From the sequence record OQ708376.1: a DNA stretch of 64,000 nt, one strand, 5' to 3'. The notes beneath the pieces were generated by a model that saw only the letters and a list, made by a program, of their open reading frames with translations, made no database searches and had not been told where the DNA came from. Made by a program: the position numbers and the translations under genes. This document shows positions 1-64,000 of the stretch, piece after piece; positions within the stretch are counted from its first letter, which is position 1, and every line of letters starts with the position of its first letter. The stretch is from Escherichia phage vB_EcoM_CRJP21.

Positions 1-577
1 AGTAGGCAGAGGAAGTCTGCCGTACTTTGTAGTTTCCAAGCTCCTTTTCCATTTTTCAAATTACATCAAATGTAATCAAAAGTAATCACGCAATGATTAG
101 TACTGAATTATTACTTTCACCTTAATTACAATTACCCTTTTACCCTTCGGGGTAAAATTCAATTACCCCTTGAGGCTCCAGCAAAAAGTTGGTTAGTACT
201 CCATCCTAAATCTCGATCCTAAAAATTTTGGAGTACCTATGAAATAAAAGTTGGATCTTCGAAAGTTGAAATTTACGTTGGGACGTTTATGATTTGTGGG
301 ATATAATGATGTTTGTAGACGGGTAGTTCTCAAGAATATCAGTACTGAAAGATGAAAGAAAGTTATTGACTTTATGATTCAGTACTGTATAATGTTCTAC
401 ATAGGGTGATGAGTTGCTGCGAACAATTCATTTACTCTACCTCCTGTCGTGAGACAGTACAGAAAAGATAGTTCCTCCTGTGGTGGTACATCTTTTTGAA
501 CCTCATATGAAAATCGTAATAACAGTACTGATATTAACAGAATGGTGTCAGTACTGATTTTAATCTAAAGCATTATG

Positions 578-597
578 CCACCAGCACAAGCTGGTGG
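578..597. repeat. inverted pair of Chi-like octamers CCACCAGC-acaa-GCTGGTGG (8-bp stem hairpin)
   Basis: direct read of sequence. Confidence 0.6.
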
Positions 598-721
598 ATT
601 CCCTCTAACAGTATTCAGTACTACATGATGGTCTTCATCCTCCTAGGGTAACATAGTGAGGGCTATGATGGCAGTACTGAATACTCCCTTTCAAAAGATA
701 GATCTATGGTATAGTACTGAC

Positions 722-762
722 GGATTTTGGGCGTAGTTACCCTGGATGGATTTTGGGCGTAG
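722..762. repeat. 2x direct repeat GGATTTTGGGCGTAG
   Basis: two identical 15-mers separated by 11 bp. Confidence 0.6.
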
Positions 763-789
763 ATATGTCTAGCCCTCCAGAAGTCTGGA

Positions 790-910
790 AGTAAAGATGG
801 CTATCCATCTAGACGGCTAAACGGCTAGATTTCTGGATGGCTGGATGGCTAGACGTTTGGACGGCTAAACGGCTAGATGGTTACACGTCTGGAAGTATAG
901 ACGGCTAAAT
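790..910. repeat. iteron-like cluster (GACGGCTAAACGGCTAGAT x2, GGATGGCT x3, TCTGGAAGTA x2)
   Basis: short direct repeats in non-coding DNA. Confidence 0.6.
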
Positions 911-1080
911 CAAAATTTTATTTTGTTTTTTCCAATAGTTCCCCTACCGCGTGGGGATAGTTTCCCCGCAGTATCTGGTGTTAGATTTTTCTGAATCTGG
1001 AATCATTATCTTATAAACTGGGGGCAATGTCAACGGCCTGGCCGGATATTTTTAAAAATTTTTTCAGTACTGAATTTTGG

Positions 1081-1145
1081 GCGTAACTATGCACCCGGTG
1101 GGCTTGAGTCTTTCTCGACTTGATGGAACTATTATACAGTACTGG
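1081..1145. repeat. R1 element copy 1 (GCACCCGGTGGG...CTTGATG...CAGTACTGG)
   Basis: about 60-bp element recurring at 3246 and 4778. Confidence 0.5.
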
Positions 1146-1536
1146 AAAAATAAAGCAATACCCTGGAAGCAAAAAAGTTTTAATTAATTTGCTTGCTATC
1201 CTGGGCCGGACTATGGTACTATATTTCAGTACTGAGAAAGTGCGTTTACCTGCTAGGGTGCGGGAGTGTATCCTTTTTTTATATCTTGAATTTTGGACGG
1301 ATCTTCCCACCCCCTGGGGTATCCGCTTTCTCGCGTCTATGTAGTAATTATACGCTTTTTCAGGATCAAGTCAATACCTAAAAACAAAATAATTGAAAAT
1401 AATTTAACGCGTTTAAACGGCCTGTAAAGCCCTGGAATGATTGGAATGGTGCAAATGTATAGCTTATGTGTATTAATGCGTTAGAATGCGTCTGAGGACG
1501 TTTTACGGGGTATAGGGATGATTTAGTGGATTGATT

Positions 1537-1624
1537 CAGTACTGAATAATAGTACTCCTATATAGAAAGATAGTTCCCCTGGATGATTGCAGTACTGAAT
1601 AATAGTACTCCTATATAGAAAGAA
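1537..1624. repeat. tandem direct repeat of a 34-bp unit (CAGTACTGAATAATAGTACTCCTATATAGAAAGA)
   Basis: two copies spaced about 54 bp. Confidence 0.6.
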
Positions 1625-1654
1625 AACTATTTTAAAAGTATTTGTAGAAAGTAC

Positions 1655-1682
1655 TTGCACCGTACTGATAAAAGCGTATAAT
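1655..1682 (+). promoter_or_regulatory. sigma70-like promoter (TTGCAC, 16 bp, TATAAT)
   Basis: consensus-like -35/-10 upstream of first gene. Confidence 0.6.
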
Positions 1683-1696
1683 GTTTTACATCGAGA

Positions 1697-1713
1697 GCGG
1701 GAACACTTCCCGC
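1697..1713 (+). promoter_or_regulatory. palindromic leader hairpin/operator GCGGGAA-cac-TTCCCGC
   Basis: first of about 20 similar GGGGAA-nnn-TTCCCC palindromes placed just after promoters. Confidence 0.55.
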
Positions 1714-1737
1714 TACACATTAAGAGAGATTAAAACG

Positions 1738-2100
1738 ATGGCGACTCAAATCAATAAAATCATGCTTAACCTGGTAAACTTCCGCGATGAGATGAAAGGT
1801 CTTCCGGCTGAAACTGTAAAAATTCACATTGCAGCTTATCGGGAACTTATTGCAATGTTGCCGCTTAAGCGTGAACAATACGCCGCTACTTTGATGCTGG
1901 ATTCAATGATCCATATAATGATCTCAAATGATTTGACGATGGTTTATCAGTATATGGGCGAAAATTTCGCGGTGTGTAGTAAGCCAGTACCAGGGATGGC
2001 AACAACTGAGGAATTGCACGGCTTAAACTTAAAACAAGATGCATGGGATAATATGCCTCGTTTCCTGGTATGGGCTGACAGTGGCAAAATTTACAAATAA
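1738..2100 (+). CDS. hypothetical protein (120 aa)
   Basis: track ORF restarted at internal ATG downstream of promoter and hairpin. Confidence 0.6.
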   Translation: MATQINKIMLNLVNFRDEMKGLPAETVKIHIAAYRELIAMLPLKREQYAATLMLDSMIHIMISNDLTMVYQYMGENFAVCSKPVPGMATTEELHGLNLKQDAWDNMPRFLVWADSGKIYK

Positions 2101-2114
2101 GTTTAATAAAGTAC

Positions 2115-2142
2115 TTGCAAACTATGTTTAATGGCGTATAAT
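2115..2142 (+). promoter_or_regulatory. sigma70-like promoter (TTGCAA, 16 bp, TATAAT)
   Basis: AAAGTACTTGCAA...GCGTATAAT consensus of this region. Confidence 0.65.
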
Positions 2143-2193
2143 GTTTTACATCAGGTGGGGAATAGTTCCCCACTATATAAGAGGATTAAAAAA

Positions 2194-2433
2194 ATGGCTA
2201 AATCAAAAATGTTCTTAGGTCACAAAAACAAAACTCATTGGAATGTAAGCCTTTGGATTAATAACGATGAGGGATTGTATCGGTTGGCCCAGGACTTTAT
2301 TAACGATAGCACTAATCGCAATGATGCGGCCCGTCATATGATGTTATTTTTAGAACAGACTGGACAAGATAAAACACCGGACGGATTCAAATATAGCACT
2401 ACTGCGATCCGTGCGGCGATGGTTGGAATGTAA
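2194..2433 (+). CDS. hypothetical protein (79 aa)
   Basis: internal ATG after promoter, hairpin 2156-2173 and RBS. Confidence 0.6.
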   Translation: MAKSKMFLGHKNKTHWNVSLWINNDEGLYRLAQDFINDSTNRNDAARHMMLFLEQTGQDKTPDGFKYSTTAIRAAMVGM

Positions 2434-2519
2434 TAGAATTTATTTAAAGTACTATCATTTTTTTGCGATAGTACTTTATAATAGTGTTTTATTCATACAC
2501 CAACGATAAGGGCAACAGC

Positions 2520-2786
2520 ATGAAAATTAAGTATTTTGCGACGCGTGAACAAGCTCGGATCGCCGCACGCCAGGACGGGGCAACGTTTAAAGATATGGGC
2601 GTACAATCGGAACGTGGTAAACGTTGGGCCATTGTAAAGCGTAGTACCGCCAGATCATTACAGTACTGGTTAGCGGCCTTAAAAAGTCCCGATAGTGTAT
2701 CGCGTCGAGTGGTAGAAATAAAGCTCGACCGAAAGGGCAACCGCGTGACCGTGTACCGTACTAAAAAGATTGCAGTACTTGAATAA
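2520..2786 (+). CDS. hypothetical protein (88 aa), paralog of 14497..14892
   Basis: shared KYFATREQARIAAR and DRKGNRVTVY motifs; RBS TAAGGG. Confidence 0.6.
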   Translation: MKIKYFATREQARIAARQDGATFKDMGVQSERGKRWAIVKRSTARSLQYWLAALKSPDSVSRRVVEIKLDRKGNRVTVYRTKKIAVLE

Positions 2787-2793
2787 AAAGTAC

Positions 2794-2821
2794 TTGCAAA
2801 CTATGTTTAATGGCGTATAAT
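2794..2821 (+). promoter_or_regulatory. sigma70-like promoter (TTGCAA, 16 bp, TATAAT)
   Basis: near-identical to promoter at 2115. Confidence 0.65.
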
Positions 2822-2873
2822 GTTTTACATCGAGAGCGGGAACTCTTCCCGCCTATAACCTGGAGTAATGAAA

Positions 2874-3104
2874 ATGACTAATATGTATATGACTGAAGTT
2901 AAAACCGTAAAAGATACTACCACGAATAAAACTACTTACTTACAGCGGATCTGTGGTGTATGGCAACGTATCAGCAAATCAAAGTACTTTAAATTAACAT
3001 CATATGCAAACCGTTCGGATTCATTCAGTACTGAAATAAAAGGTAATAAAGTACACCAATACGGCACTTATTATTATTATAGCCTGGACGCGATTGCAGT
3101 ATAA
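2874..3104 (+). CDS. hypothetical protein (76 aa)
   Basis: ATG 8 nt after GGAG; hairpin 2836-2852. Confidence 0.55.
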   Translation: MTNMYMTEVKTVKDTTTNKTTYLQRICGVWQRISKSKYFKLTSYANRSDSFSTEIKGNKVHQYGTYYYYSLDAIAV

Positions 3105-3186
3105 GCAGTTTACAAATCTTTACAATTGCCGGTATTGACTTATTTTGTCAGTACTGGCATAATGTATTCATTGGCAGATAAGCCGT

Positions 3187-3214
3187 AGCCCATAGGGTGC
3201 GGGAGTGTATCTAT
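3187..3214. repeat. R2 motif copy (AGCCCATAGGGTGCGGGAGTGTATCTAT)
   Basis: about 28-bp motif recurring at about 9172, 13194, 16469, 18721. Confidence 0.55.
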
Positions 3215-3245
3215 AGAAAAATTAGTTTAGTATAGTTACAATTGT

Positions 3246-3303
3246 GCACCCGGTGGGTTAGCTGTTGTCATGGGGTATATTATACCAGTACTTGATAATG
3301 CTG
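3246..3303. repeat. R1 element copy 2
   Basis: matches 1081..1145 and 4778..4833. Confidence 0.5.
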
Positions 3304-3354
3304 TCAATACTTTTTTTTTACTATTCAGTACTGAAAACTATTTTTAAAAAGTAC

Positions 3355-3382
3355 TTGCAAACTATGTTTAAAGGCGTATAAT
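3355..3382 (+). promoter_or_regulatory. sigma70-like promoter (TTGCAA-TATAAT), upstream member of tandem pair
   Basis: consensus boxes. Confidence 0.6.
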
Positions 3383-3389
3383 GTTTTAC

Positions 3390-3465
3390 ATCAGGACGGG
3401 GAACGAAATAAGTAACTTCCCGTTAAGTAGCCCAGGAGTAAGGCACACGAAAAACTCCCCTGATA
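3390..3465 (+). ncRNA. candidate structured leader / small RNA (copy 1)
   Basis: about 75-nt element with two imperfect hairpins between tandem promoters; second copy at 13300..13375. Confidence 0.35.
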
Positions 3466-3472
3466 AAATAGT

Positions 3473-3500
3473 TTGACAAATGTTTTTAAAAGCGTATAAT
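3473..3500 (+). promoter_or_regulatory. sigma70-like promoter (TTGACA, 16 bp, TATAAT)
   Basis: consensus boxes, proximal to gene 3533. Confidence 0.6.
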
Positions 3501-3532
3501 ACTTACATCAACTACTGAATGAGGGTTACAAA

Positions 3533-4144
3533 ATGAAAACTATCACTACTACTACTTATGTTATGGCTTTTTCTGAATTGAACGCAGAACAACAAACGTC
3601 AGCTATCGAACTGGTTCGGGAACGTGAAAAAAACTCAAACGACAATTATTTTTCTGAAAGTGAAATTGAATACTATAAAGAAACAGTACTACCGGAATAT
3701 GGCATTAATGACGCTGAAATACAATTCAGTGGTTTTTGGTCCCAGGGTGACGGTGCATCAATCAGTACTGACCACGTTGACGCAGTGAAGTTTTTACGCA
3801 AGGTAAGAGCATTAACTAAGTATCGCTCAATCCGTCACTTGCTGAATGAAGATGATTTGGCGATGAGTGTAAAACGTTCGCACTCCCACTACTCGCATGA
3901 GAATACTGTAAGCGGGTACATTGAATCGGCTTACACTGATTTAACCGCAAAACAAGAAACGTTAGTTAATGAGCTTGAGGAACTACTCACTGAAACTATT
4001 CGTGAATTGTCCCGCAAGTTGTACCGTGATTTAGAGAATGCATATGAGGATCAATTCACTACTGAAAACATTACGGCACTGATTGAGGGTAACGAATATC
4101 AATTCAATGTTATTGATGGCGTAGTAGAATCAATCGAATATTAA
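3533..4144 (+). CDS. hypothetical protein (203 aa)
   Basis: track ORF; RBS GAGGG 7 nt upstream. Confidence 0.7.
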   Translation: MKTITTTTYVMAFSELNAEQQTSAIELVREREKNSNDNYFSESEIEYYKETVLPEYGINDAEIQFSGFWSQGDGASISTDHVDAVKFLRKVRALTKYRSIRHLLNEDDLAMSVKRSHSHYSHENTVSGYIESAYTDLTAKQETLVNELEELLTETIRELSRKLYRDLENAYEDQFTTENITALIEGNEYQFNVIDGVVESIEY

Positions 4145-4156
4145 TTTAAAAAGTAC

Positions 4157-4184
4157 TTGCAAACTAAGTTTAAAAGCGTATAAT
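4157..4184 (+). promoter_or_regulatory. sigma70-like promoter (TTGCAA, 16 bp, TATAAT)
   Basis: consensus boxes. Confidence 0.6.
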
Positions 4185-4236
4185 ACTTTATATCGAGAGC
4201 GGGAATAGTTCCCGCTACTAATGAGGAATACTACAA

Positions 4237-4401
4237 ATGAATACTTTTACCTTCGCTCAATTGAACGCCCTGGATGTATTGTCTGATGCTTTGCGGGATG
4301 CAACTGAAAGCGGTTTATTTGACAATGTTGACATTCACCCTGATGTAATTAATAATTTTTGTGATGCTATCGCAGAAGTACTGGAAGATCTAAAAAAATA
4401 A
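4237..4401 (+). CDS. hypothetical small protein (54 aa, not in ORF track)
   Basis: hand translation MNTFTFAQLNALDV...; promoter + hairpin + RBS upstream. Confidence 0.55.
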   Translation: MNTFTFAQLNALDVLSDALRDATESGLFDNVDIHPDVINNFCDAIAEVLEDLKK

Positions 4402-4411
4402 TAGAAAGTAC

Positions 4412-4439
4412 TTGCAATTAGTTTTCAGTACTGTATAAT
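4412..4439 (+). promoter_or_regulatory. sigma70-like promoter with extended -10 (TTGCAA ... TGTATAAT)
   Basis: consensus boxes. Confidence 0.65.
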
Positions 4440-4489
4440 GGTTTACATCAAAGGGAGAAATGGTTCTCCCTGGTAATGAGGAAAATACA

Positions 4490-4711
4490 ATGGCTAATAT
4501 CACTACTCTTTCCCAACTGGAAGCACTGGTTAAATCTATGCGGGAACATGCTGACAAAATCGGCGTACAAGATCCAGCCGTTTGCTTCTGCGACGAATTG
4601 AATGATGATACCCTGGTAATAGCAGAAGTCCAGGACGTTTCTAACTATTCCTCGCGTTACACTGGCGGCGTAGCAAATAAAGGTGACTTCTGTTTATACC
4701 TTACAAAATAA
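4490..4711 (+). CDS. hypothetical protein (73 aa)
   Basis: internal ATG after leader hairpin 4453-4470; track start lies inside the hairpin. Confidence 0.6.
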   Translation: MANITTLSQLEALVKSMREHADKIGVQDPAVCFCDELNDDTLVIAEVQDVSNYSSRYTGGVANKGDFCLYLTK

Positions 4712-4712
4712 C

Positions 4713-4748
4713 AACGCGGGGAGATAATAACTCCCCGTTACTTTTTCA
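4713..4748 (+). terminator. rho-independent terminator (GC stem + T-run)
   Basis: CGGGGAG-ataataa-CTCCCCG then CTTTTT. Confidence 0.6.
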
Positions 4749-4777
4749 GTACTGAATCATTTAATAGACGGATCTCG

Positions 4778-4833
4778 GCACCCGGTGGGTTAGTGACTGT
4801 TTCGTCTTGATGTAGTAATTATGCCAGTACTGG
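4778..4833. repeat. R1 element copy 3
   Basis: GCACCCGGTGGGTTAG...CTTGATGTAGTAATTATGCCAGTACTGG. Confidence 0.5.
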
Positions 4834-4954
4834 ATGCACTTGTCAACAATTATTTTCCAAATACTTTTTATTAAAATACTTGCAATTAGTTTTTAAACGC
4901 GTATAATGTTTTGCATAGGGGGAGCGGTTCCCCTGGTAACTAAGGAATAATAAA

Positions 4955-5191
4955 ATGCTTGAACAAATCAAATCAACGTCTTCGAATGTAACGGGAACGG
5001 TAGCACACTTTACTAGTGATGAATCGCGGGGCGTTCCCTATTGTGCTGTACATGTAAACACTGAGGGTAACTACTGGTTTACGGTTTACGGATCATATTC
5101 ATTTGGACGGCCTGGACATCAAAAAATTCTGGATAAAGTACAACCAACGGGTAAAAATATCACTGCCGAAATGTTTTATAAAAAATCATAA
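4955..5191 (+). CDS. hypothetical protein (78 aa)
   Basis: track ORF; promoter + GGGGAGCGGTTCCCC hairpin + RBS. Confidence 0.65.
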   Translation: MLEQIKSTSSNVTGTVAHFTSDESRGVPYCAVHVNTEGNYWFTVYGSYSFGRPGHQKILDKVQPTGKNITAEMFYKKS

Positions 5192-5275
5192 AGTACTTGC
5201 AATTAGTTTTTAGTACTGTATAATATTTTACATCGCAAGGGGAAACGGTTTCCCCTGGTAACTAAGGATAATCAA

Positions 5276-5575
5276 ATGAAAATTGCAATCATCGCCCTGG
5301 CTTTATCTGTTTCCTCTTTCGCTGTTAATGCGTCATTAGATGTAAGTAGTGAAAAATTCATTCAGTGCACTGTTGCAATGACCGATGAAAGAACTGGCGA
5401 GATTGTATTAAAGGATTTAGAGATCCAGCCGGAAGCATTTAAAAACGGCCCGTTCCATGAAGAAGACGAAAACGGTAGCACGACAATTTATTATGATGCC
5501 AGTACTAAACGCGGTTCGGTCACTGTAATGGATACCGAGAAAGTAACTCATACCGGCGTTATTAATTGCCGTTGA
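5276..5575 (+). CDS. small secreted/periplasmic protein (Sec-type signal peptide)
   Basis: N-terminus MKIAIIALALSVSSFAVNA with AxA-like cleavage site. Confidence 0.6.
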   Translation: MKIAIIALALSVSSFAVNASLDVSSEKFIQCTVAMTDERTGEIVLKDLEIQPEAFKNGPFHEEDENGSTTIYYDASTKRGSVTVMDTEKVTHTGVINCR

Positions 5576-5596
5576 TAGATACTACGGGGTAACATC

Positions 5597-5827
5597 ATGA
5601 CTAAGCGAATTGTTTTACTTAACGAAAGCAGTACTACACAACTACTTAACGCCGTGCATTATGATATTGAAACGAGCGTTAATCTTATCAGTACTGTAGT
5701 TCTGTTGGACACTGGAAAGGTAGCCAATGATAAAGCGATTGCAGGTATACTAACGGATCTTGTGCCTGGTAGCAGTGCACCAATAACGTTAAATGGTAAA
5801 GTGTTTAATATTTTACTCACTGATTAA
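5597..5827 (+). CDS. hypothetical protein (76 aa)
   Basis: track ORF followed by terminator. Confidence 0.55.
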   Translation: MTKRIVLLNESSTTQLLNAVHYDIETSVNLISTVVLLDTGKVANDKAIAGILTDLVPGSSAPITLNGKVFNILLTD

Positions 5828-5833
5828 GTACAT

Positions 5834-5857
5834 AGCCCACCTGGTGGGCTTTTTTGT
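5834..5857 (+). terminator. rho-independent terminator
   Basis: AGCCCAC-ctg-GTGGGCT + TTTTTTG. Confidence 0.7.
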
Positions 5858-6060
5858 TTTTGTAGTATCGTAGTACTGAGATACTTTGAAAATAGTTTTA
5901 AAAAAGTAGTTGACATTACCACAGAAAAGCGTAGAATGTATTACATCAAGACGGGGAGCACTAAGTAGACCGCCAGTAAGTCGAACGAAAAACTGGACAC
6001 GTCGAGAAAACTTTGATACACTAATAAACGTAAACTAAACTTTAATTGAGGATTTATAAA

Positions 6061-6543
6061 ATGGCTAATGTAAAATCATTCATCAAAGCACTGGTAGCAA
6101 ATGAAACTAACGTCGCGGCTGAGATCCTGGCTGAACTGGATAACGATACCATGAAAGCGGTACGCAACAATTTTAACATTGCGTACAGTGAAGCTAAAGA
6201 ACTGCAAGCCAAAAAGGTAGCAGAACTGGAAGAACAGAAAAAAGCCCGTGAAGCAGAACTACAAGCAACAATTGAAAGTATTCAGGCGGCAGTGTCTGGA
6301 TTGGATCTGGAAGTGGTTGTAGAAATGGCACATAAAGCCCTGGCGGTTAAGTACGGTGAAGATAAGCCGGAATCTAAACCTAAAAAATGGATTCAAGAAC
6401 GTGTTACTGTAGTACTTGATAACGGTGAAGAACATTTGATTCCTGTACGCGGTAACTGCATTGCGGTAGTACTGGACGCTATCAAAGAAAGCGGTATGAC
6501 TCGCGAGGAATGGATCGAAGCTCATCGCAAAGTTGAAGCATAA
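6061..6543 (+). CDS. hypothetical protein (160 aa)
   Basis: ATG 8 nt after GAGGA; promoter TTGACA/TAGAAT at about 5908-5936. Confidence 0.65.
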   Translation: MANVKSFIKALVANETNVAAEILAELDNDTMKAVRNNFNIAYSEAKELQAKKVAELEEQKKAREAELQATIESIQAAVSGLDLEVVVEMAHKALAVKYGEDKPESKPKKWIQERVTVVLDNGEEHLIPVRGNCIAVVLDAIKESGMTREEWIEAHRKVEA

Positions 6544-6564
6544 CAATTAAAGTACTGAATCACT

Positions 6565-6592
6565 AGCCCACCTTAAACAGTGGGCTTTTTTG
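6565..6592 (+). terminator. rho-independent terminator
   Basis: AGCCCAC-loop-GTGGGCT + TTTTTT. Confidence 0.7.
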
Positions 6593-6610
6593 TGTCTGTA
6601 GTATTCCAGT

Positions 6611-6680
6611 CCACCAGCACCGCCTAGAATCGATTCTAACGCATTAAACTGATTATCTGATACATCGCCCTAGCTGGTGG
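6611..6680. repeat. inverted Chi-like octamer pair (CCACCAGC ... GCTGGTGG) flanking inverted R4 motif
   Basis: direct read. Confidence 0.55.
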
Positions 6681-6828
6681 CGTTAAGGTCGTTAGAATGC
6701 GATTGAGAGCGTTTAAAGTATTTTGCAAAAAGTAATAAAAAGTACTTGCACGATTAAGAGATTAGCGTATAATGTTTTACATCGAGAGGGGGAAACGGTT
6801 CTCCTTCCAAATCAAAGGAATCAAAACA

Positions 6829-7056
6829 ATGGCTATTATCATTACTCGCGTATCTGGTACTACTGGCAACGAACAAGTAGTTGCAGTCATTACTAACAAG
6901 GCAGGTGCGGAATTGCAAAATGCAATGAATACCTGGGCCGTTAATGAGTTCGGTCAGTGGGCAAGTGTAGCATACATTGAAACCTATCAAGTGCCGTCGA
7001 TTAGTTTAACTGATTTGGGCGTTGAGCGTATCCTTTGCCTGGATGAATTAAATTAA
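6829..7056 (+). CDS. hypothetical protein (75 aa), MAII-start paralog group
   Basis: internal ATG after promoter and hairpin; N-terminus resembles 7143 and 10054 genes. Confidence 0.6.
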   Translation: MAIIITRVSGTTGNEQVVAVITNKAGAELQNAMNTWAVNEFGQWASVAYIETYQVPSISLTDLGVERILCLDELN

Positions 7057-7142
7057 AAAAAGTACTTGCAAAGTAAATCGAATAAAGTATAATACATTAC
7101 ATCAAGGGGAGAAATGATTCTCCCCACTACAAGGAAACTAAA

Positions 7143-7355
7143 ATGGCTATCATTACTAAAATCAAAGTTAACAAGACTATCGTTAAACTGGCAGAAGTGA
7201 AAGAAGGTTATAAAGTATCTTGGTGCGGTATGTATCGGACGTTCGCAGATATAGATGATGCGATCAATTATTACAGTGACACGGTTAAAAACTTTGTTCG
7301 TGCTGATGTGGTTATGGCAGTGGCAACATATAAAGCAGCGAAAGAAAGTAAGTAA
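7143..7355 (+). CDS. hypothetical protein (70 aa), MAII-start paralog group
   Basis: track ORF; promoter + GGGGAGAAATGATTCTCCCC hairpin. Confidence 0.65.
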   Translation: MAIITKIKVNKTIVKLAEVKEGYKVSWCGMYRTFADIDDAINYYSDTVKNFVRADVVMAVATYKAAKESK

Positions 7356-7374
7356 AAATATTATCACAGTACTA

Positions 7375-7403
7375 TTGACATAGTTTGATAGTACTGGCAT
7401 AAT
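7375..7403 (+). promoter_or_regulatory. class-II promoter (AGTACT-flanked TTGACA, 17 bp, CATAAT), no leader hairpin
   Basis: same architecture at about 9990, 10258, 18047. Confidence 0.6.
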
Positions 7404-7446
7404 AGATTTTATCAAGACGACACATATTAATTTAAGGAATACTAAA

Positions 7447-7770
7447 ATGGCTAAAACTATCATCAACACCGTTTCCCTGGCTGCAATCCATGCAATCAAT
7501 GTTGACGGTAAACGTTGGACTGATTCATATGGCAATACTTATCATTCTTGTCATGTAAGCGTTGAACTGGATAACGGCTTGAATGATCTGGCGGTTGAAT
7601 CATTTACTTATGGCTATGAGGATGCATATCAACAAACGGCGGTATCACTCTTAAAGGAATCAGTAGACGGGCTTGATACTGTTGAAACCTCCCTCTATCG
7701 TTTGTGCAATGATCTTAATATCCCGTTGCATTGTACTGTACAGGATGTAAAACGTAAAAAAGATCTTTAA
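7447..7770 (+). CDS. hypothetical protein (107 aa), paralog of 14078..14401
   Basis: shared RWTD..GNTYHSC..ETFTYGY..DVKRKKD motifs. Confidence 0.65.
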   Translation: MAKTIINTVSLAAIHAINVDGKRWTDSYGNTYHSCHVSVELDNGLNDLAVESFTYGYEDAYQQTAVSLLKESVDGLDTVETSLYRLCNDLNIPLHCTVQDVKRKKDL

Positions 7771-7850
7771 TTAGCTTTACTTTATGCAGATACTTTGATA
7801 TAGTGTCTGCATAGGGGAAAGAAATTAAATCAACTTAAGAGGAAAGTAAA

Positions 7851-8120
7851 ATGAAAAATATCAGTACTTTAATCGATGCAGGTACACATGTTCGTCGGTC
7901 TATGGTTGCAACCAGTTCTACAAAACAAGTAGCGAGCGGTTATCTTGTATTTGTGCACGATGGAAAACTCCTGGAACGTTCAATCAATTTTGATGTTAAA
8001 AACAATTGCCGTTTTATTATCTTTCGCCGTGAACAATATAAAATTGATTTGCCAGCGAAGCCCATTAGCGGGGCGTACAACGTGCAATCATTGTTTGAGC
8101 GTCAACCTTACACCTATTAA
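7851..8120 (+). CDS. hypothetical protein (89 aa)
   Basis: track ORF; RBS AAGAGGAAAG. Confidence 0.55.
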   Translation: MKNISTLIDAGTHVRRSMVATSSTKQVASGYLVFVHDGKLLERSINFDVKNNCRFIIFRREQYKIDLPAKPISGAYNVQSLFERQPYTY

Positions 8121-8171
8121 TCAAAACATCGTTAGCGGTCGATTTAGGCCGCTTATATTGGGGATTATACC

Positions 8172-8444
8172 ATGAACGTTAATCAAGTACTGAATGAGAT
8201 CGAAAGCATCATTAAACCGATGAAGCGTACTGATGCTATGTTAACACCGGAAGAATGCCGCCTTTATGAGCGTTACAGCGTCGAACAAGTCCAGGCAATG
8301 GCTATGGCTACCCCAGCCGTTTCACCGCCTGAGAATGCGTTACAGGACGTTACAGGGGATTATATCATTAATCCAGTACTAGGGAAGATGACTGCAATCA
8401 CCGAAGATCAAAAAGACTACTTAAGCCAGTACTTAAAAGGTTAA
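8172..8444 (+). CDS. hypothetical protein (90 aa)
   Basis: track ORF. Confidence 0.5.
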   Translation: MNVNQVLNEIESIIKPMKRTDAMLTPEECRLYERYSVEQVQAMAMATPAVSPPENALQDVTGDYIINPVLGKMTAITEDQKDYLSQYLKG

Positions 8445-8449
8445 TTAAT

Positions 8450-8659
8450 ATGCTTACTGTACAGGATAAGATCGACATCTTAAAGGTTAATATGTATGTG
8501 ATTGATGCCGTACCTGGTAAAGTATTTGCATACGATGATAGTACTGTAAGCGATTTCTACTATAGCCAGGACGTGGGGGATCTTTCTGTACAGTCGGTTA
8601 TTGAAAACGTAGTTAATGCAGCGTATGAGCATTTACTTTCAAATAGTACTTGCAATTAG
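8450..8659 (+). CDS. hypothetical protein (69 aa)
   Basis: track ORF; next promoter overlaps its 3' end. Confidence 0.5.
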   Translation: MLTVQDKIDILKVNMYVIDAVPGKVFAYDDSTVSDFYYSQDVGDLSVQSVIENVVNAAYEHLLSNSTCN

Positions 8660-8727
8660 TTTTTAAACGCGTATAATGTTTTACATGAAGGGGAGAAATG
8701 ATTCTCCCCAATAACAGGAGAAACAAA

Positions 8728-8880
8728 ATGAAACAATACAACGCTCGGTTTGATGTTACTATCGGTAACGGCAAAGGTCAATTCTCTTTCAGTACTCGCC
8801 GCAGTTATACAGAAAACTTCCTGCGTAATTGTGCACTGACCGCCGCTCAAATTAAACACTATTTTCAGGCTAAAAAATGA
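8728..8880 (+). CDS. hypothetical protein (50 aa)
   Basis: ATG 7 nt after CAGGAG; promoter + hairpin upstream. Confidence 0.55.
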   Translation: MKQYNARFDVTIGNGKGQFSFSTRRSYTENFLRNCALTAAQIKHYFQAKK

Positions 8881-8966
8881 AATCATTAGCTTATTACAGT
8901 TCGGCCCTGGTCGGTGCATTGATCGCGGCATTGTTAGTAACCTATCTATTCTTTATGGTGATTTAA
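8877..8966 (+). CDS. small hydrophobic peptide (29 aa, single predicted TM helix)
   Basis: ATGA overlap with upstream stop; MKSLAYYSSALVGALIAALLVTYLFFMVI. Confidence 0.4.
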   Translation: MKSLAYYSSALVGALIAALLVTYLFFMVI

Positions 8967-9110
8967 ATGAATCCAACAGGTTTAAACTATAAAAGTTGTT
9001 CTGCATTTACGAAAGCAAATAAAGCGAATGCACGTAAAGCGAAAGTACAGGAATACATCAAGCAAGGCATGACGCGAAAAGCGGCGATTATAAAAGCTAA
9101 AAATAAATGA
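8967..9110 (+). CDS. small basic protein (47 aa)
   Basis: TAAATG coupling; K/R-rich. Confidence 0.4.
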   Translation: MNPTGLNYKSCSAFTKANKANARKAKVQEYIKQGMTRKAAIIKAKNK

Positions 9111-9202
9111 AAAAAGTGGTTGACTTCGGTCAGCCATTTTGTTATTATATATTCATTGAGAGATAGCTCACTAGCCCACAGGGTGCAGGAGTGTATCTAT
9201 TG
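9111..9202 (+). repeat. intergenic cassette copy A: hairpin-embedded promoter (R3) + R2 28-mer
   Basis: TTGACT-17-TATTAT inside inverted repeat, then AGCCCACAGGGTGCAGGAGTGTATCTAT. Confidence 0.55.
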
Positions 9203-9320
9203 TATGAGTATTGAGTACTGAAAACTATTTTTAAAAAGTACTTGCAAACTATCTCAATAAGCGTATAATGTTTTACATCGAAAGGGGAAACGGTTTCCCC
9301 TGGTAATAAGGAAACAAATC

Positions 9321-9662
9321 ATGACTATCTCAATTGCTCAATCTAACTTTGAAAATGAAATCATCGCCCAGGCACTGCGTTTAAATGATGGTCGGGCCGA
9401 AATTAATTACGGTTTCAATTCAGGCGGTTGCGAAAAATATCAGTACTTTGTAACGGCTGATGGCGGTGTCCTGGGTATCAATACAGTTATTGTAAACATC
9501 CAAAAAATTAATTTCAATGATCCAGACGATAGCCAGTTTTACATCACTGGCGTAGACGTGAACTATGAGGATGACTCACTAACTGATGATCACACTGGCG
9601 AGCGGTTAGAAAGTGCATACGGTGAAGATGATTATCAGTCCGGTCCAGAAGATTTCGAATAA
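9321..9662 (+). CDS. hypothetical protein (113 aa)
   Basis: track ORF; promoter 9242-9269 + GGGGAAACGGTTTCCCC hairpin. Confidence 0.65.
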   Translation: MTISIAQSNFENEIIAQALRLNDGRAEINYGFNSGGCEKYQYFVTADGGVLGINTVIVNIQKINFNDPDDSQFYITGVDVNYEDDSLTDDHTGERLESAYGEDDYQSGPEDFE

Positions 9663-9758
9663 TATAAAAAAATAGTTTGACAATAGATTATAGTACTGTA
9701 TAATAGTTTACATCAAGGGGAGAAAAACTTCTCCCCACTAACAGAGAGAGAAAACAAA

Positions 9759-9971
9759 ATGGCTAATATCCGGTCGAAATTAAAAAATGCAAAACAAGTT
9801 TTATTTTCAGATCATGAATACTTTAATAAAGATATTACAGGAGTTACAAGTATCAAGGAAGTAAAAGAAAAAACCGGCGTTTTGTGTGATGTGCGATTAG
9901 TTGGAACATTTGGGAATAACGTGCTATATCGCTGCGGTGATTACAATTTTACACTGACTATCATTAACTAA
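9759..9971 (+). CDS. hypothetical protein (70 aa)
   Basis: track ORF; promoter TTGACA...TGTATAAT + hairpin. Confidence 0.6.
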   Translation: MANIRSKLKNAKQVLFSDHEYFNKDITGVTSIKEVKEKTGVLCDVRLVGTFGNNVLYRCGDYNFTLTIIN

Positions 9972-10053
9972 AAATATTATCACAGTACTATTGACATAGT
10001 TTGATAGTACTGACATAATAACTTTTATCAACTACACTATTAAGGAATTAAAA

Positions 10054-10233
10054 ATGGCTATCATCGCAAAAACTGAAATCGTTGGTCTGGATTCTATCAT
10101 CATGACGTTTGAAGATCAAAAAGGTATGTATGTAGTTTCATATGGTGATTATGTTCGGGAGTATGAAACGGTAGACGAAGCCTTTGAAAGTTACATTCGC
10201 CAGGTGAATAAAGCATACGACGATTACCGCTAA
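10054..10233 (+). CDS. hypothetical protein (59 aa, not in track), MAII-start paralog group
   Basis: hand translation MAIIAKTEIVGLDS...; class-II promoter upstream; replaces track minus ORF 10100..10300. Confidence 0.55.
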   Translation: MAIIAKTEIVGLDSIIMTFEDQKGMYVVSYGDYVREYETVDEAFESYIRQVNKAYDDYR

Positions 10234-10332
10234 AATATATTACCAGTACTATTAAAGATATTGACAACGTTTGATAGTACTGTATAATAAGTTTTATCAA
10301 CAGTAGTTAACTTAACCTAAGAGAGAAATAAA

Positions 10333-10476
10333 ATGATCGCACTGGATTCATTCATCGACGCAGTACTGGCAAAAACTGGCGAGGATCTGACCGCAGAACA
10401 ATACGCAATGATCGAGCAATGCCAGCAAGACGGTAAATCGGTGAAAGATACTGTTAAGATTATCCGCAAGATGTAA
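10333..10476 (+). CDS. hypothetical small protein (47 aa, not in track)
   Basis: class-II promoter + RBS AAGAGAGAAA; terminator follows. Confidence 0.5.
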   Translation: MIALDSFIDAVLAKTGEDLTAEQYAMIEQCQQDGKSVKDTVKIIRKM

Positions 10477-10482
10477 GATTAT

Positions 10483-10512
10483 AGCCCACTGGTTAACGCT
10501 GGTGGGCTTTAA
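10483..10512 (+). terminator. candidate terminator hairpin (contains Chi octamer GCTGGTGG at 10498-10505)
   Basis: AGCCCAC-loop-GTGGGCT, weak T-run. Confidence 0.4.
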
Positions 10513-10581
10513 TTCATTACCCTATACAATGCCAGTACTAAACCGTTTATCTCGTTAGAATGCGTTACAGGACGTTTAACA

Positions 10582-10779
10582 ATGATTAGCATGAAATCAG
10601 TACAAAAACAAATAGAAACATTATCAAAAATTAAACGTAAACAGTACTCCTTAGAATATACAATCAATGGTAACTATCATCTAATGAAAGAGAATAATTT
10701 TATAGTCATTGATGAATCATTGCAAATCATTAGTATAGTACTGAAAGCATTAATCAATGACAGAAAAAAATTAAAATAA
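10582..10779 (+). CDS. hypothetical protein (65 aa; alt start 10591)
   Basis: track ORF preceded by R4 motif. Confidence 0.45.
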   Translation: MISMKSVQKQIETLSKIKRKQYSLEYTINGNYHLMKENNFIVIDESLQIISIVLKALINDRKKLK

Positions 10780-10874
10780 ACTATTGACAATATCATCAAG
10801 TACTGGCATAATACTTACATCAAGACGAGAACGTCACTAACCCATAGGGTGCACAAATGTAACTGTATAATATT

Positions 10875-10905
10875 GATCAAAAAATGATCTGATCAATACT
10901 TGATC
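10875..10905. promoter_or_regulatory. cluster of four GATC sites (three TGATCA palindromes) in 31 bp
   Basis: direct read; intergenic. Confidence 0.5.
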
Positions 10906-11110
10906 AATTTGCGTAAAGTAGTATAATTCTATGCAGTTGGTTAGACGAAAGGTTATGATTAGTAGTGCAAGTGTATAAAAATTTTCATGGTGTATCGTTT
11001 CGCACATATGGGGATGAATATGTGGTATCATGTGGATTGGAAAAAGTAAGAACAAGTAATATTATTGTCGCATTACAGTACTATAGTATTTTTATAATGA
11101 GGTTAAAATA

Positions 11111-11368
11111 ATGGCTGTAGGATTCGCGAAAGATGGGGCCGAACAAGACGAGATTAACGCAGTGATTCAGGCCGCCGTTAACCACGCTAGAAAGCAAATT
11201 AACGCACAAATAGAATCACTGATACATTGCCTCGACTGCGGCGATATAATCCCTGAGAATCGACGCCAGGCCGTTAAGGGATGTAAGTACTGCATAACTT
11301 GCCAGGAGGATCATGATAGTACTTTTAAACGTCCCCCGCGTAATTGTTGGCATAGATCTATGAGATAA
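11111..11368 (+). CDS. TraR/DksA-family C4 zinc-finger protein
   Basis: CLDCGDIIPENRRQAVKGCKYCITC matches CxxCG-x3-IP-x2-RR-...-C-x2-C signature. Confidence 0.65.
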   Translation: MAVGFAKDGAEQDEINAVIQAAVNHARKQINAQIESLIHCLDCGDIIPENRRQAVKGCKYCITCQEDHDSTFKRPPRNCWHRSMR

Positions 11369-11431
11369 AAAGTATTGACAGTACTGAAAGATAGTGTATA
11401 ATGTTTTATATCTTAACTGAGGATAGAAATC

Positions 11432-11788
11432 ATGGGAATACAACATATCACGCGTACTACTGACAATGGCGAGATCACTGGTTATCAAGTACAGGGCAAA
11501 GTAGCACAATTGCAGTACTGGTTTGTTAAACGTGGAATCATTGCACCGGATCTTGATTATGACCGTGTAGCGTTTATTGATTCTCTTTATGTTGATCCTG
11601 ATAGTCGGGGCAATGGTGAAGGTAACGAATTAATGAATGCCTTTATTGATGCCGCCGATGATTCAGATTGTATCATTTTAGAATGCGATACGGGAGAAGA
11701 TAACGCCTTTAATCTTAAAGAATGGTACGAAGGTTTCGGATTCGAGGTACTGATCGATAGTGAATATCCTATCATGATTTTATCATAG
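11432..11788 (+). CDS. putative GNAT-like acetyltransferase (small)
   Basis: RGNGEGNELMNAFIDAA resembles GNAT motif A; assignment tentative. Confidence 0.4.
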   Translation: MGIQHITRTTDNGEITGYQVQGKVAQLQYWFVKRGIIAPDLDYDRVAFIDSLYVDPDSRGNGEGNELMNAFIDAADDSDCIILECDTGEDNAFNLKEWYEGFGFEVLIDSEYPIMILS

Positions 11789-11866
11789 TACTTGCATTTA
11801 GTTTTCAGTAGTGTTATAGTACTTACATCAAGGGGAAACATCTTCCCCTACTAAGAGGAAATGAAA

Positions 11867-12055
11867 ATGGAAAACTTATCAAGTATTTTAGTACAAGATG
11901 ATTTCGGTAATCCTGGAAGTGCTATCATTGTTCGGGGTAATAAAGCAACATTTGTTATTGCTGGTGGACCTGTACAGCGTAGCATTAAAAACAATGCCGT
12001 TACTATTAATAATGTACGCTATCGCTTAGATAAAGAATTGATTCATAAACTGTAA
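11867..12055 (+). CDS. hypothetical protein (62 aa)
   Basis: second ATG, 7 nt after AAGAGGA. Confidence 0.55.
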   Translation: MENLSSILVQDDFGNPGSAIIVRGNKATFVIAGGPVQRSIKNNAVTINNVRYRLDKELIHKL

Positions 12056-12082
12056 TATTAATTTAATAGAGGATAACAATAA

Positions 12083-12406
12083 ATGTACATTCATACTACT
12101 ATCACAAAGGAAGTCCGTTGCCAGTTCGAAAGTATTCCGGGCGTATGTTTCATCACTGGTACGTTTTCCCCTGGTGATCGTGATAATCCAGTACTGTTAC
12201 AATTACGCCATCCATCATGGGATAAAGCATTTGATCTACCGTTGAATGAATTCGCAACTACTGCTGAAAAGTACATTAAAAATATTCGCGAGAATGATCG
12301 ACTATTCATTAATGCTTTTAGTGATTCCGCGTTAAGCGAGATCCACGGTGTATTGGTTGCAATCATGGAATCAATGGAGAAAACTAAATTCAAACAAGGT
12401 GAATAA
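12083..12406 (+). CDS. hypothetical protein (107 aa)
   Basis: track ORF; RBS AGAGGA. Confidence 0.6.
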   Translation: MYIHTTITKEVRCQFESIPGVCFITGTFSPGDRDNPVLLQLRHPSWDKAFDLPLNEFATTAEKYIKNIRENDRLFINAFSDSALSEIHGVLVAIMESMEKTKFKQGE

Positions 12407-12412
12407 AAACTA

Positions 12413-12440
12413 TTGACAAGATAATCTAGTACTGTATAAT
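12413..12440 (+). promoter_or_regulatory. sigma70-like promoter with extended -10 (TTGACA, 16 bp, TGTATAAT)
   Basis: consensus boxes. Confidence 0.65.
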
Positions 12441-12489
12441 AAGTTACATGAAGGGGAGAAATGATTCTCCCCACTGAGAGGAAAGAAAA

Positions 12490-12702
12490 ATGCAAGGTCA
12501 ACTAATCGTTCGTAAATGGTCTGATACTAACGCTAAACCGTGGGATGTACAATACATCGGACCGGATGGGGTATCACGTTATCAGCCTGGCGTAACGCAT
12601 AGTACTGAGCAATATGCCGCCGCTCACCGCGAACGCCTGTTAGAATCCATGAAACAGGGATACGGTGAAAAATTCATTCAAGATCATTGGCTGAAAGATT
12701 AA
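12490..12702 (+). CDS. hypothetical protein (70 aa)
   Basis: track ORF; promoter + hairpin. Confidence 0.6.
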   Translation: MQGQLIVRKWSDTNAKPWDVQYIGPDGVSRYQPGVTHSTEQYAAAHRERLLESMKQGYGEKFIQDHWLKD

Positions 12703-12719
12703 TATAAGGAGTACAGCTT

Positions 12720-12812
12720 ATGCAAATGAATCCGATGATTATTGTTTTAGCTGTACTTATGATCATTCATGCAATAGTAGAAGTATTAACGCAATCAGGA
12801 GTAATAAAATGA
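12720..12812 (+). CDS. small hydrophobic peptide (30 aa, predicted TM)
   Basis: strong RBS TAAGGAG 8 nt upstream; MQMNPMIIVLAVLMIIHAIVEVL... Confidence 0.5.
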   Translation: MQMNPMIIVLAVLMIIHAIVEVLTQSGVIK

Positions 12813-12982
12813 TTCAAGTAGAATTATCAGTACTGAAAGATCTGTTTTATCGGTTAGGTACTACTGGCGAGTATCCTAAAAGTGATACCGCAAAACTTTT
12901 TGTATCACTCGACTTATGGCAACGCGAACAATTAGTAATGTCCTGGCGTAAAGGTAAAGCAGATAGCGAGGTGAAAGCATGA
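12809..12982 (+). CDS. hypothetical small protein (57 aa, not in track)
   Basis: ATGA coupling to upstream peptide. Confidence 0.45.
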   Translation: MIQVELSVLKDLFYRLGTTGEYPKSDTAKLFVSLDLWQREQLVMSWRKGKADSEVKA

Positions 12983-13128
12983 AAGAATTCTTATTCGAAG
13001 TAGTGTTTCAAGGTGTCGGTAGTAACCAACTGATTCGCTCAAGTGGTTACAATGTTAACCAGGCATGGAATAACATTAAACAAATGTACCCGAACGCTAT
13101 CACCTATCGCAACCCGAAACAAGTTTAA
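12979..13128 (+). CDS. hypothetical small protein (49 aa, not in track)
   Basis: ATGA coupling. Confidence 0.45.
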   Translation: MKEFLFEVVFQGVGSNQLIRSSGYNVNQAWNNIKQMYPNAITYRNPKQV

Positions 13129-13137
13129 AAATAATTG

Positions 13138-13234
13138 AAAAAGGGATTGACTCCGGTCAGTCCCTTTGCTATTATATACGCATAGAAACAAATCAGCCCA
13201 CAGGGTGCATAAATGTATCTATTGTTTGCTGGTG
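13138..13234 (+). repeat. intergenic cassette copy B (R3 hairpin-promoter + R2) followed by Chi octamer 13227-13234
   Basis: near-identical to copies at 9111, 16409, 18667. Confidence 0.55.
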
Positions 13235-13299
13235 GCTAGTACTGAAAACTATTTTTAAAAAAGTACTTGCATTGTACTTAGAATCAAGTATAATGTTTT

Positions 13300-13375
13300 A
13301 CATCAGGACGGGGAACGAAACAAGTAACCCCGTTAAGTAGTCCAGGAGTAAGACATAAGAAAACCTCCCCTGATA
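13300..13375 (+). ncRNA. candidate structured leader / small RNA (copy 2)
   Basis: about 90 percent identical by eye to 3390..3465; between tandem promoters. Confidence 0.35.
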
Positions 13376-13443
13376 AAATAGTTTGACAATAGAAAGTAAA
13401 CGAGTATAATACTTACATCAACCACTGATAAGGAAACATTAAA

Positions 13444-13719
13444 ATGCGGATTCTACTGACAGCTAACGAAATCGAACAAGTACTGACTACTAACCTGGAA
13501 GACTGGAAACGTGAAGCAGATATCCAGGCGGTTCAACGGCTTAACGATGAGTTAACGCCGGATGACTTAAGCAAGATTGTAGATCCTCAATTCTACGAAG
13601 ATATCCACGACACCGCGTTAAGCGTCGAGGATGTACTAGATAAGCACTACATTGATATTGATTTGCAGGTTTACGGTCGTAAAAACTTTATCACTATTCA
13701 CGACATTTACAATAATTAA
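13444..13719 (+). CDS. hypothetical protein (91 aa)
   Basis: track ORF; promoter TTGACA-16-TATAAT at 13382-13409. Confidence 0.65.
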   Translation: MRILLTANEIEQVLTTNLEDWKREADIQAVQRLNDELTPDDLSKIVDPQFYEDIHDTALSVEDVLDKHYIDIDLQVYGRKNFITIHDIYNN

Positions 13720-13805
13720 GTATTGACAAAGTATCTTAGTACTGTATAATAGTTTACATCGAGAGGGGGAATGGTTCCCCTCCTAACAAAGAGAGAGAAA
13801 TAAAA

Positions 13806-13988
13806 ATGGCTAAATGCACTATCTGTAAGAAAGAAATCGTATTAGTTCCAAGTGCCCGTGAACGTGCCGCTCGGTTCGGTGGCAAAGCGTCAGACTATAC
13901 AAAAATGTTTACTACCCATGCAGCTTGCCAGGTAGCAAAACGTTCACAAGAAAGCGTAGAATTAATGCGTAAACTTTCCAAAAAATAA
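13806..13988 (+). CDS. hypothetical protein (60 aa, Cys-containing)
   Basis: track ORF; promoter + GGGGGAATGGTTCCCCTCC hairpin. Confidence 0.6.
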   Translation: MAKCTICKKEIVLVPSARERAARFGGKASDYTKMFTTHAACQVAKRSQESVELMRKLSKK

Positions 13989-14077
13989 GTATTGACAAAG
14001 TATCTTAGTACTGTATAATAGTTTACATCAAGCGAGGGGAATGGTTCCCCTCCTAACTAAAAGAGAGAGAAATAAAA

Positions 14078-14401
14078 ATGGCTATGATCCTTACCCAGAA
14101 AGTAGAACTGAAAATTGTAACCTCCTTTGACATTAAAGTTAATCGCTGGACTGATCGGAACGGTAACACTTACCACTCTTGCTACGTGTCCGCGTTAATT
14201 GGCGACCGCTGGGAAGACTTGGGACATGAAACCTTTACTTACGGTTACGGTACACAAGGAGAATACACGGGCTTGGAGATCATTAAAGAAACCGTTATAG
14301 GTTTCAACCCGAAAGAAAAAGTTATTCACCGCATCGAAAAAGAGATTAACAAAGAAATAACAGTTCGCTACTACGATGTAAAACGTAAGAAAGACATGTA
14401 A
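14078..14401 (+). CDS. hypothetical protein (107 aa), paralog of 7447..7770
   Basis: promoter/leader duplicated from the 13727 copy. Confidence 0.65.
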   Translation: MAMILTQKVELKIVTSFDIKVNRWTDRNGNTYHSCYVSALIGDRWEDLGHETFTYGYGTQGEYTGLEIIKETVIGFNPKEKVIHRIEKEINKEITVRYYDVKRKKDM

Positions 14402-14496
14402 TAGAATCCATTTAAAGTACTATTTGACATTGCCCAGATAGTACTTTATAATAGACTCTAACTTGTAGTACTAACTCAACTAATAGGATGTATACC

Positions 14497-14892
14497 ATGA
14501 TTACTAAATTCTACGCTACCCGTGAAGCTGCCCGTATTGTTGCACGCGAGGAAGGAGCAGCATTTAAAGACATGGGCAAAGATGCACCGAAAGGTCAACG
14601 CTGGGCCGTACAGTTCAAAGAAATCTCTGATATCGTGAATTCACCGGAGCCAGTACTAACAGCAGCAGAACTAAAACGAGCGGATTTACTGGCGGCAGTA
14701 CTTAACGCACAAGATGAATTTATCGCTGATTCTGATATCAAAGTACAGACAAACCATACCGCTTGGACTCACGCGGATCACCTGGCAAACCTTAAGCGTC
14801 CAAGTGAACTGGTTCGCAACCAGAAAGAGATCCGACACGACCGTAAGGGTAATCGTGTAACAGTATACAGTAAACGCCGCCAGGTTATCTAA
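14497..14892 (+). CDS. hypothetical protein (131 aa), paralog of 2520..2786
   Basis: ATG 8 nt after TAGGA; shared motifs. Confidence 0.6.
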   Translation: MITKFYATREAARIVAREEGAAFKDMGKDAPKGQRWAVQFKEISDIVNSPEPVLTAAELKRADLLAAVLNAQDEFIADSDIKVQTNHTAWTHADHLANLKRPSELVRNQKEIRHDRKGNRVTVYSKRRQVI

Positions 14893-14914
14893 TAACTTGC
14901 AGTACTAACAACAC

Positions 14915-14940
14915 GGCGGGATCAGTTCCCGCCTTTTTTA
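14915..14940 (+). terminator. rho-independent terminator
   Basis: GGCGGGA-tcagt-TCCCGCC + TTTTTT. Confidence 0.75.
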
Positions 14941-14954
14941 TAGGATAAACTAAA

Positions 14955-15209
14955 ATGATTAAGGTACAACTATCTAAAGATAATATCTTGCGGGTACACT
15001 ATAAAGCACCACAGAGAATCATCACAAAGGCCGTACAGCTTGCTAATGAGTTTATTAATGGTAACCTATTACCAAGGAAGTTAAGCAACGGAAAACTGCG
15101 TGTAATCGATGTAGACACTAACAACAGAATAGTAATTGAGAACACAGGAAAGATAAACCTATATGAACACCAACAATATAATAAGAAAATAAAACTAATA
15201 TCACGTTGA
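14955..15209 (+). CDS. hypothetical protein (84 aa)
   Basis: track ORF. Confidence 0.55.
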   Translation: MIKVQLSKDNILRVHYKAPQRIITKAVQLANEFINGNLLPRKLSNGKLRVIDVDTNNRIVIENTGKINLYEHQQYNKKIKLISR

Positions 15210-15262
15210 CAGTACTCAATTGTTTTAGTACTATGTACATATACCAACACGGGAGAAACAAA

Positions 15263-15481
15263 ATGAAATTATCTAAAATCGAAAAGAAAACTATTGATGA
15301 AGCAGTTAAGCACGGTTATACCTTTCGTAATGATTCACATTTTACCAATTTTCAACAAGGGTATCGTACTATTAAAAAACTCATTGACAAAGGTTTATTA
15401 GTTGAAGTCAATAACGGCAATGGTATTGAGTATCAACCAACACAAGACGCATTTTATTTTAAGAAATATAATATTATCTAA
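15263..15481 (+). CDS. hypothetical protein (72 aa)
   Basis: internal ATG after promoter TTGACAGTACTCAA... Confidence 0.55.
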   Translation: MKLSKIEKKTIDEAVKHGYTFRNDSHFTNFQQGYRTIKKLIDKGLLVEVNNGNGIEYQPTQDAFYFKKYNII

Positions 15482-15539
15482 TTGACAGTACTCAAATGTT
15501 TTAGTACTATATGTACATACCAACACGGGGAAAAACAAA

Positions 15540-15782
15540 ATGATTACTTTAGAAAAACGTATCAAAGAAACTACATCGCTGGTGGAACTGTTAACAGTAC
15601 TGAAATGCCGTACTACTCGGTTTAGTACACCGGACTTTATTAATATGGTTGATGTTAATGGTCGCTATCGTATCACGGTCGAACAAGGAGCGGCGAAAGT
15701 ATTCAGTACTAAAAACACTAAGGAAGTGATTCACGCTGTAAGTGTTAAAAAAGTAGTTGCCATTGATAGTAAAGTACTGTAA
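15540..15782 (+). CDS. hypothetical protein (80 aa)
   Basis: track ORF; promoter duplicated from upstream gene. Confidence 0.55.
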   Translation: MITLEKRIKETTSLVELLTVLKCRTTRFSTPDFINMVDVNGRYRITVEQGAAKVFSTKNTKEVIHAVSVKKVVAIDSKVL

Positions 15783-15813
15783 GATAGTTTCATTAACTCA
15801 AGGAGAACATGCA

Positions 15814-16398
15814 ATGCGTAATTATACTAAATTCATCCGTACCCTGTCAGAAATGGAAACCAACAAAGAGATCCTTTCAGCTTGTCGGTTAGCTGGTCTG
15901 GAGATCATCGGTGCGGGTTCTTCCCGTATTGTATTCGCTTTAAATGATCGGTTAGTGATTAAGGTCGCGAATTGTGATGCGGGTGTAGAACAAAATGAAA
16001 CTGAATGTAAGGTATGGAATTTTTTAGATTATGACCGCCCTCAATTGAAACAGTACTTTGCAAAGGTGCATATGCATTTATGCGATCCTGATAATATGTT
16101 TATCGTTATGGATCGGTTGAGTACTGCAAGTAAAGGCAGTGTAAAGCACGTAAACGCGTGCAATGAATTAAAGTACAATATTAAACGTAATGCCATTGAA
16201 CGCCAGCACCGCTTTGCTGATGCACTACAACACGTTGATGATACATTATCAACACTAACGATAAGAGATATCAGAAAACAGAATATCGGCCAGGATCGTA
16301 ATGGCCTTATTAAAGTACTTGATTACGGTTTAACCCGCAATATCTGGAATCAGTACTATAAAAAGCGTGATGTAGAAGCAAGTAAGGTAACACGATAA
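15814..16398 (+). CDS. protein-kinase-like protein (ePK/RIO/Kdo-kinase-like fold)
   Basis: Gly-rich loop IGAGSSRIVF, Lys motif VIKV, catalytic-loop-like IRDIRKQNIG, DFG-like LDYG; RBS AGGAG. Confidence 0.5.
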   Translation: MRNYTKFIRTLSEMETNKEILSACRLAGLEIIGAGSSRIVFALNDRLVIKVANCDAGVEQNETECKVWNFLDYDRPQLKQYFAKVHMHLCDPDNMFIVMDRLSTASKGSVKHVNACNELKYNIKRNAIERQHRFADALQHVDDTLSTLTIRDIRKQNIGQDRNGLIKVLDYGLTRNIWNQYYKKRDVEASKVTR

Positions 16399-16408
16399 AA
16401 AAGATTAA

Positions 16409-16498
16409 AAAAGGGATTGACTCCGGTCAGTCCCTTTGCTATTATATATTCATTGAGAGATAACTCACTGACCCATAGGGTGCGGAAGTGTATCTATT
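16409..16498 (+). repeat. intergenic cassette copy C (R3 + R2)
   Basis: near-identical to other copies. Confidence 0.55.
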
Positions 16499-16619
16499 AT
16501 ATAAGTATTCAGTACTGAAAACTATTTTTAAAAAAGTACTTGCATTGTACTTAGAATCAAGTATAATGTTTTACATAGAGAGGGGGAAATGGTTCTCCCT
16601 GGTAATAAGGAATAAAATC

Positions 16620-16841
16620 ATGACTACAATGACTTGCATTTACGCTTCCAATCTTCTGAATGATGCGGCCTTTAATGTTGATTCAGAATATCAATGTTAT
16701 CGGGATGAAAATAAAAAAGTTTTTGTAGTTGATAATAATGGTTTCCATATTGAATTACAATCCGGTTTCACTGGTGTTGATGGTAAATCAGTGTGGGGCG
16801 TACAGGATGATAAAGGCACATATCATTTTAAACGTAATTAA
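16620..16841 (+). CDS. hypothetical protein (73 aa)
   Basis: internal ATG after promoter and hairpin. Confidence 0.6.
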   Translation: MTTMTCIYASNLLNDAAFNVDSEYQCYRDENKKVFVVDNNGFHIELQSGFTGVDGKSVWGVQDDKGTYHFKRN

Positions 16842-16925
16842 GTATTGACAAAGTATATCAGTACTGTATAATAGTTTACATCAAGGGGAGAATAGTTCTC
16901 CCCGATACTAAAAGGAAACAAAATT

Positions 16926-17198
16926 ATGTCCAGCTACTCCGCTACTATGATCATTAAAGATATGAACGGTAATCCTACTTCTGCTGGTGGATCATTTGGA
17001 AACATTAATTTAGATGGTCGGTTATCCATGCAATCAGCCATCGATGCAGCGAAAGAAGTTTTTAAGAATGAATGTACTGTTAGTAAGATGGATTATATGG
17101 GATTCGCTATCGAGAAAACTAATCGTTTTGTGAACTACAAAAATCCACTGATGATTGATACTAACCTGAAAGCTAACGAAGTGGGGTACTTATTATGA
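16926..17198 (+). CDS. hypothetical protein (90 aa)
   Basis: track ORF; promoter TTGACA...TGTATAAT + hairpin. Confidence 0.6.
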   Translation: MSSYSATMIIKDMNGNPTSAGGSFGNINLDGRLSMQSAIDAAKEVFKNECTVSKMDYMGFAIEKTNRFVNYKNPLMIDTNLKANEVGYLL

Positions 17199-17386
17199 CA
17201 GTAGAAGAAGTTAAAAAAGTACTGGCAGTACTACGCTATCATAATCATTGCAAGGTGAAGAATGATCCTGATTATGTTGATTCATCCCTGGAGGAAGACA
17301 CATTAAACGCAATAAGCCATATGCAAACATTAGCAAAGCGTATGACCGAAAAGAATAGACCGGACTATATCGGAAATAAAATTTAA
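17195..17386 (+). CDS. hypothetical protein (63 aa)
   Basis: ATGA translational coupling. Confidence 0.55.
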   Translation: MTVEEVKKVLAVLRYHNHCKVKNDPDYVDSSLEEDTLNAISHMQTLAKRMTEKNRPDYIGNKI

Positions 17387-17472
17387 AAAGTACTTGCATT
17401 GTAGTTAGATTAACGTATAATGTTTTACATAGAGCGGGGGAATAGTTCTCCCGCCAGTCCAGGAGATACACC

Positions 17473-17736
17473 ATGAACACTATCGAAATCACTATCAATG
17501 CACACGTATACGACAACGTAGTACTGCAAACTACTATGACCGCTAATGATACCAGTACTTTGCGGAATACCGTTGTAAGTGCTGTATGTGCTGCAATCGG
17601 TGATGTAGCCCTGGAAAATGCAGAACACATCAACAACGGTTTCACTATGTGCAAACGTGATAACGCAAAACATATCATCTTAGAAGGTTACGGCGGTGTA
17701 GAATATAATCTTTATATGAAAAAAGTACTTGCATAA
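17473..17736 (+). CDS. hypothetical protein (87 aa)
   Basis: track ORF; promoter + hairpin; RBS AGGAGA. Confidence 0.65.
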   Translation: MNTIEITINAHVYDNVVLQTTMTANDTSTLRNTVVSAVCAAIGDVALENAEHINNGFTMCKRDNAKHIILEGYGGVEYNLYMKKVLA

Positions 17737-17803
17737 TAACTAAAACAAAGTATAATGTTTTGCATAGGGGGAGATATCCTCCCCCACTAAAAGGAGTAAT
17801 AAA

Positions 17804-18028
17804 ATGGCTAACTTTGATGAACTGATGCGGGAAGTAGCTAACCTGGCAGAAGAGAAGAAATCATTCGATTCTATCTATAACACCGCTCACCGTGATTCAG
17901 TACTGGCATGTACTCAGGATCAAAAAGATGAACTAATCGCCACCTATCATGAAGCATGGAAGTACTACCGACAATGGGAGAAAGAAGAAAGTGAGTCTAC
18001 CATTGACGGCCTCAATAATCTAATCTAA
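17804..18028 (+). CDS. hypothetical protein (74 aa)
   Basis: track ORF; promoter overlaps stop of upstream gene. Confidence 0.6.
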   Translation: MANFDELMREVANLAEEKKSFDSIYNTAHRDSVLACTQDQKDELIATYHEAWKYYRQWEKEESESTIDGLNNLI

Positions 18029-18104
18029 AAGTTTTATTTCAGTACTATTGACATAGCTTGATAGTACTGATGTAATAACTTTACTAACTACAAGGGGAAA
18101 CATA

Positions 18105-18362
18105 ATGGAACAGTTCACACAATATCGGGTAAATCCTCAAGCTATGGCCTACGTAGAAGACCATAAAACATTACCAGTACTGCAACCAGTTAAAGGCCAT
18201 ATCTATCGTGCTATGTCGTGGAGTACTGCACAGGATGGATATAAAACCGTTGCCGTGGGTATGTATTGCGGGAATGGTGAATGGTTTGATCCAAATAATC
18301 CGGTAGCCATTGACAGTACTGAAAAAATGAAATGGGCCGACTACATCGAAGATATTTCATAA
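18105..18362 (+). CDS. hypothetical protein (85 aa)
   Basis: track ORF; class-II promoter. Confidence 0.6.
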   Translation: MEQFTQYRVNPQAMAYVEDHKTLPVLQPVKGHIYRAMSWSTAQDGYKTVAVGMYCGNGEWFDPNNPVAIDSTEKMKWADYIEDIS

Positions 18363-18451
18363 AACTATTTGACAGTACTAACCAGTAATGTATAATGTTT
18401 TACATAGAGCGGGGGAATAGTTCTCCCGTCAATAGTTTGGAGTAAAACATT

Positions 18452-18652
18452 ATGTCTATCGCTATCGCCCTGGTTGAAGTACTGAAAGAAGCTAAAGCCA
18501 ACCTTATCGATGTACAGATTAAGGAATTACAAAATGGTTTAATCGGCTGTACTTGTACCGCTGGTGGAGCGGCAGACTATCGGGAATTCGAATCACTTGA
18601 ATCGATGGTCCGTTATCTTACCATGATCGTAGAAGATTGGAGAATCATCTAA
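18452..18652 (+). CDS. hypothetical protein (66 aa)
   Basis: track ORF; promoter + hairpin. Confidence 0.6.
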   Translation: MSIAIALVEVLKEAKANLIDVQIKELQNGLIGCTCTAGGAADYREFESLESMVRYLTMIVEDWRII

Positions 18653-18666
18653 CAAAAAAGAATAAA

Positions 18667-18790
18667 AAAAGGGATTGACTCCGGTCAGTCCCTTTGCTAT
18701 TATATACTCATAGACAAAAACTAGCCCACTGGGTGCAGGAGTGTATCTAAAATATATAGTTAATAACGGTGAGTAACTATCTGCTGGTGG
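18667..18790 (+). repeat. intergenic cassette copy D (R3 + R2) followed by Chi octamer 18783-18790
   Basis: direct read. Confidence 0.55.
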
Positions 18791-18898
18791 GGTGAAAACT
18801 ATTAATAAAAAAAGTATTGACAAAGTATATCAGTACTGCAATAATGTATCTCGTAGGGCGGCAATGGTGCGACGGCCCACAAAGTTAGGAGATTCAAA

Positions 18899-19231
18899 AT
18901 GAGTACTTCAATCGCTATCGTTAAAGCTTTCATCCGTACCAATGTTTCATCTGTATTCATCGACGGTCTGGATCGGGAAGTAGAATACTCAATCATTATC
19001 GCACAGACTGCAAACGGTGCTCGGTATATCCTTAATGATAGTGAAGCAAATCACTACTACTTCACTAAAGCTACTGGCTTTAAACGCATCGATGCTGACG
19101 TAGTATACACTAAGATGAATAAGCTGGTAGACAAGATTAACGCGAAAGGTACTATCGATTTACAGTACTGGACCGAAACCGATCCAGAATATGGATCTCA
19201 CCGCTACCTGAATCCAGGTATTAAAATGTAA
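18899..19231 (+). CDS. hypothetical protein (110 aa)
   Basis: track ORF; RBS AGGAG. Confidence 0.65.
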   Translation: MSTSIAIVKAFIRTNVSSVFIDGLDREVEYSIIIAQTANGARYILNDSEANHYYFTKATGFKRIDADVVYTKMNKLVDKINAKGTIDLQYWTETDPEYGSHRYLNPGIKM

Positions 19232-19320
19232 AAAGTACTTGCATAGTACTTAGAATCAAGTATAATGTTTTACATAGAGAGGGGGAAATGGTTCTCCCTC
19301 CTAAATTAAGGAGTTTTATC

Positions 19321-19722
19321 ATGACCTTCTCAATCAATTCCTTCGCTGACGTTTTAGTACTGGCTCGGACTTTCGGTAAAGATGCACTGGAGTACGCTGT
19401 AAGTAATGGTACTATCCAACCGGAACAGTGCCGCATCATTGGAAACTGCAAACGTTGGGCGGTATCCAATACTATTGCACTGGAAAACTTCCACGATGGC
19501 AACAATGAATATTCTGTTGATGTAGTATTCGAAGCCGTTGATCTCGGCGGTATCTATAATACTAACCTGAATGATGTGCGTATCGTTCGCACGGGGTTCG
19601 GTGCTTATGATGTATCTATTCGTGAAGCTATGAACACCGGATACATTAGCAAGGACTTACTTGCTCACATCATGCAGCTGTGTACGGAACGTAACGAAGC
19701 ACGCACTATCTTAGGACTGTAA
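19321..19722 (+). CDS. hypothetical protein (133 aa)
   Basis: internal ATG 7 nt after AAGGAG. Confidence 0.65.
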   Translation: MTFSINSFADVLVLARTFGKDALEYAVSNGTIQPEQCRIIGNCKRWAVSNTIALENFHDGNNEYSVDVVFEAVDLGGIYNTNLNDVRIVRTGFGAYDVSIREAMNTGYISKDLLAHIMQLCTERNEARTILGL

Positions 19723-19747
19723 GCGTTACACATCACCAAACATCATA

Positions 19748-19767
19748 GGCCGCCTTGTAGCGGCCTT
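19748..19767 (+). terminator. candidate terminator hairpin
   Basis: AGGCCGC-cttgta-GCGGCCT, weak U-run. Confidence 0.35.
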
Positions 19768-19790
19768 AACTATATCAGGAGGGCATACAT

Positions 19791-20000
19791 ATGTTCTATA
19801 CAGTATACAGCGTTCTAGGTACTATTGCAGGCGTACATGATAACGTCAATGATGCTATGCGTACAGTACTGCAACAGGTTCCACTAAAGCCTAAGACCAT
19901 TAAGCAGATGACAGCACGACTAACCAGGGCGACCGATGGCGTGGAAGTATGGCAGGACTACGGGGATACACAGATAATCGTTAGCGTAACGAAGGATTAA
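19791..20000 (+). CDS. hypothetical protein (69 aa)
   Basis: track ORF; RBS AGGAGGG. Confidence 0.55.
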   Translation: MFYTVYSVLGTIAGVHDNVNDAMRTVLQQVPLKPKTIKQMTARLTRATDGVEVWQDYGDTQIIVSVTKD

Positions 20001-20028
20001 TGCGTAAAGGGATCTAGTACTGATTCAG

Positions 20029-20094
20029 AAAAAAGTCAAGGCGTTTTTAAAATTATGCGTTAAAAAAATGCATAGGTAATCCCTTGACTTTTTT
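20029..20094. promoter_or_regulatory. large inverted repeat (13-bp arms AAAAAAGTCAAGG / CCTTGACTTTTTT) at boundary to paralog array
   Basis: direct read; loop about 40 nt. Confidence 0.45.
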
Positions 20095-20192
20095 GAAATA
20101 AAAGGGATTGGACTATGGCAAAATGCGTAGGGGGCTAAAGGGCGGGTAACCTTAGCGACTTCGATAAAGGGGTATTACGAATAAAATGTTAT

Positions 20193-20221
20193 TGACTTTT
20201 TATACAATTCATATATTATAT
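20193..20221 (+). promoter_or_regulatory. candidate promoter of family-1 array (TTGACT + AT-rich -10)
   Basis: TTGACT then TATTAT/TTATAT; exact -10 uncertain. Confidence 0.4.
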
Positions 20222-20249
20222 GATTGATATTATTTTCAAGGGAGTCCCT

Positions 20250-20447
20250 ATGCGTATTTTAACTCAAGCAGAACACCACGAAAGACTTATCAATAACATG
20301 GCTATGATAATGTATAAGTCACATGAACGTGGTATTTCCTATAAGCGTGAATTAATTATGGCACTATTCATTGGAACTAACTTTCAGGAAAGGTATGTCA
20401 AGGATTGGATTTGGTATTTAATTGAAGATGTAACGAGTAAACTATGA
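20250..20447 (+). CDS. family-1 small protein (LGTNYQ-core family)
   Basis: core FIGTNFQERYV; ATG 7 nt after AGGGAG. Confidence 0.6.
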   Translation: MRILTQAEHHERLINNMAMIMYKSHERGISYKRELIMALFIGTNFQERYVKDWIWYLIEDVTSKL

Positions 20448-20644
20448 AAATGCGTAAATTAACCGAAAAAGAATATCAAGCACTGTTACGTAAAAACTTC
20501 ACAAAGATTTATAATACAGACACACACGTAGAACGAATGGAGTTATACCTTTTGATTACATTGGGAACAAACTATCAGGGTAGATGGGTGTGGCAATATA
20601 TGGATACATTGAAAAATAAAATATTGTCCACGAGGAAACAATGA
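20444..20644 (+). CDS. family-1 small protein
   Basis: core LGTNYQGRWV; ATGA coupling. Confidence 0.6.
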   Translation: MKMRKLTEKEYQALLRKNFTKIYNTDTHVERMELYLLITLGTNYQGRWVWQYMDTLKNKILSTRKQ

Positions 20645-20850
20645 AAACTATAACACGAACCCAATCATACGGTCTTATCTTGAAATACATGGACTTAATG
20701 GTGGATATCAGCAAAGACCTTCCTAAAACTGAAATTGAAGTTGCAAGAGCAGAGATCCGCATGTTGGCTGTACTGAACACAAACCATCAGGAAGATTATG
20801 TTGAAGAATGGATTCGATTTTTAATAGAAGATATAAAGAGTAAACTATGA
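20641..20850 (+). CDS. family-1 small protein
   Basis: core LNTNHQEDYV; coupled. Confidence 0.6.
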   Translation: MKTITRTQSYGLILKYMDLMVDISKDLPKTEIEVARAEIRMLAVLNTNHQEDYVEEWIRFLIEDIKSKL

Positions 20851-21062
20851 TTATTATAGAAAACTCATATCAATATACTGAACGCATCGCTGCCAGACAA
20901 CTTGAAATCCTCATAATATACGAAGAGACTTCTGATTTAAACTTAGCCGAGGTATTGGAAAATGAAATACTTTTGGGTGCATTCTTAGGAACAGACTATC
21001 AGAAGTATTATGAGGAAAAGTATTTGTCATCTCTTGAGAAATATATCAGGAGCAAATTATGA
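20847..21062 (+). CDS. family-1 small protein
   Basis: core LGTDYQKYY; coupled. Confidence 0.6.
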   Translation: MIIIENSYQYTERIAARQLEILIIYEETSDLNLAEVLENEILLGAFLGTDYQKYYEEKYLSSLEKYIRSKL

Positions 21063-21271
21063 TTTTTTTAACACCAGAAGAATATAAGAAACGTTTCAAT
21101 TCCGCACAGGGTGAAATCTTACTTATATACCTTTCAAATGCAGACCTTAACTTATCAAGGGTATTAGAAAAAGATTTACTTATGGGTGCATTCCTTGATA
21201 CAGACTTTCAGGTGTATTATGTAGGGGAATACTTAATTGCACTTCAGAATTATATCAGGAGTAAACTATGA
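21059..21271 (+). CDS. family-1 small protein
   Basis: core LDTDFQVYYV; coupled. Confidence 0.6.
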   Translation: MIFLTPEEYKKRFNSAQGEILLIYLSNADLNLSRVLEKDLLMGAFLDTDFQVYYVGEYLIALQNYIRSKL

Positions 21272-21495
21272 AACATTTAAGTAATATTGAGAAGATGAGA
21301 ATTATCATTGATGCATTAAACAAATACGATACCCTTTTACAAATAAAAGGTTTAACTCGATTGGAACACAAGATAAACACCACCGATGTACGCATGATGG
21401 CTGTACTGGGGACGAACTTCCAGGAAGAGTATGTTATTGCACACATAGTTGCACTCAAGAATTACATTATGGACAAATGTAATGAACATCATTAA
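21268..21495 (+). CDS. family-1 small protein
   Basis: core LGTNFQEEYV; coupled. Confidence 0.6.
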   Translation: MKHLSNIEKMRIIIDALNKYDTLLQIKGLTRLEHKINTTDVRMMAVLGTNFQEEYVIAHIVALKNYIMDKCNEHH

Positions 21496-21706
21496 TAACT
21501 TTGAATACGAGGCCCGTGCTAAGAGTGCCAGAAAAAAAGAGAACACCATTTACTTCACTATGATGTACTTACAATGGACTGAAATTGAAGAAAAGGTTGC
21601 TGAAGTATGGATGTTGGAATTCATGGGGACGCAGTATCAGAATAGGTTTGCGGGTGAGTATATCAATGTTCTTATGAAACAAATAGAAAGAAAGGAAAAG
21701 AACTAA
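21482..21706 (+). CDS. family-1 small protein
   Basis: core MGTQYQNRF; internal ATG chosen. Confidence 0.5.
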   Translation: MNIINNFEYEARAKSARKKENTIYFTMMYLQWTEIEEKVAEVWMLEFMGTQYQNRFAGEYINVLMKQIERKEKN

Positions 21707-21864
21707 TGGTTTTCATTAACATATCTGACCAACTCGATACTAAACTAGAAGTCGAGCAGAGTGAGGGATGGATGCTGTACTTTCTTGGAACTTCTCATCA
21801 AAATTTTTATATCCATGAACACATAGTTGCACTCACAAATCTAATAAGGGATAAATGTAAATGA
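21706..21864 (+). CDS. family-1 small protein (52 aa, not in track)
   Basis: core LGTSHQNFY; TAATG coupling. Confidence 0.5.
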   Translation: MVFINISDQLDTKLEVEQSEGWMLYFLGTSHQNFYIHEHIVALTNLIRDKCK

Positions 21865-22118
21865 AACACTTGACGAACGATGAATATTCACTTAGAATTC
21901 GAAAGCTCACCCCAGAAGCAAGAGTAATCTACGATGACGGTGAACTTTCATGGAACGAGATGAAAGTTAAAGTTCATGAGCTATGGTTGCTGTACTTTGT
22001 GGGAACCCAATATCAAGAGAAATATTGTACCGATTATCTTGAACAACTAATGGATCTTATACAGATAAAACTAAATGAACGAATTGTGGAAAAATATGAA
22101 GACTTTATCAAGCACTGA
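21861..22118 (+). CDS. family-1 small protein
   Basis: core VGTQYQEKY. Confidence 0.55.
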   Translation: MKHLTNDEYSLRIRKLTPEARVIYDDGELSWNEMKVKVHELWLLYFVGTQYQEKYCTDYLEQLMDLIQIKLNERIVEKYEDFIKH

Positions 22119-22347
22119 GTATCAGACTGCCCTCTTCTCCCTTCTAAACACTCTCCGCACGAACAATAAACTTTATAATTCCCGTGAAGCTGATATCGTC
22201 AACGGTGATGTTTATCTTATGAAATTCATTGGAACAAACTATCAAGAACTGTTCACTCAACGATATATCTCTGCACTGAGAAACGAAATATCAGATAAAA
22301 CCCGCCAAGCCAGAAGAGAATGGAAGAGACAATGCAACAAAGACTAA
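22096..22347 (+). CDS. family-1 small protein
   Basis: core IGTNYQELF; N-term MKTLSSTEYQ. Confidence 0.55.
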   Translation: MKTLSSTEYQTALFSLLNTLRTNNKLYNSREADIVNGDVYLMKFIGTNYQELFTQRYISALRNEISDKTRQARREWKRQCNKD

Positions 22348-22583
22348 ATCACAAAATGTATTTTAAACTATTACAGAATCTGGGACAAAAACACTATGAT
22401 ACAGTATCTGAAATATTACCCTATGATATCATGCGTTTAATTCATAGTGAGGCAGAGATGCTTGTACTGATGACAGGCACTGATAAAACAGCAATTACCA
22501 AATCTATAGATATGTTCATCGATGCACACTGCCAACACATTAGAACCGAGATATGGAGACGTGAGAATGAAAATCCTGACTGA
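22320..22583 (+). CDS. family-1-like small protein (divergent core)
   Basis: core LVLMTGTDKTAIT; start uncertain. Confidence 0.45.
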   Translation: MEETMQQRLNHKMYFKLLQNLGQKHYDTVSEILPYDIMRLIHSEAEMLVLMTGTDKTAITKSIDMFIDAHCQHIRTEIWRRENENPD

Positions 22584-22782
22584 GCATGAGTATTACAATA
22601 GGTTAAGAACTATACAAGGAAAAGTCTCGTGGACTTTTTTAGATAATTCTATTGCAGAAGCGGACCGATGTGTTATAATAGCTGAAATGAAGCTATTACT
22701 CTTCATTGGGACAAACTATCAAAGTATCTACATAGACGCATGGTTAAGCAGCTTACGTCTGAAGTCGGTGAGTTTAAAATGA
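22567..22782 (+). CDS. family-1 small protein
   Basis: core IGTNYQSIYI; N-term MKILTEHEY. Confidence 0.55.
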   Translation: MKILTEHEYYNRLRTIQGKVSWTFLDNSIAEADRCVIIAEMKLLLFIGTNYQSIYIDAWLSSLRLKSVSLK

Positions 22783-22997
22783 GAAAATTAATAGGTTTCG
22801 AATATGTTAAGCTTCTACAAACCTGTGGAATCAGAAGGAGAATGATTCAAAAGGATAAAAGAATTGCCGAAGAACGAAAGTATATAATGATAACTGAACT
22901 TTATGTCTTAACACTCTTAGGCACAAACTATCAACACACTTATGTAGACCTATGGATCGATGCACTACAGAAAGAGGTTAAAAGTAAATGCAAATGA
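22779..22997 (+). CDS. family-1 small protein
   Basis: core LGTNYQHTYV; ATGA coupling. Confidence 0.55.
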   Translation: MRKLIGFEYVKLLQTCGIRRRMIQKDKRIAEERKYIMITELYVLTLLGTNYQHTYVDLWIDALQKEVKSKCK

Positions 22998-23206
22998 TTA
23001 ATTTAAGTAAAGACGAATTTTATGTTATACTGGCGAAAACTTATCCAGCACGTAAGGCCGTTTATGATAGTAACATTATTGAACCCTCAAAGAAGTTGAT
23101 TTTAGTAAATGAGATAAAGATGCTTTCAGTCTTAGGGACAAACTATCAAGAGAATGCTGTACTGATGTTAATTGATGCCCTCCAGCGAGAGGTTAAACGT
23201 AAATGA
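22988..23206 (+). CDS. family-1 small protein
   Basis: core LGTNYQENAV. Confidence 0.6.
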   Translation: MQMINLSKDEFYVILAKTYPARKAVYDSNIIEPSKKLILVNEIKMLSVLGTNYQENAVLMLIDALQREVKRK

Positions 23207-23433
23207 AAATGATTCATTTAACTTACCATGAATATCAAAAACGTTTAAATGCATCCAGAGATATAAGGATTCAAATATTCAATAACAAAAGATTGAAGCC
23301 TGATATCAGAAAAATCAAAATTATAGAAGCAGAGTTATGCAACTTTCTAGGGACCAACTATCAGGCAGGTAAGGTAAAAAACTATCTTAGAGAACTAATG
23401 AATAGTATTGAAAATAAATGTAAGGGTAATTAA
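23203..23433 (+). CDS. family-1 small protein
   Basis: core LGTNYQAGKV. Confidence 0.6.
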   Translation: MKMIHLTYHEYQKRLNASRDIRIQIFNNKRLKPDIRKIKIIEAELCNFLGTNYQAGKVKNYLRELMNSIENKCKGN

Positions 23434-23434
23434 C

Positions 23435-23674
23435 ATGAAAATGATTAAATTATCTCAAGCAAAATATAAAGAACGCCTGGTGAAAATTGCACCTGGACTT
23501 AATGAAATCCATCACGGAGAAGTCATTAAACACGGAAATAAGATGATTATGAAACTTGAGTTAAAGGTGGGTGCATTCATAGGAACAAACTATCAGGAGT
23601 ATTATGTAGATGAATACATAATCGCACTTAAGAGATACATTGGAAGAAAACTATATCTACAAACTAAAGAATAG
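23435..23674 (+). CDS. family-1 small protein
   Basis: core IGTNYQEYYV; N-term MKMIKLSQAKY. Confidence 0.55.
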   Translation: MKMIKLSQAKYKERLVKIAPGLNEIHHGEVIKHGNKMIMKLELKVGAFIGTNYQEYYVDEYIIALKRYIGRKLYLQTKE

Positions 23675-23703
23675 TATTGAAAATAAATGTGAGGTTGATG
23701 AAC

Positions 23704-23967
23704 ATGCAAATGATCAATTTAAGTAAAGATGAATATACCGAGCGTATGACAAAAATTACGCACAAACGTAATACAATCTATCACAACCCAGAAATTCAAC
23801 ACAGTAAGAAAATGATTATGATGCGTGAGTTAAAGATGGGTGTATTCTTAGGAACAAACTATCAAGATACAGAAGTAAATCGCTTAATCGCGGAGTTACT
23901 ACTGGAAATCAGAGGTAAGCTGTACTTTCATCAAATGACCCAACCACTGAGGTGTACTGATCGATGA
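23704..23967 (+). CDS. family-1 small protein (tandem duplicate of 23435 gene)
   Basis: core LGTNYQDTEV; duplicated junction upstream. Confidence 0.55.
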   Translation: MQMINLSKDEYTERMTKITHKRNTIYHNPEIQHSKKMIMMRELKMGVFLGTNYQDTEVNRLIAELLLEIRGKLYFHQMTQPLRCTDR

Positions 23968-24215
23968 ATACTATGAATAAAATTAATAAAATCGACTTAG
24001 CAGAAAGTTTTGCCAGAATGGGGGAAGCTCTGAAAAGATACGAAAAGGAATATGGTCATTTAAGCTTTTCTATAGAAAAGAGATATGAACTGGAAACAGA
24101 GTTTAAAATGCAGAGTCTCTTAGGAACACAATATCAAACAAGATATGTTCAAACTTGGATTGATTGTTTAATCCAGACAATTCATGTAAGGAACATTAAA
24201 TGCAAAATGAAATGA
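23964..24215 (+). CDS. family-1 small protein
   Basis: core LGTQYQTRYV. Confidence 0.6.
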   Translation: MNTMNKINKIDLAESFARMGEALKRYEKEYGHLSFSIEKRYELETEFKMQSLLGTQYQTRYVQTWIDCLIQTIHVRNIKCKMK

Positions 24216-24454
24216 TATACTTAACCTATAATGAATACGTCGAGAGATTAGTTCGTGCCAAGAGATATACCAATAAACGTCCAATTGACCTAAACCAAAC
24301 CCCAGCAGAAAGGAGTGCAGAAGTATTATTCCAATCACTACCATATCTTCTGGGAACTGATAGACAAGAGGAATATGTTGCACGTATGATTAGATATCTT
24401 AAAATCACTATTAAGGAAAAAGTAAATGCAAATGAAATACTTAACAGACGATGA
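24200..24454 (+). CDS. family-1 small protein
   Basis: core LGTDRQEEYV. Confidence 0.55.
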   Translation: MQNEMIYLTYNEYVERLVRAKRYTNKRPIDLNQTPAERSAEVLFQSLPYLLGTDRQEEYVARMIRYLKITIKEKVNANEILNRR

Positions 24455-24677
24455 GTTAAAAGAACGACTAATTAAATCAAGAAAACATACAAATCAACTT
24501 CCAAACGACACAAACAAGTCTCCAGCGGAAAGGAGTGCAGAAGTTTTATACATTCAACTCATGTACTTTCTTGGCACTGACAGACAAGAGTATTACATTG
24601 AAAGTATGCTTCGATATCTTAAATTCTCTATAAAGGAAAAGATACATGATCAAGTATTTAAAAATCCTAACAGTTAA
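24426..24677 (+). CDS. family-1 small protein
   Basis: core LGTDRQEYYI. Confidence 0.55.
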   Translation: MQMKYLTDDELKERLIKSRKHTNQLPNDTNKSPAERSAEVLYIQLMYFLGTDRQEYYIESMLRYLKFSIKEKIHDQVFKNPNS

Positions 24678-24888
24678 TGAATATCATAAGATTGTAATGA
24701 AAACTAATAGTGATTACGCTAAAAAATCAAACCCAAAGTACATACTGGAACACACATTTGAAGAACGTCAATTAGCTTTAGTTGAAGCAAAACTTCTTGC
24801 ACTATTAGGAACAAACTATCAGGAAGAATACAATAGAAAACTAATATACCTTTTAACTAAACATATAAGAAAAAGAAAAAATGCATGA
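24646..24888 (+). CDS. family-1 small protein
   Basis: core LGTNYQEEY. Confidence 0.55.
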   Translation: MIKYLKILTVNEYHKIVMKTNSDYAKKSNPKYILEHTFEERQLALVEAKLLALLGTNYQEEYNRKLIYLLTKHIRKRKNA

Positions 24889-25115
24889 AACACTTGACAG
24901 ATGATGAACATGGGCTTATAGTAATGGATGTAATCAACATCGAATACAAAAAGTTGATACGCTATCGTTGTTATGAAGATAAGCAACTCGTTCTAGCAGA
25001 ACAGAAGTTGTTTCGACTCTTAAACACAAACTACCAAGCACAATACGAAGAATCGTATATGTACCTTTTGGCGAGGAAAGCAAAAAGAGATTATGAAAAT
25101 TTTAAGCAAAGGTGA
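24885..25115 (+). CDS. family-1 small protein
   Basis: core LNTNYQAQY. Confidence 0.6.
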   Translation: MKHLTDDEHGLIVMDVINIEYKKLIRYRCYEDKQLVLAEQKLFRLLNTNYQAQYEESYMYLLARKAKRDYENFKQR

Positions 25116-25314
25116 TTCAGTAATATTACTTATAGAGAGTTCAAGTAAATTCTTAAACATAACACTGTCTGATATAGATGAAGATGACAAAGAAGTACTG
25201 AGAGCAGATTTAAGAGTACTGTTACATATCGGAACAAACCTACAAGAAGAATATGTAGAGTGCTACATCAATGAACTTAAAGAATCAGTACTGAGAAAAT
25301 GCAAATGCAAATGA
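25093..25314 (+). CDS. family-1 small protein
   Basis: core IGTNLQEEYV. Confidence 0.55.
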   Translation: MKILSKGDSVILLIESSSKFLNITLSDIDEDDKEVLRADLRVLLHIGTNLQEEYVECYINELKESVLRKCKCK

Positions 25315-25532
25315 AAATCATTACCGATGTAGAATACCTAACAATCATAAATGGACTGTTTTTGAAGCTCTTCGTCATTAACACATCAGATATACCAGAT
25401 ATGGATAAAATTATTAAGAGAAATGAAGTCTATGTTCTAGCTACCCTTGGAACGAACTATCAAGAACACGACATTAAAGATTATATTAATACACTTAAAC
25501 GAGCGATTGAACTAAAATGCCAAAACCACTAG
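25299..25532 (+). CDS. family-1 small protein
   Basis: core LGTNYQEHDI. Confidence 0.55.
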   Translation: MQMQMKIITDVEYLTIINGLFLKLFVINTSDIPDMDKIIKRNEVYVLATLGTNYQEHDIKDYINTLKRAIELKCQNH

Positions 25533-25732
25533 GAACAGCAGAATACATTGAACTCATGGGATTACACTTCTCATCCTTTCAGAAACTTATGCGAGAATCA
25601 AAGAATGATTTAGAATATACCATCAGAGGTTCCGATTTAAGAATGCTTCTCACCCTAGACACAGATTCCCAAGAGCGATTTGTCAATGAGCATATTAGAG
25701 CACTTTTAATGGAAATTAAAAGTAAACTATGA
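25517..25732 (+). CDS. family-1 small protein
   Basis: core LDTDSQERFV. Confidence 0.55.
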   Translation: MPKPLGTAEYIELMGLHFSSFQKLMRESKNDLEYTIRGSDLRMLLTLDTDSQERFVNEHIRALLMEIKSKL

Positions 25733-25944
25733 AGATAATATCAAACCAAGAGTACTTGGCACTATTCAGGAAGAATAATCACAAATATATGGCACTTGAT
25801 TCAAGAACTGATATAAGTGAACTTGAAAAAAATCTTTTGCGTTCAGATATGATAGTACTGACACTCTTAGGAACACAGCATCAAGAGAGAACTGTTAATT
25901 CACACATAGGTATTCTTATACAGATTGTACAGGAAAAGATATGA
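25729..25944 (+). CDS. family-1 small protein
   Basis: core LGTQHQERTV. Confidence 0.6.
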   Translation: MKIISNQEYLALFRKNNHKYMALDSRTDISELEKNLLRSDMIVLTLLGTQHQERTVNSHIGILIQIVQEKI

Positions 25945-26162
25945 GAATCATATCACAACAAGATATTCTTAAGTTCACAAGGGTTCATGCATCTGAATTT
26001 GATGCTATATTATCAAAAAGTTACAACAACCCTTATACACAAGATGTACATTACAGTGAATTATGGATGTATATACTTTTAGGTACAAATAAGCAAGAGC
26101 AAGCCGTACAGAAGTATTTGACAGCTTTACGTGATGCTACAGCTAATGGAGTATGTGTTTAA
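25941..26162 (+). CDS. family-1 small protein
   Basis: core LGTNKQEQAV. Confidence 0.6.
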   Translation: MRIISQQDILKFTRVHASEFDAILSKSYNNPYTQDVHYSELWMYILLGTNKQEQAVQKYLTALRDATANGVCV

Positions 26163-26163
26163 T

Positions 26164-26406
26164 ATGAAAGTACTATCTGAATTAGAAATGTATCATAGAT
26201 TTAATAAGTACTATCATTTACTTAAGCCTATACAGAGGATTAAATGTCCATTTGAAGAGAAACAGGTATTAATTTATGAGCATAAGTTATTTGTATCATT
26301 AGGTACGAATGAACAAGAGTATTATTTGAAGTTGTACTTGATTACATTAATAGATTTAATTCACTATAAAACCAAACAAGCTAATAAAGAGAAATATGAA
26401 AACTAA
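26164..26406 (+). CDS. family-1 small protein
   Basis: core LGTNEQEYYL; N-term MKVLSELEMY. Confidence 0.55.
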   Translation: MKVLSELEMYHRFNKYYHLLKPIQRIKCPFEEKQVLIYEHKLFVSLGTNEQEYYLKLYLITLIDLIHYKTKQANKEKYEN

Positions 26407-26740
26407 TATACAACTCAAGGTATATAAATCATTTGAACATACATATATCAAAAGTAGTCTATGTAGAGATGTAATGGATTACAAGGGTAAGCCATTCACA
26501 ATTACCTATGATTCTTATGTTAGTGATTTATATATATCATTTGTTAATTACGAAAATAAAATATACAAGCACGTTGATATTAAAGATTTAAGTACTTTAT
26601 CACCAGAGGAATACTTTCAGGAATCATTAGTATGGGATTTAGAGTTCCCTATGCCATTAGTACATAAGATGATAGTACTAATGAAAGAATCTAAACAGGA
26701 GCCTAATAGTGGTTATGAAGAACACACAGTTGAGTATTAA
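26396..26740 (+). CDS. family-2 protein (EEYFQxSLV-core family)
   Basis: core EEYFQESLVWD. Confidence 0.6.
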   Translation: MKTNIQLKVYKSFEHTYIKSSLCRDVMDYKGKPFTITYDSYVSDLYISFVNYENKIYKHVDIKDLSTLSPEEYFQESLVWDLEFPMPLVHKMIVLMKESKQEPNSGYEEHTVEY

Positions 26741-27110
26741 AAGTACTGATAATACTAAGAGTTATACAAGCTCAAGTACTGTGACAATCGAAGTGAATTC
26801 TATTAATGCTGGTAATGCAGTAGATAAGTTCTTTATTGCTCAAGGGTACAGGAAAGATATTCATCAATACTGTTCAGTATATGGGGAGTACAATTCTACT
26901 GAAGATATAATTTATTGGTCAACACATCAAGATTATATAACTAAAATTGGCGTTCCAGATGTTAGTACTTTATCTGAAGAAGAATACTTTCAGTACAGCT
27001 TAGTACATGATGTACCTATACCTTTAGGGTTAATCAAGGGTATGCAGGAAGAGGTTCATAAGCTTAAATCCATGAGTTCAGGTACTTTCATTAGAACAGT
27101 GCAATACTAG
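26709..27110 (+). CDS. family-2 protein
   Basis: core EEYFQYSLVHD. Confidence 0.6.
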   Translation: MVMKNTQLSIKSTDNTKSYTSSSTVTIEVNSINAGNAVDKFFIAQGYRKDIHQYCSVYGEYNSTEDIIYWSTHQDYITKIGVPDVSTLSEEEYFQYSLVHDVPIPLGLIKGMQEEVHKLKSMSSGTFIRTVQY

Positions 27111-27111
27111 C

Positions 27112-27140
27112 TTGACAGTACTTTTTATTACTGATATAGT
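27112..27140 (+). promoter_or_regulatory. internal sigma70-like promoter (TTGACA, 17 bp, TATAGT)
   Basis: consensus boxes. Confidence 0.55.
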
Positions 27141-27169
27141 GCACCAACGTTAATCATAGGGTACAGATT

Positions 27170-27415
27170 ATGTTAAAATTTTTAAATTTCCTTATCGTCT
27201 TGTGTATTGTTCTTGGAATTGCACCGTTTGTATTAGCGTATCTGGATTCAGATGAAATGCAGAAGATGAATTGCACAAAGACAGGACAGAGTAGAGAAGA
27301 GACGGTTATGATGCCTGTAACGGTTATTGTGAATAACATACCAATTACGAACATGATTCCTACCCTAACGACAACGTACCAGTACTCTTGTGCAGACGGA
27401 GAGAGGTGGAGATGA
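27170..27415 (+). CDS. small membrane protein (N-terminal TM helix)
   Basis: MLKFLNFLIVLCIVLGIAPFVLAYL hydrophobic N-terminus. Confidence 0.5.
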   Translation: MLKFLNFLIVLCIVLGIAPFVLAYLDSDEMQKMNCTKTGQSREETVMMPVTVIVNNIPITNMIPTLTTTYQYSCADGERWR

Positions 27416-27732
27416 AATTTAATATAGCAAAAACATCGAATGTATGTATATTTGGTTATGCAGATGAGTTAGGTGATATTGACATTCTTTTGTACAAAAA
27501 GGATGGTGTTATGCATTTCAAGTACCAGGATGAAGAGGCAGACAATTATCCTTTACCTAATTTAGTACAAATGCAGGAAGAGGAATTATTCCAGTACAGC
27601 TTAGTATATGACATTGATATTTGCACGATGCCAGTACTAATTAATATTCAAAAAGTGATGCTCGATGTGTTTGATAGGCTAATACAAGGCACACAAGGAA
27701 GAACCATATATGTCAATGTACAAGACAATTAA
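27412..27732 (+). CDS. family-2 protein
   Basis: core EELFQYSLVYD; ATGA coupling, RBS GGAGG. Confidence 0.6.
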   Translation: MKFNIAKTSNVCIFGYADELGDIDILLYKKDGVMHFKYQDEEADNYPLPNLVQMQEEELFQYSLVYDIDICTMPVLINIQKVMLDVFDRLIQGTQGRTIYVNVQDN

Positions 27733-27925
27733 TCAAGAATGGAAGACCCAAAAGTACAGGGAATTCAGTACTAGTTTAACAAAAGATGCATTGAATTTAA
27801 AAAGAACAGAGTTTGATATGTTTATTTTTCTTGGAACACGTTCACAGGAACAATACATTCATTATTATATAAGTTCATTGCGAACGGAGATCGTATACAA
27901 AACACAGGGTATTATAAAAAAGTAA
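27710..27925 (+). CDS. family-1 small protein (outlying copy)
   Basis: core LGTRSQEQYI. Confidence 0.5.
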   Translation: MSMYKTINQEWKTQKYREFSTSLTKDALNLKRTEFDMFIFLGTRSQEQYIHYYISSLRTEIVYKTQGIIKK

Positions 27926-27933
27926 ACCAATAT

Positions 27934-28161
27934 TTGTACGCTACAAAGTACAGGGATTTTTGTTTAAAGGGTGGTGATGAAGATTTTTCTTTGCGATTAT
28001 CAGAATTTAATCTGTTATTTTATCTTGGTACATCGGAACAAGAAGAAATGGCACAGAAATTTATCAAGCACCTTGAACAAAAAATTCATATGCAAATTTT
28101 GATGCTTAAGGTACATAATGAGATAAACAAATATGAACCCAACAATAGTACAGGATCTTAA
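27934..28161 (+). CDS. family-1 small protein (outlying copy, TTG start)
   Basis: core LGTSEQEEMA; no in-frame ATG. Confidence 0.4.
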   Translation: MYATKYRDFCLKGGDEDFSLRLSEFNLLFYLGTSEQEEMAQKFIKHLEQKIHMQILMLKVHNEINKYEPNNSTGS

Positions 28162-28522
28162 ACAAGTAATATTCCTTTTGAATACAAGAAGTGAAATGTA
28201 TACAGAGTTTAAAGAGATTAATGCATTTTATCAGAATTTTGTAATTCAAGAGTTCAGTGATTTAATTACAGATGCATTATTTGAATTATCGGAAAAATAC
28301 AAAGGAACAGAGTTCAGTGTTAAGAATGTATTACGTTCTTTATCAAAGCGTATAATAAAATTAGATCATTTTACATTTGACAATAAAGATTTATTCAGTC
28401 ATAATCCAAGTACAGCTTTATATTTTATTCCTGATTCAGACAAAAATCATCCTATTCATTACGGATGGATTTTGTCGTACATAGTACAAGGAAAGGAGTA
28501 TCCTATTAAATGGAACGATTAG
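28133..28522 (+). CDS. hypothetical protein (129 aa)
   Basis: track ORF; no family motif. Confidence 0.45.
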   Translation: MNPTIVQDLKQVIFLLNTRSEMYTEFKEINAFYQNFVIQEFSDLITDALFELSEKYKGTEFSVKNVLRSLSKRIIKLDHFTFDNKDLFSHNPSTALYFIPDSDKNHPIHYGWILSYIVQGKEYPIKWND

Positions 28523-28670
28523 GGCGATTAGATTATTACACAATTAATACAAATTATTTGTTGCGTAATATAAAATCCGATTACAAAATATGGATAAAGA
28601 ACAGAGATAGTATGTGTTATGAATTTTATTTAGATTATGCCATCAAACGCTTTTTAAGAGAAGAACATTA

Positions 28671-28853
28671 ATGCACACACCGCACAAAAATACAAAAACG
28701 ATAAATGTTTTAAATGATTCTTTATTGGTGAGTATAAATTTATATTATAAAATTCATTTAAATGGTGGTATTGAAAATTTTAGTTATTATTTGAGTGCAA
28801 TATCGCAAGAGCATTTAATATACCAAGATCATTTATTGCACCCGAATCCATAA
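28671..28853 (+). CDS. hypothetical small protein (60 aa)
   Basis: track ORF only. Confidence 0.3.
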   Translation: MHTPHKNTKTINVLNDSLLVSINLYYKIHLNGGIENFSYYLSAISQEHLIYQDHLLHPNP

Positions 28854-28861
28854 GGCAAATT

Positions 28862-29407
28862 ATGAATGATATAGAATTATTAGCACACAAGATTAGTACA
28901 ATAATGCTTATCCTCAATAACAACCATCCTATATCGCAGATAGATGGAATCCTGAGTCAGAGGACAGGTGGTAGTTTATATTTGACATTAACAGAGGTTA
29001 TCGCAAGGAATTACATTGATATTGAAATCGAGAACAGTGATGCATCAGGAAAGGTTGATGTAGGTGCATTAATCAGTTCAAATCCAGTATCAGCATCCCC
29101 ATTGACCAAAGGTGTTAGTACAGGATTCGAAGGGTATTTGTGGTACAATACCAATGATGATTATTTTATATATCAGCATTCCAATACAAATTATGATGAA
29201 GACAAATTTCAGTTCATAGACCCTTATGATGAAGCTGAAGTATTTCAAAAATCATTAATCACAAAACCGCATGAGATGATGTATCTAATGTTATTCAGTA
29301 CAATGCATTTGAATCGATTAATTAAAGGTTTAAAATTTTATATTCAATTGAATTTAGTCCATGTAGTTTATGATTTATTAATGCAAGGATATAGTTATGA
29401 AGTATAA
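28862..29407 (+). CDS. family-2 protein
   Basis: core AEVFQKSLIT. Confidence 0.55.
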   Translation: MNDIELLAHKISTIMLILNNNHPISQIDGILSQRTGGSLYLTLTEVIARNYIDIEIENSDASGKVDVGALISSNPVSASPLTKGVSTGFEGYLWYNTNDDYFIYQHSNTNYDEDKFQFIDPYDEAEVFQKSLITKPHEMMYLMLFSTMHLNRLIKGLKFYIQLNLVHVVYDLLMQGYSYEV

Positions 29408-29708
29408 AATGATGTATACCCCAGATATGATTTATGTTGAATTAGAAGATGATGACGATGGGTGGAATTTGATTTATTCAAGAAGTTCAGGTTGGTACAT
29501 GGCACATTTAAATGATTCGATAGTTACAGATTATTTTGTAGATTTCAATACATTATCCGATGAAGAATTGTTCCAACAGCAATTAGTAATTGACACGGGT
29601 GGTTATGATGTTTTATTATTAAAAAAGATACAGAAAGCTGTTATTGATTTTAAGCCCATGATATGGCAAAGGAAATATTATGACCTCGAAGTACCGTACC
29701 AGCAATGA
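29397..29708 (+). CDS. family-2 protein
   Basis: core EELFQQQLVID. Confidence 0.55.
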   Translation: MKYKMMYTPDMIYVELEDDDDGWNLIYSRSSGWYMAHLNDSIVTDYFVDFNTLSDEELFQQQLVIDTGGYDVLLLKKIQKAVIDFKPMIWQRKYYDLEVPYQQ

Positions 29709-30246
29709 AATTCAGTACACCTACGCTAATGCAATCCTTATGGGACAAAAGTTAGCTTGTATTGTTGCAGCCTTATATAATGCACAGAAAGATTACAAGC
29801 GTCACATCCACAAATGTATTGGTATTATTCCATCGAAGTACAATACATATATTGCGTGCACGAGTCATTTTGATAAACGATTCAATACACCTGATACCCC
29901 AAATGCCAGTAGTGTTATTGGTCTTTTGGATTTCGCACCTGGTGCTGTTATTGGAAAGAATGATTTAGAGTACACATGGTATAATAAAAATGCCCCGTTA
30001 GTAATGGTAAAATATGATACAGAAACGAATAAAACAATAGAGTACAATACATATAAATCAGAGGAAGAATTTTTCCAAGGTTCATTGCTTGTGCCAGTGC
30101 GTTTGTTGTTTTATAATGTCCTTATTAGTACAGTACACAATAGTCCATTACACAAGAATCACAAAATTAATTTCAATTTTTGTGCTTATGCGATTGATGG
30201 TGTGTATGAGTGTTTAATGGAGGTATTGAGTTATGAAGCTGAATAA
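29680..30246 (+). CDS. family-2 protein
   Basis: core EEFFQGSLLV. Confidence 0.55.
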   Translation: MTSKYRTSNEIQYTYANAILMGQKLACIVAALYNAQKDYKRHIHKCIGIIPSKYNTYIACTSHFDKRFNTPDTPNASSVIGLLDFAPGAVIGKNDLEYTWYNKNAPLVMVKYDTETNKTIEYNTYKSEEEFFQGSLLVPVRLLFYNVLISTVHNSPLHKNHKINFNFCAYAIDGVYECLMEVLSYEAE

Positions 30247-30574
30247 TACATTTGATATTAATAAGTTAAGAGAATGGTTTTATAGTATTGAAATTGAAGC
30301 CATCCCGTATCATAGATATGAACAATATAATTTAACCAGTATTGATATCAGTGAGTTGTACGCGTATTATCAAAGTGCATTAGAGATGCATAAGTTATTT
30401 TTGAGTACAGATTTTGTTCTAAATTACAATTTTGAGGAATTTAATAATTATAATTTAGTACAGAAATATGTAGTAGCAAAGTACATGTACAATCAAGGTA
30501 TCAAAGGTTGCCTCGAATTCAATACCGTTCTTATTTTAGTTGAGGTAATTTTATGCACCGCATGTCTGATTTAG
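30233..30574 (+). CDS. hypothetical protein (possibly divergent family-2)
   Basis: degenerate ELYAYYQSALEM. Confidence 0.4.
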   Translation: MKLNNTFDINKLREWFYSIEIEAIPYHRYEQYNLTSIDISELYAYYQSALEMHKLFLSTDFVLNYNFEEFNNYNLVQKYVVAKYMYNQGIKGCLEFNTVLILVEVILCTACLI

Positions 30575-31050
30575 AGTTCAGTTTAGATGCAGCCTTTAAA
30601 TTTGTTCACAAAATAGAAACAATATATCGTACATTATGTGCAATAACATCAGTATCAAAAGAGTTTGATGTTGGTGAAAGGTATCAGGTGTGGAATAATT
30701 CATTTTATAATAAAGAACATTCTGCGACGGCATTTTATATTTTAGCATTTAATCCCAGCAATTGTTACCCAGAGAAGCATGAACGTTATCCAAATGACGA
30801 CATGTGGTTTGAGTACAAAGAAGATGCTGATATGTCGTCAATTGTAGTTCCTGATGATTTTAATGCACAAGATTTAACAGAAGAGTGGTGGTTCCAGCAG
30901 AATTTAGTACATGATGATATTGATTTATTTTTCTATATTGCATTTAAAATGCTTTATCACAACAATATAGTTAAAGAAAGTTTATCGTTTTCATGTCTAT
31001 ATATTGATGATTTGTACAATGAAATTCAAATAAACATGCCTGTATCGTAA
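30553..31050 (+). CDS. family-2 protein
   Basis: core EWWFQQNLVHD. Confidence 0.55.
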   Translation: MHRMSDLEFSLDAAFKFVHKIETIYRTLCAITSVSKEFDVGERYQVWNNSFYNKEHSATAFYILAFNPSNCYPEKHERYPNDDMWFEYKEDADMSSIVVPDDFNAQDLTEEWWFQQNLVHDDIDLFFYIAFKMLYHNNIVKESLSFSCLYIDDLYNEIQINMPVS

Positions 31051-31075
31051 GATATGGGCTTTTTTCGTTTTGGTA

Positions 31076-31104
31076 TTGACAAAGAAGTGCAAAGCTGTTA
31101 TCAT
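31076..31104 (+). promoter_or_regulatory. internal promoter (TTGACA, 17 bp, TATCAT)
   Basis: consensus boxes; RBS AAGGAGA follows. Confidence 0.55.
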
Positions 31105-31132
31105 GTGTAATCATTTTAAAGGAGAACATATA

Positions 31133-31645
31133 GTGAGTTTCATAATCCCAAGTACATACGAAGATGCATCAAGTGCAGTTCATAAGATTCATTATATTTT
31201 TAATTTAATTATTAGATCTGCAAAAATTAAAATGTATGCACCTCTTGTGACAAATAATCGAAATGAAGAAATTTTTATTAGCACAGACAAAATTATTTTT
31301 CCATATTTCAATGAAGATAGATTGTGGTTCATACATTTAGCTGCATTACAAAAATATAAGATGTCAATTCGTAATAATTTGGATATACCGTTATATCATC
31401 CTGATATTGGAGAGGATGAATATTTTCAGTACAGTACAGTACACCGCCATGAAGATATCTTTGTTGCTATGCTTATTGCTAAATTGAATACCGTTGATTT
31501 GGAGCAGTACAAATACAATAATAAATCATGTAAGATCATAATCCCTGCATTCATAGCTCTTTATGATTATGTGGTGCATAACAAAAAAGATGATACATAT
31601 GCTTTCAATGAAGAGTATTTGAATTTTTTTAAGGAGAACATATGA
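31133..31645 (+). CDS. family-2 protein (GTG start)
   Basis: core DEYFQYSTVH; GTG 8 nt after AAGGAGA, same RBS context as next gene. Confidence 0.55.
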   Translation: MSFIIPSTYEDASSAVHKIHYIFNLIIRSAKIKMYAPLVTNNRNEEIFISTDKIIFPYFNEDRLWFIHLAALQKYKMSIRNNLDIPLYHPDIGEDEYFQYSTVHRHEDIFVAMLIAKLNTVDLEQYKYNNKSCKIIIPAFIALYDYVVHNKKDDTYAFNEEYLNFFKENI

Positions 31646-32169
31646 GCAGTGAAGTGCTGAAATCAATGACATTCAATGAAATTGGTACATTTAAAGATAA
31701 GATCATTGATTGCATTGAATACATGATTTGTAGTAATATCGAAAGTATCGAGATATTTAACAAGACAAATCGCTCTTACCATATGATGTACATTGCAAAC
31801 AATAATGGTATCATTCCATTTATTTCGGATAGTACAATATGGTACGCATGTGATACGAAAAAAACCACAATAGGTTTACATTCATTTGAGACACATTATG
31901 ATCTAATTATTCCTGAACATTGTATGCAAGAAGAAGAATATTTTCAAATGCAATGTATACATTCACCATTAGTGTTGTTTAGTTTATATATTATACCTTA
32001 TATCACCAAATGTGTTCATGAGAATAAAGCTCCGTGGAATCATGAATTTGTATCGTTGAAGTTATTGTATAATGTATTAGTAGAATATTATGATTACAGG
32101 CACAATGGTACAATCAGTGATGTATGGGATTTTGAATCGCTAAGGGTGAAAACATACACAGGTGAATGA
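31642..32169 (+). CDS. family-2 protein
   Basis: core EEYFQMQCIH; RBS AAGGAGAACAT. Confidence 0.6.
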   Translation: MSSEVLKSMTFNEIGTFKDKIIDCIEYMICSNIESIEIFNKTNRSYHMMYIANNNGIIPFISDSTIWYACDTKKTTIGLHSFETHYDLIIPEHCMQEEEYFQMQCIHSPLVLFSLYIIPYITKCVHENKAPWNHEFVSLKLLYNVLVEYYDYRHNGTISDVWDFESLRVKTYTGE

Positions 32170-32785
32170 TATGACCAGAATTAAAATGTATGATTTGATG
32201 CAGTACAGTAAAATTGCCATTCCAGTGCTTAATAAAGTGCTGGATGCATTCATTGCCAAATACCCTGAGAATTCAGTGTTATGTATTCCATTTAGTGTTC
32301 CAGATAAAGATGATATATTCCAAGTGAATGTCAGTACACGTGGTATTACATTACAGCAGAAATACATGGATACGGAATATTATGGAATAAAGTTGGATTC
32401 AGTACAGGGTTCAAAATCAGCCTATGATTTTTTTGTTCCTAATAATATAGAGTCATGGGAAACAAACATTTCAAAGAAAGATGAAAATGATGTTCCTATT
32501 AGTGGTGTGTTCAACAATAAAGTTTTTTATTATTACGAAACCGACAAATTCCCTGAAGAGTTATATTACAATTCAGAAATGAATGAAGATGTAGATGCAT
32601 TCATGTTTCAATTATCTTTAGTACATGATATCATTGATGTTCAAGAGTTAAGAGCAGAAATCAATTTAGCTAAAGAGTTATCGGACATGCTGCCACCGTT
32701 TAGTATGCTTTTTTGTGAAGGTGGTTATTTTTCAAAAGAAGTGTTTGAACATTTCGTAGATGTTGTAAAAGGGTTGGATATATAG
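32162..32785 (+). CDS. family-2 protein (alt start 32171)
   Basis: core AFMFQLSLVHD. Confidence 0.55.
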   Translation: MNDMTRIKMYDLMQYSKIAIPVLNKVLDAFIAKYPENSVLCIPFSVPDKDDIFQVNVSTRGITLQQKYMDTEYYGIKLDSVQGSKSAYDFFVPNNIESWETNISKKDENDVPISGVFNNKVFYYYETDKFPEELYYNSEMNEDVDAFMFQLSLVHDIIDVQELRAEINLAKELSDMLPPFSMLFCEGGYFSKEVFEHFVDVVKGLDI

Positions 32786-32786
32786 T

Positions 32787-32981
32787 ATGCTTACAGTTGA
32801 TGTTAAACAAAAATACCGTAAGTTTGATTGGTTCACCGACAGTTTCCAGCTTGAATTATTACATTTGAATATCTGTGAAACATTATGTGCAGAAACACAA
32901 GATGAATTTGATGATAGAGTGATGAACATAGTAATGCTTTCTTGCTTTAAACATTTTGGTTATTTTTTCGGACAGAATTGA
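32787..32981 (+). CDS. short family-2-like protein (64 aa)
   Basis: DSFQLELLH. Confidence 0.4.
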   Translation: MLTVDVKQKYRKFDWFTDSFQLELLHLNICETLCAETQDEFDDRVMNIVMLSCFKHFGYFFGQN

Positions 32982-32989
32982 GGTAAAAA

Positions 32990-33505
32990 ATGCATCAACA
33001 CAAGCATCATTCATATGATTTTGCAATTAACATTATGAAGTTTATTCGAGCGTTGGAGGATGGGAAGCTTAGTCATAAGTACAGGAAAGAGGGTAACAAT
33101 TGGTTCAGAAATGATTCCGAGTTCAGTTGTCATAAAATCGTGTATAGTAATCAGTACAGTGCCAATTACCTACAAGATGTAGTGATGTGTTTTGAATACG
33201 TGTTGCAGTTCAGGGGTTCAATCCAAGATGAGTTGATGGAGAACATGTACATCCGATACCTTCCAATGCTCAAAGATGAAAATGTATTATTAAATTCAAT
33301 ATACCAACGAGTTCGTGAAATTGAGTGCAGGGATATATTAGATACAGAAGAATCGTATTTCCAGCAATCCCTGATTTATGCACCTGATTTATTACAGGTA
33401 CATAATTTGTTTAATACATTACGTCAAAACATCAGTACAGACATATTTTTGTCATTATCGGATTATGATACATTTGTCAAAGATTTAGAGGAAATAGGTT
33501 TATGA
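32990..33505 (+). CDS. family-2 protein
   Basis: core ESYFQQSLIY. Confidence 0.6.
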   Translation: MHQHKHHSYDFAINIMKFIRALEDGKLSHKYRKEGNNWFRNDSEFSCHKIVYSNQYSANYLQDVVMCFEYVLQFRGSIQDELMENMYIRYLPMLKDENVLLNSIYQRVREIECRDILDTEESYFQQSLIYAPDLLQVHNLFNTLRQNISTDIFLSLSDYDTFVKDLEEIGL

Positions 33506-33846
33506 GTCGATTTTCGGTTTATATAGTAAACGTCAGTAAAGATGGTAGTTTAATTGAATTTGATGTAGTTGATAACAATGATAATTCATATGGTATTAAG
33601 GTACAGGACAATGATGTACAGTTCAGTACAAGGACAAATTTTGAGAATCCAGTCCAAGTTCCGAATTTCATAGAAGATGAAGCTGCACGATTCCAATACG
33701 AAACGGCATATGACAATGTACATATGCATATTATTATGCAAACGAGTTTAGTTCAATTAGTTCCTTTGTTCAGACAAAATATATATGTACATGAAGTGTC
33801 GATTAATGGCATTCAAAGTTCCGTTTTGTTCGGTACAAATATGTAA
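33502..33846 (+). CDS. family-2 protein (variant core)
   Basis: core AARFQYETAYD. Confidence 0.5.
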   Translation: MSRFSVYIVNVSKDGSLIEFDVVDNNDNSYGIKVQDNDVQFSTRTNFENPVQVPNFIEDEAARFQYETAYDNVHMHIIMQTSLVQLVPLFRQNIYVHEVSINGIQSSVLFGTNM

Positions 33847-33856
33847 GGAAAGTACA

Positions 33857-34399
33857 ATGAGTTTATTAGATACATTAGAAAAAGACAGAAGTGCAATTAA
33901 GCGTTTAAAAGAGCAAGTACAAAAGATTGTATACAACGTTGATAAGTTTGAAGTCCCAGGAAGATTTGGTGATATTTCCCATACGGAGATCAAATCCCTT
34001 AAGTCAGATTTGTTGATTAAAAATAAAAATGGGTTGATTTTAGTTTTGAGTTCAGATATGATGGGGGCAACACATAGTTATAATGCAGTATCGGTGCGTT
34101 CAGAGTGTGAAGGTATATATCTATCACAGGGTTTCAATAGCGAGACACAGGTTTGTTTTTGTGATGCAGTACATGACCCTATGAAGTTCACGAGAAGTGA
34201 AGCCCAAGCGTTATTAGAGCTATCAGACGAGAGTTTGTTTCAGTACAGTACAATGTATGACAATGATAAGCTTCGTTGTATGTACGCTGTAAAGCATTAT
34301 ACACAGGAGTTCTCTGGATTTGCATACCTTTTAGTTAGAACCAATACCATATATATTGATATGTTAGAAGATTACATCGATAAAGTTGTTAATGTATGA
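33857..34399 (+). CDS. family-2 protein
   Basis: core ESLFQYSTMYD; RBS AAGGA. Confidence 0.55.
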   Translation: MSLLDTLEKDRSAIKRLKEQVQKIVYNVDKFEVPGRFGDISHTEIKSLKSDLLIKNKNGLILVLSSDMMGATHSYNAVSVRSECEGIYLSQGFNSETQVCFCDAVHDPMKFTRSEAQALLELSDESLFQYSTMYDNDKLRCMYAVKHYTQEFSGFAYLLVRTNTIYIDMLEDYIDKVVNV

Positions 34400-34411
34400 T
34401 TTTGTGATGGG

Positions 34412-34585
34412 ATGATGCTAATGAAAGAGTTATTTGAAGATCAGTTCAATACATATGTGGATAATATTCTTTATTCCAGTCGTGCCAGTCAACGAGGAAA
34501 TCGTGCTTACAATATTGATTACCTATTGGTGGTGCTGAGTTCACAGTACACCAATGCGGTACAAAGGGTTTATTATGAAAAGTGA
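34412..34585 (+). CDS. hypothetical small protein (57 aa, not in track)
   Basis: hand-translated ORF. Confidence 0.3.
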   Translation: MMLMKELFEDQFNTYVDNILYSSRASQRGNRAYNIDYLLVVLSSQYTNAVQRVYYEK

Positions 34586-34784
34586 AAGTAATAGTGATAT
34601 TGCAAAGGAGAAGTTTAAGTGCAGTTTAGATTACGGTTTAAATAATTTTCTTACATGCACAATGTACAGGGATGAGGATTATGAACAATCCGTAATTTCG
34701 TTGCATCGATATTTCGAAATAATTTACGCAAGATATCTTAGAAGGTTAGAGGGAATAGGGGATTGGTATAATGATTACGTTTGA
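34575..34784 (+). CDS. hypothetical protein (69 aa)
   Basis: track ORF restarted at internal ATG. Confidence 0.4.
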   Translation: MKSESNSDIAKEKFKCSLDYGLNNFLTCTMYRDEDYEQSVISLHRYFEIIYARYLRRLEGIGDWYNDYV

Positions 34785-35007
34785 AGAACCAGAAACAATG
34801 AGTCCATATACGATGAAAGGTTTTGAATTCATGATGGATTCGATTTTGAAGAGTTCGTGTTTAGTACACAATCCTGAGCGTGCAACAGTGAGGGAATATC
34901 AGGACAATGCATTACAGCGTGTAATGAATATGTACAGGAATACGAGTCGCAAGCTTTGTGCGTTGAAAAGGATTGAAGAAATCAAGGTTTCTAGGCTGAA
35001 TAAATAG
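34771..35007 (+). CDS. hypothetical protein (78 aa)
   Basis: track ORF. Confidence 0.45.
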   Translation: MITFEEPETMSPYTMKGFEFMMDSILKSSCLVHNPERATVREYQDNALQRVMNMYRNTSRKLCALKRIEEIKVSRLNK

Positions 35008-35205
35008 AGACGTTTCATTTTGACAGGCCGCAGGGGGGTCAAAAAAATTTCCGCTGAAAAACATGCTAAGGTATATGTTTAATATAAAGTTTTATATTGT
35101 GTTTTTCAGAGTACAGTTCATGTTTCCTTAAACAAAAAAAATACCCCGCCACCGAACGTGCTCCTTATATTGGAGTTTACCTTATTAATTAAAGTTGAGG
35201 ATTAC

Positions 35206-35583
35206 ATGGAAATAAAATATAATCAATATTGTGTAAGGACATGGATGTACACGGGTGAGTTAGTTACGCACTGTAACTTATACAAAGGTGATTTAAACTA
35301 CGCCAGGGACAAGATTTTAAAGTACTGGAATGCTGACTTTTATTTGATGGATTTTAGTACTGGGTTTAGGGGTAAAGCAACCGAGATGTTGGACTATACA
35401 GTACTTGATGATGCTGCACTGTTTCAGGAGGCATTAGTATTTGACAAGAAGTACATCTGTACATTAGAAGAGATGATTGAATTACAGCGTAGAATTAAAT
35501 GTATTCACAGGGAATGTATAGATATCTGGTGCAGTACTGGTGAAGATGATTTTTGTAATCATTTCAATCTAGGGGAAGTGTGA
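35206..35583 (+). CDS. family-2 protein (subfamily B)
   Basis: core AALFQEALVFDKKY; RBS GAGGA. Confidence 0.6.
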   Translation: MEIKYNQYCVRTWMYTGELVTHCNLYKGDLNYARDKILKYWNADFYLMDFSTGFRGKATEMLDYTVLDDAALFQEALVFDKKYICTLEEMIELQRRIKCIHRECIDIWCSTGEDDFCNHFNLGEV

Positions 35584-35744
35584 TGGAATTTGATTTTTTA
35601 ATATCAGTACATACGGTCAAGGGTGCACCTCAGTACCTTTGTAATTTAAACAAAGGTGATTTGATTATGGATACAGATACAGAGGCTGTATACAGTTCTA
35701 ATATTCTGTACAAATTCAGTACTAATCTGAAGGAGATTTTATGA
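35583..35744 (+). pseudogene. truncated family-2 paralog (53 aa N-terminal fragment)
   Basis: MEFDFLISVHT..CNLNKGDL matches N-terminus of 36112 gene but lacks core. Confidence 0.5.
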
Positions 35745-36112
35745 AAAAAGAAATTAGAATTCAATTCGGTATGAGGAAAAAAGAGGTCATCTGTACACTG
35801 AATCATGCGGTCGTGGAAAGCCTTGGTGGTGCATTACAAAAATTCTCCCATTTTGTTCTTGTACTATATGAAAATGGGTCTTTTAAAATCTTCACATATG
35901 ATGATTCAAAAAATTACCGTAATGATTTTGTAAATCTGACAGTACTGTCAGAAGAGGAATTCTTTCAGGAAAGTACTGTCTGGAATTTACCAGGAGCACC
36001 AATTGAATACGTCCGTGCTACACAGGCAGAAATGATCAAAGTAATGCAGAACTATCCAGAAGATTATATGACTAAGTTTCCTGAATCTATTTATGTAGAG
36101 GTTGAGTACTGA
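35741..36112 (+). CDS. family-2 protein
   Basis: core EEFFQESTVWN. Confidence 0.6.
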   Translation: MKKEIRIQFGMRKKEVICTLNHAVVESLGGALQKFSHFVLVLYENGSFKIFTYDDSKNYRNDFVNLTVLSEEEFFQESTVWNLPGAPIEYVRATQAEMIKVMQNYPEDYMTKFPESIYVEVEY

Positions 36113-36468
36113 TGGAATTTGATTTTTTAATATCAGTACATACTTTCAAGCACAGTTATCAGTACTTTTGTAATTTAAACAAAGGTGATTTAATGCACAG
36201 TGCAAATGAGTATATTCATTACACTCAGGGTAAATTTACATTCATTGATTACAGTTCATTACAGTATCCACACCAAGATATGCCGGACTATACATTAATG
36301 GATACCGCAGAACTATTCCAAGAATCATTAGTATTTGATAAGAAGTACTTGTGTACATTTGAAGAAGTTATTGCAATACAAAATGAAATGAAAGAGTATG
36401 CTGCTTTGCATAAACCCAATGCAAGTATTAATCAAGAATACAAATTCAATTTAGGAATTCAAGAATGA
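36112..36468 (+). CDS. family-2 protein (subfamily B)
   Basis: core AELFQESLVFDKKY. Confidence 0.6.
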   Translation: MEFDFLISVHTFKHSYQYFCNLNKGDLMHSANEYIHYTQGKFTFIDYSSLQYPHQDMPDYTLMDTAELFQESLVFDKKYLCTFEEVIAIQNEMKEYAALHKPNASINQEYKFNLGIQE

Positions 36469-36824
36469 CATATGATTATTCTATGTACTATTATAAGTTA
36501 CCTAAAGGATGGGACTTGTGCTGTAATCTTATTAAGGGCGACTCGGAACATGAGTTGAGTTTATATATGCATTACAAAGATTCTTGTTTTAAATTTATTC
36601 ATGTATCACATGACGACTATGACTATGAATCTGAGAGTCTTATAGATTATACAGTACTGGACGATGGTGAACTATTTCAGGCTGCATTAGTGTTTGATAA
36701 GAATAAGTACTCCTGTACATTTGAAGAAATGGTTTCTTTGCAAAATGAAATGAAGAGATTTGAAAAAGAAAACGTATTTAATCCATCCCCATCAAGAACG
36801 AATAATTATTATTTCAATATATGA
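36465..36824 (+). CDS. family-2 protein (subfamily B)
   Basis: core GELFQAALVFDKNKY. Confidence 0.6.
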   Translation: MTYDYSMYYYKLPKGWDLCCNLIKGDSEHELSLYMHYKDSCFKFIHVSHDDYDYESESLIDYTVLDDGELFQAALVFDKNKYSCTFEEMVSLQNEMKRFEKENVFNPSPSRTNNYYFNI

Positions 36825-36833
36825 GATTATAAA

Positions 36834-37328
36834 ATGACATTACAGAGTTCATTGGAAAAAGCAAAGAAGATTCATGAGTACATGAATATGGCAAAAGAAG
36901 GTTCAGTTTACGGTGTTTTCAAAGACACAAGTACTCAATATTATGTGCCGGATAACCTCCTTTATAATGACTGCTCAGATACAGAAACGTGCGTACTGGA
37001 TACAGAAACATGCATACTAGATACCGACCCTAATGATTATGAATGCTTCATTAATATGCATAATGAGTACATGGTCTATATTAATGATGCAGATATTACC
37101 ATATACAGTACTGACAGCGATTCCGATGACATTATAATTCCGAGTGAAGTACTAGAAGGTCCGTGGGATAGTGAAGAGTATTACTTCCAACAAAGTACTG
37201 TATACGATGATGAAGTACTTGAAGTATTAGTTATTATGTGGTACTTTAAAAGTATTGGTTCTGGGAACTTCTATTTCGATTACAGATACGTAACGAAAAC
37301 TGTAGATAACGGTATTAACAGGGGTTGA
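36834..37328 (+). CDS. family-2 protein (subfamily A)
   Basis: MTLQSSLEKAKKIHEY..., core EEYYFQQSTVYD...VIMWYFKS. Confidence 0.65.
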   Translation: MTLQSSLEKAKKIHEYMNMAKEGSVYGVFKDTSTQYYVPDNLLYNDCSDTETCVLDTETCILDTDPNDYECFINMHNEYMVYINDADITIYSTDSDSDDIIIPSEVLEGPWDSEEYYFQQSTVYDDEVLEVLVIMWYFKSIGSGNFYFDYRYVTKTVDNGINRG

Positions 37329-37329
37329 A

Positions 37330-37800
37330 ATGAGTTTAGAAAGAGCATTAGAGATTGCGAAGTTAATTGATTTATGCAGCAAAGAAATTGTAGCAAATTG
37401 TCTCAATGGATATCTATTCAAGGAAGGTAAATCTTATTGTCGAATGAGATACGATGACAGTAGTGAGTACATTCACATGTACGATGAAAACTTAGATTCT
37501 TCTGAAACAACACTCAATGGGTGTGATGTTAATTTGGAAGATAATTACATGTACTTCTGTCGTGATGCTGATATTTTAATACAAGATTCTGACATTCTAA
37601 CTGGTGGTGAAGAGAAACATCTTCCGTATTCAGTACTGGATAATGACTGGGGAAGTGAAGAGTACTACTTCCAGCAGAATACTATCTACGAGGAAGATGT
37701 ACTTGACAAGCTTGTCATTCTGTGGTACTTTAATAATACAGATTGTCCTAGCTTCTATTTGGACTTGGATCTACTACGAGTTATTAAAGAGGATATATGA
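37330..37800 (+). CDS. family-2 protein (subfamily A)
   Basis: core EEYYFQQNTIYE...VILWYF. Confidence 0.65.
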   Translation: MSLERALEIAKLIDLCSKEIVANCLNGYLFKEGKSYCRMRYDDSSEYIHMYDENLDSSETTLNGCDVNLEDNYMYFCRDADILIQDSDILTGGEEKHLPYSVLDNDWGSEEYYFQQNTIYEEDVLDKLVILWYFNNTDCPSFYLDLDLLRVIKEDI

Positions 37801-38240
37801 GTTTAGCAAGTGCACTTGAACTAGCACACAGAATACATCACTTCCACGATAACATAAAAAGTGGGTTCTATGGTGATAAAGTAAGTGCATTTGGTGATGA
37901 GTATTATCTATCAGGTATAAAGACATACTCTGATGATATTTTACTTATGGGACAGGATAAAGACAATACTATACAGTACTCTTCATGTAGTCAATATACT
38001 AATTTTTTTGTATATATTCCAGGTACTAAGATTACTTTTGACACAACAAATACACCTGTTGACTTCGGGGTACTTGATGGCCCGTGGGGTACTGAAGAGT
38101 ATTACTTCCAACAGAGTCTCATTTTTAACCAAGAAATTCTTGATTCCTTGGTTGTGTTGTGGTACTTTAAGGAATTGAATTTTGAACCATTCTTTCTTGA
38201 CTGGGGAGCATGTGAATATTTAAGTACAGGGGATTTGTAA
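37797..38240 (+). CDS. family-2 protein (subfamily A)
   Basis: core EEYYFQQSLIFN...VVLWYFK. Confidence 0.65.
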   Translation: MSLASALELAHRIHHFHDNIKSGFYGDKVSAFGDEYYLSGIKTYSDDILLMGQDKDNTIQYSSCSQYTNFFVYIPGTKITFDTTNTPVDFGVLDGPWGTEEYYFQQSLIFNQEILDSLVVLWYFKELNFEPFFLDWGACEYLSTGDL

Positions 38241-38728
38241 TGTCATTACAAAGTGCATTGAAAGAAGCAAAGAAGATTCATGAGTACATGATTATGGTAC
38301 AGGAAGGTTCAGTACCAGGTGTATATAAAACATCTGATACTGAATTTTTTGTAAAAGACCGTGACGATTATGACGAGTCCGAGATATGTGCAGAAACATT
38401 AGTACTGCACACTGATACTGGTGACAGTGATAACTGTGAATATCATATGTACAATCAGTACATTAGTTATTGCCGTAATGAAGATATTACCATCTACAAC
38501 ACAGATAGTGATGCTGATGACACTATCATTCCTTATTCAGTACTGGAAGGACCGTGGGATAGTGAAGAATATTACTTCCAGAATAGTACGTTGTACAATG
38601 AAGAAGAATTAGATGTTATTGTAATTATGTGGTATTTCAAAAGTATTGACTCCAGTAGTTTCTATTTTGATTATGAATATGTAGAGAATACTGTAGGAGA
38701 AGGTAATGTCATTACAAAGTGCTCTTGA
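38240..38728 (+). CDS. family-2 protein (subfamily A)
   Basis: core EEYYFQNSTLYN...VIMWYFKS. Confidence 0.65.
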   Translation: MSLQSALKEAKKIHEYMIMVQEGSVPGVYKTSDTEFFVKDRDDYDESEICAETLVLHTDTGDSDNCEYHMYNQYISYCRNEDITIYNTDSDADDTIIPYSVLEGPWDSEEYYFQNSTLYNEEELDVIVIMWYFKSIDSSSFYFDYEYVENTVGEGNVITKCS

Positions 38729-39158
38729 AAAAGCAAAAGAACTACATGGATACTTTGACGATATAAAGGCAGGAAAGTTCAAAGAAGTGTACAAAGCCGA
38801 GAACGGCAACTACTACAAGGATGAAATGTATAATAACTCCGTTGGTGTAAGGGTTATTCTTGGGTTGAATTCCAATAGTCCTATATCGTTTTCTGAATAC
38901 AATAGAGATGCAGAATTTATTAGTTATGTTGAAAATGGTAGCATTCGTTTTATTAATCGCAAAAAACCATTAATTTTGAATTATGAAGTACTGGAAGGTC
39001 CGTGGGATAGTGAAGAGTATTACTTCCAAAACAGTACTGTTTACGATGATGAAGTACTTGAAGCATTAGTTATTATGTGGTACTTAAAGAGTGTTAACTG
39101 TCCTCGATTTTATTTGGATTTCGAAGAACTTCGTAAAGATCCAGAAGGTATAGAATGA
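38706..39158 (+). CDS. family-2 protein (subfamily A)
   Basis: core EEYYFQNSTVYD...VIMWYLKS. Confidence 0.65.
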   Translation: MSLQSALEKAKELHGYFDDIKAGKFKEVYKAENGNYYKDEMYNNSVGVRVILGLNSNSPISFSEYNRDAEFISYVENGSIRFINRKKPLILNYEVLEGPWDSEEYYFQNSTVYDDEVLEALVIMWYLKSVNCPRFYLDFEELRKDPEGIE

Positions 39159-39469
39159 AAAACTTATTCAGTGTTCAGTACGTTCCTGGTGAAATTAGTT
39201 TATTGTATCTGTTTGATCATGATAATTCATTATTACTAGTAGTAAAGAAATGCCAAGCTAGTTCGTTTGTTGAATACATTCACGATAGTGAATATATACC
39301 TGATTTTTTAGAGTGTGATTATTACGATGAACATGAATCATTTATTTTCCAGGAATCGCTCGTATGGGATAAATCGATCAACTTCTTTACGTTAATTGAA
39401 TTACAAAAGCAGGTGAAGTATCATTGGAATTACTTAATCACACAGGATTACATTGAGATAGAAATATAA
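39155..39469 (+). CDS. family-2 protein
   Basis: core SFIFQESLVWD. Confidence 0.55.
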   Translation: MKNLFSVQYVPGEISLLYLFDHDNSLLLVVKKCQASSFVEYIHDSEYIPDFLECDYYDEHESFIFQESLVWDKSINFFTLIELQKQVKYHWNYLITQDYIEIEI

Positions 39470-39777
39470 TGACTAAAAATGAATTTGATTCACTTTGTAC
39501 GGTTTATAATTCATTGACAGAAATACCTGACTTTATTAATTACATTTCAGCTTTAAATCAAATTATGCATAGTTTTGAACAATCGTTTGAAGAGAAATAT
39601 GCTGGTAGAAAAGTTCTATGTCATATGTCAATGTACTTAGGAGATGGTGAGCCTTACACTACAAGTACTACATGTGAAATAAAAAAATATAATATATTAT
39701 TGGGGACAATAGAATTCACAGTATCCAATGGTGGTAGTTATATGTACTTTAGAGATGGAGTGGTTGAATTATTATGA
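39469..39777 (+). CDS. hypothetical protein (102 aa)
   Basis: track ORF; no family motif. Confidence 0.45.
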   Translation: MTKNEFDSLCTVYNSLTEIPDFINYISALNQIMHSFEQSFEEKYAGRKVLCHMSMYLGDGEPYTTSTTCEIKKYNILLGTIEFTVSNGGSYMYFRDGVVELL

Positions 39778-40223
39778 GTTACGAAAGTGCAATCAAGAAA
39801 GCAAATGATATTCTACGCGTCGTTAAATTCTTCAAAGAAAATCCTGAATACTTAGCTGATGAAAACCATGATCACGATGAGAGATTGAGACGAAAAATTG
39901 TCGCTTTATTTGACACTAATGCGGATAATTATAGTCTAATTGAGTTAGCATACGATTATATTTCATTGAACCGAAACGGCAATATAGTTAATATAGAAAG
40001 ACATGCAACTGAAGAATCTTTTAAAATTTCAGATATTTTATCCCTGAGTACTGAAGAAGGGTACTTCCAGGGTAGTACTGTTTATGAACAAGGGACACTT
40101 GACAATCTATGCACATTCAGTGTAATATATCAGAAATCTGTACTAGATGTATTTTATCTTGACACTGCTGAACTGGATACACTAACCAATTTTGTTACTA
40201 CTGAAGAGGCTACATTCGAGTGA
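39774..40223 (+). CDS. family-2 protein
   Basis: core EEGYFQGSTVYE. Confidence 0.6.
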   Translation: MSYESAIKKANDILRVVKFFKENPEYLADENHDHDERLRRKIVALFDTNADNYSLIELAYDYISLNRNGNIVNIERHATEESFKISDILSLSTEEGYFQGSTVYEQGTLDNLCTFSVIYQKSVLDVFYLDTAELDTLTNFVTTEEATFE

Positions 40224-40756
40224 TGAAAGTTAACATCAATGACTTTGATGCATTACAAGATTTATCAAAAAAGATTCGCACCATTGTACCAGTACTCAAA
40301 AAATGCAGTACTGGTTTAATCGATCCTAGTACTGTTGTTAATGAGAAGTACAATTTTCATTATGTATTACAGGGTACTGGGGCATTCCAGAAGTGTGAGG
40401 TGCGTGAGACACACGTAATTGATACATCATTGTTTTCTATTGGTGCACCTGTGTCGAATAATACTATTTTCCTAGACAACGCTGGAAATATTCAACAATT
40501 AACATTTAAGAAAAGGAAAAAGAACAATAACATTGGTGTGTATGCGATGAAGTGGGGTCAACCTGATTTGAAGCGTGAAATTCACATCCCTAAGTACAAT
40601 TACAATGCATTTGACGAACAGTGTTTTCAACTATCGTGTACTGACCCTGACTATGCTATCATTCAGTTCTATATGGAATTGCAGATAGCATTTAACAGTA
40701 ATTTGTATATTAACTTATTGGCGATGAACATCGATGAAGTATTCAAAAACATTTAA
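40220..40756 (+). CDS. family-2 protein (variant)
   Basis: core EQCFQLSCTD. Confidence 0.5.
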   Translation: MMKVNINDFDALQDLSKKIRTIVPVLKKCSTGLIDPSTVVNEKYNFHYVLQGTGAFQKCEVRETHVIDTSLFSIGAPVSNNTIFLDNAGNIQQLTFKKRKKNNNIGVYAMKWGQPDLKREIHIPKYNYNAFDEQCFQLSCTDPDYAIIQFYMELQIAFNSNLYINLLAMNIDEVFKNI

Positions 40757-40952
40757 TCGAATTGAATACATGAGAACTGTGAGTGCAGTGTGGGACATAT
40801 GGTTCACTACTAAACCAAAAATGGATTACCATGACTTTAAGCTCTTGTTCTTCGTTGGCTCTAACAAACAGGATGTTGCAATGAAGGGTTATATTCAGCA
40901 CTTACAGGAACTAATCCAGAAGAGAATATATGAAAATAATAGACCAAAATGA
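40734..40952 (+). CDS. family-1-like small protein (outlying copy)
   Basis: core VGSNKQDVAM. Confidence 0.45.
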   Translation: MKYSKTFNRIEYMRTVSAVWDIWFTTKPKMDYHDFKLLFFVGSNKQDVAMKGYIQHLQELIQKRIYENNRPK

Positions 40953-41121
40953 CATTGCTAAACTATTCAATATATATTCTACTAGAATGATGCAAACAGA
41001 CTCATATAGTACTGAATTCAAAGAGTTGAAAGTACTGATGTACTTGGGAACCCAATATCAGGAACAAGTTATTTTGGAATATATTAATTCGCTGAAGAAG
41101 GATATCCGTTATGTACGATGA
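40930..41121 (+). CDS. family-1 small protein (outlying copy)
   Basis: core LGTQYQEQVI. Confidence 0.5.
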   Translation: MKIIDQNDIAKLFNIYSTRMMQTDSYSTEFKELKVLMYLGTQYQEQVILEYINSLKKDIRYVR

Positions 41122-41671
41122 TTTAGATCTTGCGTTTGAACGTATGGTAATTTTAATGCAATGTGCAGAAATGCATGAAACAATCCGTCGCACCAAAGGG
41201 ATTGAATATACAAGTAAACTATTCTCATACGAAAGTCGTCGAGGGATGGATCATTTTTACTGCACTGATTGTTCAAAGTTTTCAGTACTGAAATATTATC
41301 ATCCTACTGTTTCCAATAATAGTTTAATATCCACATATGACGGTGATCTGTTTAGTGTAATGTATGACACATTACATCCATCAATTTCAATCTATAAAGA
41401 TTGCGATAGTAGTTTATCGTATATAATTGAAGATTACTTATCTCCTAATACTGAAGAGAATATTTTTCAGAACAGTGTGTTGCATGATGAATTAAGTATA
41501 AAATGCATCTATATGTTCAATAAGTTAAAAGAGTACGCCGATAATAATTACTTAATTGATAAGTTAGCAGTATTGTCTGTTTCCGTTTTTAATACAAATG
41601 ACATTGATATGAAATACTATAATGAGATTTGTAAAGTACATCATATGTATAAGGAACTATTATGTCAATAA
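41111..41671 (+). CDS. family-2 protein
   Basis: core ENIFQNSVLHD. Confidence 0.55.
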   Translation: MYDDLDLAFERMVILMQCAEMHETIRRTKGIEYTSKLFSYESRRGMDHFYCTDCSKFSVLKYYHPTVSNNSLISTYDGDLFSVMYDTLHPSISIYKDCDSSLSYIIEDYLSPNTEENIFQNSVLHDELSIKCIYMFNKLKEYADNNYLIDKLAVLSVSVFNTNDIDMKYYNEICKVHHMYKELLCQ

Positions 41672-42264
41672 ATGCAAATAAATGTTGTAGTGCAGATGTG
41701 CATTTGTTTTTTAAGAAATTAGCAAATGATATTATATATATGCAGGAAATGATTTATCACAAACGAGCGGATTTAGAAAAAGCATTAGTACAGTTCTCAT
41801 TTATGCTTGATGGTGATATATTTCTAGAGAGTGATGCATTGCGAATAGTATTAGACAAAAATGCTAAAAGATTTTTATTTCATATAGATAATAAATTATG
41901 TTCCTCCGTATGTCGTACTTTTTATAATCGTGATTCGGACTTATATCAATTCCTTTATGCTAAAGGTGCAGTAGAAGCATCATATGGTGATGGTTATGCC
42001 CTAGGAAATAGTATTCCATTTATGAAATCATTTAAAATAGAACACATCAGTACTGATGAAGATGCAATGTTCACAAATGATATAACTATGGGACGTGAAG
42101 ATGCAATGCGATATATTACAAATTCTATGCATACATTCTTTCAACGATCAGAATTTGATAATGTATATATATCAAATGTAAATATTTTCACTGACCTGTG
42201 TCAGTACTTGAGAAGTGTTTGTGATTTTGATGAAAGCTATTGTAAGCTTTATACTGAGGTATAA
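41662..42264 (+). CDS. hypothetical protein (possibly divergent family-2)
   Basis: track ORF; weak motif. Confidence 0.45.
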   Translation: MSINANKCCSADVHLFFKKLANDIIYMQEMIYHKRADLEKALVQFSFMLDGDIFLESDALRIVLDKNAKRFLFHIDNKLCSSVCRTFYNRDSDLYQFLYAKGAVEASYGDGYALGNSIPFMKSFKIEHISTDEDAMFTNDITMGREDAMRYITNSMHTFFQRSEFDNVYISNVNIFTDLCQYLRSVCDFDESYCKLYTEV

Positions 42265-42269
42265 AACAA

Positions 42270-42632
42270 ATGAACACATTAAGTATTACATACTATACAA
42301 CTAAAAAATTAGTTACTTGTTTAATATCATTGAAGACAAACCATGATGATATGTTTGATATGGCGGCATATGAATTAGAATTATCAGAAGATGGCTTCAA
42401 GAGCTATGAAGTATATAGCTATGTTCGTGAAGATGTAATTGACACTACACTAATGCAAGAGGATGAGTTATTCCAAGAAAGTTTAGTATGGGATAATAAG
42501 TACGATTGTAACTTTGATTTCTTATGTTTAATCCAGAAAGAAATGAAAAGAATCTTTGATAATTATCCAGTGAAGAGATTGAGTACTGGACCGGAGCAGT
42601 ACAGGAGAATTTTATTCCGTTATGAAGACTGA
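42270..42632 (+). CDS. family-2 protein (subfamily B)
   Basis: core DELFQESLVWDNKY. Confidence 0.6.
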   Translation: MNTLSITYYTTKKLVTCLISLKTNHDDMFDMAAYELELSEDGFKSYEVYSYVREDVIDTTLMQEDELFQESLVWDNKYDCNFDFLCLIQKEMKRIFDNYPVKRLSTGPEQYRRILFRYED

Positions 42633-42957
42633 ATTAGTGAAAGTAATGTACGCTACTCATATTAAACTACTACTTGTGAAATTTGATTATAATAAAAAAC
42701 ATAATGATTTCTATACTTTAATTCGTGATGAAAATACATTCTCCTTGCGATGCAACAATATACCGTTGAAGATAAATGATTTTACTTCACTTGACGAGGG
42801 TGAATTATTTCAAGAATCATTAGTTTTTAATAGTAATATAAAAATTGATATAGAAGTTATTAAAAAATACCAGATTTTATTGAACAAAATTATGAATTGT
42901 TATCCATGTGAAATAGGAGGTCATATGCAGTTCAAATCAAAAATGTATGAATTATGA
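42622..42957 (+). CDS. family-2 protein (subfamily B)
   Basis: core GELFQESLVFN. Confidence 0.55.
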   Translation: MKTELVKVMYATHIKLLLVKFDYNKKHNDFYTLIRDENTFSLRCNNIPLKINDFTSLDEGELFQESLVFNSNIKIDIEVIKKYQILLNKIMNCYPCEIGGHMQFKSKMYEL

Positions 42958-42964
42958 GGTTTAT

Positions 42965-43501
42965 ATGTTAGATGAAAAAATGAACAATGGAACACAATAT
43001 AATCATCTTAAGTTGGATACATTCGAATCAGCTATCAGTACTGCACAAGATATAATTGATATTATCAAGTTCATTAAAGAAAATAAGTTCAAATGTTTGA
43101 AAATACTAAATCGTTCAATGTACCGTGATAACAATATTCATGTATCAGTACGTAGACCGAAAGATAAAGAAAGTGGGAGAGATTTCTATAACAACAGTGA
43201 GCAGTTCGAATGTGAATATGATCCAGAATTCAGAGGCGGTTTCATGTGTTACAGTATAAAGGATACCTCACACATTGAGATACGTTCATCGAAAGGTGGC
43301 ATACGTACATTAGAGTTCATTGATATAGTTTTAAATCAGGAATACTACTTTCAACTATCATTATTGTTTCCTGCATACGATTTAGGAGTTCTATTCATGT
43401 ATAAGTACTTTTATGAGCACTGGAATGAAGACTTCTATCTGGACTTAGAAGATTACCAATTAGTTTGGAAAGAAATGGTAGAACTTCGCAATCCCTCTTG
43501 A
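42965..43501 (+). CDS. family-2 protein
   Basis: core QEYYFQLSLLF; ATG after GAGG. Confidence 0.55.
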   Translation: MLDEKMNNGTQYNHLKLDTFESAISTAQDIIDIIKFIKENKFKCLKILNRSMYRDNNIHVSVRRPKDKESGRDFYNNSEQFECEYDPEFRGGFMCYSIKDTSHIEIRSSKGGIRTLEFIDIVLNQEYYFQLSLLFPAYDLGVLFMYKYFYEHWNEDFYLDLEDYQLVWKEMVELRNPS

Positions 43502-43518
43502 CACCCACCGATTCTTTG

Positions 43519-43527
43519 TGATATAAT
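43519..43527 (+). promoter_or_regulatory. extended -10 promoter element (TGaTATAAT) followed by leader hairpin 43528-43550
   Basis: no clear -35. Confidence 0.4.
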
Positions 43528-43560
43528 CCCTTTATATTAATTGTAAAGGGTTATAACACA

Positions 43561-44037
43561 ATGTCCAAAGACCTATCATTTAGCAATGCACAAAAAATAG
43601 CAAAAGACATTATCAGGGTTTATAAATTCCTTGCGAATGTTACTGAAGATTTTTCCGTGGGGGAACATAAAGTTATTAAACGAAATGGATACCTTTCATT
43701 TATGGATGGGTTACTCTATAGTTCAGATGAATCAACTTGTAGCATTAGAGTACTTGATGAAGTACCAAGTGGTGATTTTATTTCATACCATTTTCCAAGT
43801 TCAGATAATTTCAAATACTACAATCATCTTCTTATAAATGAAGCATTTAATACGATTGTAATTAACACTGAAGAAGAGTTCTTCCAGTACAGTACTGTGT
43901 ATCCAGAGAGGATTGTTTTCAGTTCAGTGATTTTAACAGCCCTTAAAAATGAACTAAATTCCGATAGTGATCATTTCTACTTGGACCTGAACAATGTCGA
44001 TTGTATTATTGAGTACCTGGAGAAAAATGGTTTATGA
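43561..44037 (+). CDS. family-2 protein
   Basis: core EEFFQYSTVY. Confidence 0.6.
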   Translation: MSKDLSFSNAQKIAKDIIRVYKFLANVTEDFSVGEHKVIKRNGYLSFMDGLLYSSDESTCSIRVLDEVPSGDFISYHFPSSDNFKYYNHLLINEAFNTIVINTEEEFFQYSTVYPERIVFSSVILTALKNELNSDSDHFYLDLNNVDCIIEYLEKNGL

Positions 44038-44519
44038 TTACTACAGAATATGATTACTATGGTGTTTTAGAATTTACAGAAAATATCTATCGCATTGCAA
44101 AGGAGTTCAGAAGTCCTAAGCCTTTTGGTGGAATGCCTTTTGGTGGTATGTTTCAATACGATGAGTTCAGTTCATCTAAAGGAAGACTAGCATTTACTAA
44201 TGGTAGAGGTAATCAAATCTACGCGGAGTACTTTGATGATAATGACTTTCATTACAAAGCCGAATACATTTCATATTGCCCTGGGTCTGATTTGAAGATT
44301 AATATTGATACATTTAGAGAAGCAGTATTTGTTCCGTATAATGATTTAGTCTTCATGTCAGAGGAAATGTACTTTCAGGGTTCTTGTATTCATGATGTAA
44401 AAGTACTTAATGCTATGTTATTTTATGGTGCACTACTTAATCATTACAAATACAATCAACGATTCTTTTTAGATTTAGCAGTCTACTATAAATGCGTGGA
44501 TTATTTGAATGCAAAATAA
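44034..44519 (+). CDS. family-2 protein
   Basis: core EEMYFQGSCIHD. Confidence 0.6.
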   Translation: MITTEYDYYGVLEFTENIYRIAKEFRSPKPFGGMPFGGMFQYDEFSSSKGRLAFTNGRGNQIYAEYFDDNDFHYKAEYISYCPGSDLKINIDTFREAVFVPYNDLVFMSEEMYFQGSCIHDVKVLNAMLFYGALLNHYKYNQRFFLDLAVYYKCVDYLNAK

Positions 44520-44871
44520 GAAAACAATTCAGTACATGACGGATGGCAATGAATGCTTTGCTTCAAGATATGAATTCAACAAGAACCATTTCGTAACCTA
44601 TATCCCTGAATATAATCAGTTTTATCTACAGATTTACCAAAATGATTCATATATGAATGAGATATATTCTGAAATAAAAATCCCGGATTATAGTACTTTA
44701 TCAGAAGAGGAATTGTTTCAGCAGAGCACTATCAGTACTGAAGATGTGTATGAAATAATGGAATACCAGAAGGTACTTAAATATTTCCATGAAGTTCAGG
44801 ATATACAAATGGATAGTGTTAAAGCGTGGAATTATAACACATACGAGGTAAATTATGTTCGAAATGATTAA
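44509..44871 (+). CDS. family-2 protein
   Basis: core EELFQQSTIS. Confidence 0.55.
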   Translation: MQNKKTIQYMTDGNECFASRYEFNKNHFVTYIPEYNQFYLQIYQNDSYMNEIYSEIKIPDYSTLSEEELFQQSTISTEDVYEIMEYQKVLKYFHEVQDIQMDSVKAWNYNTYEVNYVRND

Positions 44872-45268
44872 AATTATGCAACGATGTATTGTAGACCAAC
44901 ACGGGATATATGGATATCGTTTAAGTGCTCCTATTGACAAAAATAAAACAACCTATGTAAGCTATAATGCTGTACAAGGATTTGATATATTCATTGATGC
45001 CAACAATAAAATCAAACAAGCTAAGGATGTGTCTATAATGACCCCTGACGAGCTATTTCAGTACAGCTTAGTTCTGCCTACCTGTATTGATTTACAACGT
45101 CTAGGAGCTATACAGAAGGTTTTACGCGAACATAAAGTACAACCCAATAAAGTCACACACATTCCAGAAACAATCTTCAAAACCATAGAAGTAGAAACTC
45201 CTGATTATATGTTAAGTGATGATGAGTACTACGAGAAACACTTCCCTGGTAAAGTTTGGAGAGACTAA
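44855..45268 (+). CDS. family-2 protein
   Basis: core DELFQYSLVL. Confidence 0.55.
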   Translation: MFEMIKIMQRCIVDQHGIYGYRLSAPIDKNKTTYVSYNAVQGFDIFIDANNKIKQAKDVSIMTPDELFQYSLVLPTCIDLQRLGAIQKVLREHKVQPNKVTHIPETIFKTIEVETPDYMLSDDEYYEKHFPGKVWRD

Positions 45269-45750
45269 TGAACCGAAAGTACAGAGAAACTATGAAGTTC
45301 GCTAAGGAGTGTTTAGAGACAGTTGATTTCATTTTCGATAACAAAGACTCACTGGGTCATCACTTCGTAATTACAAAGAAAGAAGATAAGAGATACAAGT
45401 GTGAAAGATTAGGATACAGTATTGAGTTCTCCTTAATGATTGATGGAATGATAAACTCCTTATATGAATGTGGTAAGACTGATTACCTTTCATTTAGATC
45501 ATGGAGTGAAGGTATCATGTTCTTGAGAACAAATGGAGTTTTATATCCGTTTCTTGATGATTTATCAGAAGAAAGTTACTTTCAAAATAGTTTAATTTAC
45601 ACAGAAAAAGAACTCAAGATGCTATTCATTATGTCGTACTTTAAAAAGTACTGCAAATTTAATACATTATCTTTTGAGATTTCTGCAATGAAAGTATTCA
45701 TTAAAAATGTAAAAGAATTAAAGAGGGCTTTTAATGTACATAGAAAATGA
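45256..45750 (+). CDS. family-2 protein
   Basis: core ESYFQNSLIY. Confidence 0.6.
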   Translation: MERLMNRKYRETMKFAKECLETVDFIFDNKDSLGHHFVITKKEDKRYKCERLGYSIEFSLMIDGMINSLYECGKTDYLSFRSWSEGIMFLRTNGVLYPFLDDLSEESYFQNSLIYTEKELKMLFIMSYFKKYCKFNTLSFEISAMKVFIKNVKELKRAFNVHRK

Positions 45751-46276
45751 GAATGTAAAATGCATTACTGACATTTGTATAAAATTAATGAAAATTTTCA
45801 TTAACCCAAAATACAAGACTCGTTCTTTACATCATAATATTGATGAGCATTGTACCATTAATATACTAGGTAGTATTCTTGATGTAAAATATGATGGTAA
45901 AATGTTATTCGGTATAAGAGAAGAGAAGATAGATGATGCATTCTTTTCTTCTAAAGATAAATTTGAACCTTCTGATTATAAAGTGATTATTCGTGATGAT
46001 AGCATCTATATTAGTAGTGATTATTCAAATTACTTCGATAAAATATACACTGAAAACGTTGACTACCATTATGAAATGATTGATTTACCAGTAACAGACA
46101 TTGATATGGAGAGAATCAAATTTTCATTATCAGATAATGAGTACTTAGGTATACAAACATATTATTCACTACAAGGAAAGATTCCACCTGCTATGTATAT
46201 AAGGATTGAGATTGGTAATGTATTCAATGATAAGGTTATATCAATTGCTGATAAAATATTGAGGGTTGAATTATGA
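45734..46276 (+). CDS. hypothetical protein (possibly divergent family-2)
   Basis: track ORF; degenerate motif. Confidence 0.45.
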   Translation: MYIENENVKCITDICIKLMKIFINPKYKTRSLHHNIDEHCTINILGSILDVKYDGKMLFGIREEKIDDAFFSSKDKFEPSDYKVIIRDDSIYISSDYSNYFDKIYTENVDYHYEMIDLPVTDIDMERIKFSLSDNEYLGIQTYYSLQGKIPPAMYIRIEIGNVFNDKVISIADKILRVEL

Positions 46277-46836
46277 ATATCAATGATTACCAATTTCATA
46301 GGCTTGAATTTCGTCATTGTGTTGCATTTGCAAAAACATTGATGTGCATCATTGACACTCTTTCATCCAAACAATTTCGTAAGGATAATGATTTATTTCT
46401 GAAAAAAGGTCGTGTAACATCATCCGATATCAGTGTTGAACTATTTGTTGATATCAGTGTTGATACCGGAGACAGTACAAGGGTTGGTTGTATAGGTCAT
46501 ATTGGTACACATTGCTTCACATGGAATCCAAATACAAGTCAAGTACGAATTGATTATAGAAATTCACGTTGGGTTGATCTTAGTACTGAATCCGATTTAG
46601 AATCAGCTATGTTCCAGCTAAGTTTAATTCACAATCCTAATGAACTTCTTTACATTATTACTTTCAGTTATCTGTTACAAAACTACGATAATCCATCAGG
46701 GTTTTTCATAGAATCGGATATAGAAGAAATTATGGAAGAGTTTCCTAGTTTAAAGGATATTCTGGAAGAAAAAGATTTCTATGAAGACTTCAGAGATTTA
46801 TACGACATGCACTTGGAGTTATTTAAGAATGGATAA
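46273..46836 (+). CDS. family-2 protein
   Basis: core SAMFQLSLIHN. Confidence 0.55.
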   Translation: MNINDYQFHRLEFRHCVAFAKTLMCIIDTLSSKQFRKDNDLFLKKGRVTSSDISVELFVDISVDTGDSTRVGCIGHIGTHCFTWNPNTSQVRIDYRNSRWVDLSTESDLESAMFQLSLIHNPNELLYIITFSYLLQNYDNPSGFFIESDIEEIMEEFPSLKDILEEKDFYEDFRDLYDMHLELFKNG

Positions 46837-47347
46837 AGATGATATTCTAATTAGACTAATTAAGAGTTTAATAAAGTTCTCAAATAATGATGTCGATACA
46901 TACAAAGTAGGGGATATTGAATTCAAATCATTTGGTATGTACGGTGAGGACAAAACATATTATGCGTCAATGAAATTTCAAGATTTTCACGAGATGTTAA
47001 TATCGTTATCATATGAAGATGTTGATCCAAGATGGAGTTCCAGTATTTCACTATCGAGAATGGTAATTCGTAGTAAGCATCGTTACATTTCGTCAAAGAA
47101 TACTCCTAACTTGATTAATATTGTGTTGAATGAAAATACCAATCCTATATCTAAACTTGATATCGTACCGTTAACCGATGAAGTACTTTTTCAATTGAGT
47201 ACCATTTGTGATGAAGATGTGATATCATGTATGAAAATTTATGAGAAGGTTGGGAGTGATATTCCCATGAACTATTACCTAACTATAGATGGAACGTACC
47301 TTCGAGATGAGGTTCTAGCGTACATTGACAGTGTTTTACCAAAATAA
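46829..47347 (+). CDS. family-2 protein
   Basis: core EVLFQLSTICD; internal ATG chosen. Confidence 0.55.
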   Translation: MDKDDILIRLIKSLIKFSNNDVDTYKVGDIEFKSFGMYGEDKTYYASMKFQDFHEMLISLSYEDVDPRWSSSISLSRMVIRSKHRYISSKNTPNLINIVLNENTNPISKLDIVPLTDEVLFQLSTICDEDVISCMKIYEKVGSDIPMNYYLTIDGTYLRDEVLAYIDSVLPK

Positions 47348-47370
47348 AGACCCGTATGGGTCTTTTTGTG
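47346..47370 (+). terminator. rho-independent terminator
   Basis: AAAGACCC-gtat-GGGTCTTT + TTT. Confidence 0.7.
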
Positions 47371-47378
47371 TTTATGGC

Positions 47379-47407
47379 TTTACAAGAGCATTCAGGTGTG
47401 TTATACT
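47379..47407 (+). promoter_or_regulatory. internal promoter (TTTACA, 17 bp, TATACT)
   Basis: consensus-like boxes after terminator. Confidence 0.5.
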
Positions 47408-47434
47408 TGATTTTAAATAGAGTTGGAGGAATCT

Positions 47435-48001
47435 ATGAGTACTGAATTAATTAAAGAAGTCACATTACTTCTGAAGCATTGTTTTAAGTTCATTCCTGAT
47501 ACTGGTTCCCGCCAGTACATTAAAGTCAATGAGAAATATAACATCAATATCCTTGCATCCGAAACTGCAAGCAGTTATGCTAACATTGAGTTGGATTCTG
47601 AAGAAAAATATACAGTATTACAAATCATATCAGATGTACAACGTAAACAAGATTATCGTTCTTCATTTTACAACGATCATCTGTGTGTTTGCTCAAACTT
47701 CAGTGAGAATAAAATTGTGTATAAGAATTTATACACACATGAAGTGATTGATACATATAATTATAAAATTTCATCTGATGAATACAATGTGCTAATGTTC
47801 AACGCAAACCTTTTGTATGATGCCAGTACTGTACGCTGTTTAGAGTTAGCATATAAAATTCCAAAGATCATGGAAAGAAAAGATTTGATTCACTTTAAAA
47901 CTATTTTAAAATACAGTACAAAAGAATTAGAGGATTTAGTACAGGCTCTTAAGAATTTCATTAATGAACATGTACCTGTTAAATTCGAGGATGCACAATG
48001 A
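47435..48001 (+). CDS. hypothetical protein (possibly divergent family-2)
   Basis: ATG after GGAGG; degenerate motif. Confidence 0.5.
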   Translation: MSTELIKEVTLLLKHCFKFIPDTGSRQYIKVNEKYNINILASETASSYANIELDSEEKYTVLQIISDVQRKQDYRSSFYNDHLCVCSNFSENKIVYKNLYTHEVIDTYNYKISSDEYNVLMFNANLLYDASTVRCLELAYKIPKIMERKDLIHFKTILKYSTKELEDLVQALKNFINEHVPVKFEDAQ

Positions 48002-48582
48002 ACCATATCAGAACTAAAATTTTGAGACTCATGCATGACATTGCAGAACTTTCAGAGATTCATGACATTACAGAAATTGTTGAATTTGATGATTATCGAC
48101 TGAAAATTGAAAACAAATCCAAACATCGTTTTGGATCAGTTCAGTTGGATGTATATAAAACTTATGAATTTTCTAAAAAAATTAAAAGTTCATGGGATAC
48201 GATTACTATGTACATTCGCACATCCAGAAATCGTGAACGTATTGGTTCTATTTCTTCTAATATGGTATTTGCGAATGCATTACATGAAAAAATGAATAAA
48301 ATTGTAGAATCTGATTTCAGTGAAGATGATGGTTTTATTGGGTTGGATGTTCCACCAGAATTAGACCAAAGTGAAGATATTCGAGATGCATTCATTTTCC
48401 AGAAATCATTGTTGGACAATTACAAAGAATTCGAGTACTTAATGCTTTGTTACGATACTGCAAAAGTTCTTGATTGTGGTGAACTAGTTATGTACAATGA
48501 TTTTATCAATTACAAGACTGATGTTCTGAATACACTACTTCAAAATATAGAATCGGTTAAGGAAAAATATGAACGCTTATAG
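47998..48582 (+). CDS. family-2 protein
   Basis: core AFIFQKSLLDN. Confidence 0.55.
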   Translation: MNHIRTKILRLMHDIAELSEIHDITEIVEFDDYRLKIENKSKHRFGSVQLDVYKTYEFSKKIKSSWDTITMYIRTSRNRERIGSISSNMVFANALHEKMNKIVESDFSEDDGFIGLDVPPELDQSEDIRDAFIFQKSLLDNYKEFEYLMLCYDTAKVLDCGELVMYNDFINYKTDVLNTLLQNIESVKEKYERL

Positions 48583-49147
48583 TTATATGACAGAACGCCA
48601 TCAGTTATTATATGATATCAGTACAAAAATGTTATCAATTGTTAGTAGTGCAAAAGAAATTGAAAAACAATACCTCATCCGTGATGTAGCAATTTCATCT
48701 AAATGTTGGTCCAATGAATATTACGATCACGGTATTCTTACTATTTCTGGGGCTAGAAATATTTGTATTGTAAAAAATAAAAATAAAAGTAATGAAGAGT
48801 GTGAGATTATAACCGATATACAAATTAAGGATGATGGAAGTTTTTCACACCACCCATTCCATATTAGTACTATTGGTGTTTTATATAATATTAAAGTACT
48901 ATTCGGTGATGAAGAGTATGTGTTAAAAGCCATCAATCCAGATTCAAGTACAGTTGAAGAAGAACTGTTCCAGATGAGCACTGTTATACCTGAAGAGGTT
49001 CTTAGTACTGTTATTTTTTGTAGTTTAATTTATCATGAATACAAAAAGTACCAGTTCGATTTCCACATGTTAGGAACATACATCTTCAATAATTTGAATG
49101 TAGATCGTTTAACAGCATTAAATGCAGCAATGGATAAGGTGCTATAA
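48569..49147 (+). CDS. family-2 protein
   Basis: core EELFQMSTVI. Confidence 0.55.
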   Translation: MNAYSYMTERHQLLYDISTKMLSIVSSAKEIEKQYLIRDVAISSKCWSNEYYDHGILTISGARNICIVKNKNKSNEECEIITDIQIKDDGSFSHHPFHISTIGVLYNIKVLFGDEEYVLKAINPDSSTVEEELFQMSTVIPEEVLSTVIFCSLIYHEYKKYQFDFHMLGTYIFNNLNVDRLTALNAAMDKVL

Positions 49148-49575
49148 TGACAAGAGATGATTGTTTGTACATATGGGATATAATTGAAACTACACTTTCA
49201 AATCCAGAAAATTATAAAACAAAAAAAAGACAACGACACAAAATATGGATAGATTTGTTCGTTGAGGGCATACACGCAGTGACTATCTGGGATTCACCGA
49301 GGGCATCATCATCTACTCTGTTGGACAATGAATGCATTGATTGCATTAATTCCACTTTTCATCTCTACGGTACTACAATTTTTGGTACATTTCTGGATAT
49401 TGAAAGTAAAGATGATATTGATTCACTTGCGTTACAATACCAAGTACTATATAATACTAAATTAATTTACGATTTAGTACTAGCTTCTTATGTGTATAAA
49501 TTAATGATGAAATATAATCATATTTCTGTTTCAGTTTATACTAAGGATATTCTTTCATTAAGAGACAAAACATGA
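49147..49575 (+). CDS. hypothetical protein (possibly divergent family-2)
   Basis: LALQYQVLYN variant. Confidence 0.45.
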   Translation: MTRDDCLYIWDIIETTLSNPENYKTKKRQRHKIWIDLFVEGIHAVTIWDSPRASSSTLLDNECIDCINSTFHLYGTTIFGTFLDIESKDDIDSLALQYQVLYNTKLIYDLVLASYVYKLMMKYNHISVSVYTKDILSLRDKT

Positions 49576-50081
49576 GTTTATTAAATGCACGCGAATTGGT
49601 TGAGATGTATGAGATTTTGTCTTCATATAAAAATTCTCATGGAGATGTGATTCTCGACAAAAAGTTCCATGTCAGTGTTGAACATATATCAAATATAGAT
49701 ATGATTTCTTTGGTGGAAAGTAATAAGTCAGGTCTTGAACGCGATATCATGCGTTTGATTTATATTCCCAAACCATCATATACTAATGATAGTTCAATTA
49801 GTAATGAGACATTCATGTATAGTCCCGGTACGGATTCTACTATAGTATCGCTGTCCAATAAATCAATGGATACTTTCCAATTCATATATACCAGTACTGA
49901 TAACATTGAAGAAATTGAATTTCAAAACAATACATTAAGTCCATGTAGTAGTGTTATAACCTTTATGTCATATCTATGGTCAACTAAAACAAGTGCTGTT
50001 GTATATAGTTCAAATTATACACAAGATAGTATTGTTGAATCATATAAAGTTCTAAAGGAATACTATGAAAATAACAAATGA
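49572..50081 (+). CDS. family-2 protein
   Basis: core EIEFQNNTLS. Confidence 0.5.
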   Translation: MSLLNARELVEMYEILSSYKNSHGDVILDKKFHVSVEHISNIDMISLVESNKSGLERDIMRLIYIPKPSYTNDSSISNETFMYSPGTDSTIVSLSNKSMDTFQFIYTSTDNIEEIEFQNNTLSPCSSVITFMSYLWSTKTSAVVYSSNYTQDSIVESYKVLKEYYENNK

Positions 50082-50646
50082 TTTTATTAAAAGTGTAGTA
50101 CACCCTATGCTTAGTATTATGAAAAAAATACAGAATCTACCGGAAGATAACGATTACAAGTTTAATCGTTTTGATTCAGATGTGTTTTGTATTGAAATTG
50201 AAATTAATAACAATCGCAATTTACATTTAAAATTCAAAGAATCTTCGAGTCCGTACTACAACTTTGATATGAATTTTAAAATAGATACTGACATTGAAGA
50301 AAACATAATATCAAATCATACTAGCAAAAATGGTTTTATGCATAGAACTACTATGTACAATAATAAAAATAGTATTATATCTAAATGGAATCAACAATTC
50401 ACTAAAATTTGTGAAATTGAATATAATGATTTTGGTGAAGAACATTACTTTCAGTTAAGTACAATTCATGAACTTCCACCATATGATTATGTTAAAACAT
50501 GGTTTGATATTCATAATATAATTGATGATGCAATCAAACTTCCATTTGGTGTGTCAATATCATATACTGCTCCTAAAACATTTGTTTTTACTGAAGATAT
50601 GATTATGAAAAAGATATGGGCAATCATCCCACTTATGATGGATTAA
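50065..50646 (+). CDS. family-2 protein
   Basis: core EHYFQLSTIHE. Confidence 0.55.
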   Translation: MKITNDFIKSVVHPMLSIMKKIQNLPEDNDYKFNRFDSDVFCIEIEINNNRNLHLKFKESSSPYYNFDMNFKIDTDIEENIISNHTSKNGFMHRTTMYNNKNSIISKWNQQFTKICEIEYNDFGEEHYFQLSTIHELPPYDYVKTWFDIHNIIDDAIKLPFGVSISYTAPKTFVFTEDMIMKKIWAIIPLMMD

Positions 50647-50660
50647 ATTTGTACCAGGGG

Positions 50661-50689
50661 TTGACTCTGGTTTTTTTGTATGATACATT
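50661..50689 (+). promoter_or_regulatory. candidate internal promoter (TTGACT + weak -10)
   Basis: follows short hairpin and T-run; RBS AAGGAG before 50708. Confidence 0.35.
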
Positions 50690-50707
50690 GTTCTCAAGGA
50701 GAATTTT

Positions 50708-51259
50708 ATGAACTACAATCATGATCTTTTTACATTATGTGCATCCAAATGTGTTGAAGGATGGGCAGATAAAATCAATACCATAATTCATCGATATCTC
50801 GTCTTTAGTTCCCGTGCACGAAGTGAGGGGGCTATGGATTTCAAATATACACTATCTATTGATGGTGTAACTATCCATGCAGACGAAGAACGTCTGAACA
50901 TTAATTTGTATGATTCCTGTGTATTTGCTATTCACCAAAAGATGGGGAAAGGATGGGGTTGTAATAACATTAACTCCAAAGCTATCTTTTGGGTTGGTCA
51001 CCATCAGACAGTACTTGATCCTTCAATCAAATCTAATCTTTTATCCGATAATATGGTTTATGATTTATTGTACTCCGAAGAACAACATTTTCAGTTAAGT
51101 ACATTGCATGTTCTGGCACAGTACGAGGATTGTTACAAAACATTAGAACTATGCCATTCCCTTGAACTTAAAGATAAATTAATACAAGTTTACCCTTCAT
51201 TCTTTCATGAAGAAGTCCAAAGTACACTAGATCATATTTTATATGGATACGATAAATGA
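50708..51259 (+). CDS. family-2 protein
   Basis: core EQHFQLSTLH. Confidence 0.6.
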   Translation: MNYNHDLFTLCASKCVEGWADKINTIIHRYLVFSSRARSEGAMDFKYTLSIDGVTIHADEERLNINLYDSCVFAIHQKMGKGWGCNNINSKAIFWVGHHQTVLDPSIKSNLLSDNMVYDLLYSEEQHFQLSTLHVLAQYEDCYKTLELCHSLELKDKLIQVYPSFFHEEVQSTLDHILYGYDK

Positions 51260-51858
51260 GAAAAAGTTATCAAGAAGCTATTGACTTAATTCGTGAAGTT
51301 ATCAAGGTGGCTCCTGCTGCTATTGAGTTCAAGAAGTCCATATACAAGAAGTATGGGTCAATGTCGAGTATGTGCTTTCAAAAGAAACGTAGAGCATTCA
51401 CTACCCAGTACTGGAATGATTCTATCATCCTGAGCAATGAGACTCAGCGTATTTTAACACTAGAATCTGAACCTAATGAGTACGGGGAAGGAAACATTTG
51501 TGTACCTGATTATGATGAAATTAACTTCAACTGCGGTGATTTTGAAACAACATTATTACTTCATGAGGGTTATCCAGAAGGTGATGTATTAGCTGAATAC
51601 AATCCAAAAACTAAAATTCTCAAAAGAGGAATTCAGTTCACTATTAATAACAAAGATGATGTTGAAGCAGCACTGATGCAACTGAGTACAAGTGAACCTA
51701 TCACTATTAGTGTAGAAGAGTTATGGGGAATTATTTCAGTACTCAATGAGTGCTACAAAGTAAAATCATTGCGTAAACACAGCATTATATTACATACCAA
51801 TATGGCAAATATAAAATGTAAGCACATTCAAGAAATGGTGGTTCCAGATGGACTTTAA
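51256..51858 (+). CDS. family-2 protein (variant)
   Basis: core AALMQLSTSE. Confidence 0.5.
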   Translation: MRKSYQEAIDLIREVIKVAPAAIEFKKSIYKKYGSMSSMCFQKKRRAFTTQYWNDSIILSNETQRILTLESEPNEYGEGNICVPDYDEINFNCGDFETTLLLHEGYPEGDVLAEYNPKTKILKRGIQFTINNKDDVEAALMQLSTSEPITISVEELWGIISVLNECYKVKSLRKHSIILHTNMANIKCKHIQEMVVPDGL

Positions 51859-52432
51859 AGAAATTGAAAGTAAATTAAAGTACTTCAAAGATATCAAACT
51901 TCTTTGGAAAAAGTATAAAGTTGATTACAATTTCAGTGATGATGAGACAATAAAATACATTGAGATTAATATCAAAATCAAGTTCAAGAATAATAATTAT
52001 GGTGAAGTAACCTTAAATCATACTGGTATATCACTCAAGGACTATGATGGTACAACACTCGCATATTTTGACTTCACACCAGAACCAGGTGAAACACTAC
52101 TTAGTGAGATAAATTCCTATGACATGGAAGTGTTCGGCGGGAATCCGTTACTGTTCCGACTTTCTGAAGAGTGGAGTGAAGAGTACTACACTTACAAAGA
52201 TGGTGTAGTACTTGACATTCATGGAGAAGTTGTGAATGACTTGGAAGAACGTTTGTTCCAAGAATTGTGTGTTTCAAATACTTCATATGCATACAATCAT
52301 ATCCTTGACATGTTTGATTTATATAGTAAAATAGATGCTGAAATGAAGGCACATGGTATTCATTACCTTACAATTAACGACTATGCTCAACTCGAAACCG
52401 CTGTGAAAGCATTGACTAAAGTACTGAAATAG
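51848..52432 (+). CDS. family-2 protein (variant)
   Basis: core ERLFQELCVS. Confidence 0.5.
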   Translation: MDFKEIESKLKYFKDIKLLWKKYKVDYNFSDDETIKYIEINIKIKFKNNNYGEVTLNHTGISLKDYDGTTLAYFDFTPEPGETLLSEINSYDMEVFGGNPLLFRLSEEWSEEYYTYKDGVVLDIHGEVVNDLEERLFQELCVSNTSYAYNHILDMFDLYSKIDAEMKAHGIHYLTINDYAQLETAVKALTKVLK

Positions 52433-52441
52433 GAATGAAAT

Positions 52442-52855
52442 ATGAAACTGTATCATGCGAGTACTGTAAAAATTGATAACTTTTATATCCCGTATGGTGG
52501 TCTTCATATGGGAGGTAAACACAGTGCTTTGGAAGCTGCATTACGCAAGCTGAGAAGCCCACTGAACGTAGTAGACGCATGTACAGTATACTTGCATACC
52601 TTAGAAGTTGATGTTGATAACGTGCTTCTGTGTGAAGATTTAGGCAGTGATGATGAGTGGCGTTCACTTATTGAGAATTGCACTGCTCAAGGTTATGATG
52701 CTGTTCAGTACAAAAATGATTACGAGCCAGACAATGTTCCTAGCTTTATGATTTGGGATGCATCTAAAGTTCGCATCATTGAAGTTGATGCTATGCATAT
52801 GGATGAAGCTGAAATGATTATCGAAGATTTTCTTGATGAATATGAAGGTGTATAA
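52442..52855 (+). CDS. hypothetical protein with possible ADP-ribosyltransferase-like motif
   Basis: N-terminal KLYHASTV...GGLHMG recalls the H-containing strand of H-Y-E ART folds; speculative. Confidence 0.3.
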   Translation: MKLYHASTVKIDNFYIPYGGLHMGGKHSALEAALRKLRSPLNVVDACTVYLHTLEVDVDNVLLCEDLGSDDEWRSLIENCTAQGYDAVQYKNDYEPDNVPSFMIWDASKVRIIEVDAMHMDEAEMIIEDFLDEYEGV

Positions 52856-53391
52856 TGACTGACCCGATGGTAGCACTGGCACGTACTAAGTTACTATTAA
52901 AGATTGGTGAGATTTTTACGGTTCTTCTGTCCAATAATATTGATATTACTGAGCTAGATATTAAGCAACCGTGGGAAGTGACTATGTTCTCGGCGTTCCA
53001 CCGATTGTCATATAAAGGTGAAAGTGTTCTTGATTTTAACCCTAAAGCAAAATTCATAGATTATGCTGCGTTGTACAGAGAGTTGCACCGAAATATTTAT
53101 TCCGGTTGTATAACCAATAACTTCAAAGAAATTAAAGTTCAAACTGCATCACATGAGTTCAATGATTTACTTTATCCAGAATTTAATCTAACGGAAGAAT
53201 TACTCTTTCAGTACTCGTTAATTCTCACAAATCTCGAAACGCTAGAGTACTACAAAGAGTTAGTAGATATTTTTATGAATACACGACTTTCAAAAGATAT
53301 TGTGATATTCTGGTATACAGAGCATGTTACGGAGGAATTGCTTACTGAATTTCTTCTAAATATGACAGCTATAAAGGAGAAGTTATGTTAG
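52855..53391 (+). CDS. family-2 protein
   Basis: core ELLFQYSLIL. Confidence 0.55.
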   Translation: MTDPMVALARTKLLLKIGEIFTVLLSNNIDITELDIKQPWEVTMFSAFHRLSYKGESVLDFNPKAKFIDYAALYRELHRNIYSGCITNNFKEIKVQTASHEFNDLLYPEFNLTEELLFQYSLILTNLETLEYYKELVDIFMNTRLSKDIVIFWYTEHVTEELLTEFLLNMTAIKEKLC

Positions 53392-53858
53392 ATATTTTAG
53401 GAAACATCGATACTGCAAATTATTTTATCCAGGACGCACTGTTCAATACAGTTCAACAAGGATTAGAAGTTCGTCATAACGTTTACCAAGGTGATGGTTA
53501 TTTCGTTGATATTGTTGAGGCACGAAAGAATACGTTTAATGTTAACATTACAACACTGGGTAGACAGAACATTGCACGAATTTTAGTAAGTAAAGATGAA
53601 ATTGTATTGAGATACAGTGCTAAGTTTATGTTGACTTATAAGAAAAAAACTGATATGTTCAGTACTAATTTATTTGATGAGCCATTTGACCTTGAAGATA
53701 TTGAAGCTACTTTCTTTACTCAAAGTACTATGGTAAAATACACTGATGTTCAATTTTCTGCTGATGTAATGTCGGAAACATTACAAATGATCAAGGTATT
53801 ATTTTATGCATTTGAGCAATTTAGAGAAGAAAGAAACAAGGTTAACAACCACAGATGA
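53385..53858 (+). CDS. family-2 protein (variant)
   Basis: core ATFFTQSTMV. Confidence 0.5.
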   Translation: MLDILGNIDTANYFIQDALFNTVQQGLEVRHNVYQGDGYFVDIVEARKNTFNVNITTLGRQNIARILVSKDEIVLRYSAKFMLTYKKKTDMFSTNLFDEPFDLEDIEATFFTQSTMVKYTDVQFSADVMSETLQMIKVLFYAFEQFREERNKVNNHR

Positions 53859-54219
53859 ACTAATAGAGGCGATCACTAAGGAGTCAAAATACCACAAAGG
53901 GATTCGTCTATATTTTATAGATATTGGTTCAATGGAAGGCATATACATTTATGGTTCACAATCTTTATCTTATGATGTAATGCCAAAAAAACATGTAAAA
54001 ATCTTTTTAGGTTCAGATAAAAAAACTTTCTTGACAATTAATGATAAAAACGTTATTATGAATTCGTTGGGTCATGATAAGGTGGAAATTGATCTAAACA
54101 CACTGGAGGATATTGATTTTTTTCAATACGAGTGTTTAGGTGTTGACTTACATGGCATTAGTAGCGATATGATAAAATCATTAATCAAATATTTCGAAGG
54201 TGTTCATAAATGTATCTAA
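53806..54219 (+). CDS. family-2 protein (variant; start uncertain)
   Basis: core IDFFQYECLG. Confidence 0.45.
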   Translation: MHLSNLEKKETRLTTTDELIEAITKESKYHKGIRLYFIDIGSMEGIYIYGSQSLSYDVMPKKHVKIFLGSDKKTFLTINDKNVIMNSLGHDKVEIDLNTLEDIDFFQYECLGVDLHGISSDMIKSLIKYFEGVHKCI

Positions 54220-54707
54220 CTAAATCAATGAAAAATTCATTTGATAAAATCAAGAGTTGTCTTGATGGGGAAAATATTACAAGTGTTACACAAACTGCTG
54301 ACCAAATTCAAAGCAGTTCAAGTGATTGTACTGTTATTTTAGGTTTACATAGTCTACGTTTATCAATAGTAAATAATATTGACAACACTGCTATTGTAAT
54401 CACACCATGCCATATTCAAAATGAGAATGGTGTATATCTTCATCACATGGGAACAGTATTTCATATTTTCAATACAAACGAAAACATTGTTAAGGAATAC
54501 AAATCTCTTAATATTGATTCAGGTGAATTATTTCAAATGAGTACTTTGTACTCATGTAATTTTACAGATACTTCATGTATTTTGCCATTTTTCTTGGAAA
54601 TTATTAAGAAAATGGAAAATTTAAAACGTGAATACAATAAAGAAATGGTTCCTGAAGCTATATTAAATATTACTAATGCTATAGAGAAGTATAATGCAGT
54701 GACTTAA
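54210..54707 (+). CDS. family-2 protein
   Basis: core GELFQMSTLY. Confidence 0.55.
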   Translation: MYLTKSMKNSFDKIKSCLDGENITSVTQTADQIQSSSSDCTVILGLHSLRLSIVNNIDNTAIVITPCHIQNENGVYLHHMGTVFHIFNTNENIVKEYKSLNIDSGELFQMSTLYSCNFTDTSCILPFFLEIIKKMENLKREYNKEMVPEAILNITNAIEKYNAVT

Positions 54708-54749
54708 TAAAAACGCACATGGAGTGCATTAGAAGATCAAGGATAGATC

Positions 54750-55223
54750 ATGGAGATTAAAACTGTTGAAAATGGGAAAATTGATGACATTTTAGAGTTG
54801 GACGCATTCAAAGTTCATGATATAATGTTTAATGTGAAGGACATTATTCAATGTCTATTTTTGTGTAGCAAGACAATGCATGATTTTTTTCACAACCCAA
54901 ATACTAACGTTTTTATACTAACAATCAGTACTGAAAACTCGTTTATCATGGGTATGCCTATGAGTACAAATGAACAATATATTGATTGTGTTATTCGTAA
55001 TAACGATAGTATTACGCCACAATCTGAAGTACGTAAAAAGAAAAACACCTACACAATCAAAGATGATAAAATTATGATGTGCTGTAGTAAAGGGTTTATA
55101 TTAGATAATTTTATCGTCAAAGACAGTTATCACGACTTTAAAGTGTCTGAAAATCAATCCAATGTAGTTCTTTATGCGAGTGACATAGAAAGTCTAACAG
55201 TTAAAGATCCCAGTTTGGAGTAA
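54750..55223 (+). CDS. hypothetical protein (157 aa)
   Basis: track ORF; no family motif. Confidence 0.5.
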   Translation: MEIKTVENGKIDDILELDAFKVHDIMFNVKDIIQCLFLCSKTMHDFFHNPNTNVFILTISTENSFIMGMPMSTNEQYIDCVIRNNDSITPQSEVRKKKNTYTIKDDKIMMCCSKGFILDNFIVKDSYHDFKVSENQSNVVLYASDIESLTVKDPSLE

Positions 55224-55225
55224 GT

Positions 55226-55357
55226 ATGGCTAAGAAAGTAAACAATTTCGTACAGAAACACATGAATGAGTTTAACAAGCCTCAGACACATGTGGACCGT
55301 AAAAAAGCAATGAAGAATGGTAAAGTAAAACACAAGTCGAGATTTATTCTCGACTAA
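55226..55357 (+). CDS. small basic protein (43 aa, not in track)
   Basis: ATG 6 nt after GGAG; K/R-rich; terminator overlaps 3' end. Confidence 0.45.
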   Translation: MAKKVNNFVQKHMNEFNKPQTHVDRKKAMKNGKVKHKSRFILD

Positions 55358-55365
55358 TTTTTTGT
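55336..55365 (+). terminator. rho-independent terminator
   Basis: GTCGAGA-tttat-TCTCGAC + TTTTTTG. Confidence 0.6.
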
Positions 55366-55390
55366 CCGAAATTTAGGAGATTGTATTACT

Positions 55391-56239
55391 ATGGATACAA
55401 CAGATTTTCGTAATTTCAAAAAGTATTCAGTACTTGAACATATCAACGAATTTCTGAATTCCCCAACACCATTTGGTATCAGTACATCAGATACATACGA
55501 TGGATATAGAATCTTCCCATGCAATGACTTTCAAATTTCTGTCAAAAAAGGTACTTCAAAAGAAGTTGCAATTCGTGATGTAGTACTGTATAGCGATTCT
55601 TCTATTTCTTACTGTCATGATGTGAACAATTTTGAATCTCTTTCAACACCTAATTGTTCATACTACAAATCCAATGACACAATGATGTACAAAGAAGAAC
55701 ACATCAATGGGGTTTCGTTTTATAAAACCGCCAGCGATAAATCATATACATCTAGAGATGATTTTGGAAAATATACATGCACTATGTATACGGATGATGA
55801 AAAATCAAATCGTATTCATTCATTCGAATCCAAATTCAAAGAGAGTGAAGTTTCAAATATCACTATACAAGAAAAGGTTACAGAAGATGGTGTTGTGTAT
55901 CGTAGTACTGCATTCTTCCGAATGAAAGATATTGCAACTGGTCGCCCAATGATGTATAATATTGACATATCCATGAAAGGTGAATCATCGGAAGTGGTGA
56001 TTAGTACTGGTTATCGTGCCAACTACACATTTACAATGGAATCACCTGATGCATCGTTGGTACATCTATTCAACAATTTATATACTTTCCAATTCGAACT
56101 TAGTTTCGAAACAAATGAATATCAAATATTTGAGATATTAAAAAGTAATATTATTAATAAATTGGAATATTACTTCAAGTTAGGCGGGAAGATGAACATA
56201 GTTAATACTATGTTACATAACATAAAAGAAACATTATAA
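55391..56239 (+). CDS. hypothetical protein (282 aa)
   Basis: track ORF; RBS AGGAGA. Confidence 0.6.
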   Translation: MDTTDFRNFKKYSVLEHINEFLNSPTPFGISTSDTYDGYRIFPCNDFQISVKKGTSKEVAIRDVVLYSDSSISYCHDVNNFESLSTPNCSYYKSNDTMMYKEEHINGVSFYKTASDKSYTSRDDFGKYTCTMYTDDEKSNRIHSFESKFKESEVSNITIQEKVTEDGVVYRSTAFFRMKDIATGRPMMYNIDISMKGESSEVVISTGYRANYTFTMESPDASLVHLFNNLYTFQFELSFETNEYQIFEILKSNIINKLEYYFKLGGKMNIVNTMLHNIKETL

Positions 56240-56255
56240 ATCTGGAGGATTTGGT

Positions 56256-56549
56256 ATGGATACTAAATTCAAAATTATTTTTAAAACTAAGCCGTATATT
56301 CCACATACAGCAGAACGTTTTATACCACATGGTGCTGAGGAAATTATTCACCAAGATGGTACTAAGTTATACCTTGTTCCTTGTTCTTATGAACGTGCAG
56401 TAGAAATGTTACTAATGAATGCTAGACTATGCAAAAACAAGTACATTAGTTACCTATACAATGAACATATTTTAGATTTCAATGATGAAAATATGTTCAT
56501 TCTAGCAATTGAGGATTTTGATAACTGGTACAATATTATTAAAATCTAA
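56256..56549 (+). CDS. hypothetical protein (97 aa)
   Basis: track ORF; RBS GGAGGA. Confidence 0.55.
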   Translation: MDTKFKIIFKTKPYIPHTAERFIPHGAEEIIHQDGTKLYLVPCSYERAVEMLLMNARLCKNKYISYLYNEHILDFNDENMFILAIEDFDNWYNIIKI

Positions 56550-56556
56550 TGAAAAT

Positions 56557-56604
56557 AATGTGAACATATTAGATTCTTGTGATATAATGTTCACATCTTT
56601 TTTT
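56557..56604 (+). promoter_or_regulatory. hairpin (10-bp arms ATGTGAACAT / ATGTTCACAT) with -10-like TGATATAAT in loop, then T-run
   Basis: direct read; terminator and/or operator. Confidence 0.4.
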
Positions 56605-56620
56605 GATAACGGAGATATAG

Positions 56621-57007
56621 ATGAATACAAGTTCAATCCTAAAAGCAATTGGTGGTGTTTTACTCATTGAAGTAAAAGGTGAACCAAAGCTATGCTGTTT
56701 AGAAGATATGAAGAATACAAAACACTTCAGTACTGGTCAGATTTTCAATGCCATTCGTATTCTAAATGACAAATCCATTGCTGATTATGGAAAAGTTTGG
56801 CCTGTATATCAAAATGCTGATGGTGATATCAGTACTGATTGGAAAACAATTGAGGCGGTACGACAAAGTTGTGAGAGTGATTGGGACTTCATTGTTGAAG
56901 TTTGTGATCAACTACAAGAAGATGTTCCAGAAATTGTTGAACGAAAAGAAGTTCTAGCACGACTTGAAAAATTCCGTCACGGAACACTACAGTATGACAC
57001 AATCTAA
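56621..57007 (+). CDS. hypothetical protein (128 aa)
   Basis: track ORF; RBS GGAGA. Confidence 0.55.
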   Translation: MNTSSILKAIGGVLLIEVKGEPKLCCLEDMKNTKHFSTGQIFNAIRILNDKSIADYGKVWPVYQNADGDISTDWKTIEAVRQSCESDWDFIVEVCDQLQEDVPEIVERKEVLARLEKFRHGTLQYDTI

Positions 57008-57056
57008 TCTGCTTATTAAAAATATCTAATTAACATTATATAAAAGGAATTTAAAA

Positions 57057-57362
57057 ATGGAAGACAATGGAATGAAATTTGATATGTTTGAAGGTGTACC
57101 AGAGTTCGATTTCAACAAACTTGAAGAAGGTGAGGAATCAGAACTAGTTAGTGTTACACTTAAAGCAGATTCTAAAAAGAAATATTCATCATCAGTACGT
57201 TCACGTTCACAAGAAGAATACGAATCATTTATTGAAAGTATTCATTATGAAACATTCCATCACGCAGATGGAACTCCATATGAAGTACGTGTAACAGTAC
57301 TGAAGCCTGAAGTAAATCCAATGGAAAATCTACGTCCTGTTTACTGCTGGGCAAGTCACTAA
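57057..57362 (+). CDS. hypothetical protein (101 aa)
   Basis: track ORF; RBS AAGGAA. Confidence 0.55.
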   Translation: MEDNGMKFDMFEGVPEFDFNKLEEGEESELVSVTLKADSKKKYSSSVRSRSQEEYESFIESIHYETFHHADGTPYEVRVTVLKPEVNPMENLRPVYCWASH

Positions 57363-57370
57363 TAAACCAA

Positions 57371-57402
57371 AGGACGGGATTTGTTATCTCGTCCTTTTTT
57401 TG
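57371..57402 (+). terminator. rho-independent terminator
   Basis: AGGACGGGAT-ttgtt-ATCTCGTCCT + TTTTTTT. Confidence 0.7.
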
Positions 57403-57413
57403 TCTGGAGATGT

Positions 57414-58268
57414 ATGAAACTTTATCTAATCGTTGACTACAATAAGGATTATGCTGGTAACTTCACCGAAGATTCGGATGGATATTGCACATCGACTAAT
57501 GTCAATGTACGTATCAGTAATGCTCATGAACATGAATCTTGTAAAAATCTAAAAGATTTTATCACATACCGAGCATTTGAAAAGAACTTCTGCCGCAGTA
57601 GATATTCGAAGTTTGAGTACCCGTTAATTGATGTTCCTGATGATTTAATGTTCCAGTTAATGCTAACTGGAGTTCAAGATTATGATTACATAGCATATAA
57701 TCATATTACTAAGAAAATTTATATTGGTACATCATCACATGACACTTCTATGTATGCATCATGCCCAGATGATCGAATGAATGATAGAAAATCATACTAT
57801 AGTGGATCAGTTGGTTTAAATGATTCATTAAATGAAAATTTATTCTTTGAGTATGTTTATGATTACCATCATGAGAAAAAAGAACGTGAAGATTACTGTA
57901 TAGCAATTGATAGTACTAATGGGTATGAAGACGTGAAAGAAGCACTTATGCCGTACATTATTGAAAAGTACTACAAAGATTTTCAGTACTGTAGTAATTT
58001 TCTAATCAGAAATTCTATTATAATCGGTCGCCAATCTAGTGCATACTCTCAGTACTATAATGATTCACCAGTAGCATCGGCAAATGAAATGTGTGATATT
58101 TTACAAATTCCACGTGAAGATATGGCATTCATTTTTACATCTTTTATTGAAGATGATGAGTTGTATATTAAAAATAAACACCGTTTCATGCCAAGCAAGA
58201 TTGAGGTTATTCGAAGTTTTAGTGTTGATATACTAACAAATTTCACAGAAAAAACCGAATATAACTGA
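57414..58268 (+). CDS. large divergent family-2-like protein (284 aa)
   Basis: core DLMFQLMLTG; track start inside terminator, so restarted at internal ATG. Confidence 0.5.
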   Translation: MKLYLIVDYNKDYAGNFTEDSDGYCTSTNVNVRISNAHEHESCKNLKDFITYRAFEKNFCRSRYSKFEYPLIDVPDDLMFQLMLTGVQDYDYIAYNHITKKIYIGTSSHDTSMYASCPDDRMNDRKSYYSGSVGLNDSLNENLFFEYVYDYHHEKKEREDYCIAIDSTNGYEDVKEALMPYIIEKYYKDFQYCSNFLIRNSIIIGRQSSAYSQYYNDSPVASANEMCDILQIPREDMAFIFTSFIEDDELYIKNKHRFMPSKIEVIRSFSVDILTNFTEKTEYN

Positions 58269-58296
58269 GACAAATGATAAGTTAATGATATAATAT

Positions 58297-58331
58297 AAGG
58301 TGACAACATAATATGTTAGTCACCTTTTTTT
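58297..58331 (+). terminator. rho-independent terminator
   Basis: GGTGACAACATA-at-TATGTTAGTCACC + TTTTTTT. Confidence 0.7.
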
Positions 58332-58860
58332 AATCCTGAAAGGTTCCCATAAGGAAATGATTAAAAGCCTAATCCACTCGAAAATGTAGAGGGTAGATGA
58401 GTAGTCCTTTCAGTACGAACAGCAGATGAAACCCGTTAGATGATGGCATAGTTTGAACCACTCACGGCAATGCGGCTGTATAAAGAACTCCAATAGGATA
58501 AAGAGAGTTCCTCGATAGACATATAAGGATCGCACCTTACCAATTATCTAAGGGAGATTTCATAAGAAATATGCGGTCGGAATTATACAATATAGTTGCG
58601 TCCAAATTTTGTGAAATCAAATACAAGTACTGGTCATATGGTATTTGTATTATGTGTCGGGATGTTTAAGACCGACGACCGTTGCTACAAGAACCGCGAT
58701 AGAGAGAAACAGAGCAACCCGCTTTCGTCTCGTAAGAGAATTCGTGATATGAACTATGTGAAGGCCACCAGCGTCAAACTTTTTTGTTCTTTCCCCTGCG
58801 GGGGGATGAAATATGCTCAAGCAAACCCCGTCAATATTAATTAAAAGAAAATAGTACTTG
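58332..58860. other. non-coding GC-richer island (candidate structured RNA or decayed gene)
   Basis: no convincing ORF; several GC-rich hairpins (GTCGGGatgtttaagaCCGAC, CCCCTGCGGGG). Confidence 0.3.
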
Positions 58861-58871
58861 TAGAATTAGAC

Positions 58872-59492
58872 ATGCGTAGCATGATAATTCTACTGATGTT
58901 GATGCAATCAACGTCACGTATATTCATTGATGTTTCCATAGGAATAATGATGGCATTTATTAGAAAAGAAAAAACTGTTACTTATAAAACTTTGAATTTT
59001 GATGATTGCATTAATCAATCACAAGACGAAGATATCTTTACTGGATATGTGGTTATTAAAGAAAAAGGATGCATTTCTTATATAAAGGAATTGCAAAATG
59101 GAATTGAAGTAACTTCAGTTAAATTACTTCCTACTCAAAAACCAACAATATCAAAAGCCCAGTATGGTAATTATTTTGAAGAAAGATATAGTAATAATTC
59201 AATAAGTGTTAAGGCTCATATTATTAAAGGAGAACTAGAAGGAGAATATAGAAAATACAACCCACAAGGAAAATGTGTTTGGGTTAAATACTTCAATTCA
59301 GGATATGATGTAACATCTGAAATTATAGAGTTCTTAGGTTTAAAATGTACCCCTGAGACTATTCACGATTACAAGTTCAATACTGAAGAAGAGTTTAATC
59401 TGATGATGCGTTACGGTTCACATTTTAAATTTTTATATGAATATAACATTGACAGTAGTACTTTTGATAAGATAGTACACAACTGTCTCTAA
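58872..59492 (+). CDS. hypothetical protein (alt start 58950)
   Basis: track ORF; hydrophobic N-terminal extension may not be translated. Confidence 0.5.
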   Translation: MRSMIILLMLMQSTSRIFIDVSIGIMMAFIRKEKTVTYKTLNFDDCINQSQDEDIFTGYVVIKEKGCISYIKELQNGIEVTSVKLLPTQKPTISKAQYGNYFEERYSNNSISVKAHIIKGELEGEYRKYNPQGKCVWVKYFNSGYDVTSEIIEFLGLKCTPETIHDYKFNTEEEFNLMMRYGSHFKFLYEYNIDSSTFDKIVHNCL

Positions 59493-59508
59493 CAAAAGGA
59501 ATTATATA

Positions 59509-60030
59509 ATGTCGAAGAAGGATGCTTCGAAAAAACATTCAGTACATTTTAGTACTGGAAAAGATAACTGGACAACTCCAAAGGATTTCTTTGAAGATTT
59601 GGATGAACTCTGGGAATTTACACTAGATGCAGCATGTGTCAAAGAAACTGCATTGTGTGATAATTTTTTCACTCCAGAAGATGATTCACTGTCACAGGAT
59701 TGGGGAAATAATATAGTTTGGTTGAATCCACCATATAGTGACTTGAAAACTTGGTTATCCAAAGCAGTAGATGCATATAATAACGGGGCAACTGTAGTTA
59801 TTCTTGTACCCTCAAGAACCGATACAATTGCTTTTCAGGATTATGCTGCTAAAATATGTGATTGTATTTGTTTTATTAAGGGAAGATTGAGATTTGGTAT
59901 ACCAGAAGAACCCGATAAGAAAACAGATTCAGCACCATTTCCTTCGTGTCTGATAGTACTGGATAAGTACTTAACCACTGCTAAAATCAATTATCTTAAA
60001 TCTCTTGGGTTGGTGATGAAGAATTTATGA
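59509..60030 (+). CDS. phage-type DNA N6-adenine methyltransferase (Dam-like)
   Basis: WTTPKDFFEDL N-terminal motif and NPPY catalytic motif. Confidence 0.7.
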   Translation: MSKKDASKKHSVHFSTGKDNWTTPKDFFEDLDELWEFTLDAACVKETALCDNFFTPEDDSLSQDWGNNIVWLNPPYSDLKTWLSKAVDAYNNGATVVILVPSRTDTIAFQDYAAKICDCICFIKGRLRFGIPEEPDKKTDSAPFPSCLIVLDKYLTTAKINYLKSLGLVMKNL

Positions 60031-60560
60031 AAGAAACATGCGTATTAACTTTTGGACGTGTTAATCCCGTACATCGTGGACATGGTTTAGTTTTTGAAAA
60101 GGCCAAAACATTACAAGAACAGTACAATGCTGATTTAAAAATATATCTAAGCACCAGTACTGACAATATAAAAAACCCACTCCCACCTGAACTAAAAATG
60201 TATTATACAGAGGGATTCTATCCTTCAGTGCAAGAGAACATCTACACAGAAGACAATCTATTTGATATAATGAGAGAACTGGATGGAAAGTACTTAGATG
60301 TTCTTTTCATATGTGGTTCTGACCGTATTGATTCTTTTCAAAAAACTCTTGACATGTACAATGGTAAGTTGTATAATTTTTGTAGTATAAAAGCAATTCA
60401 AGCAGGTATTGACCGTAATGTAAGTCAATATAGCTCAACACAAATGCGTAACTTCGCAAAAAATGAAGATTTTGATAGTTTTCGTGAGTTTTTACCTGGA
60501 AATGACGAGGACTTAAAAATACAATTATTTGAAGACGTTATAAAATACATGAGGAAATAA
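60027..60560 (+). CDS. HxGH-motif nucleotidyltransferase (NMN adenylyltransferase-like)
   Basis: TFGRVNPVHRGH resembles GxFxPxHxGH; SSTQMR resembles the ISSTxxR motif. Confidence 0.5.
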   Translation: MKETCVLTFGRVNPVHRGHGLVFEKAKTLQEQYNADLKIYLSTSTDNIKNPLPPELKMYYTEGFYPSVQENIYTEDNLFDIMRELDGKYLDVLFICGSDRIDSFQKTLDMYNGKLYNFCSIKAIQAGIDRNVSQYSSTQMRNFAKNEDFDSFREFLPGNDEDLKIQLFEDVIKYMRK

Positions 60561-60562
60561 TT

Positions 60563-60856
60563 ATGTCAGTACTGTTCAAAACCAATCCAGTACTTTGGGA
60601 TCAAAATGAGCAATCAGGATTTCGTTCCATCCATGTTGAATACAAAGGTAATACTGTAGTTGCAATTATTGCTAACAAAACTCTAGGAAACTGGACTGCA
60701 CAGGTTGTTCCTATGGGATATTCTTACACATCTGATGAGGTTCAATTCCTGGCTGAACTATATCGTCAAGTGCCGTTTATCATTAATGTACTAGAAGGTA
60801 ATGATACATTATCACATGCAGATGTGATTAATTTTCTTGGAAACTTGCATGTGTGA
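60563..60856 (+). CDS. hypothetical protein (97 aa)
   Basis: track ORF; coupled. Confidence 0.5.
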   Translation: MSVLFKTNPVLWDQNEQSGFRSIHVEYKGNTVVAIIANKTLGNWTAQVVPMGYSYTSDEVQFLAELYRQVPFIINVLEGNDTLSHADVINFLGNLHV

Positions 60857-61136
60857 TGAAATAAATCTTACAGGATATTTTTTACAAGAATCAATGATTA
60901 AATTTAGTGATAAATTTTCAGTACTGGATGGTATCGAAATGTGGCATGTCAAACCACTGTTCCACACTTTCAGTAAAGAGCACAAAATGTTATTGACTGA
61001 AGCCAGTAAATCAAATAACATATGTGAAATCAAAATTGGTGTAAATGTCTATAAAGGGATGGTTATCTTTTTTGACAATAACAGCAACTACTTTTATATT
61101 GTTAAGGAGCATTACGTTGACAAATACAAATACTAA
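60837..61136 (+). CDS. hypothetical protein (99 aa)
   Basis: track ORF; overlaps neighbours. Confidence 0.45.
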   Translation: METCMCDEINLTGYFLQESMIKFSDKFSVLDGIEMWHVKPLFHTFSKEHKMLLTEASKSNNICEIKIGVNVYKGMVIFFDNNSNYFYIVKEHYVDKYKY

Positions 61137-61731
61137 TACATATTTCCGTTATCTTCGCTTAGGTCTTTCCCTACGTCCGATCCGTGGAAAGTGCGATTCA
61201 CTCGCTGACCTTGACTATGCATATGCATTACATCATGAAGGTGTACAGTATGTATTGGGTGATTATGGTGAATTTGAAGAAACAAATGACAGTACTGGAA
61301 TTAATGCTGGTGTAGAAAATCTTAACAACATTGCTAACAGTTCTCGCCATGACATTGTGTTACAGATTCAAAACTTTATTGAGCAGCACACAGGTAAACG
61401 TGTTTGGTGCTATGTCGGTACGGATGCACAAATGTCAATTTCATTCGGTAACGATGAAGGATATGTTGCACAGCTTATTATGGATTTTGAATCTGAAGAG
61501 AAGTTTTTAGAATTCAAAGAAAAGATTATTCAGTCACTTGTTGATATGGGTATCCCCGAAGATAAAATGCCAGAAGTCCAAAACATTGATGAATTTGTTT
61601 TGATTCCATCTGATGAGAAATATGATGCAATGTTTACTGCTCTTAATATTCCAGGAGTTATTGTGGAGTACTTTGATGATGGTGATGATAGTATCTATAT
61701 CGATCTAGATGACGATGACGACGATGAATAA
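61045..61731 (+). CDS. hypothetical acidic protein (C-terminal D/E tail; start uncertain)
   Basis: long ORF ending DLDDDDDDE; first 92 nt overlap upstream ORF in another frame. Confidence 0.45.
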   Translation: MSIKGWLSFLTITATTFILLRSITLTNTNTNTYFRYLRLGLSLRPIRGKCDSLADLDYAYALHHEGVQYVLGDYGEFEETNDSTGINAGVENLNNIANSSRHDIVLQIQNFIEQHTGKRVWCYVGTDAQMSISFGNDEGYVAQLIMDFESEEKFLEFKEKIIQSLVDMGIPEDKMPEVQNIDEFVLIPSDEKYDAMFTALNIPGVIVEYFDDGDDSIYIDLDDDDDDE

Positions 61732-61737
61732 TGTACA

Positions 61738-61766
61738 TAGCCCGACATAAGTTCGGGCTATTTTTG
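61738..61766 (+). terminator. rho-independent terminator
   Basis: TAGCCCGA-cataag-TTCGGGCTA + TTTTT. Confidence 0.75.
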
Positions 61767-61777
61767 TAAGGGGATAT

Positions 61778-62053
61778 ATGAATTATAAAGTTCTACAATA
61801 TACATACAGTGTTTTGTTTGATTTACATCACAATGGAAGATATCTCAATACAATACGAGAAAACACATTCACTCATACTATCTGGATTAATCACTTAATA
61901 ATGATACGTGAATATTTTGTTAATAGTGAGATAATCATTCGTGGTAAAAAACAGAAGATAGAACAAGTTAATAGTTTTGGTGGTAAATTAGTACTATCAT
62001 TTATAGATAGTAATACTAATGAAAGATATAGTATAGATTTGGTGGACATATGA
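61778..62053 (+). CDS. family-3 small protein
   Basis: N-terminal MNYKVLQYTYSVLFDL; tandem paralogs follow. Confidence 0.55.
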   Translation: MNYKVLQYTYSVLFDLHHNGRYLNTIRENTFTHTIWINHLIMIREYFVNSEIIIRGKKQKIEQVNSFGGKLVLSFIDSNTNERYSIDLVDI

Positions 62054-62316
62054 ATTATAAAGATTTCCTACTAACATACAAGATTATTCGAGATTTAGCA
62101 CACGACAATGATAGCCCTAGTCTAGAAGACACATGCACTGAAATGATTCATACGATTCGTGGTAAGATTAAAAAAAAATTCAGTACTGTTATTATTGGTG
62201 ATGACCATGCAGAATTTTCTGATATAATCATTAGACGTGATGGTAAAGTTGAGGTTCAGTACTACACTGATTTTGGATTTACCAGTATTCCGTTGGAGAT
62301 ATTCCCTTGGGATTAA
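62050..62316 (+). CDS. family-3 small protein
   Basis: MNYKDFLLTYKIIRDL; ATGA coupling. Confidence 0.55.
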   Translation: MNYKDFLLTYKIIRDLAHDNDSPSLEDTCTEMIHTIRGKIKKKFSTVIIGDDHAEFSDIIIRRDGKVEVQYYTDFGFTSIPLEIFPWD

Positions 62317-62618
62317 ATTTAAATGATATACAATTCACTTATAAGATCCTATATGATTTGTATGATGTATACCTTGTTAGTAACAACATAGGTTCACATA
62401 ACCGATCCAAAGAACAACCATTTATTGATTTATATATTGAGTACTTAGATTCAGTAGGTGAATATATAAAAAAGAATTACAGTACTTTTATCGATGGAAA
62501 TGATAAATTCGATTTCTATGGTGTGCAATCATATAATGGTATAATCCATGTTCAATTTCAGGAAATAACCGATAGGGGATTTATCGAGATTAAAGTTGTG
62601 AAGTTGGTGAATTTATAA
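62307..62618 (+). CDS. family-3 small protein (TTG start)
   Basis: LNDIQFTYKILYDL; no in-frame ATG. Confidence 0.45.
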   Translation: MGLNLNDIQFTYKILYDLYDVYLVSNNIGSHNRSKEQPFIDLYIEYLDSVGEYIKKNYSTFIDGNDKFDFYGVQSYNGIIHVQFQEITDRGFIEIKVVKLVNL

Positions 62619-62628
62619 GAGGTTACAT

Positions 62629-62940
62629 ATGTTATTAAATGATATACAATTCACATACAAATTTTTGTATATCCAATACGCTACGGTTGATGCTGGAGAA
62701 TATCTCTACAGTGAAATCTATCGTTCGGTATGGATAAAGTTTTTGGATGAATTACATGAATATTACCATGATTTGTGTATAGTTCGTGATAATAAAATAT
62801 ACAAATTCCGCGATATTGTTAGTCATAGCGGTAAGCTACGATTGGAATTAAGTACTGATAGTGATGTTGATTGGATTGGTGTAAATTTACTGGAATTGAA
62901 GAATGAAAAACAACTTAAAGGAAATACAAGTATTTTATAA
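62629..62940 (+). CDS. family-3 small protein
   Basis: LNDIQFTYKFLYIQY. Confidence 0.55.
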   Translation: MLLNDIQFTYKFLYIQYATVDAGEYLYSEIYRSVWIKFLDELHEYYHDLCIVRDNKIYKFRDIVSHSGKLRLELSTDSDVDWIGVNLLELKNEKQLKGNTSIL

Positions 62941-63187
62941 ATTCTTATACTTATCATATGTAAAAGATGAGTACTATGAAAGTGTGTATTATTTTTTATG
63001 GCAACATTACCGTACTATAGTAAGAGATTTATATATAGGAAAATCTATCATATCCAATGGTGAAAAATGTATCTGTACGGATGTAGTTAGTTTTAATGGT
63101 TCTTTAACACTGTGTTTCAGATGCGATAATAATAGTGGGTCATTTTCATTAAACGTATATCAGTTAGAAGGAATAAATTTTGAATAA
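62903..63187 (+). CDS. family-3 small protein
   Basis: LKEIQVFYKFLYLSY. Confidence 0.5.
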   Translation: MKNNLKEIQVFYKFLYLSYVKDEYYESVYYFLWQHYRTIVRDLYIGKSIISNGEKCICTDVVSFNGSLTLCFRCDNNSGSFSLNVYQLEGINFE

Positions 63188-63380
63188 ATGTCCATATTGT
63201 AACAGTACTCAATTAGCTCGTTTCCGTTTAGATTCAGACTGGGCGACTGGTGCTGGTGATTTCTTCCCTATTAATGATGATGCGGAATACACCGAAGAAC
63301 AACACAAAGATTTTGATAAATCATGGCGACCTGACATTGAGTGCATTTATTGCCTTAATTGTGAGCGTGTTCATGACTAA
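63180..63380 (+). CDS. zinc-ribbon-like small protein (two CxxC pairs; TTG start)
   Basis: CPYCNS ... CIYCLNC. Confidence 0.4.
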   Translation: MNKCPYCNSTQLARFRLDSDWATGAGDFFPINDDAEYTEEQHKDFDKSWRPDIECIYCLNCERVHD

Positions 63381-63407
63381 AGCTGAACTAATAGTTCATA
63401 CATATAA

Positions 63408-63636
63408 AATGATATCAAGTACTGAGTTATCATATAGTGCAGATAATCCAGTACTGGATTATTTTGTTGAATTATTGAAAGAGCATTATATTGGTAAATC
63501 ACTGATTCTTAATAATATTAATTTCACGGTAAAGGATGTAGCACCTGGAAAAAACGTACTAATAGTATGTGTTACTTCATCTGATAACCCAGTATACCCA
63601 ATATCAATAATTTTTGAGATATTAGGAGATTTATGA
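63408..63636 (+). CDS. hypothetical small protein (possible family-3)
   Basis: internal ATG of track ORF 63250..63636. Confidence 0.4.
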
Positions 63637-63923
63637 ATATCATTTTAATGCAGAAAACATATGCTATATTGGTGAAAGATTATTCCATTACTTTCGATTC
63701 ACAAGAAAGTGCTCTACATAACCTATACAAAAACGTAACACAAGAATACAGAAATATGTTTTCTGACTTAGTAGTAGGAAGGTATTTCAGTACTAGAAAA
63801 TACCCAAAACTTCAAATAGTTGATGTTTCTTTTTATTTCAATGGTCATATTACTATTCATAGTTTAGACCAAGATTCAACAACGTACTTAAACTTTTCAT
63901 TTGATGAGGTAACATTTTTATGA
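63633..63923 (+). CDS. family-3 small protein
   Basis: MNIILMQKTYAILVKDY; coupled. Confidence 0.5.
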   Translation: MNIILMQKTYAILVKDYSITFDSQESALHNLYKNVTQEYRNMFSDLVVGRYFSTRKYPKLQIVDVSFYFNGHITIHSLDQDSTTYLNFSFDEVTFL

Positions 63924-64000
63924 GAACAGTATTTTTTATCTGGAGTCTTTTTTCATTGGCAGTACTGACAGTATGTGGGATTTGTTTCCTTTCATCAATT

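Follow-up and report, generated by a model that had tools for sequence, protein, structure and literature searches.

Does the 137-amino-acid open reading frame (ORF) at 52442..52855 of the DNA analysed here encode an ADP-ribosyltransferase (ART), and what would such an enzyme do for a phage? The DNA, hereafter the window, is a stretch of 64,000 nucleotides from Escherichia phage vB_EcoM_CRJP21 (sequence record OQ708376.1). Its region 51000-54500 matches the Asteriusvirus jumbo coliphages JP4, G17, Sharanji and 121Q over the full length with 99.1-99.7% identity (megablast), and the 137-aa protein is the orthologue of gp404 of phage 121Q, to which it is 100% identical. An ART at this place would be unsurprising in kind, since ARTs are common in jumbo phages, more than 40% of which encode them (PMC9503650), and since two GenBank records, those of phages ph0011 and Muenster, already call the orthologues “putative ADP-ribosyl transferase,” the one of Muenster (CPT_Muenster_123) with the note “Hhpred 4GV2_A 99.8%.” In the literature no paper was found that names the gene family, and the only direct family match of the protein is PHROG 11632, to which no function is assigned. 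From sequence comparisons and a structural model we consider it likely that the ORF encodes a small, single-domain, NAD+-dependent mono-ADP-ribosyltransferase, which would be made inside the infected cell, would not be part of the virion and would act on a host macromolecule.

A conserved gene within a fast-evolving neighbourhood

The gene, its ribosome-binding site and the neighbours discussed in this section are located in the window as follows:

52442..52855, plus strand: ART-like ORF of 137 aa with an ATG start (ORF call)
52431..52434, plus strand: Shine-Dalgarno-like AGGA, 7 nt 5' of the ART ATG (direct sequence reading)
52855..53391, plus strand: downstream ORF of 178 aa, whose ATG overlaps the ART stop; no Pfam match
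53385..53858 and 54750..55223: two ORFs of 157 aa downstream of the ART gene, which BLASTP recognises in each of the five distant syntenic loci
55226..55357: ORF of 43 aa matching Pfam DUF7230 (E 9e-17), which keeps its place a few genes downstream of the ART gene in the loci L003, L005 and L006

The AGGA shares bases with the TAG (52430-52432) that ends the upstream gene, while the TAA stop of the ART gene shares one base with the ATG of the next gene (TAATG), so that the ART gene is packed into a co-directional gene string, and the 178-aa ORF is probably translationally coupled to it. The earlier note on this DNA had described an ORF with its own ribosome-binding site that interrupts an array of a second gene family without belonging to it, and the start codon and the AGGA bear out the first part of this description. 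The ORF is also unrelated to its surroundings, as the note had proposed: neither BLASTP nor jackhmmer found a relative among the other ORFs between 28 and 60 kb, and an hhalign comparison of the 61 ORFs of this region with the ART profile gave 100% for the ART ORF and less than 5% for all others. The array itself could not be reproduced, however, because the ORFs within 47423..54707 have no mutual similarity by BLASTP or jackhmmer and each falls into its own PHROG. What they share is their size (~160-200 aa) and, on visual inspection, a short hFQ[LM]ST-like motif about two-thirds along. Most of these flanking ORFs are without a BLASTP-detectable orthologue outside Asteriusvirus, while ORFs of the same size are kept in place in distant relatives, and they look like extremely fast-evolving positional homologues. 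The idea that they are diverged ARTs or ART partners was rejected, as they have no Pfam matches and stay below 5% against the ART profile in hhalign. A paralogue array much clearer than the one proposed around the ART gene lies at 29397..49147, where 24 co-directional ORFs of ~100-190 aa form one family (BLASTP at 1e-3, single linkage).

Within this neighbourhood the ORF is a genuine gene under purifying selection, with a dN/dS of 0.105 in the comparison with phage ph0011 (neighbouring genes, 0.012 to 0.32). The protein is 100% identical in at least 11 isolates, including 121Q, G17 and JP4, and tblastn detects homologues in 74 phage records, which span Asteriusvirus, Alcyoneusvirus (RaK2, K64-1, Muenster), GAP32, CBB, Serratia phage BF, Yersinia phage fHe-Yen9, the Erwinia SNUABM phages and Salmonella phages 7t3 and Munch, as well as three Vibrio phages of ~135 kb. 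In distant relatives (34-55% identity) the gene keeps its position inside a run of ~180-210-aa ORFs, and BLASTP recognises only it and two further genes between 46 and 55 kb in each of the five distant syntenic loci. The ART gene is a conserved island within a fast-evolving neighbourhood. The two 157-aa ORFs are under very strong constraint (dN/dS of 0.044 for 53385..53858 and 0.012 for 54750..55223) and belong to no Pfam family; they are candidates for functional partners of the ART, or for independent core genes.

The fold and the link to ARTs of polyvalent proteins

Direct sequence searches say little about the protein. Neither the protein nor any of its 32 close homologues has a Pfam match even at E <= 10, searches of Pfam, PADLOC and PDB sequences with the protein or with the 32-sequence alignment returned nothing meaningful, and a profile of 91 family sequences found chance-level matches only among PDB sequences (rhodocetin, E 0.26). 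Matches to RecA (E 6.6e-9) were rejected, since each is a 5-bit match added up over the six RecA copies that are fused in a single chain.

By contrast with these sequence searches, the AlphaFold2 model built from the 32-homologue alignment (mean pLDDT 90.5, pTM 0.84) is readily placed. It comprises seven strands and three helices, and has the architecture of the ART superfamily, with a split β-sheet core in which strand 1, strand 2 with its helix and the later strands come in ART order. The top Foldseek matches in the PDB are MbcT, PARP2/4, tankyrase, AcrIF11 and RES, and the pseudo-PARP folds of TASOR, RCD1 and PARP13 are also among the structural matches. Against the viral models of BFVD, Foldseek returned many proteins labelled “ART-PolyVal-like” or “PolyVal ADP-ribosyltransferase,” along with an N4-like virion RNA polymerase (vRNAP) and MuF fusions. 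From the short N-terminal motif KLYHAS...GGLHMG the earlier note had proposed an ART-like fold of the H-Y-E class, to be checked by structure prediction and fold search. Both were run and ART folds were matched in the PDB and among viral models, which together with the profile links to ART-PolyVal given below upholds the fold, and the motif itself is conserved (see below); the canonical H-Y-E assignment falls, since the tyrosine of strand 2 is replaced by H22. The same BFVD search indicates that jumbo phages, including the Rak2-like Yersinia phage fHe-Yen9-03, encode other, larger ART-PolyVal-like proteins of ~170-200 aa, such as A0A2C9D1N7 of that phage (199 aa), which are distinct from the family of the window protein, so that two or more ARTs may coexist in some of these phages.

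Polyvalent proteins are large multidomain polypeptides (2-15 domains) that are packaged and injected, and their ARTs were described as having a His in strand 1, a Tyr in strand 2 and an Asp in strand 5, were placed in the Tox-ART-HYD2 clade and were predicted to modify host proteins (Iyer et al., 2017; PMC5512222). A search of 1.84 billion representatives with the 32-homologue profile links the window protein to these domains. It returned 121 cluster representatives, mostly stand-alone proteins of 115-150 aa, but also several proteins of 2,500-3,700 aa, and Pfam ART-PolyVal (PF18760) is present in both giant proteins that were scanned whole (2/2). ART-PolyVal was also the best Pfam family for all ten intermediates scanned, as matched stretches or as whole proteins, with scores of 22-40 bits, three of them above the gathering threshold of 31.2 bits, and it is matched by 11 of the 91 aligned family members. 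The window protein itself stays below this threshold, without a match, so that its link to PF18760 runs indirectly through the intermediates. When the Rak2-like stand-alone group was compared with twelve embedded domains of the H-type described below, hhalign gave 99.5% (E 7.7e-23) over 108 columns, in which H5, H22, D66, W73, Y90, N92, E95 and S101 all pair with invariant residues.

Alignment of the domain copies revealed that single polyvalent proteins hold two ART flavours, a canonical type with the motif VYHGT...GFYFGS...GYEGIVIDH...EYVAF...QIKSA and a distinct H-type with YHG[ST]...G[IV]HFG[TS]...D.G...W...GYDG[LI].Y.N.YE...SY[VI].F. Judged by these motifs, the window protein belongs to the distinct “HFG...W...YxNxYE...S” subtype of ART-PolyVal-like domains. 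It resembles ART-PolyVal in its fold, in the strand-1 [VL]YH[GA][ST] and strand-2 G-x-[HY]-F-G motifs, in the GYD[GA]-h-x-Y strand, in S/E-[YF]-h-h-[FW] as the final strand, and in its phage origin. It differs in being a stand-alone protein of 137 aa, whereas ART-PolyVal is a module in proteins of 1,000-3,700 residues, in having a His in place of the strand-2 Tyr, and in the D-x-G...W and Y-x-N-x-x-E motifs, which are invariant here but missing from the canonical copy in the same polyvalent protein. The published H-Y-D configuration therefore does not apply as stated, because the strand-2 Tyr is replaced and extra motifs are present. As the product of a single-domain ORF, whose orthologues are missing from published virion proteomes, the window protein is likewise not a polyvalent protein. 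A word-indexed search that started from a canonical ART-PolyVal copy gave no match, and the published strand-5 Asp could not be placed from four canonical-type copies, which were too divergent. The polyvalent proteins P0129, P0094 and P0102 each contain several ART copies, of both the Y-type and the H-type, and some copies are without the strand-1 His (YTGT, YRGT), which suggests that polyvalent proteins mix active and degenerate ART modules in one polypeptide.

The candidate active site and its relatives

Conservation was read over 91 family sequences (19-74% identity) and over the 32 close homologues. The elements of the candidate site, placed by alignment and model, are encoded as follows:

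52454..52462, plus strand: codons of H5-A6-S7, which close predicted strand 1 (residues 2-7)
52496..52516, plus strand: codons of G19-G20-L21-H22-M23-G24-G25, with predicted strand 2 (21-24), followed by helix 26-38
52637..52660, plus strand: codons of D66-x-G68-x4-W73, at the start of helix 70-83, specific to the subtype
52709..52744, plus strand: codons of Y90-K-N92-D-Y-E95-P-D97-N-V-P-S101, from the end of strand 87-91 through a loop to the start of strand 101-104

Among the 91 sequences G24, D66, W73, Y90, N92, E95 and S101 are invariant and H5 (in at least 90%), G20, H22 and A29 nearly so, while G19, G20, L21, H22, G24 and G25 of strand 2 as well as G68 are invariant in the 32 close homologues. 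The invariant residues cluster at the elements expected of an NAD site. H5-A6-S7 corresponds to the H-G-S/T NAD-binding motif of PARPs, diphtheria toxin, AcrIF11 and ART-PolyVal (tabulated for PARPs in PMC7955679), and H5 has two counterparts in the alignments, H7 of AcrIF11 and, in the embedded ART-PolyVal domains, the His of Y-H-G-[ST]. The protein thus has the strand-1 His of the H-Y-[EDQ] clade, but G-G-L-H22-M-G-G lacks its strand-2 Tyr. Instead, from the alignment of the motifs, H22 appears to hold the place of the Tyr of PARP and of G-[IV]-Y-F-[AG] in canonical ART-PolyVal; indeed, it pairs with the Tyr of G-F-Y-F-G in the canonical copy of the same polyvalent protein.

The third catalytic residue may lie in the stretch from Y90 to S101. 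By strand topology, S101 at the start of its strand occupies the position of E988 of PARP, and is a Ser, no acid. E95 is the only invariant acid of the stretch, six residues ahead of S101, and lies with the equally invariant N92 in the loop preceding strand 101-104; the invariance of D97 is confined to the 32 close homologues. With His for the strand-2 Tyr and Ser at the E988 position, activity would therefore depend on a putative role of E95, N92 or D97. In the mechanism that we propose, strand 1 (L-Y-H5-A-S) and strand 2 with its helix (G-G-L-H22-M-G-G...S-A-L-E-A-A-L-R) would form the NAD+ pocket, the Y90-x-N92-x-x-E95 loop would supply the residue that activates the nicotinamide-ribose bond, and the ADP-ribose would then be passed to the target.

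A precedent for such a site is AcrIF11 (PDB 6KYF, Pfam PF26151), an anti-CRISPR mono-ADP-ribosyltransferase that modifies N250 of Cas8f. It is an active ART described as H-H-D, in which D115 is essential (PMC8120803). With an AcrIF11 family alignment built on the sequence confirmed against 6KYF, hhalign linked the window family to AcrIF11 at 94.9% (E 4.8e-8) over the N-terminal 30 columns only. At relaxed stringency the alignment continues co-linearly through W73 (W92 in AcrIF11) and GY[DT][AS]V, and sets D115 of AcrIF11 opposite N92. The two families thus share the strand-1 His (H5 and H7), the H-H pattern and a co-linear Trp, but differ in that the window protein has N92 where AcrIF11 has its catalytic Asp in the relaxed alignment. 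The window family gave no match to PF26151, no match to 6KYF by profile search and no full-length homology to AcrIF11 at normal stringency. From the H22 and N92/E95 pattern and this alignment the site is best described as H-H-(N/E), which in sequence resembles AcrIF11 more than a classical H-Y-E site.

Could the fold be catalytically dead and act by binding, as a decoy, as a sponge for NAD or ADP-ribose derivatives or as a steric inhibitor of a host factor? The Ser at the canonical third-acid position (the start of the penultimate strand), the missing strand-2 Tyr and the pseudo-PARPs among the structural matches are in line with this reading. Dead enzymes usually lose their pocket residues, however, whereas H5, G20, H22, G24, Y90, N92 and E95 show little or no variation across the 91 sequences and the embedded polyvalent domains. 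In addition, the similarly non-canonical H-H-D set of AcrIF11 supports activity (PMC8120803), and we consider a dead ART very unlikely.

PARPs and diphtheria toxin share with the window protein the strand-1 H-G/A-S, the strand-2 G-h-[Y/H]-F/M-G followed by a helix, and the order of the seven strands, but the window protein is far smaller, without a helical regulatory domain or acceptor loop, and differs from PARP by the His for Tyr and the Ser matching E988. A functional analogy exists to ModA and ModB of phage T4, which are made in the cell, and to Alt, which is injected; these are small phage-encoded ARTs that act early and modify host RNA polymerase and translation factors. However, they belong to the Arg-Ser-Glu clade, like the cholera-toxin-like enzymes, and the signature of this clade (strand-1 Arg, S-T-S, and E-x-E in the ARTT loop) is not seen in the window protein; no sequence relationship to the T4 enzymes was detected, and T4-type ARTs were not among the top structural matches.

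The similarity to MbcT, ParT and RES toxins is high, but in fold only. It counts against a transferase, since the best structural neighbours MbcT and RES degrade NAD+, and the protein might accordingly be an NAD+-consuming hydrolase or phosphorylase that shuts down host metabolism or disturbs NAD-derived immune signalling. We give this little credence for several reasons: the R-E-S signature of the RES/MbcT/ParT group (strand-1 Arg, Glu and Ser) is missing and strand 1 has the His of the H-Y-[EDQ] clade; the profile links lead to ART-PolyVal and to the N-terminus of AcrIF11, with no such link from the window family to RES; and no antitoxin-like Pfam match was found in the ORFs neighbouring the ART gene, nor does a macrodomain, ARH or antitoxin adjoin it. 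Moreover, draining NAD+ would presumably harm a phage that needs ~35 Mb of DNA synthesis per cell. A transfer of ADP-ribose to DNA or RNA of the host or the phage, as by DarT, Scabin or Tpt1-type enzymes, is about as improbable. The presence of two histidines would fit it, but the R-H-R-R tetrad of Tpt1/KptA (H-H-h clade) is not conserved, with only R35 invariant, and this within the close group alone. Furthermore, both fold searches place ARTs that modify proteins far ahead of those acting on nucleic acids, and the ART-PolyVal clade was grouped with the protein-modifying ARTs by Iyer et al. (PMC5512222).

Expression, delivery and possible targets

Several further features bear on when and from where a transferase of this kind would be made:

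11432..11788, in the one-directional block: GNAT acetyltransferase (37 bits, above threshold)
15757..16398, in the one-directional block: weak protein-kinase-like ORF (17.5 bits, below threshold)
59509..60030, in the one-directional block: Dam-type N6-adenine methyltransferase (109 bits)
60027..60560: ORF of 177 aa with weak cytidylyltransferase-like and FAD-synthetase matches
47346-47365, 50653-50671, 55335-55355 and 57369-57397, plus strand: terminator-like hairpins (hairpin scan)
52305-52332, plus strand: sigma-70-like TTGACA-16-TAAAAT, matching 11/12 consensus positions, 110 nt 5' of the ART start and inside the preceding gene (motif scan)

The ART gene sits in a ~60-kb one-directional block of small genes, far from the morphogenesis clusters. 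Upstream of it the block encodes the GNAT acetyltransferase and the weak kinase-like protein, and downstream the Dam methylase, a nucleotidyltransferase and an HD phosphohydrolase; the annotation of ph0011 also names a DksA-type zinc-finger protein in the same block. The Muenster orthologue of 60027..60560 is annotated as a nucleotidyltransferase (HHpred 5JBN, 99.9%), and the label “ribonucleotide reductase A / NrdB” of the 121Q orthologue is probably a misannotation. The nucleotidyltransferase fold of this type includes NMN adenylyltransferases, so that a link of this ORF to NAD+ supply is conceivable.

Terminator-like hairpins are enriched about threefold (12 observed, against 3.7 ± 2.1 expected from shuffled sequence); those at 47346 and 55335 are terminator-like on either strand. 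The hairpins seem to divide the gene string into units, and the ART gene would belong to the one at ~50.7-55.35 kb. The sigma-70-like site at 52305-52332 is a weak promoter candidate, because promoter-like matches occur at chance rate, with 82 sites found against 80 expected, which makes the promoter scan uninformative. This site is conserved in ph0011, and Muenster has a separate TTGACA-17-TATTAT upstream of its ART orthologue. A literature search found no transcriptome of any phage of the 121Q/RaK2 group.

Absence from a virion proteome is a negative result, and proteins of low copy number readily escape detection; with this reservation, the lack of orthologues in three published virion proteomes suggests that the ART is probably made after infection. 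The phAPEC6 orthologue gp408c (95.6% identical) is missing from the 62 virion proteins detected by mass spectrometry (PMC7247149), and the orthologues CBB_59 and RaK2 ORF435 are mentioned nowhere in the text of their virion-proteome papers. Delivery of the protein by the virion, as an effector that enters with the DNA like Alt of T4 or the ARTs of polyvalent proteins, is highly improbable in view of these proteomes, of the position of the gene among small non-structural genes and of the absence of a MuF, portal or other packaging-associated fusion. The ART would instead be made in the cell from its one-directional block of small genes, and would mono-ADP-ribosylate a macromolecule of the host, with a protein as the most probable target. 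The purpose would be either a redirection of host machinery, for which ModA/ModB of T4 are the model, or the disabling of a defence system, after the manner of AcrIF11. An intracellular mono-ART acting on a host protein is the most economical reading, with host takeover and anti-defence on a par as its purpose. Phages of the 121Q/RaK2 type rely on the host RNA polymerase and a phage sigma factor (PMC11895373), and jumbo phages of this habit were predicted to use ARTs on the host RNA polymerase (PMC7824862).

A further-reaching proposal, which we regard as unlikely, is that the H-H-(N/E) proteins form an unrecognised ART clade bridging ART-PolyVal and AcrIF11, whose stand-alone forms are enzymatic anti-defence proteins. 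These proteins carry hYH[GA]S, G-h-H-F/M-G, D-x-G...W and also Y-x-N-x-[YF]-E...S-[YF]; polyvalent proteins that are injected may use them as modules, and Rak2-like jumbo phages and some Vibrio phages may use them in free-standing form. AcrIF11 itself acts on the type I-F Csy complex of Pseudomonas, unlike the E. coli setting of the phage studied here. If the proposal is true, the stand-alone ARTs would, like AcrIF11, ADP-ribosylate an immune complex of the host and so inactivate it, and the hyper-variable small genes around the ART gene could belong to the same counter-defence arsenal.

For the mono-ART itself, the new points are its connection to a particular His-His subtype of ART-PolyVal-like domains, a partial one to AcrIF11, the strong constraint within a hyper-variable region and the apparent absence from virions. 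Pfam ART-PolyVal misses this well-defined subtype, which comprises at least 121 clusters at 50% identity, and a model of it would improve the annotation of jumbo phages and polyvalent proteins. More than 80% of the genes of the giant phages of the 121Q/RaK2 group are without an assigned function, and one of them now has a putative function that can be tested. ADP-ribosylation is a central currency of phage-host conflict, as illustrated by Alt, ModA and ModB of T4, AcrIF11 and DarT, and a conserved, apparently non-packaged ART of 137 residues would offer a handle on a host process or defence that these phages must neutralise.

Follow-up and report, generated by a model that had tools for sequence, protein, structure and literature searches.

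Few large RNAs with complex folds are known from bacteria and phages (RNase P RNA, group I and group II introns, tmRNA, OLE, GOLLD, ROOL, and raiA), and each of them has revealed new biochemistry or still poses a puzzle. ROOL and GOLLD assemble as RNA-only homo-oligomers (PMC12286853). Long RNAs have also been reported from large lytic phages, namely, ncRNA001 to ncRNA004 of PA5oct, which are abundant transcripts without open reading frames (ORFs) seen by RNA-seq (PMC7318152), and an abundant ORF-less transcript of ~800 nt in ICP1 (PMC7567579).

Here, we analyzed a gap at 58297-58860 of a 64,000-nucleotide stretch of Escherichia phage vB_EcoM_CRJP21 DNA (OQ708376.1; the whole stretch is called the window herein, and its positions are used throughout). 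Our best reading is that this interval is a highly structured noncoding RNA gene of ~0.5-0.6 kb and one of four paralogous copies in the phage genome. That the region is a conserved structured RNA is nearly certain, and that it is an independently transcribed noncoding RNA gene, not merely a leader, an origin, or a relic, is likely. The comparative support is unusually clean and the predicted promoter is well defined. Because the RNA is carried by the cultured Escherichia coli phages 121Q, PBECO4, G17, and phAPEC6, and a related copy resides in an E. coli chromosome, it is directly open to experiment.

The 4227 covariance models of Rfam 15 gave no match at gathering threshold anywhere in the window, and nothing relevant appeared at E values up to 10 for the region or up to 5 for seven diverse copies of the RNA; the permissive matches were chance-level hits to unrelated small RNAs, lay outside the structured core described below, and did not recur. 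This search had been proposed in an earlier note on this DNA, and we read its negative outcome as indicating a new family, not an absence of structure. The models for ROOL (RF03087) and GOLLD (RF01998) had no match on the window, the region, or the seven copies, and ncRNA001 and ncRNA002 of PA5oct, a related jumbo phage, showed no profile match and 0 of 7 searched conserved motifs. No description of the element was found in the searchable literature, although a very recent or paywalled report may exist. As far as the searched resources show, the RNA looks like a new class. Published genome papers on Rak2-like phages cover promoters and terminators, not the RNA.

The gap and its gene content

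Megablast of positions 57400-59800 identified the window as belonging to an Asteriusvirus jumbo phage, with 99.8% identity to Escherichia phage SHEFM2K and 98.7% to 121Q. Only short overlapping ORFs were listed between position 58268, where the upstream ORF stops, and position 58950, where the downstream gene starts according to the G17 and 121Q annotations. The gap has no annotated gene in the records of 121Q, G17, PBECO4, GAP32, and Serratia phage BF, and the region matching 58297-58950 is gene-free in curated records. An 82-aa ORF (58596-58844, + strand) is present in the source phage and its closest relatives; it overlaps covarying helices, and its frame is interrupted by several stop codons in all of the distant orthologues, GAP32, BF, Kaldavass, and Munch included, so that we do not consider it a gene. 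The earlier statement that the gap lacks a convincing ORF was thereby confirmed. Several GenBank records carry spurious "hypothetical protein" coding sequences (CDSs) laid over loci of the RNA copies, annotations that recognition of the RNA family corrects.

The gap had also been described as a GC-richer island. Its G+C content is 39.5% (58297-58860), and that of the core is 42.2%, compared with 31.8% and 28.4% in the flanking ORFs. The window mean is 34.2% (standard deviation, 3.8), which places the gap only ~1.4 standard deviations higher, and 9.5% of equal-sized windows match or exceed it. The description therefore holds relative to the flanks and not as an extreme within the window.

Covariation and fold of the RNA core

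We scanned IMG/VR, metagenomes, and GTDB genomes by pattern and, after an nhmmer filter, retained 77 distinct full-length homologues. Their alignment delimits a conserved structured core of ~465 nt at 58369-58833 on the + strand (profile match, 58358-58842) and consists of invariant blocks alternating with variable stems, the former including CACGGCAAUGCGGC, GAUAGACAUAUA, UAAGGGAG, CGACCGUUG, GAGAAACAG..CAACCCGCUU, CGUCA (twice), and GGGGGGAUGAAA. RNAalifold, applied to 41 sequences, returned 64 pairs, 38 of which had compensatory changes. A covariation scan that was independent of folding recovered the same helices and, in addition, a 6- to 7-bp pairing between the loop of helix H9 and the sequence 3' of helix H11.

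The model tested on the 77-sequence alignment has 91 pairs in 17 helices, including a 6-bp long-range pseudoknot. On the + strand, H1 (58369-58396) is followed by a closing 5'/3' helix (58398-58400 with 58831-58833), inside which lie H2 (58401-58416), H3 (58419-58423 with 58475-58479), H4 (58433-58436 with 58464-58467), H5 (58485-58510), H7 (58524-58539), H8 (58556-58562 with 58612-58618), H9 (58620-58651), H10 (58656-58676), H11 (58695-58699 with 58742-58746), H12 (58702-58726), H13 (58728-58739), and H14 (58787-58810). Two stem-loops that the earlier note had picked out, at about 58656-58676 and 58793-58803, proved to be real and correctly placed; the first, GTCGG...CCGAC, is H10, in which 5 of 5 pairs covary, and the second, CCCCTGCGGGG, forms the tip of H14. 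The 5' strand of the pseudoknot, UCAUAU (58634-58639, + strand), lies in the H9 hairpin loop and pairs with AUAUGA (58747-58752, + strand) directly 3' of H11. All of its cells (100%) are paired, and 6 of its 6 pairs covary (e.g., AU 39/GC 38 and CG 48/UA 29). In the paralogue alignment, each of the four copies in 121Q has its own matched pseudoknot pair (AUUGCAU, UCAUAU, AUCGAAU, and AUUGUAU). The 5'/3' helix closes the core, and this pairing between the H9 loop and the segment 3' of H11 locks it.

Across the model, 92.3% of cells held standard pairs, versus 39 to 45% when partners were shifted by 1 to 3 columns, and changes on both sides were found at 71 of the 91 pairs, versus 32 to 39 for shifted partners. 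The covariation score was 0.474 for the model and 0.07 to 0.11 for the shifted controls, and none of 500 shuffles reached the observed value on any of five measures. At least 15 covarying helices are supported in the core. Regarding orientation, G-U cells (403) exceeded A-C cells (196), which favors the + strand, and the promoters and T-tracts of the copies all lie on that strand; the strand test itself was only moderately asymmetric (92.3% versus 89.2%). Minimum free energy z-scores of the two strands, -1.16 and -0.03, were not unusual, and the structural case therefore rests on covariation. Some candidate features were discarded. A closing-helix register pairing GAUGAG with CUCGUC was rejected because one partner position varies freely opposite an invariant A, and a pairing of CCUUA with the invariant UAAGGGAG was dropped for UAAGG with CCUUA, which covaries. 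A likeness to the sarcin-ricin loop, noticed by eye, was set aside because the bases involved covary in a local helix and the models had no match.

Paralogous copies, flanking signals, and integrative islands

By BLAST, the family is found in 61 Rak2-like phage genomes, with 4-5 matching places per genome, and a profile search extended it to RaK2. There, a divergent full-length homologue (149 bits, E = 1e-46) occupies the syntenic site 5' of the gp416 homologue and dam, and the family thus spans the Rak2-like clade. Of the Asteriusvirus genomes, 28 covered the query to at least 80%, and every one of these has the RNA. Apart from the bacterial islands described below, the family is confined to Rak2-like jumbo phages in IMG/VR and INPHARED. 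No paralogue exists elsewhere inside the 64-kb window, and the other copies are elsewhere in the genome. In 121Q, a profile of seven homologues, searched against the window and the part of the 121Q genome outside that covered by the window, located copies at 90324-90783, 247507-248041, and 326673-327148 in addition to the window locus itself, which was placed at 192834-193318 via its IMG/VR copy (L102). All four are on the + strand, each in a gene-free gap of ~0.7-0.8 kb, and copy 4 (326.7 kb) is flanked by two minus-strand genes.

The RNA locus is 96 to 100% identical among relatives in which the surrounding 2.4 kb is 87 to 97% identical (WPEC5, 96.3% versus 87.8% for the region; E9.1, 100% versus 96.3%). 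It retains 66 to 75% nucleotide identity in GAP32, CBB, Serratia phage BF, fHe-Yen9-04, Munch, Kaldavass, and the Xanthomonas phages XbC2 and XaC1, and across the same other genera the downstream protein gp416 has only 35 to 42% amino acid identity. Judged by these comparisons, selection constrains the RNA sequence more strongly than the flanking CDSs. The family has persisted in several paralogous copies since before the divergence of the genera.

A strong predicted sigma-70-type promoter, GAGACA-16-TGATATAAT (58267-58294, + strand; scanner score of 10/12 with TG extension), precedes the core. Its -35-like element GAGACA (58267-58272) is separated by a 16-nt spacer (13 nt to the TG) from the extended -10 element TGATATAAT (58286-58294), and transcription would start near 58301. 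A TGnTATAAT box and a GAGACA-like -35 are found upstream of all four 121Q copies, and the extended -10 element TGnTATA[AC]T is found 19 to 67 nt 5' of the core in 67 of the 73 family members with enough upstream sequence for this check. In the island copies, the box and the first helix are ~14 nt apart, and this spacing fixes H1 as the 5' boundary of the functional RNA. Antisense promoter-like sites were seen in two copies only.

Immediately downstream of the promoter is an imperfect hairpin, AGGTGACAACAT/ATGTTAGTCACCT, followed by T7 (58298-58331, + strand), recognized by direct reading of the sequence; a simple scanner missed it because the stem is imperfect, and ARNold calls its equivalent in G17 a terminator. 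The terminator that the earlier note had placed at 58297-58331 was thus recovered, and it serves the upstream gene as an intrinsic terminator. Sitting 3' of the RNA's own promoter, the hairpin would also form a 5' leader stem-loop or attenuator of the RNA. Placed right behind the predicted start, a hairpin and T-run ought to end transcription in many cases, and this counts against reading the RNA as an independent transcript. The copy-2 orthologues of GAP32, BF, and Kaldavass likewise have promoter, hairpin, and T-run in this order, which is reversed in RaK2, where the terminator comes before the promoter. Between the hairpin and the core, alignments and upstream sequences revealed a variable 5' leader (58332-58368, + strand) with an AAUCCUG motif that recurs in other copies.

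On the 3' side, a tail hairpin, GUAGAAUUA...UAAUUCUAC (58860-58893, + strand), has an inner CAUGC/GCAUG stem and a GUA triloop. Nowhere else does the + strand of the window have a c(GNA)g triloop hairpin whose stem reaches 5 bp. Similar hairpins with CG[AU]AGU come 3' of the core in 39 of 74 homologues, RaK2 and the island copies among them. No clear terminator was found between the core and the next gene in the window copy, nor a promoter at its 3' edge. The gap had been said to lie between two terminators/promoters, which stands for its 5' side and fails at its 3' edge. Because the core is followed by no clear terminator, transcripts may run on into the downstream genes, and a cis role for the window copy is thus possible.

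A scan of GTDB revealed eight bacterial loci with full-length homologues (265-304 bits), including loci in a complete Serratia fonticola chromosome, Silvania, Enterobacter chinensis, and Buttiauxella. At most of these loci, the RNA is 3' of, and co-directional with, a tyrosine integrase or large serine recombinase gene and is convergent with a gene for a cI-like repressor. In one metagenomic island, the RNA is preceded by a serine integrase gene and then three unknown ORFs and is followed, in this order, by cI/cro and genes for a 286-aa protein, an LprI-like protein, and an invertase; an unknown ORF and the Kiwa defense genes KwaB-KwaA complete the series. In E. coli LR-29-1, a copy missed by PGAP annotation is in an island of ~10 kb beside ffs. 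When translated island ORFs were compared with 121Q by tblastn, no protein common to the island neighborhoods and 121Q was detected besides a DUF4326 protein and one weak match (E = 3e-4); the remaining matches were the RNA copies themselves. The multi-copy state and the occurrence in islands suggest that the family moved between elements in the past, and the RNA, on this sequence evidence, has been exchanged between jumbo phages and small integrative islands of Enterobacteriaceae.

Possible functions and relation to known RNAs

The features expected of a structured noncoding RNA gene, conserved secondary structure beyond the controls and transcription signals of its own, were both found, the latter in the great majority of homologues as well as here. 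Together with conservation exceeding that of the neighboring genes, they strongly support one of three candidates raised by the earlier note, a structured noncoding RNA; the comparative alignment that it had called for yielded a covariation-supported structure, and no frameshifted ordinary gene was seen. Its second candidate, a decayed protein gene of which the 82-aa ORF or a frameshifted ancestor would be the leftover, is rejected, and we give it practically no chance. The persistence of the ORF in the source phage and its closest relatives is what this explanation can draw on. The frame is lost in every distant orthologue, no residual reading frame or protein homology common to the orthologues was found, the nucleotide sequence is more conserved than real genes, and helix substitutions are compensatory, not periodic. 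The third candidate was a remnant of an inserted element. As such it lacks support, since synteny of the locus across genera argues against recent insertion, yet the RNA is multi-copy and occurs in islands. A selfish or mobile element acting at the RNA level or the relic of one, e.g., an ORF-less, intron-like ribozyme spread to intergenic sites and islands, could explain both of these observations, including the presence in unrelated integrative islands. The copy in the E. coli island aligns beside Eneladusvirus-type copies (L121 and L133) and shares their insertions, a placement made by eye and not from a tree, which suggests horizontal transfer. Against such an element are the stable orthologous positions across genera and the presence of the RNA in every sufficiently covered Asteriusvirus genome, the intergenic position of the copies between complete ORFs, the promoter accompanying each copy, the absence of any match to group I/II intron or ribozyme families, and the lack of terminal repeats on reading the flanks by eye. 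It is therefore very improbable.

Two further readings, a cis-acting leader and a replication origin, are improbable, the leader the more so. The RNA might be a giant 5' untranslated region, riboswitch, or attenuator of the genes for the gp416 homologue, dam, and the cytidylyltransferase, as the window copy is co-oriented with this operon and kept 5' of it in five genera, has no clear terminator before the next gene, and, in several paralogues, contains a terminator-like hairpin and T-run. However, the sequence 3' of that internal hairpin is as conserved as the rest, unrelated genes follow the RNA at other loci, copy 4 of 121Q stands between two opposite-strand genes, and in the islands the RNA is convergent with cI; this range of settings is most economically explained by a stand-alone RNA that acts in trans. 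Alternatively, each copy could be a replication origin at which DNA synthesis is primed from an R-loop of the structured transcript, in the style of ColE1 RNA II or T4 oriF/oriG, with the downstream hairpins serving as single-strand initiation sites on the displaced strand. The 4-5 copies are dispersed over the genome of a phage with a T4-like replisome, including UvsW and RNase H, and in every copy a strong sigma-70 promoter is ~0.5 kb 5' of the c(GNA)g hairpin region; d(GCGAAGC)-type hairpins are known at phage origins. The RNA is also close in length to the ~550 nt of RNA II, and the small cI/cro islands, which have no recognizable replication protein, could use a protein-independent origin. 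The invariant unpaired blocks and a pseudoknot that covaries across genera nevertheless exceed the known needs of origin transcripts, and the bias of G-U over A-C indicates that the fold of the RNA is itself under selection. In the stitched 121Q genome, cumulative GC skew tracks gene orientation only, with no feature at the four loci, and no conserved AT-rich unwinding element is located 3' of the core.

We therefore favor, with some reservation, an RNA that acts in trans as a stand-alone folded particle and not as an mRNA leader. In this model, host RNA polymerase would transcribe the RNA rightward from ~58301, early in infection. As no partner gene is conserved, the RNA would work alone or with host factors conserved across the Gammaproteobacteria. 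A tentative proposal is that it serves in phage-host or phage-island conflict as a decoy or a ribozyme-like effector, one that binds, sequesters, or acts on some conserved component of the host; this mode was chosen because there is no conserved neighbor protein, the copies are multiple, and the RNA is common to lytic phages and defense-carrying islands that have no other gene in common. The mechanism is drawn from context, the sequence pointing to no target, ligand, or catalytic activity, and we hold it with low confidence. Self-assembly into an RNA-only complex, by analogy with ROOL and GOLLD, is unlikely; it and the origin-primer reading are the chief alternatives to this mode. The GC skew analysis and a palindrome scan did not separate the decoy/effector, self-assembly, and origin readings. 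It is possible, in broader terms, that the RNA is the founding member of a class of large ornate RNAs, forming a core, multi-copy part of Rak2-like biology with an activity of its own, and that the islands captured a copy. It might be a ribozyme, might soak up a host factor or immune signal as a sponge, or might assemble by itself into an RNA particle, and the cI/cro-controlled defense islands, one with Kiwa, may have captured their copy to exploit the same activity or to hinder infecting jumbo phages. The multi-copy state in lytic jumbo phages and the presence in defense islands suggest a role in phage-host or phage-island conflict that is borne by RNA.

In its general architecture, the RNA resembles the catalytic and housekeeping RNAs (RNase P, introns, and tmRNA), with which it shares a size class, a closing 5'/3' helix, a long-range pseudoknot, and invariant joining regions. 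Models of bacterial type A/B and archaeal RNase P RNA had no match even at E values up to 10. The P4 pseudoknot of RNase P is formed by CR-I and CR-V, a topology different from the pairing here between a hairpin loop and a 3' junction. A few short strings, judged by eye, faintly resemble CR-IV/CR-V of RNase P; this likeness was rejected because the bases covary in a local helix and the models had no match. Neither the group I intron model (RF00028, P3-P9 core) nor the group II intron models (domain V/VI and D1-D4) matched, and at all four 121Q loci the RNA is intergenic, with complete flanking ORFs and no interrupted host gene. ARAGORN predicted no tRNA or tmRNA gene in the window.

ROOL and GOLLD are similar to the RNA in being large (0.5-0.8 kb) and carried by phages or prophages, in combining many helices and covarying stems with invariant unpaired blocks, and in having no dedicated partner protein and no known function. 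They are single-copy RNAs of Firmicutes and rumen elements, whereas the RNA described here is present in 4-5 copies per genome in proteobacterial jumbo phages. GOLLD usually adjoins tRNA genes, unlike the RNA in the tRNA-free window. A scan of this RNA for palindromic loops that covary, a signature of kissing dimers, found only invariant AT-rich tetramers. The PA5oct and ICP1 transcripts are comparable in being long, noncoding, of no known function, and encoded in gene-free gaps of large virulent phages; they are highly expressed, no conserved structure has been reported for them, and they are not homologous to this RNA. With ColE1 RNA II and the T4 oriF/oriG transcripts, it has in common a length of ~0.5 kb, a sigma-70-type promoter, and downstream hairpins, as well as the importance of a folded structure, as in RNA II, and several loci per genome, as for the T4 origin transcripts. 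Compared with these origin transcripts, the RNA described here is far more deeply conserved and has a tertiary pseudoknot.

Variable modules inside the RNA

The structured RNA contains a conserved module, UACAAUAUAG(A/U)UCCGUCCAAAAUUUGA, which is found in helix H8, in helix H13, or in both, depending on the copy. In A4, the alignment of 77 distinct RNA homologues, its two sites lie at columns ~391-420 and ~565-600, the first corresponding to window 58584-58610; copy 3 of phage 121Q carries the module at both H8 and H13. In its behaviour the module resembles a structural cassette able to fill either site. Many paralogues also have an internal covarying hairpin followed by T6-7, located directly 5' of the last conserved 70 nt (A4 columns ~645-680; L105:2567-2584 in the 121Q copy 4 region), which is absent from the window copy. 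This element could generate short and long RNA isoforms or, alternatively, could be a mere expansion hairpin.

RNA homologues on chromosomal and metagenomic islands

A full-length homologue was identified in the chromosome of E. coli LR-29-1 (NZ_AP027515; L213:8988-9554), within a ~10 kb island adjoining ffs that encodes an integrase disrupted by IS3, as well as DUF4326, DUF488, and dual-OB proteins. The RefSeq annotation over this copy is empty, and the A4 alignment placed it beside the copies of Eneladusvirus phages. Another homologue is carried by a small integrative island on a metagenome contig (ERZ773156 NODE-17; L155:3733-14625). The same island encodes a complete Kiwa defence system, with KwaB (L155:13083-14033) and KwaA (L155:14008-14625) both on the minus strand, together with a cI/cro switch, a serine integrase, and a DNA invertase; no structural or replication genes were recognisable within it.

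Annotation of RNA copies and neighbouring gene arrays

In several GenBank records, short 'hypothetical protein' CDSs overlie the RNA copies, some of them on the minus strand. Such CDSs, found in PQ390715 (SHEFM2K), PP886230, PQ330092, PQ464595 (Kaldavass CDS0607-0609), OR258281 (XaC1_451), LT960551 (g047/g048), and NC_025447 (gene 516), are almost certainly spurious.

The 131-135 kb region of 121Q, equivalent to window ~1-1500, holds a long tandem series of ~60-aa ORFs (genes 249-265 and beyond), which looks like a paralogous small-protein array and is probably what the earlier note described as an AT-rich array. Directly upstream of the window-equivalent region, at 117-131 kb of 121Q (L108:24089-38255), about 12 RCC1-like paralogues ('regulator of chromosome condensation'), encoded on the minus strand, form one block.

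Order of promoter and terminator on the 5' side

Promoter and terminator stand in opposite orders at window 58267-58331 and at L229:1737-1810 of RaK2. The RNA promoter comes first in Asteriusvirus and in GAP32, BF, and Kaldavass, followed by a hairpin and T-run, which in the window copy transcripts from this promoter would have to pass, whereas in RaK2 the terminator precedes the promoter.
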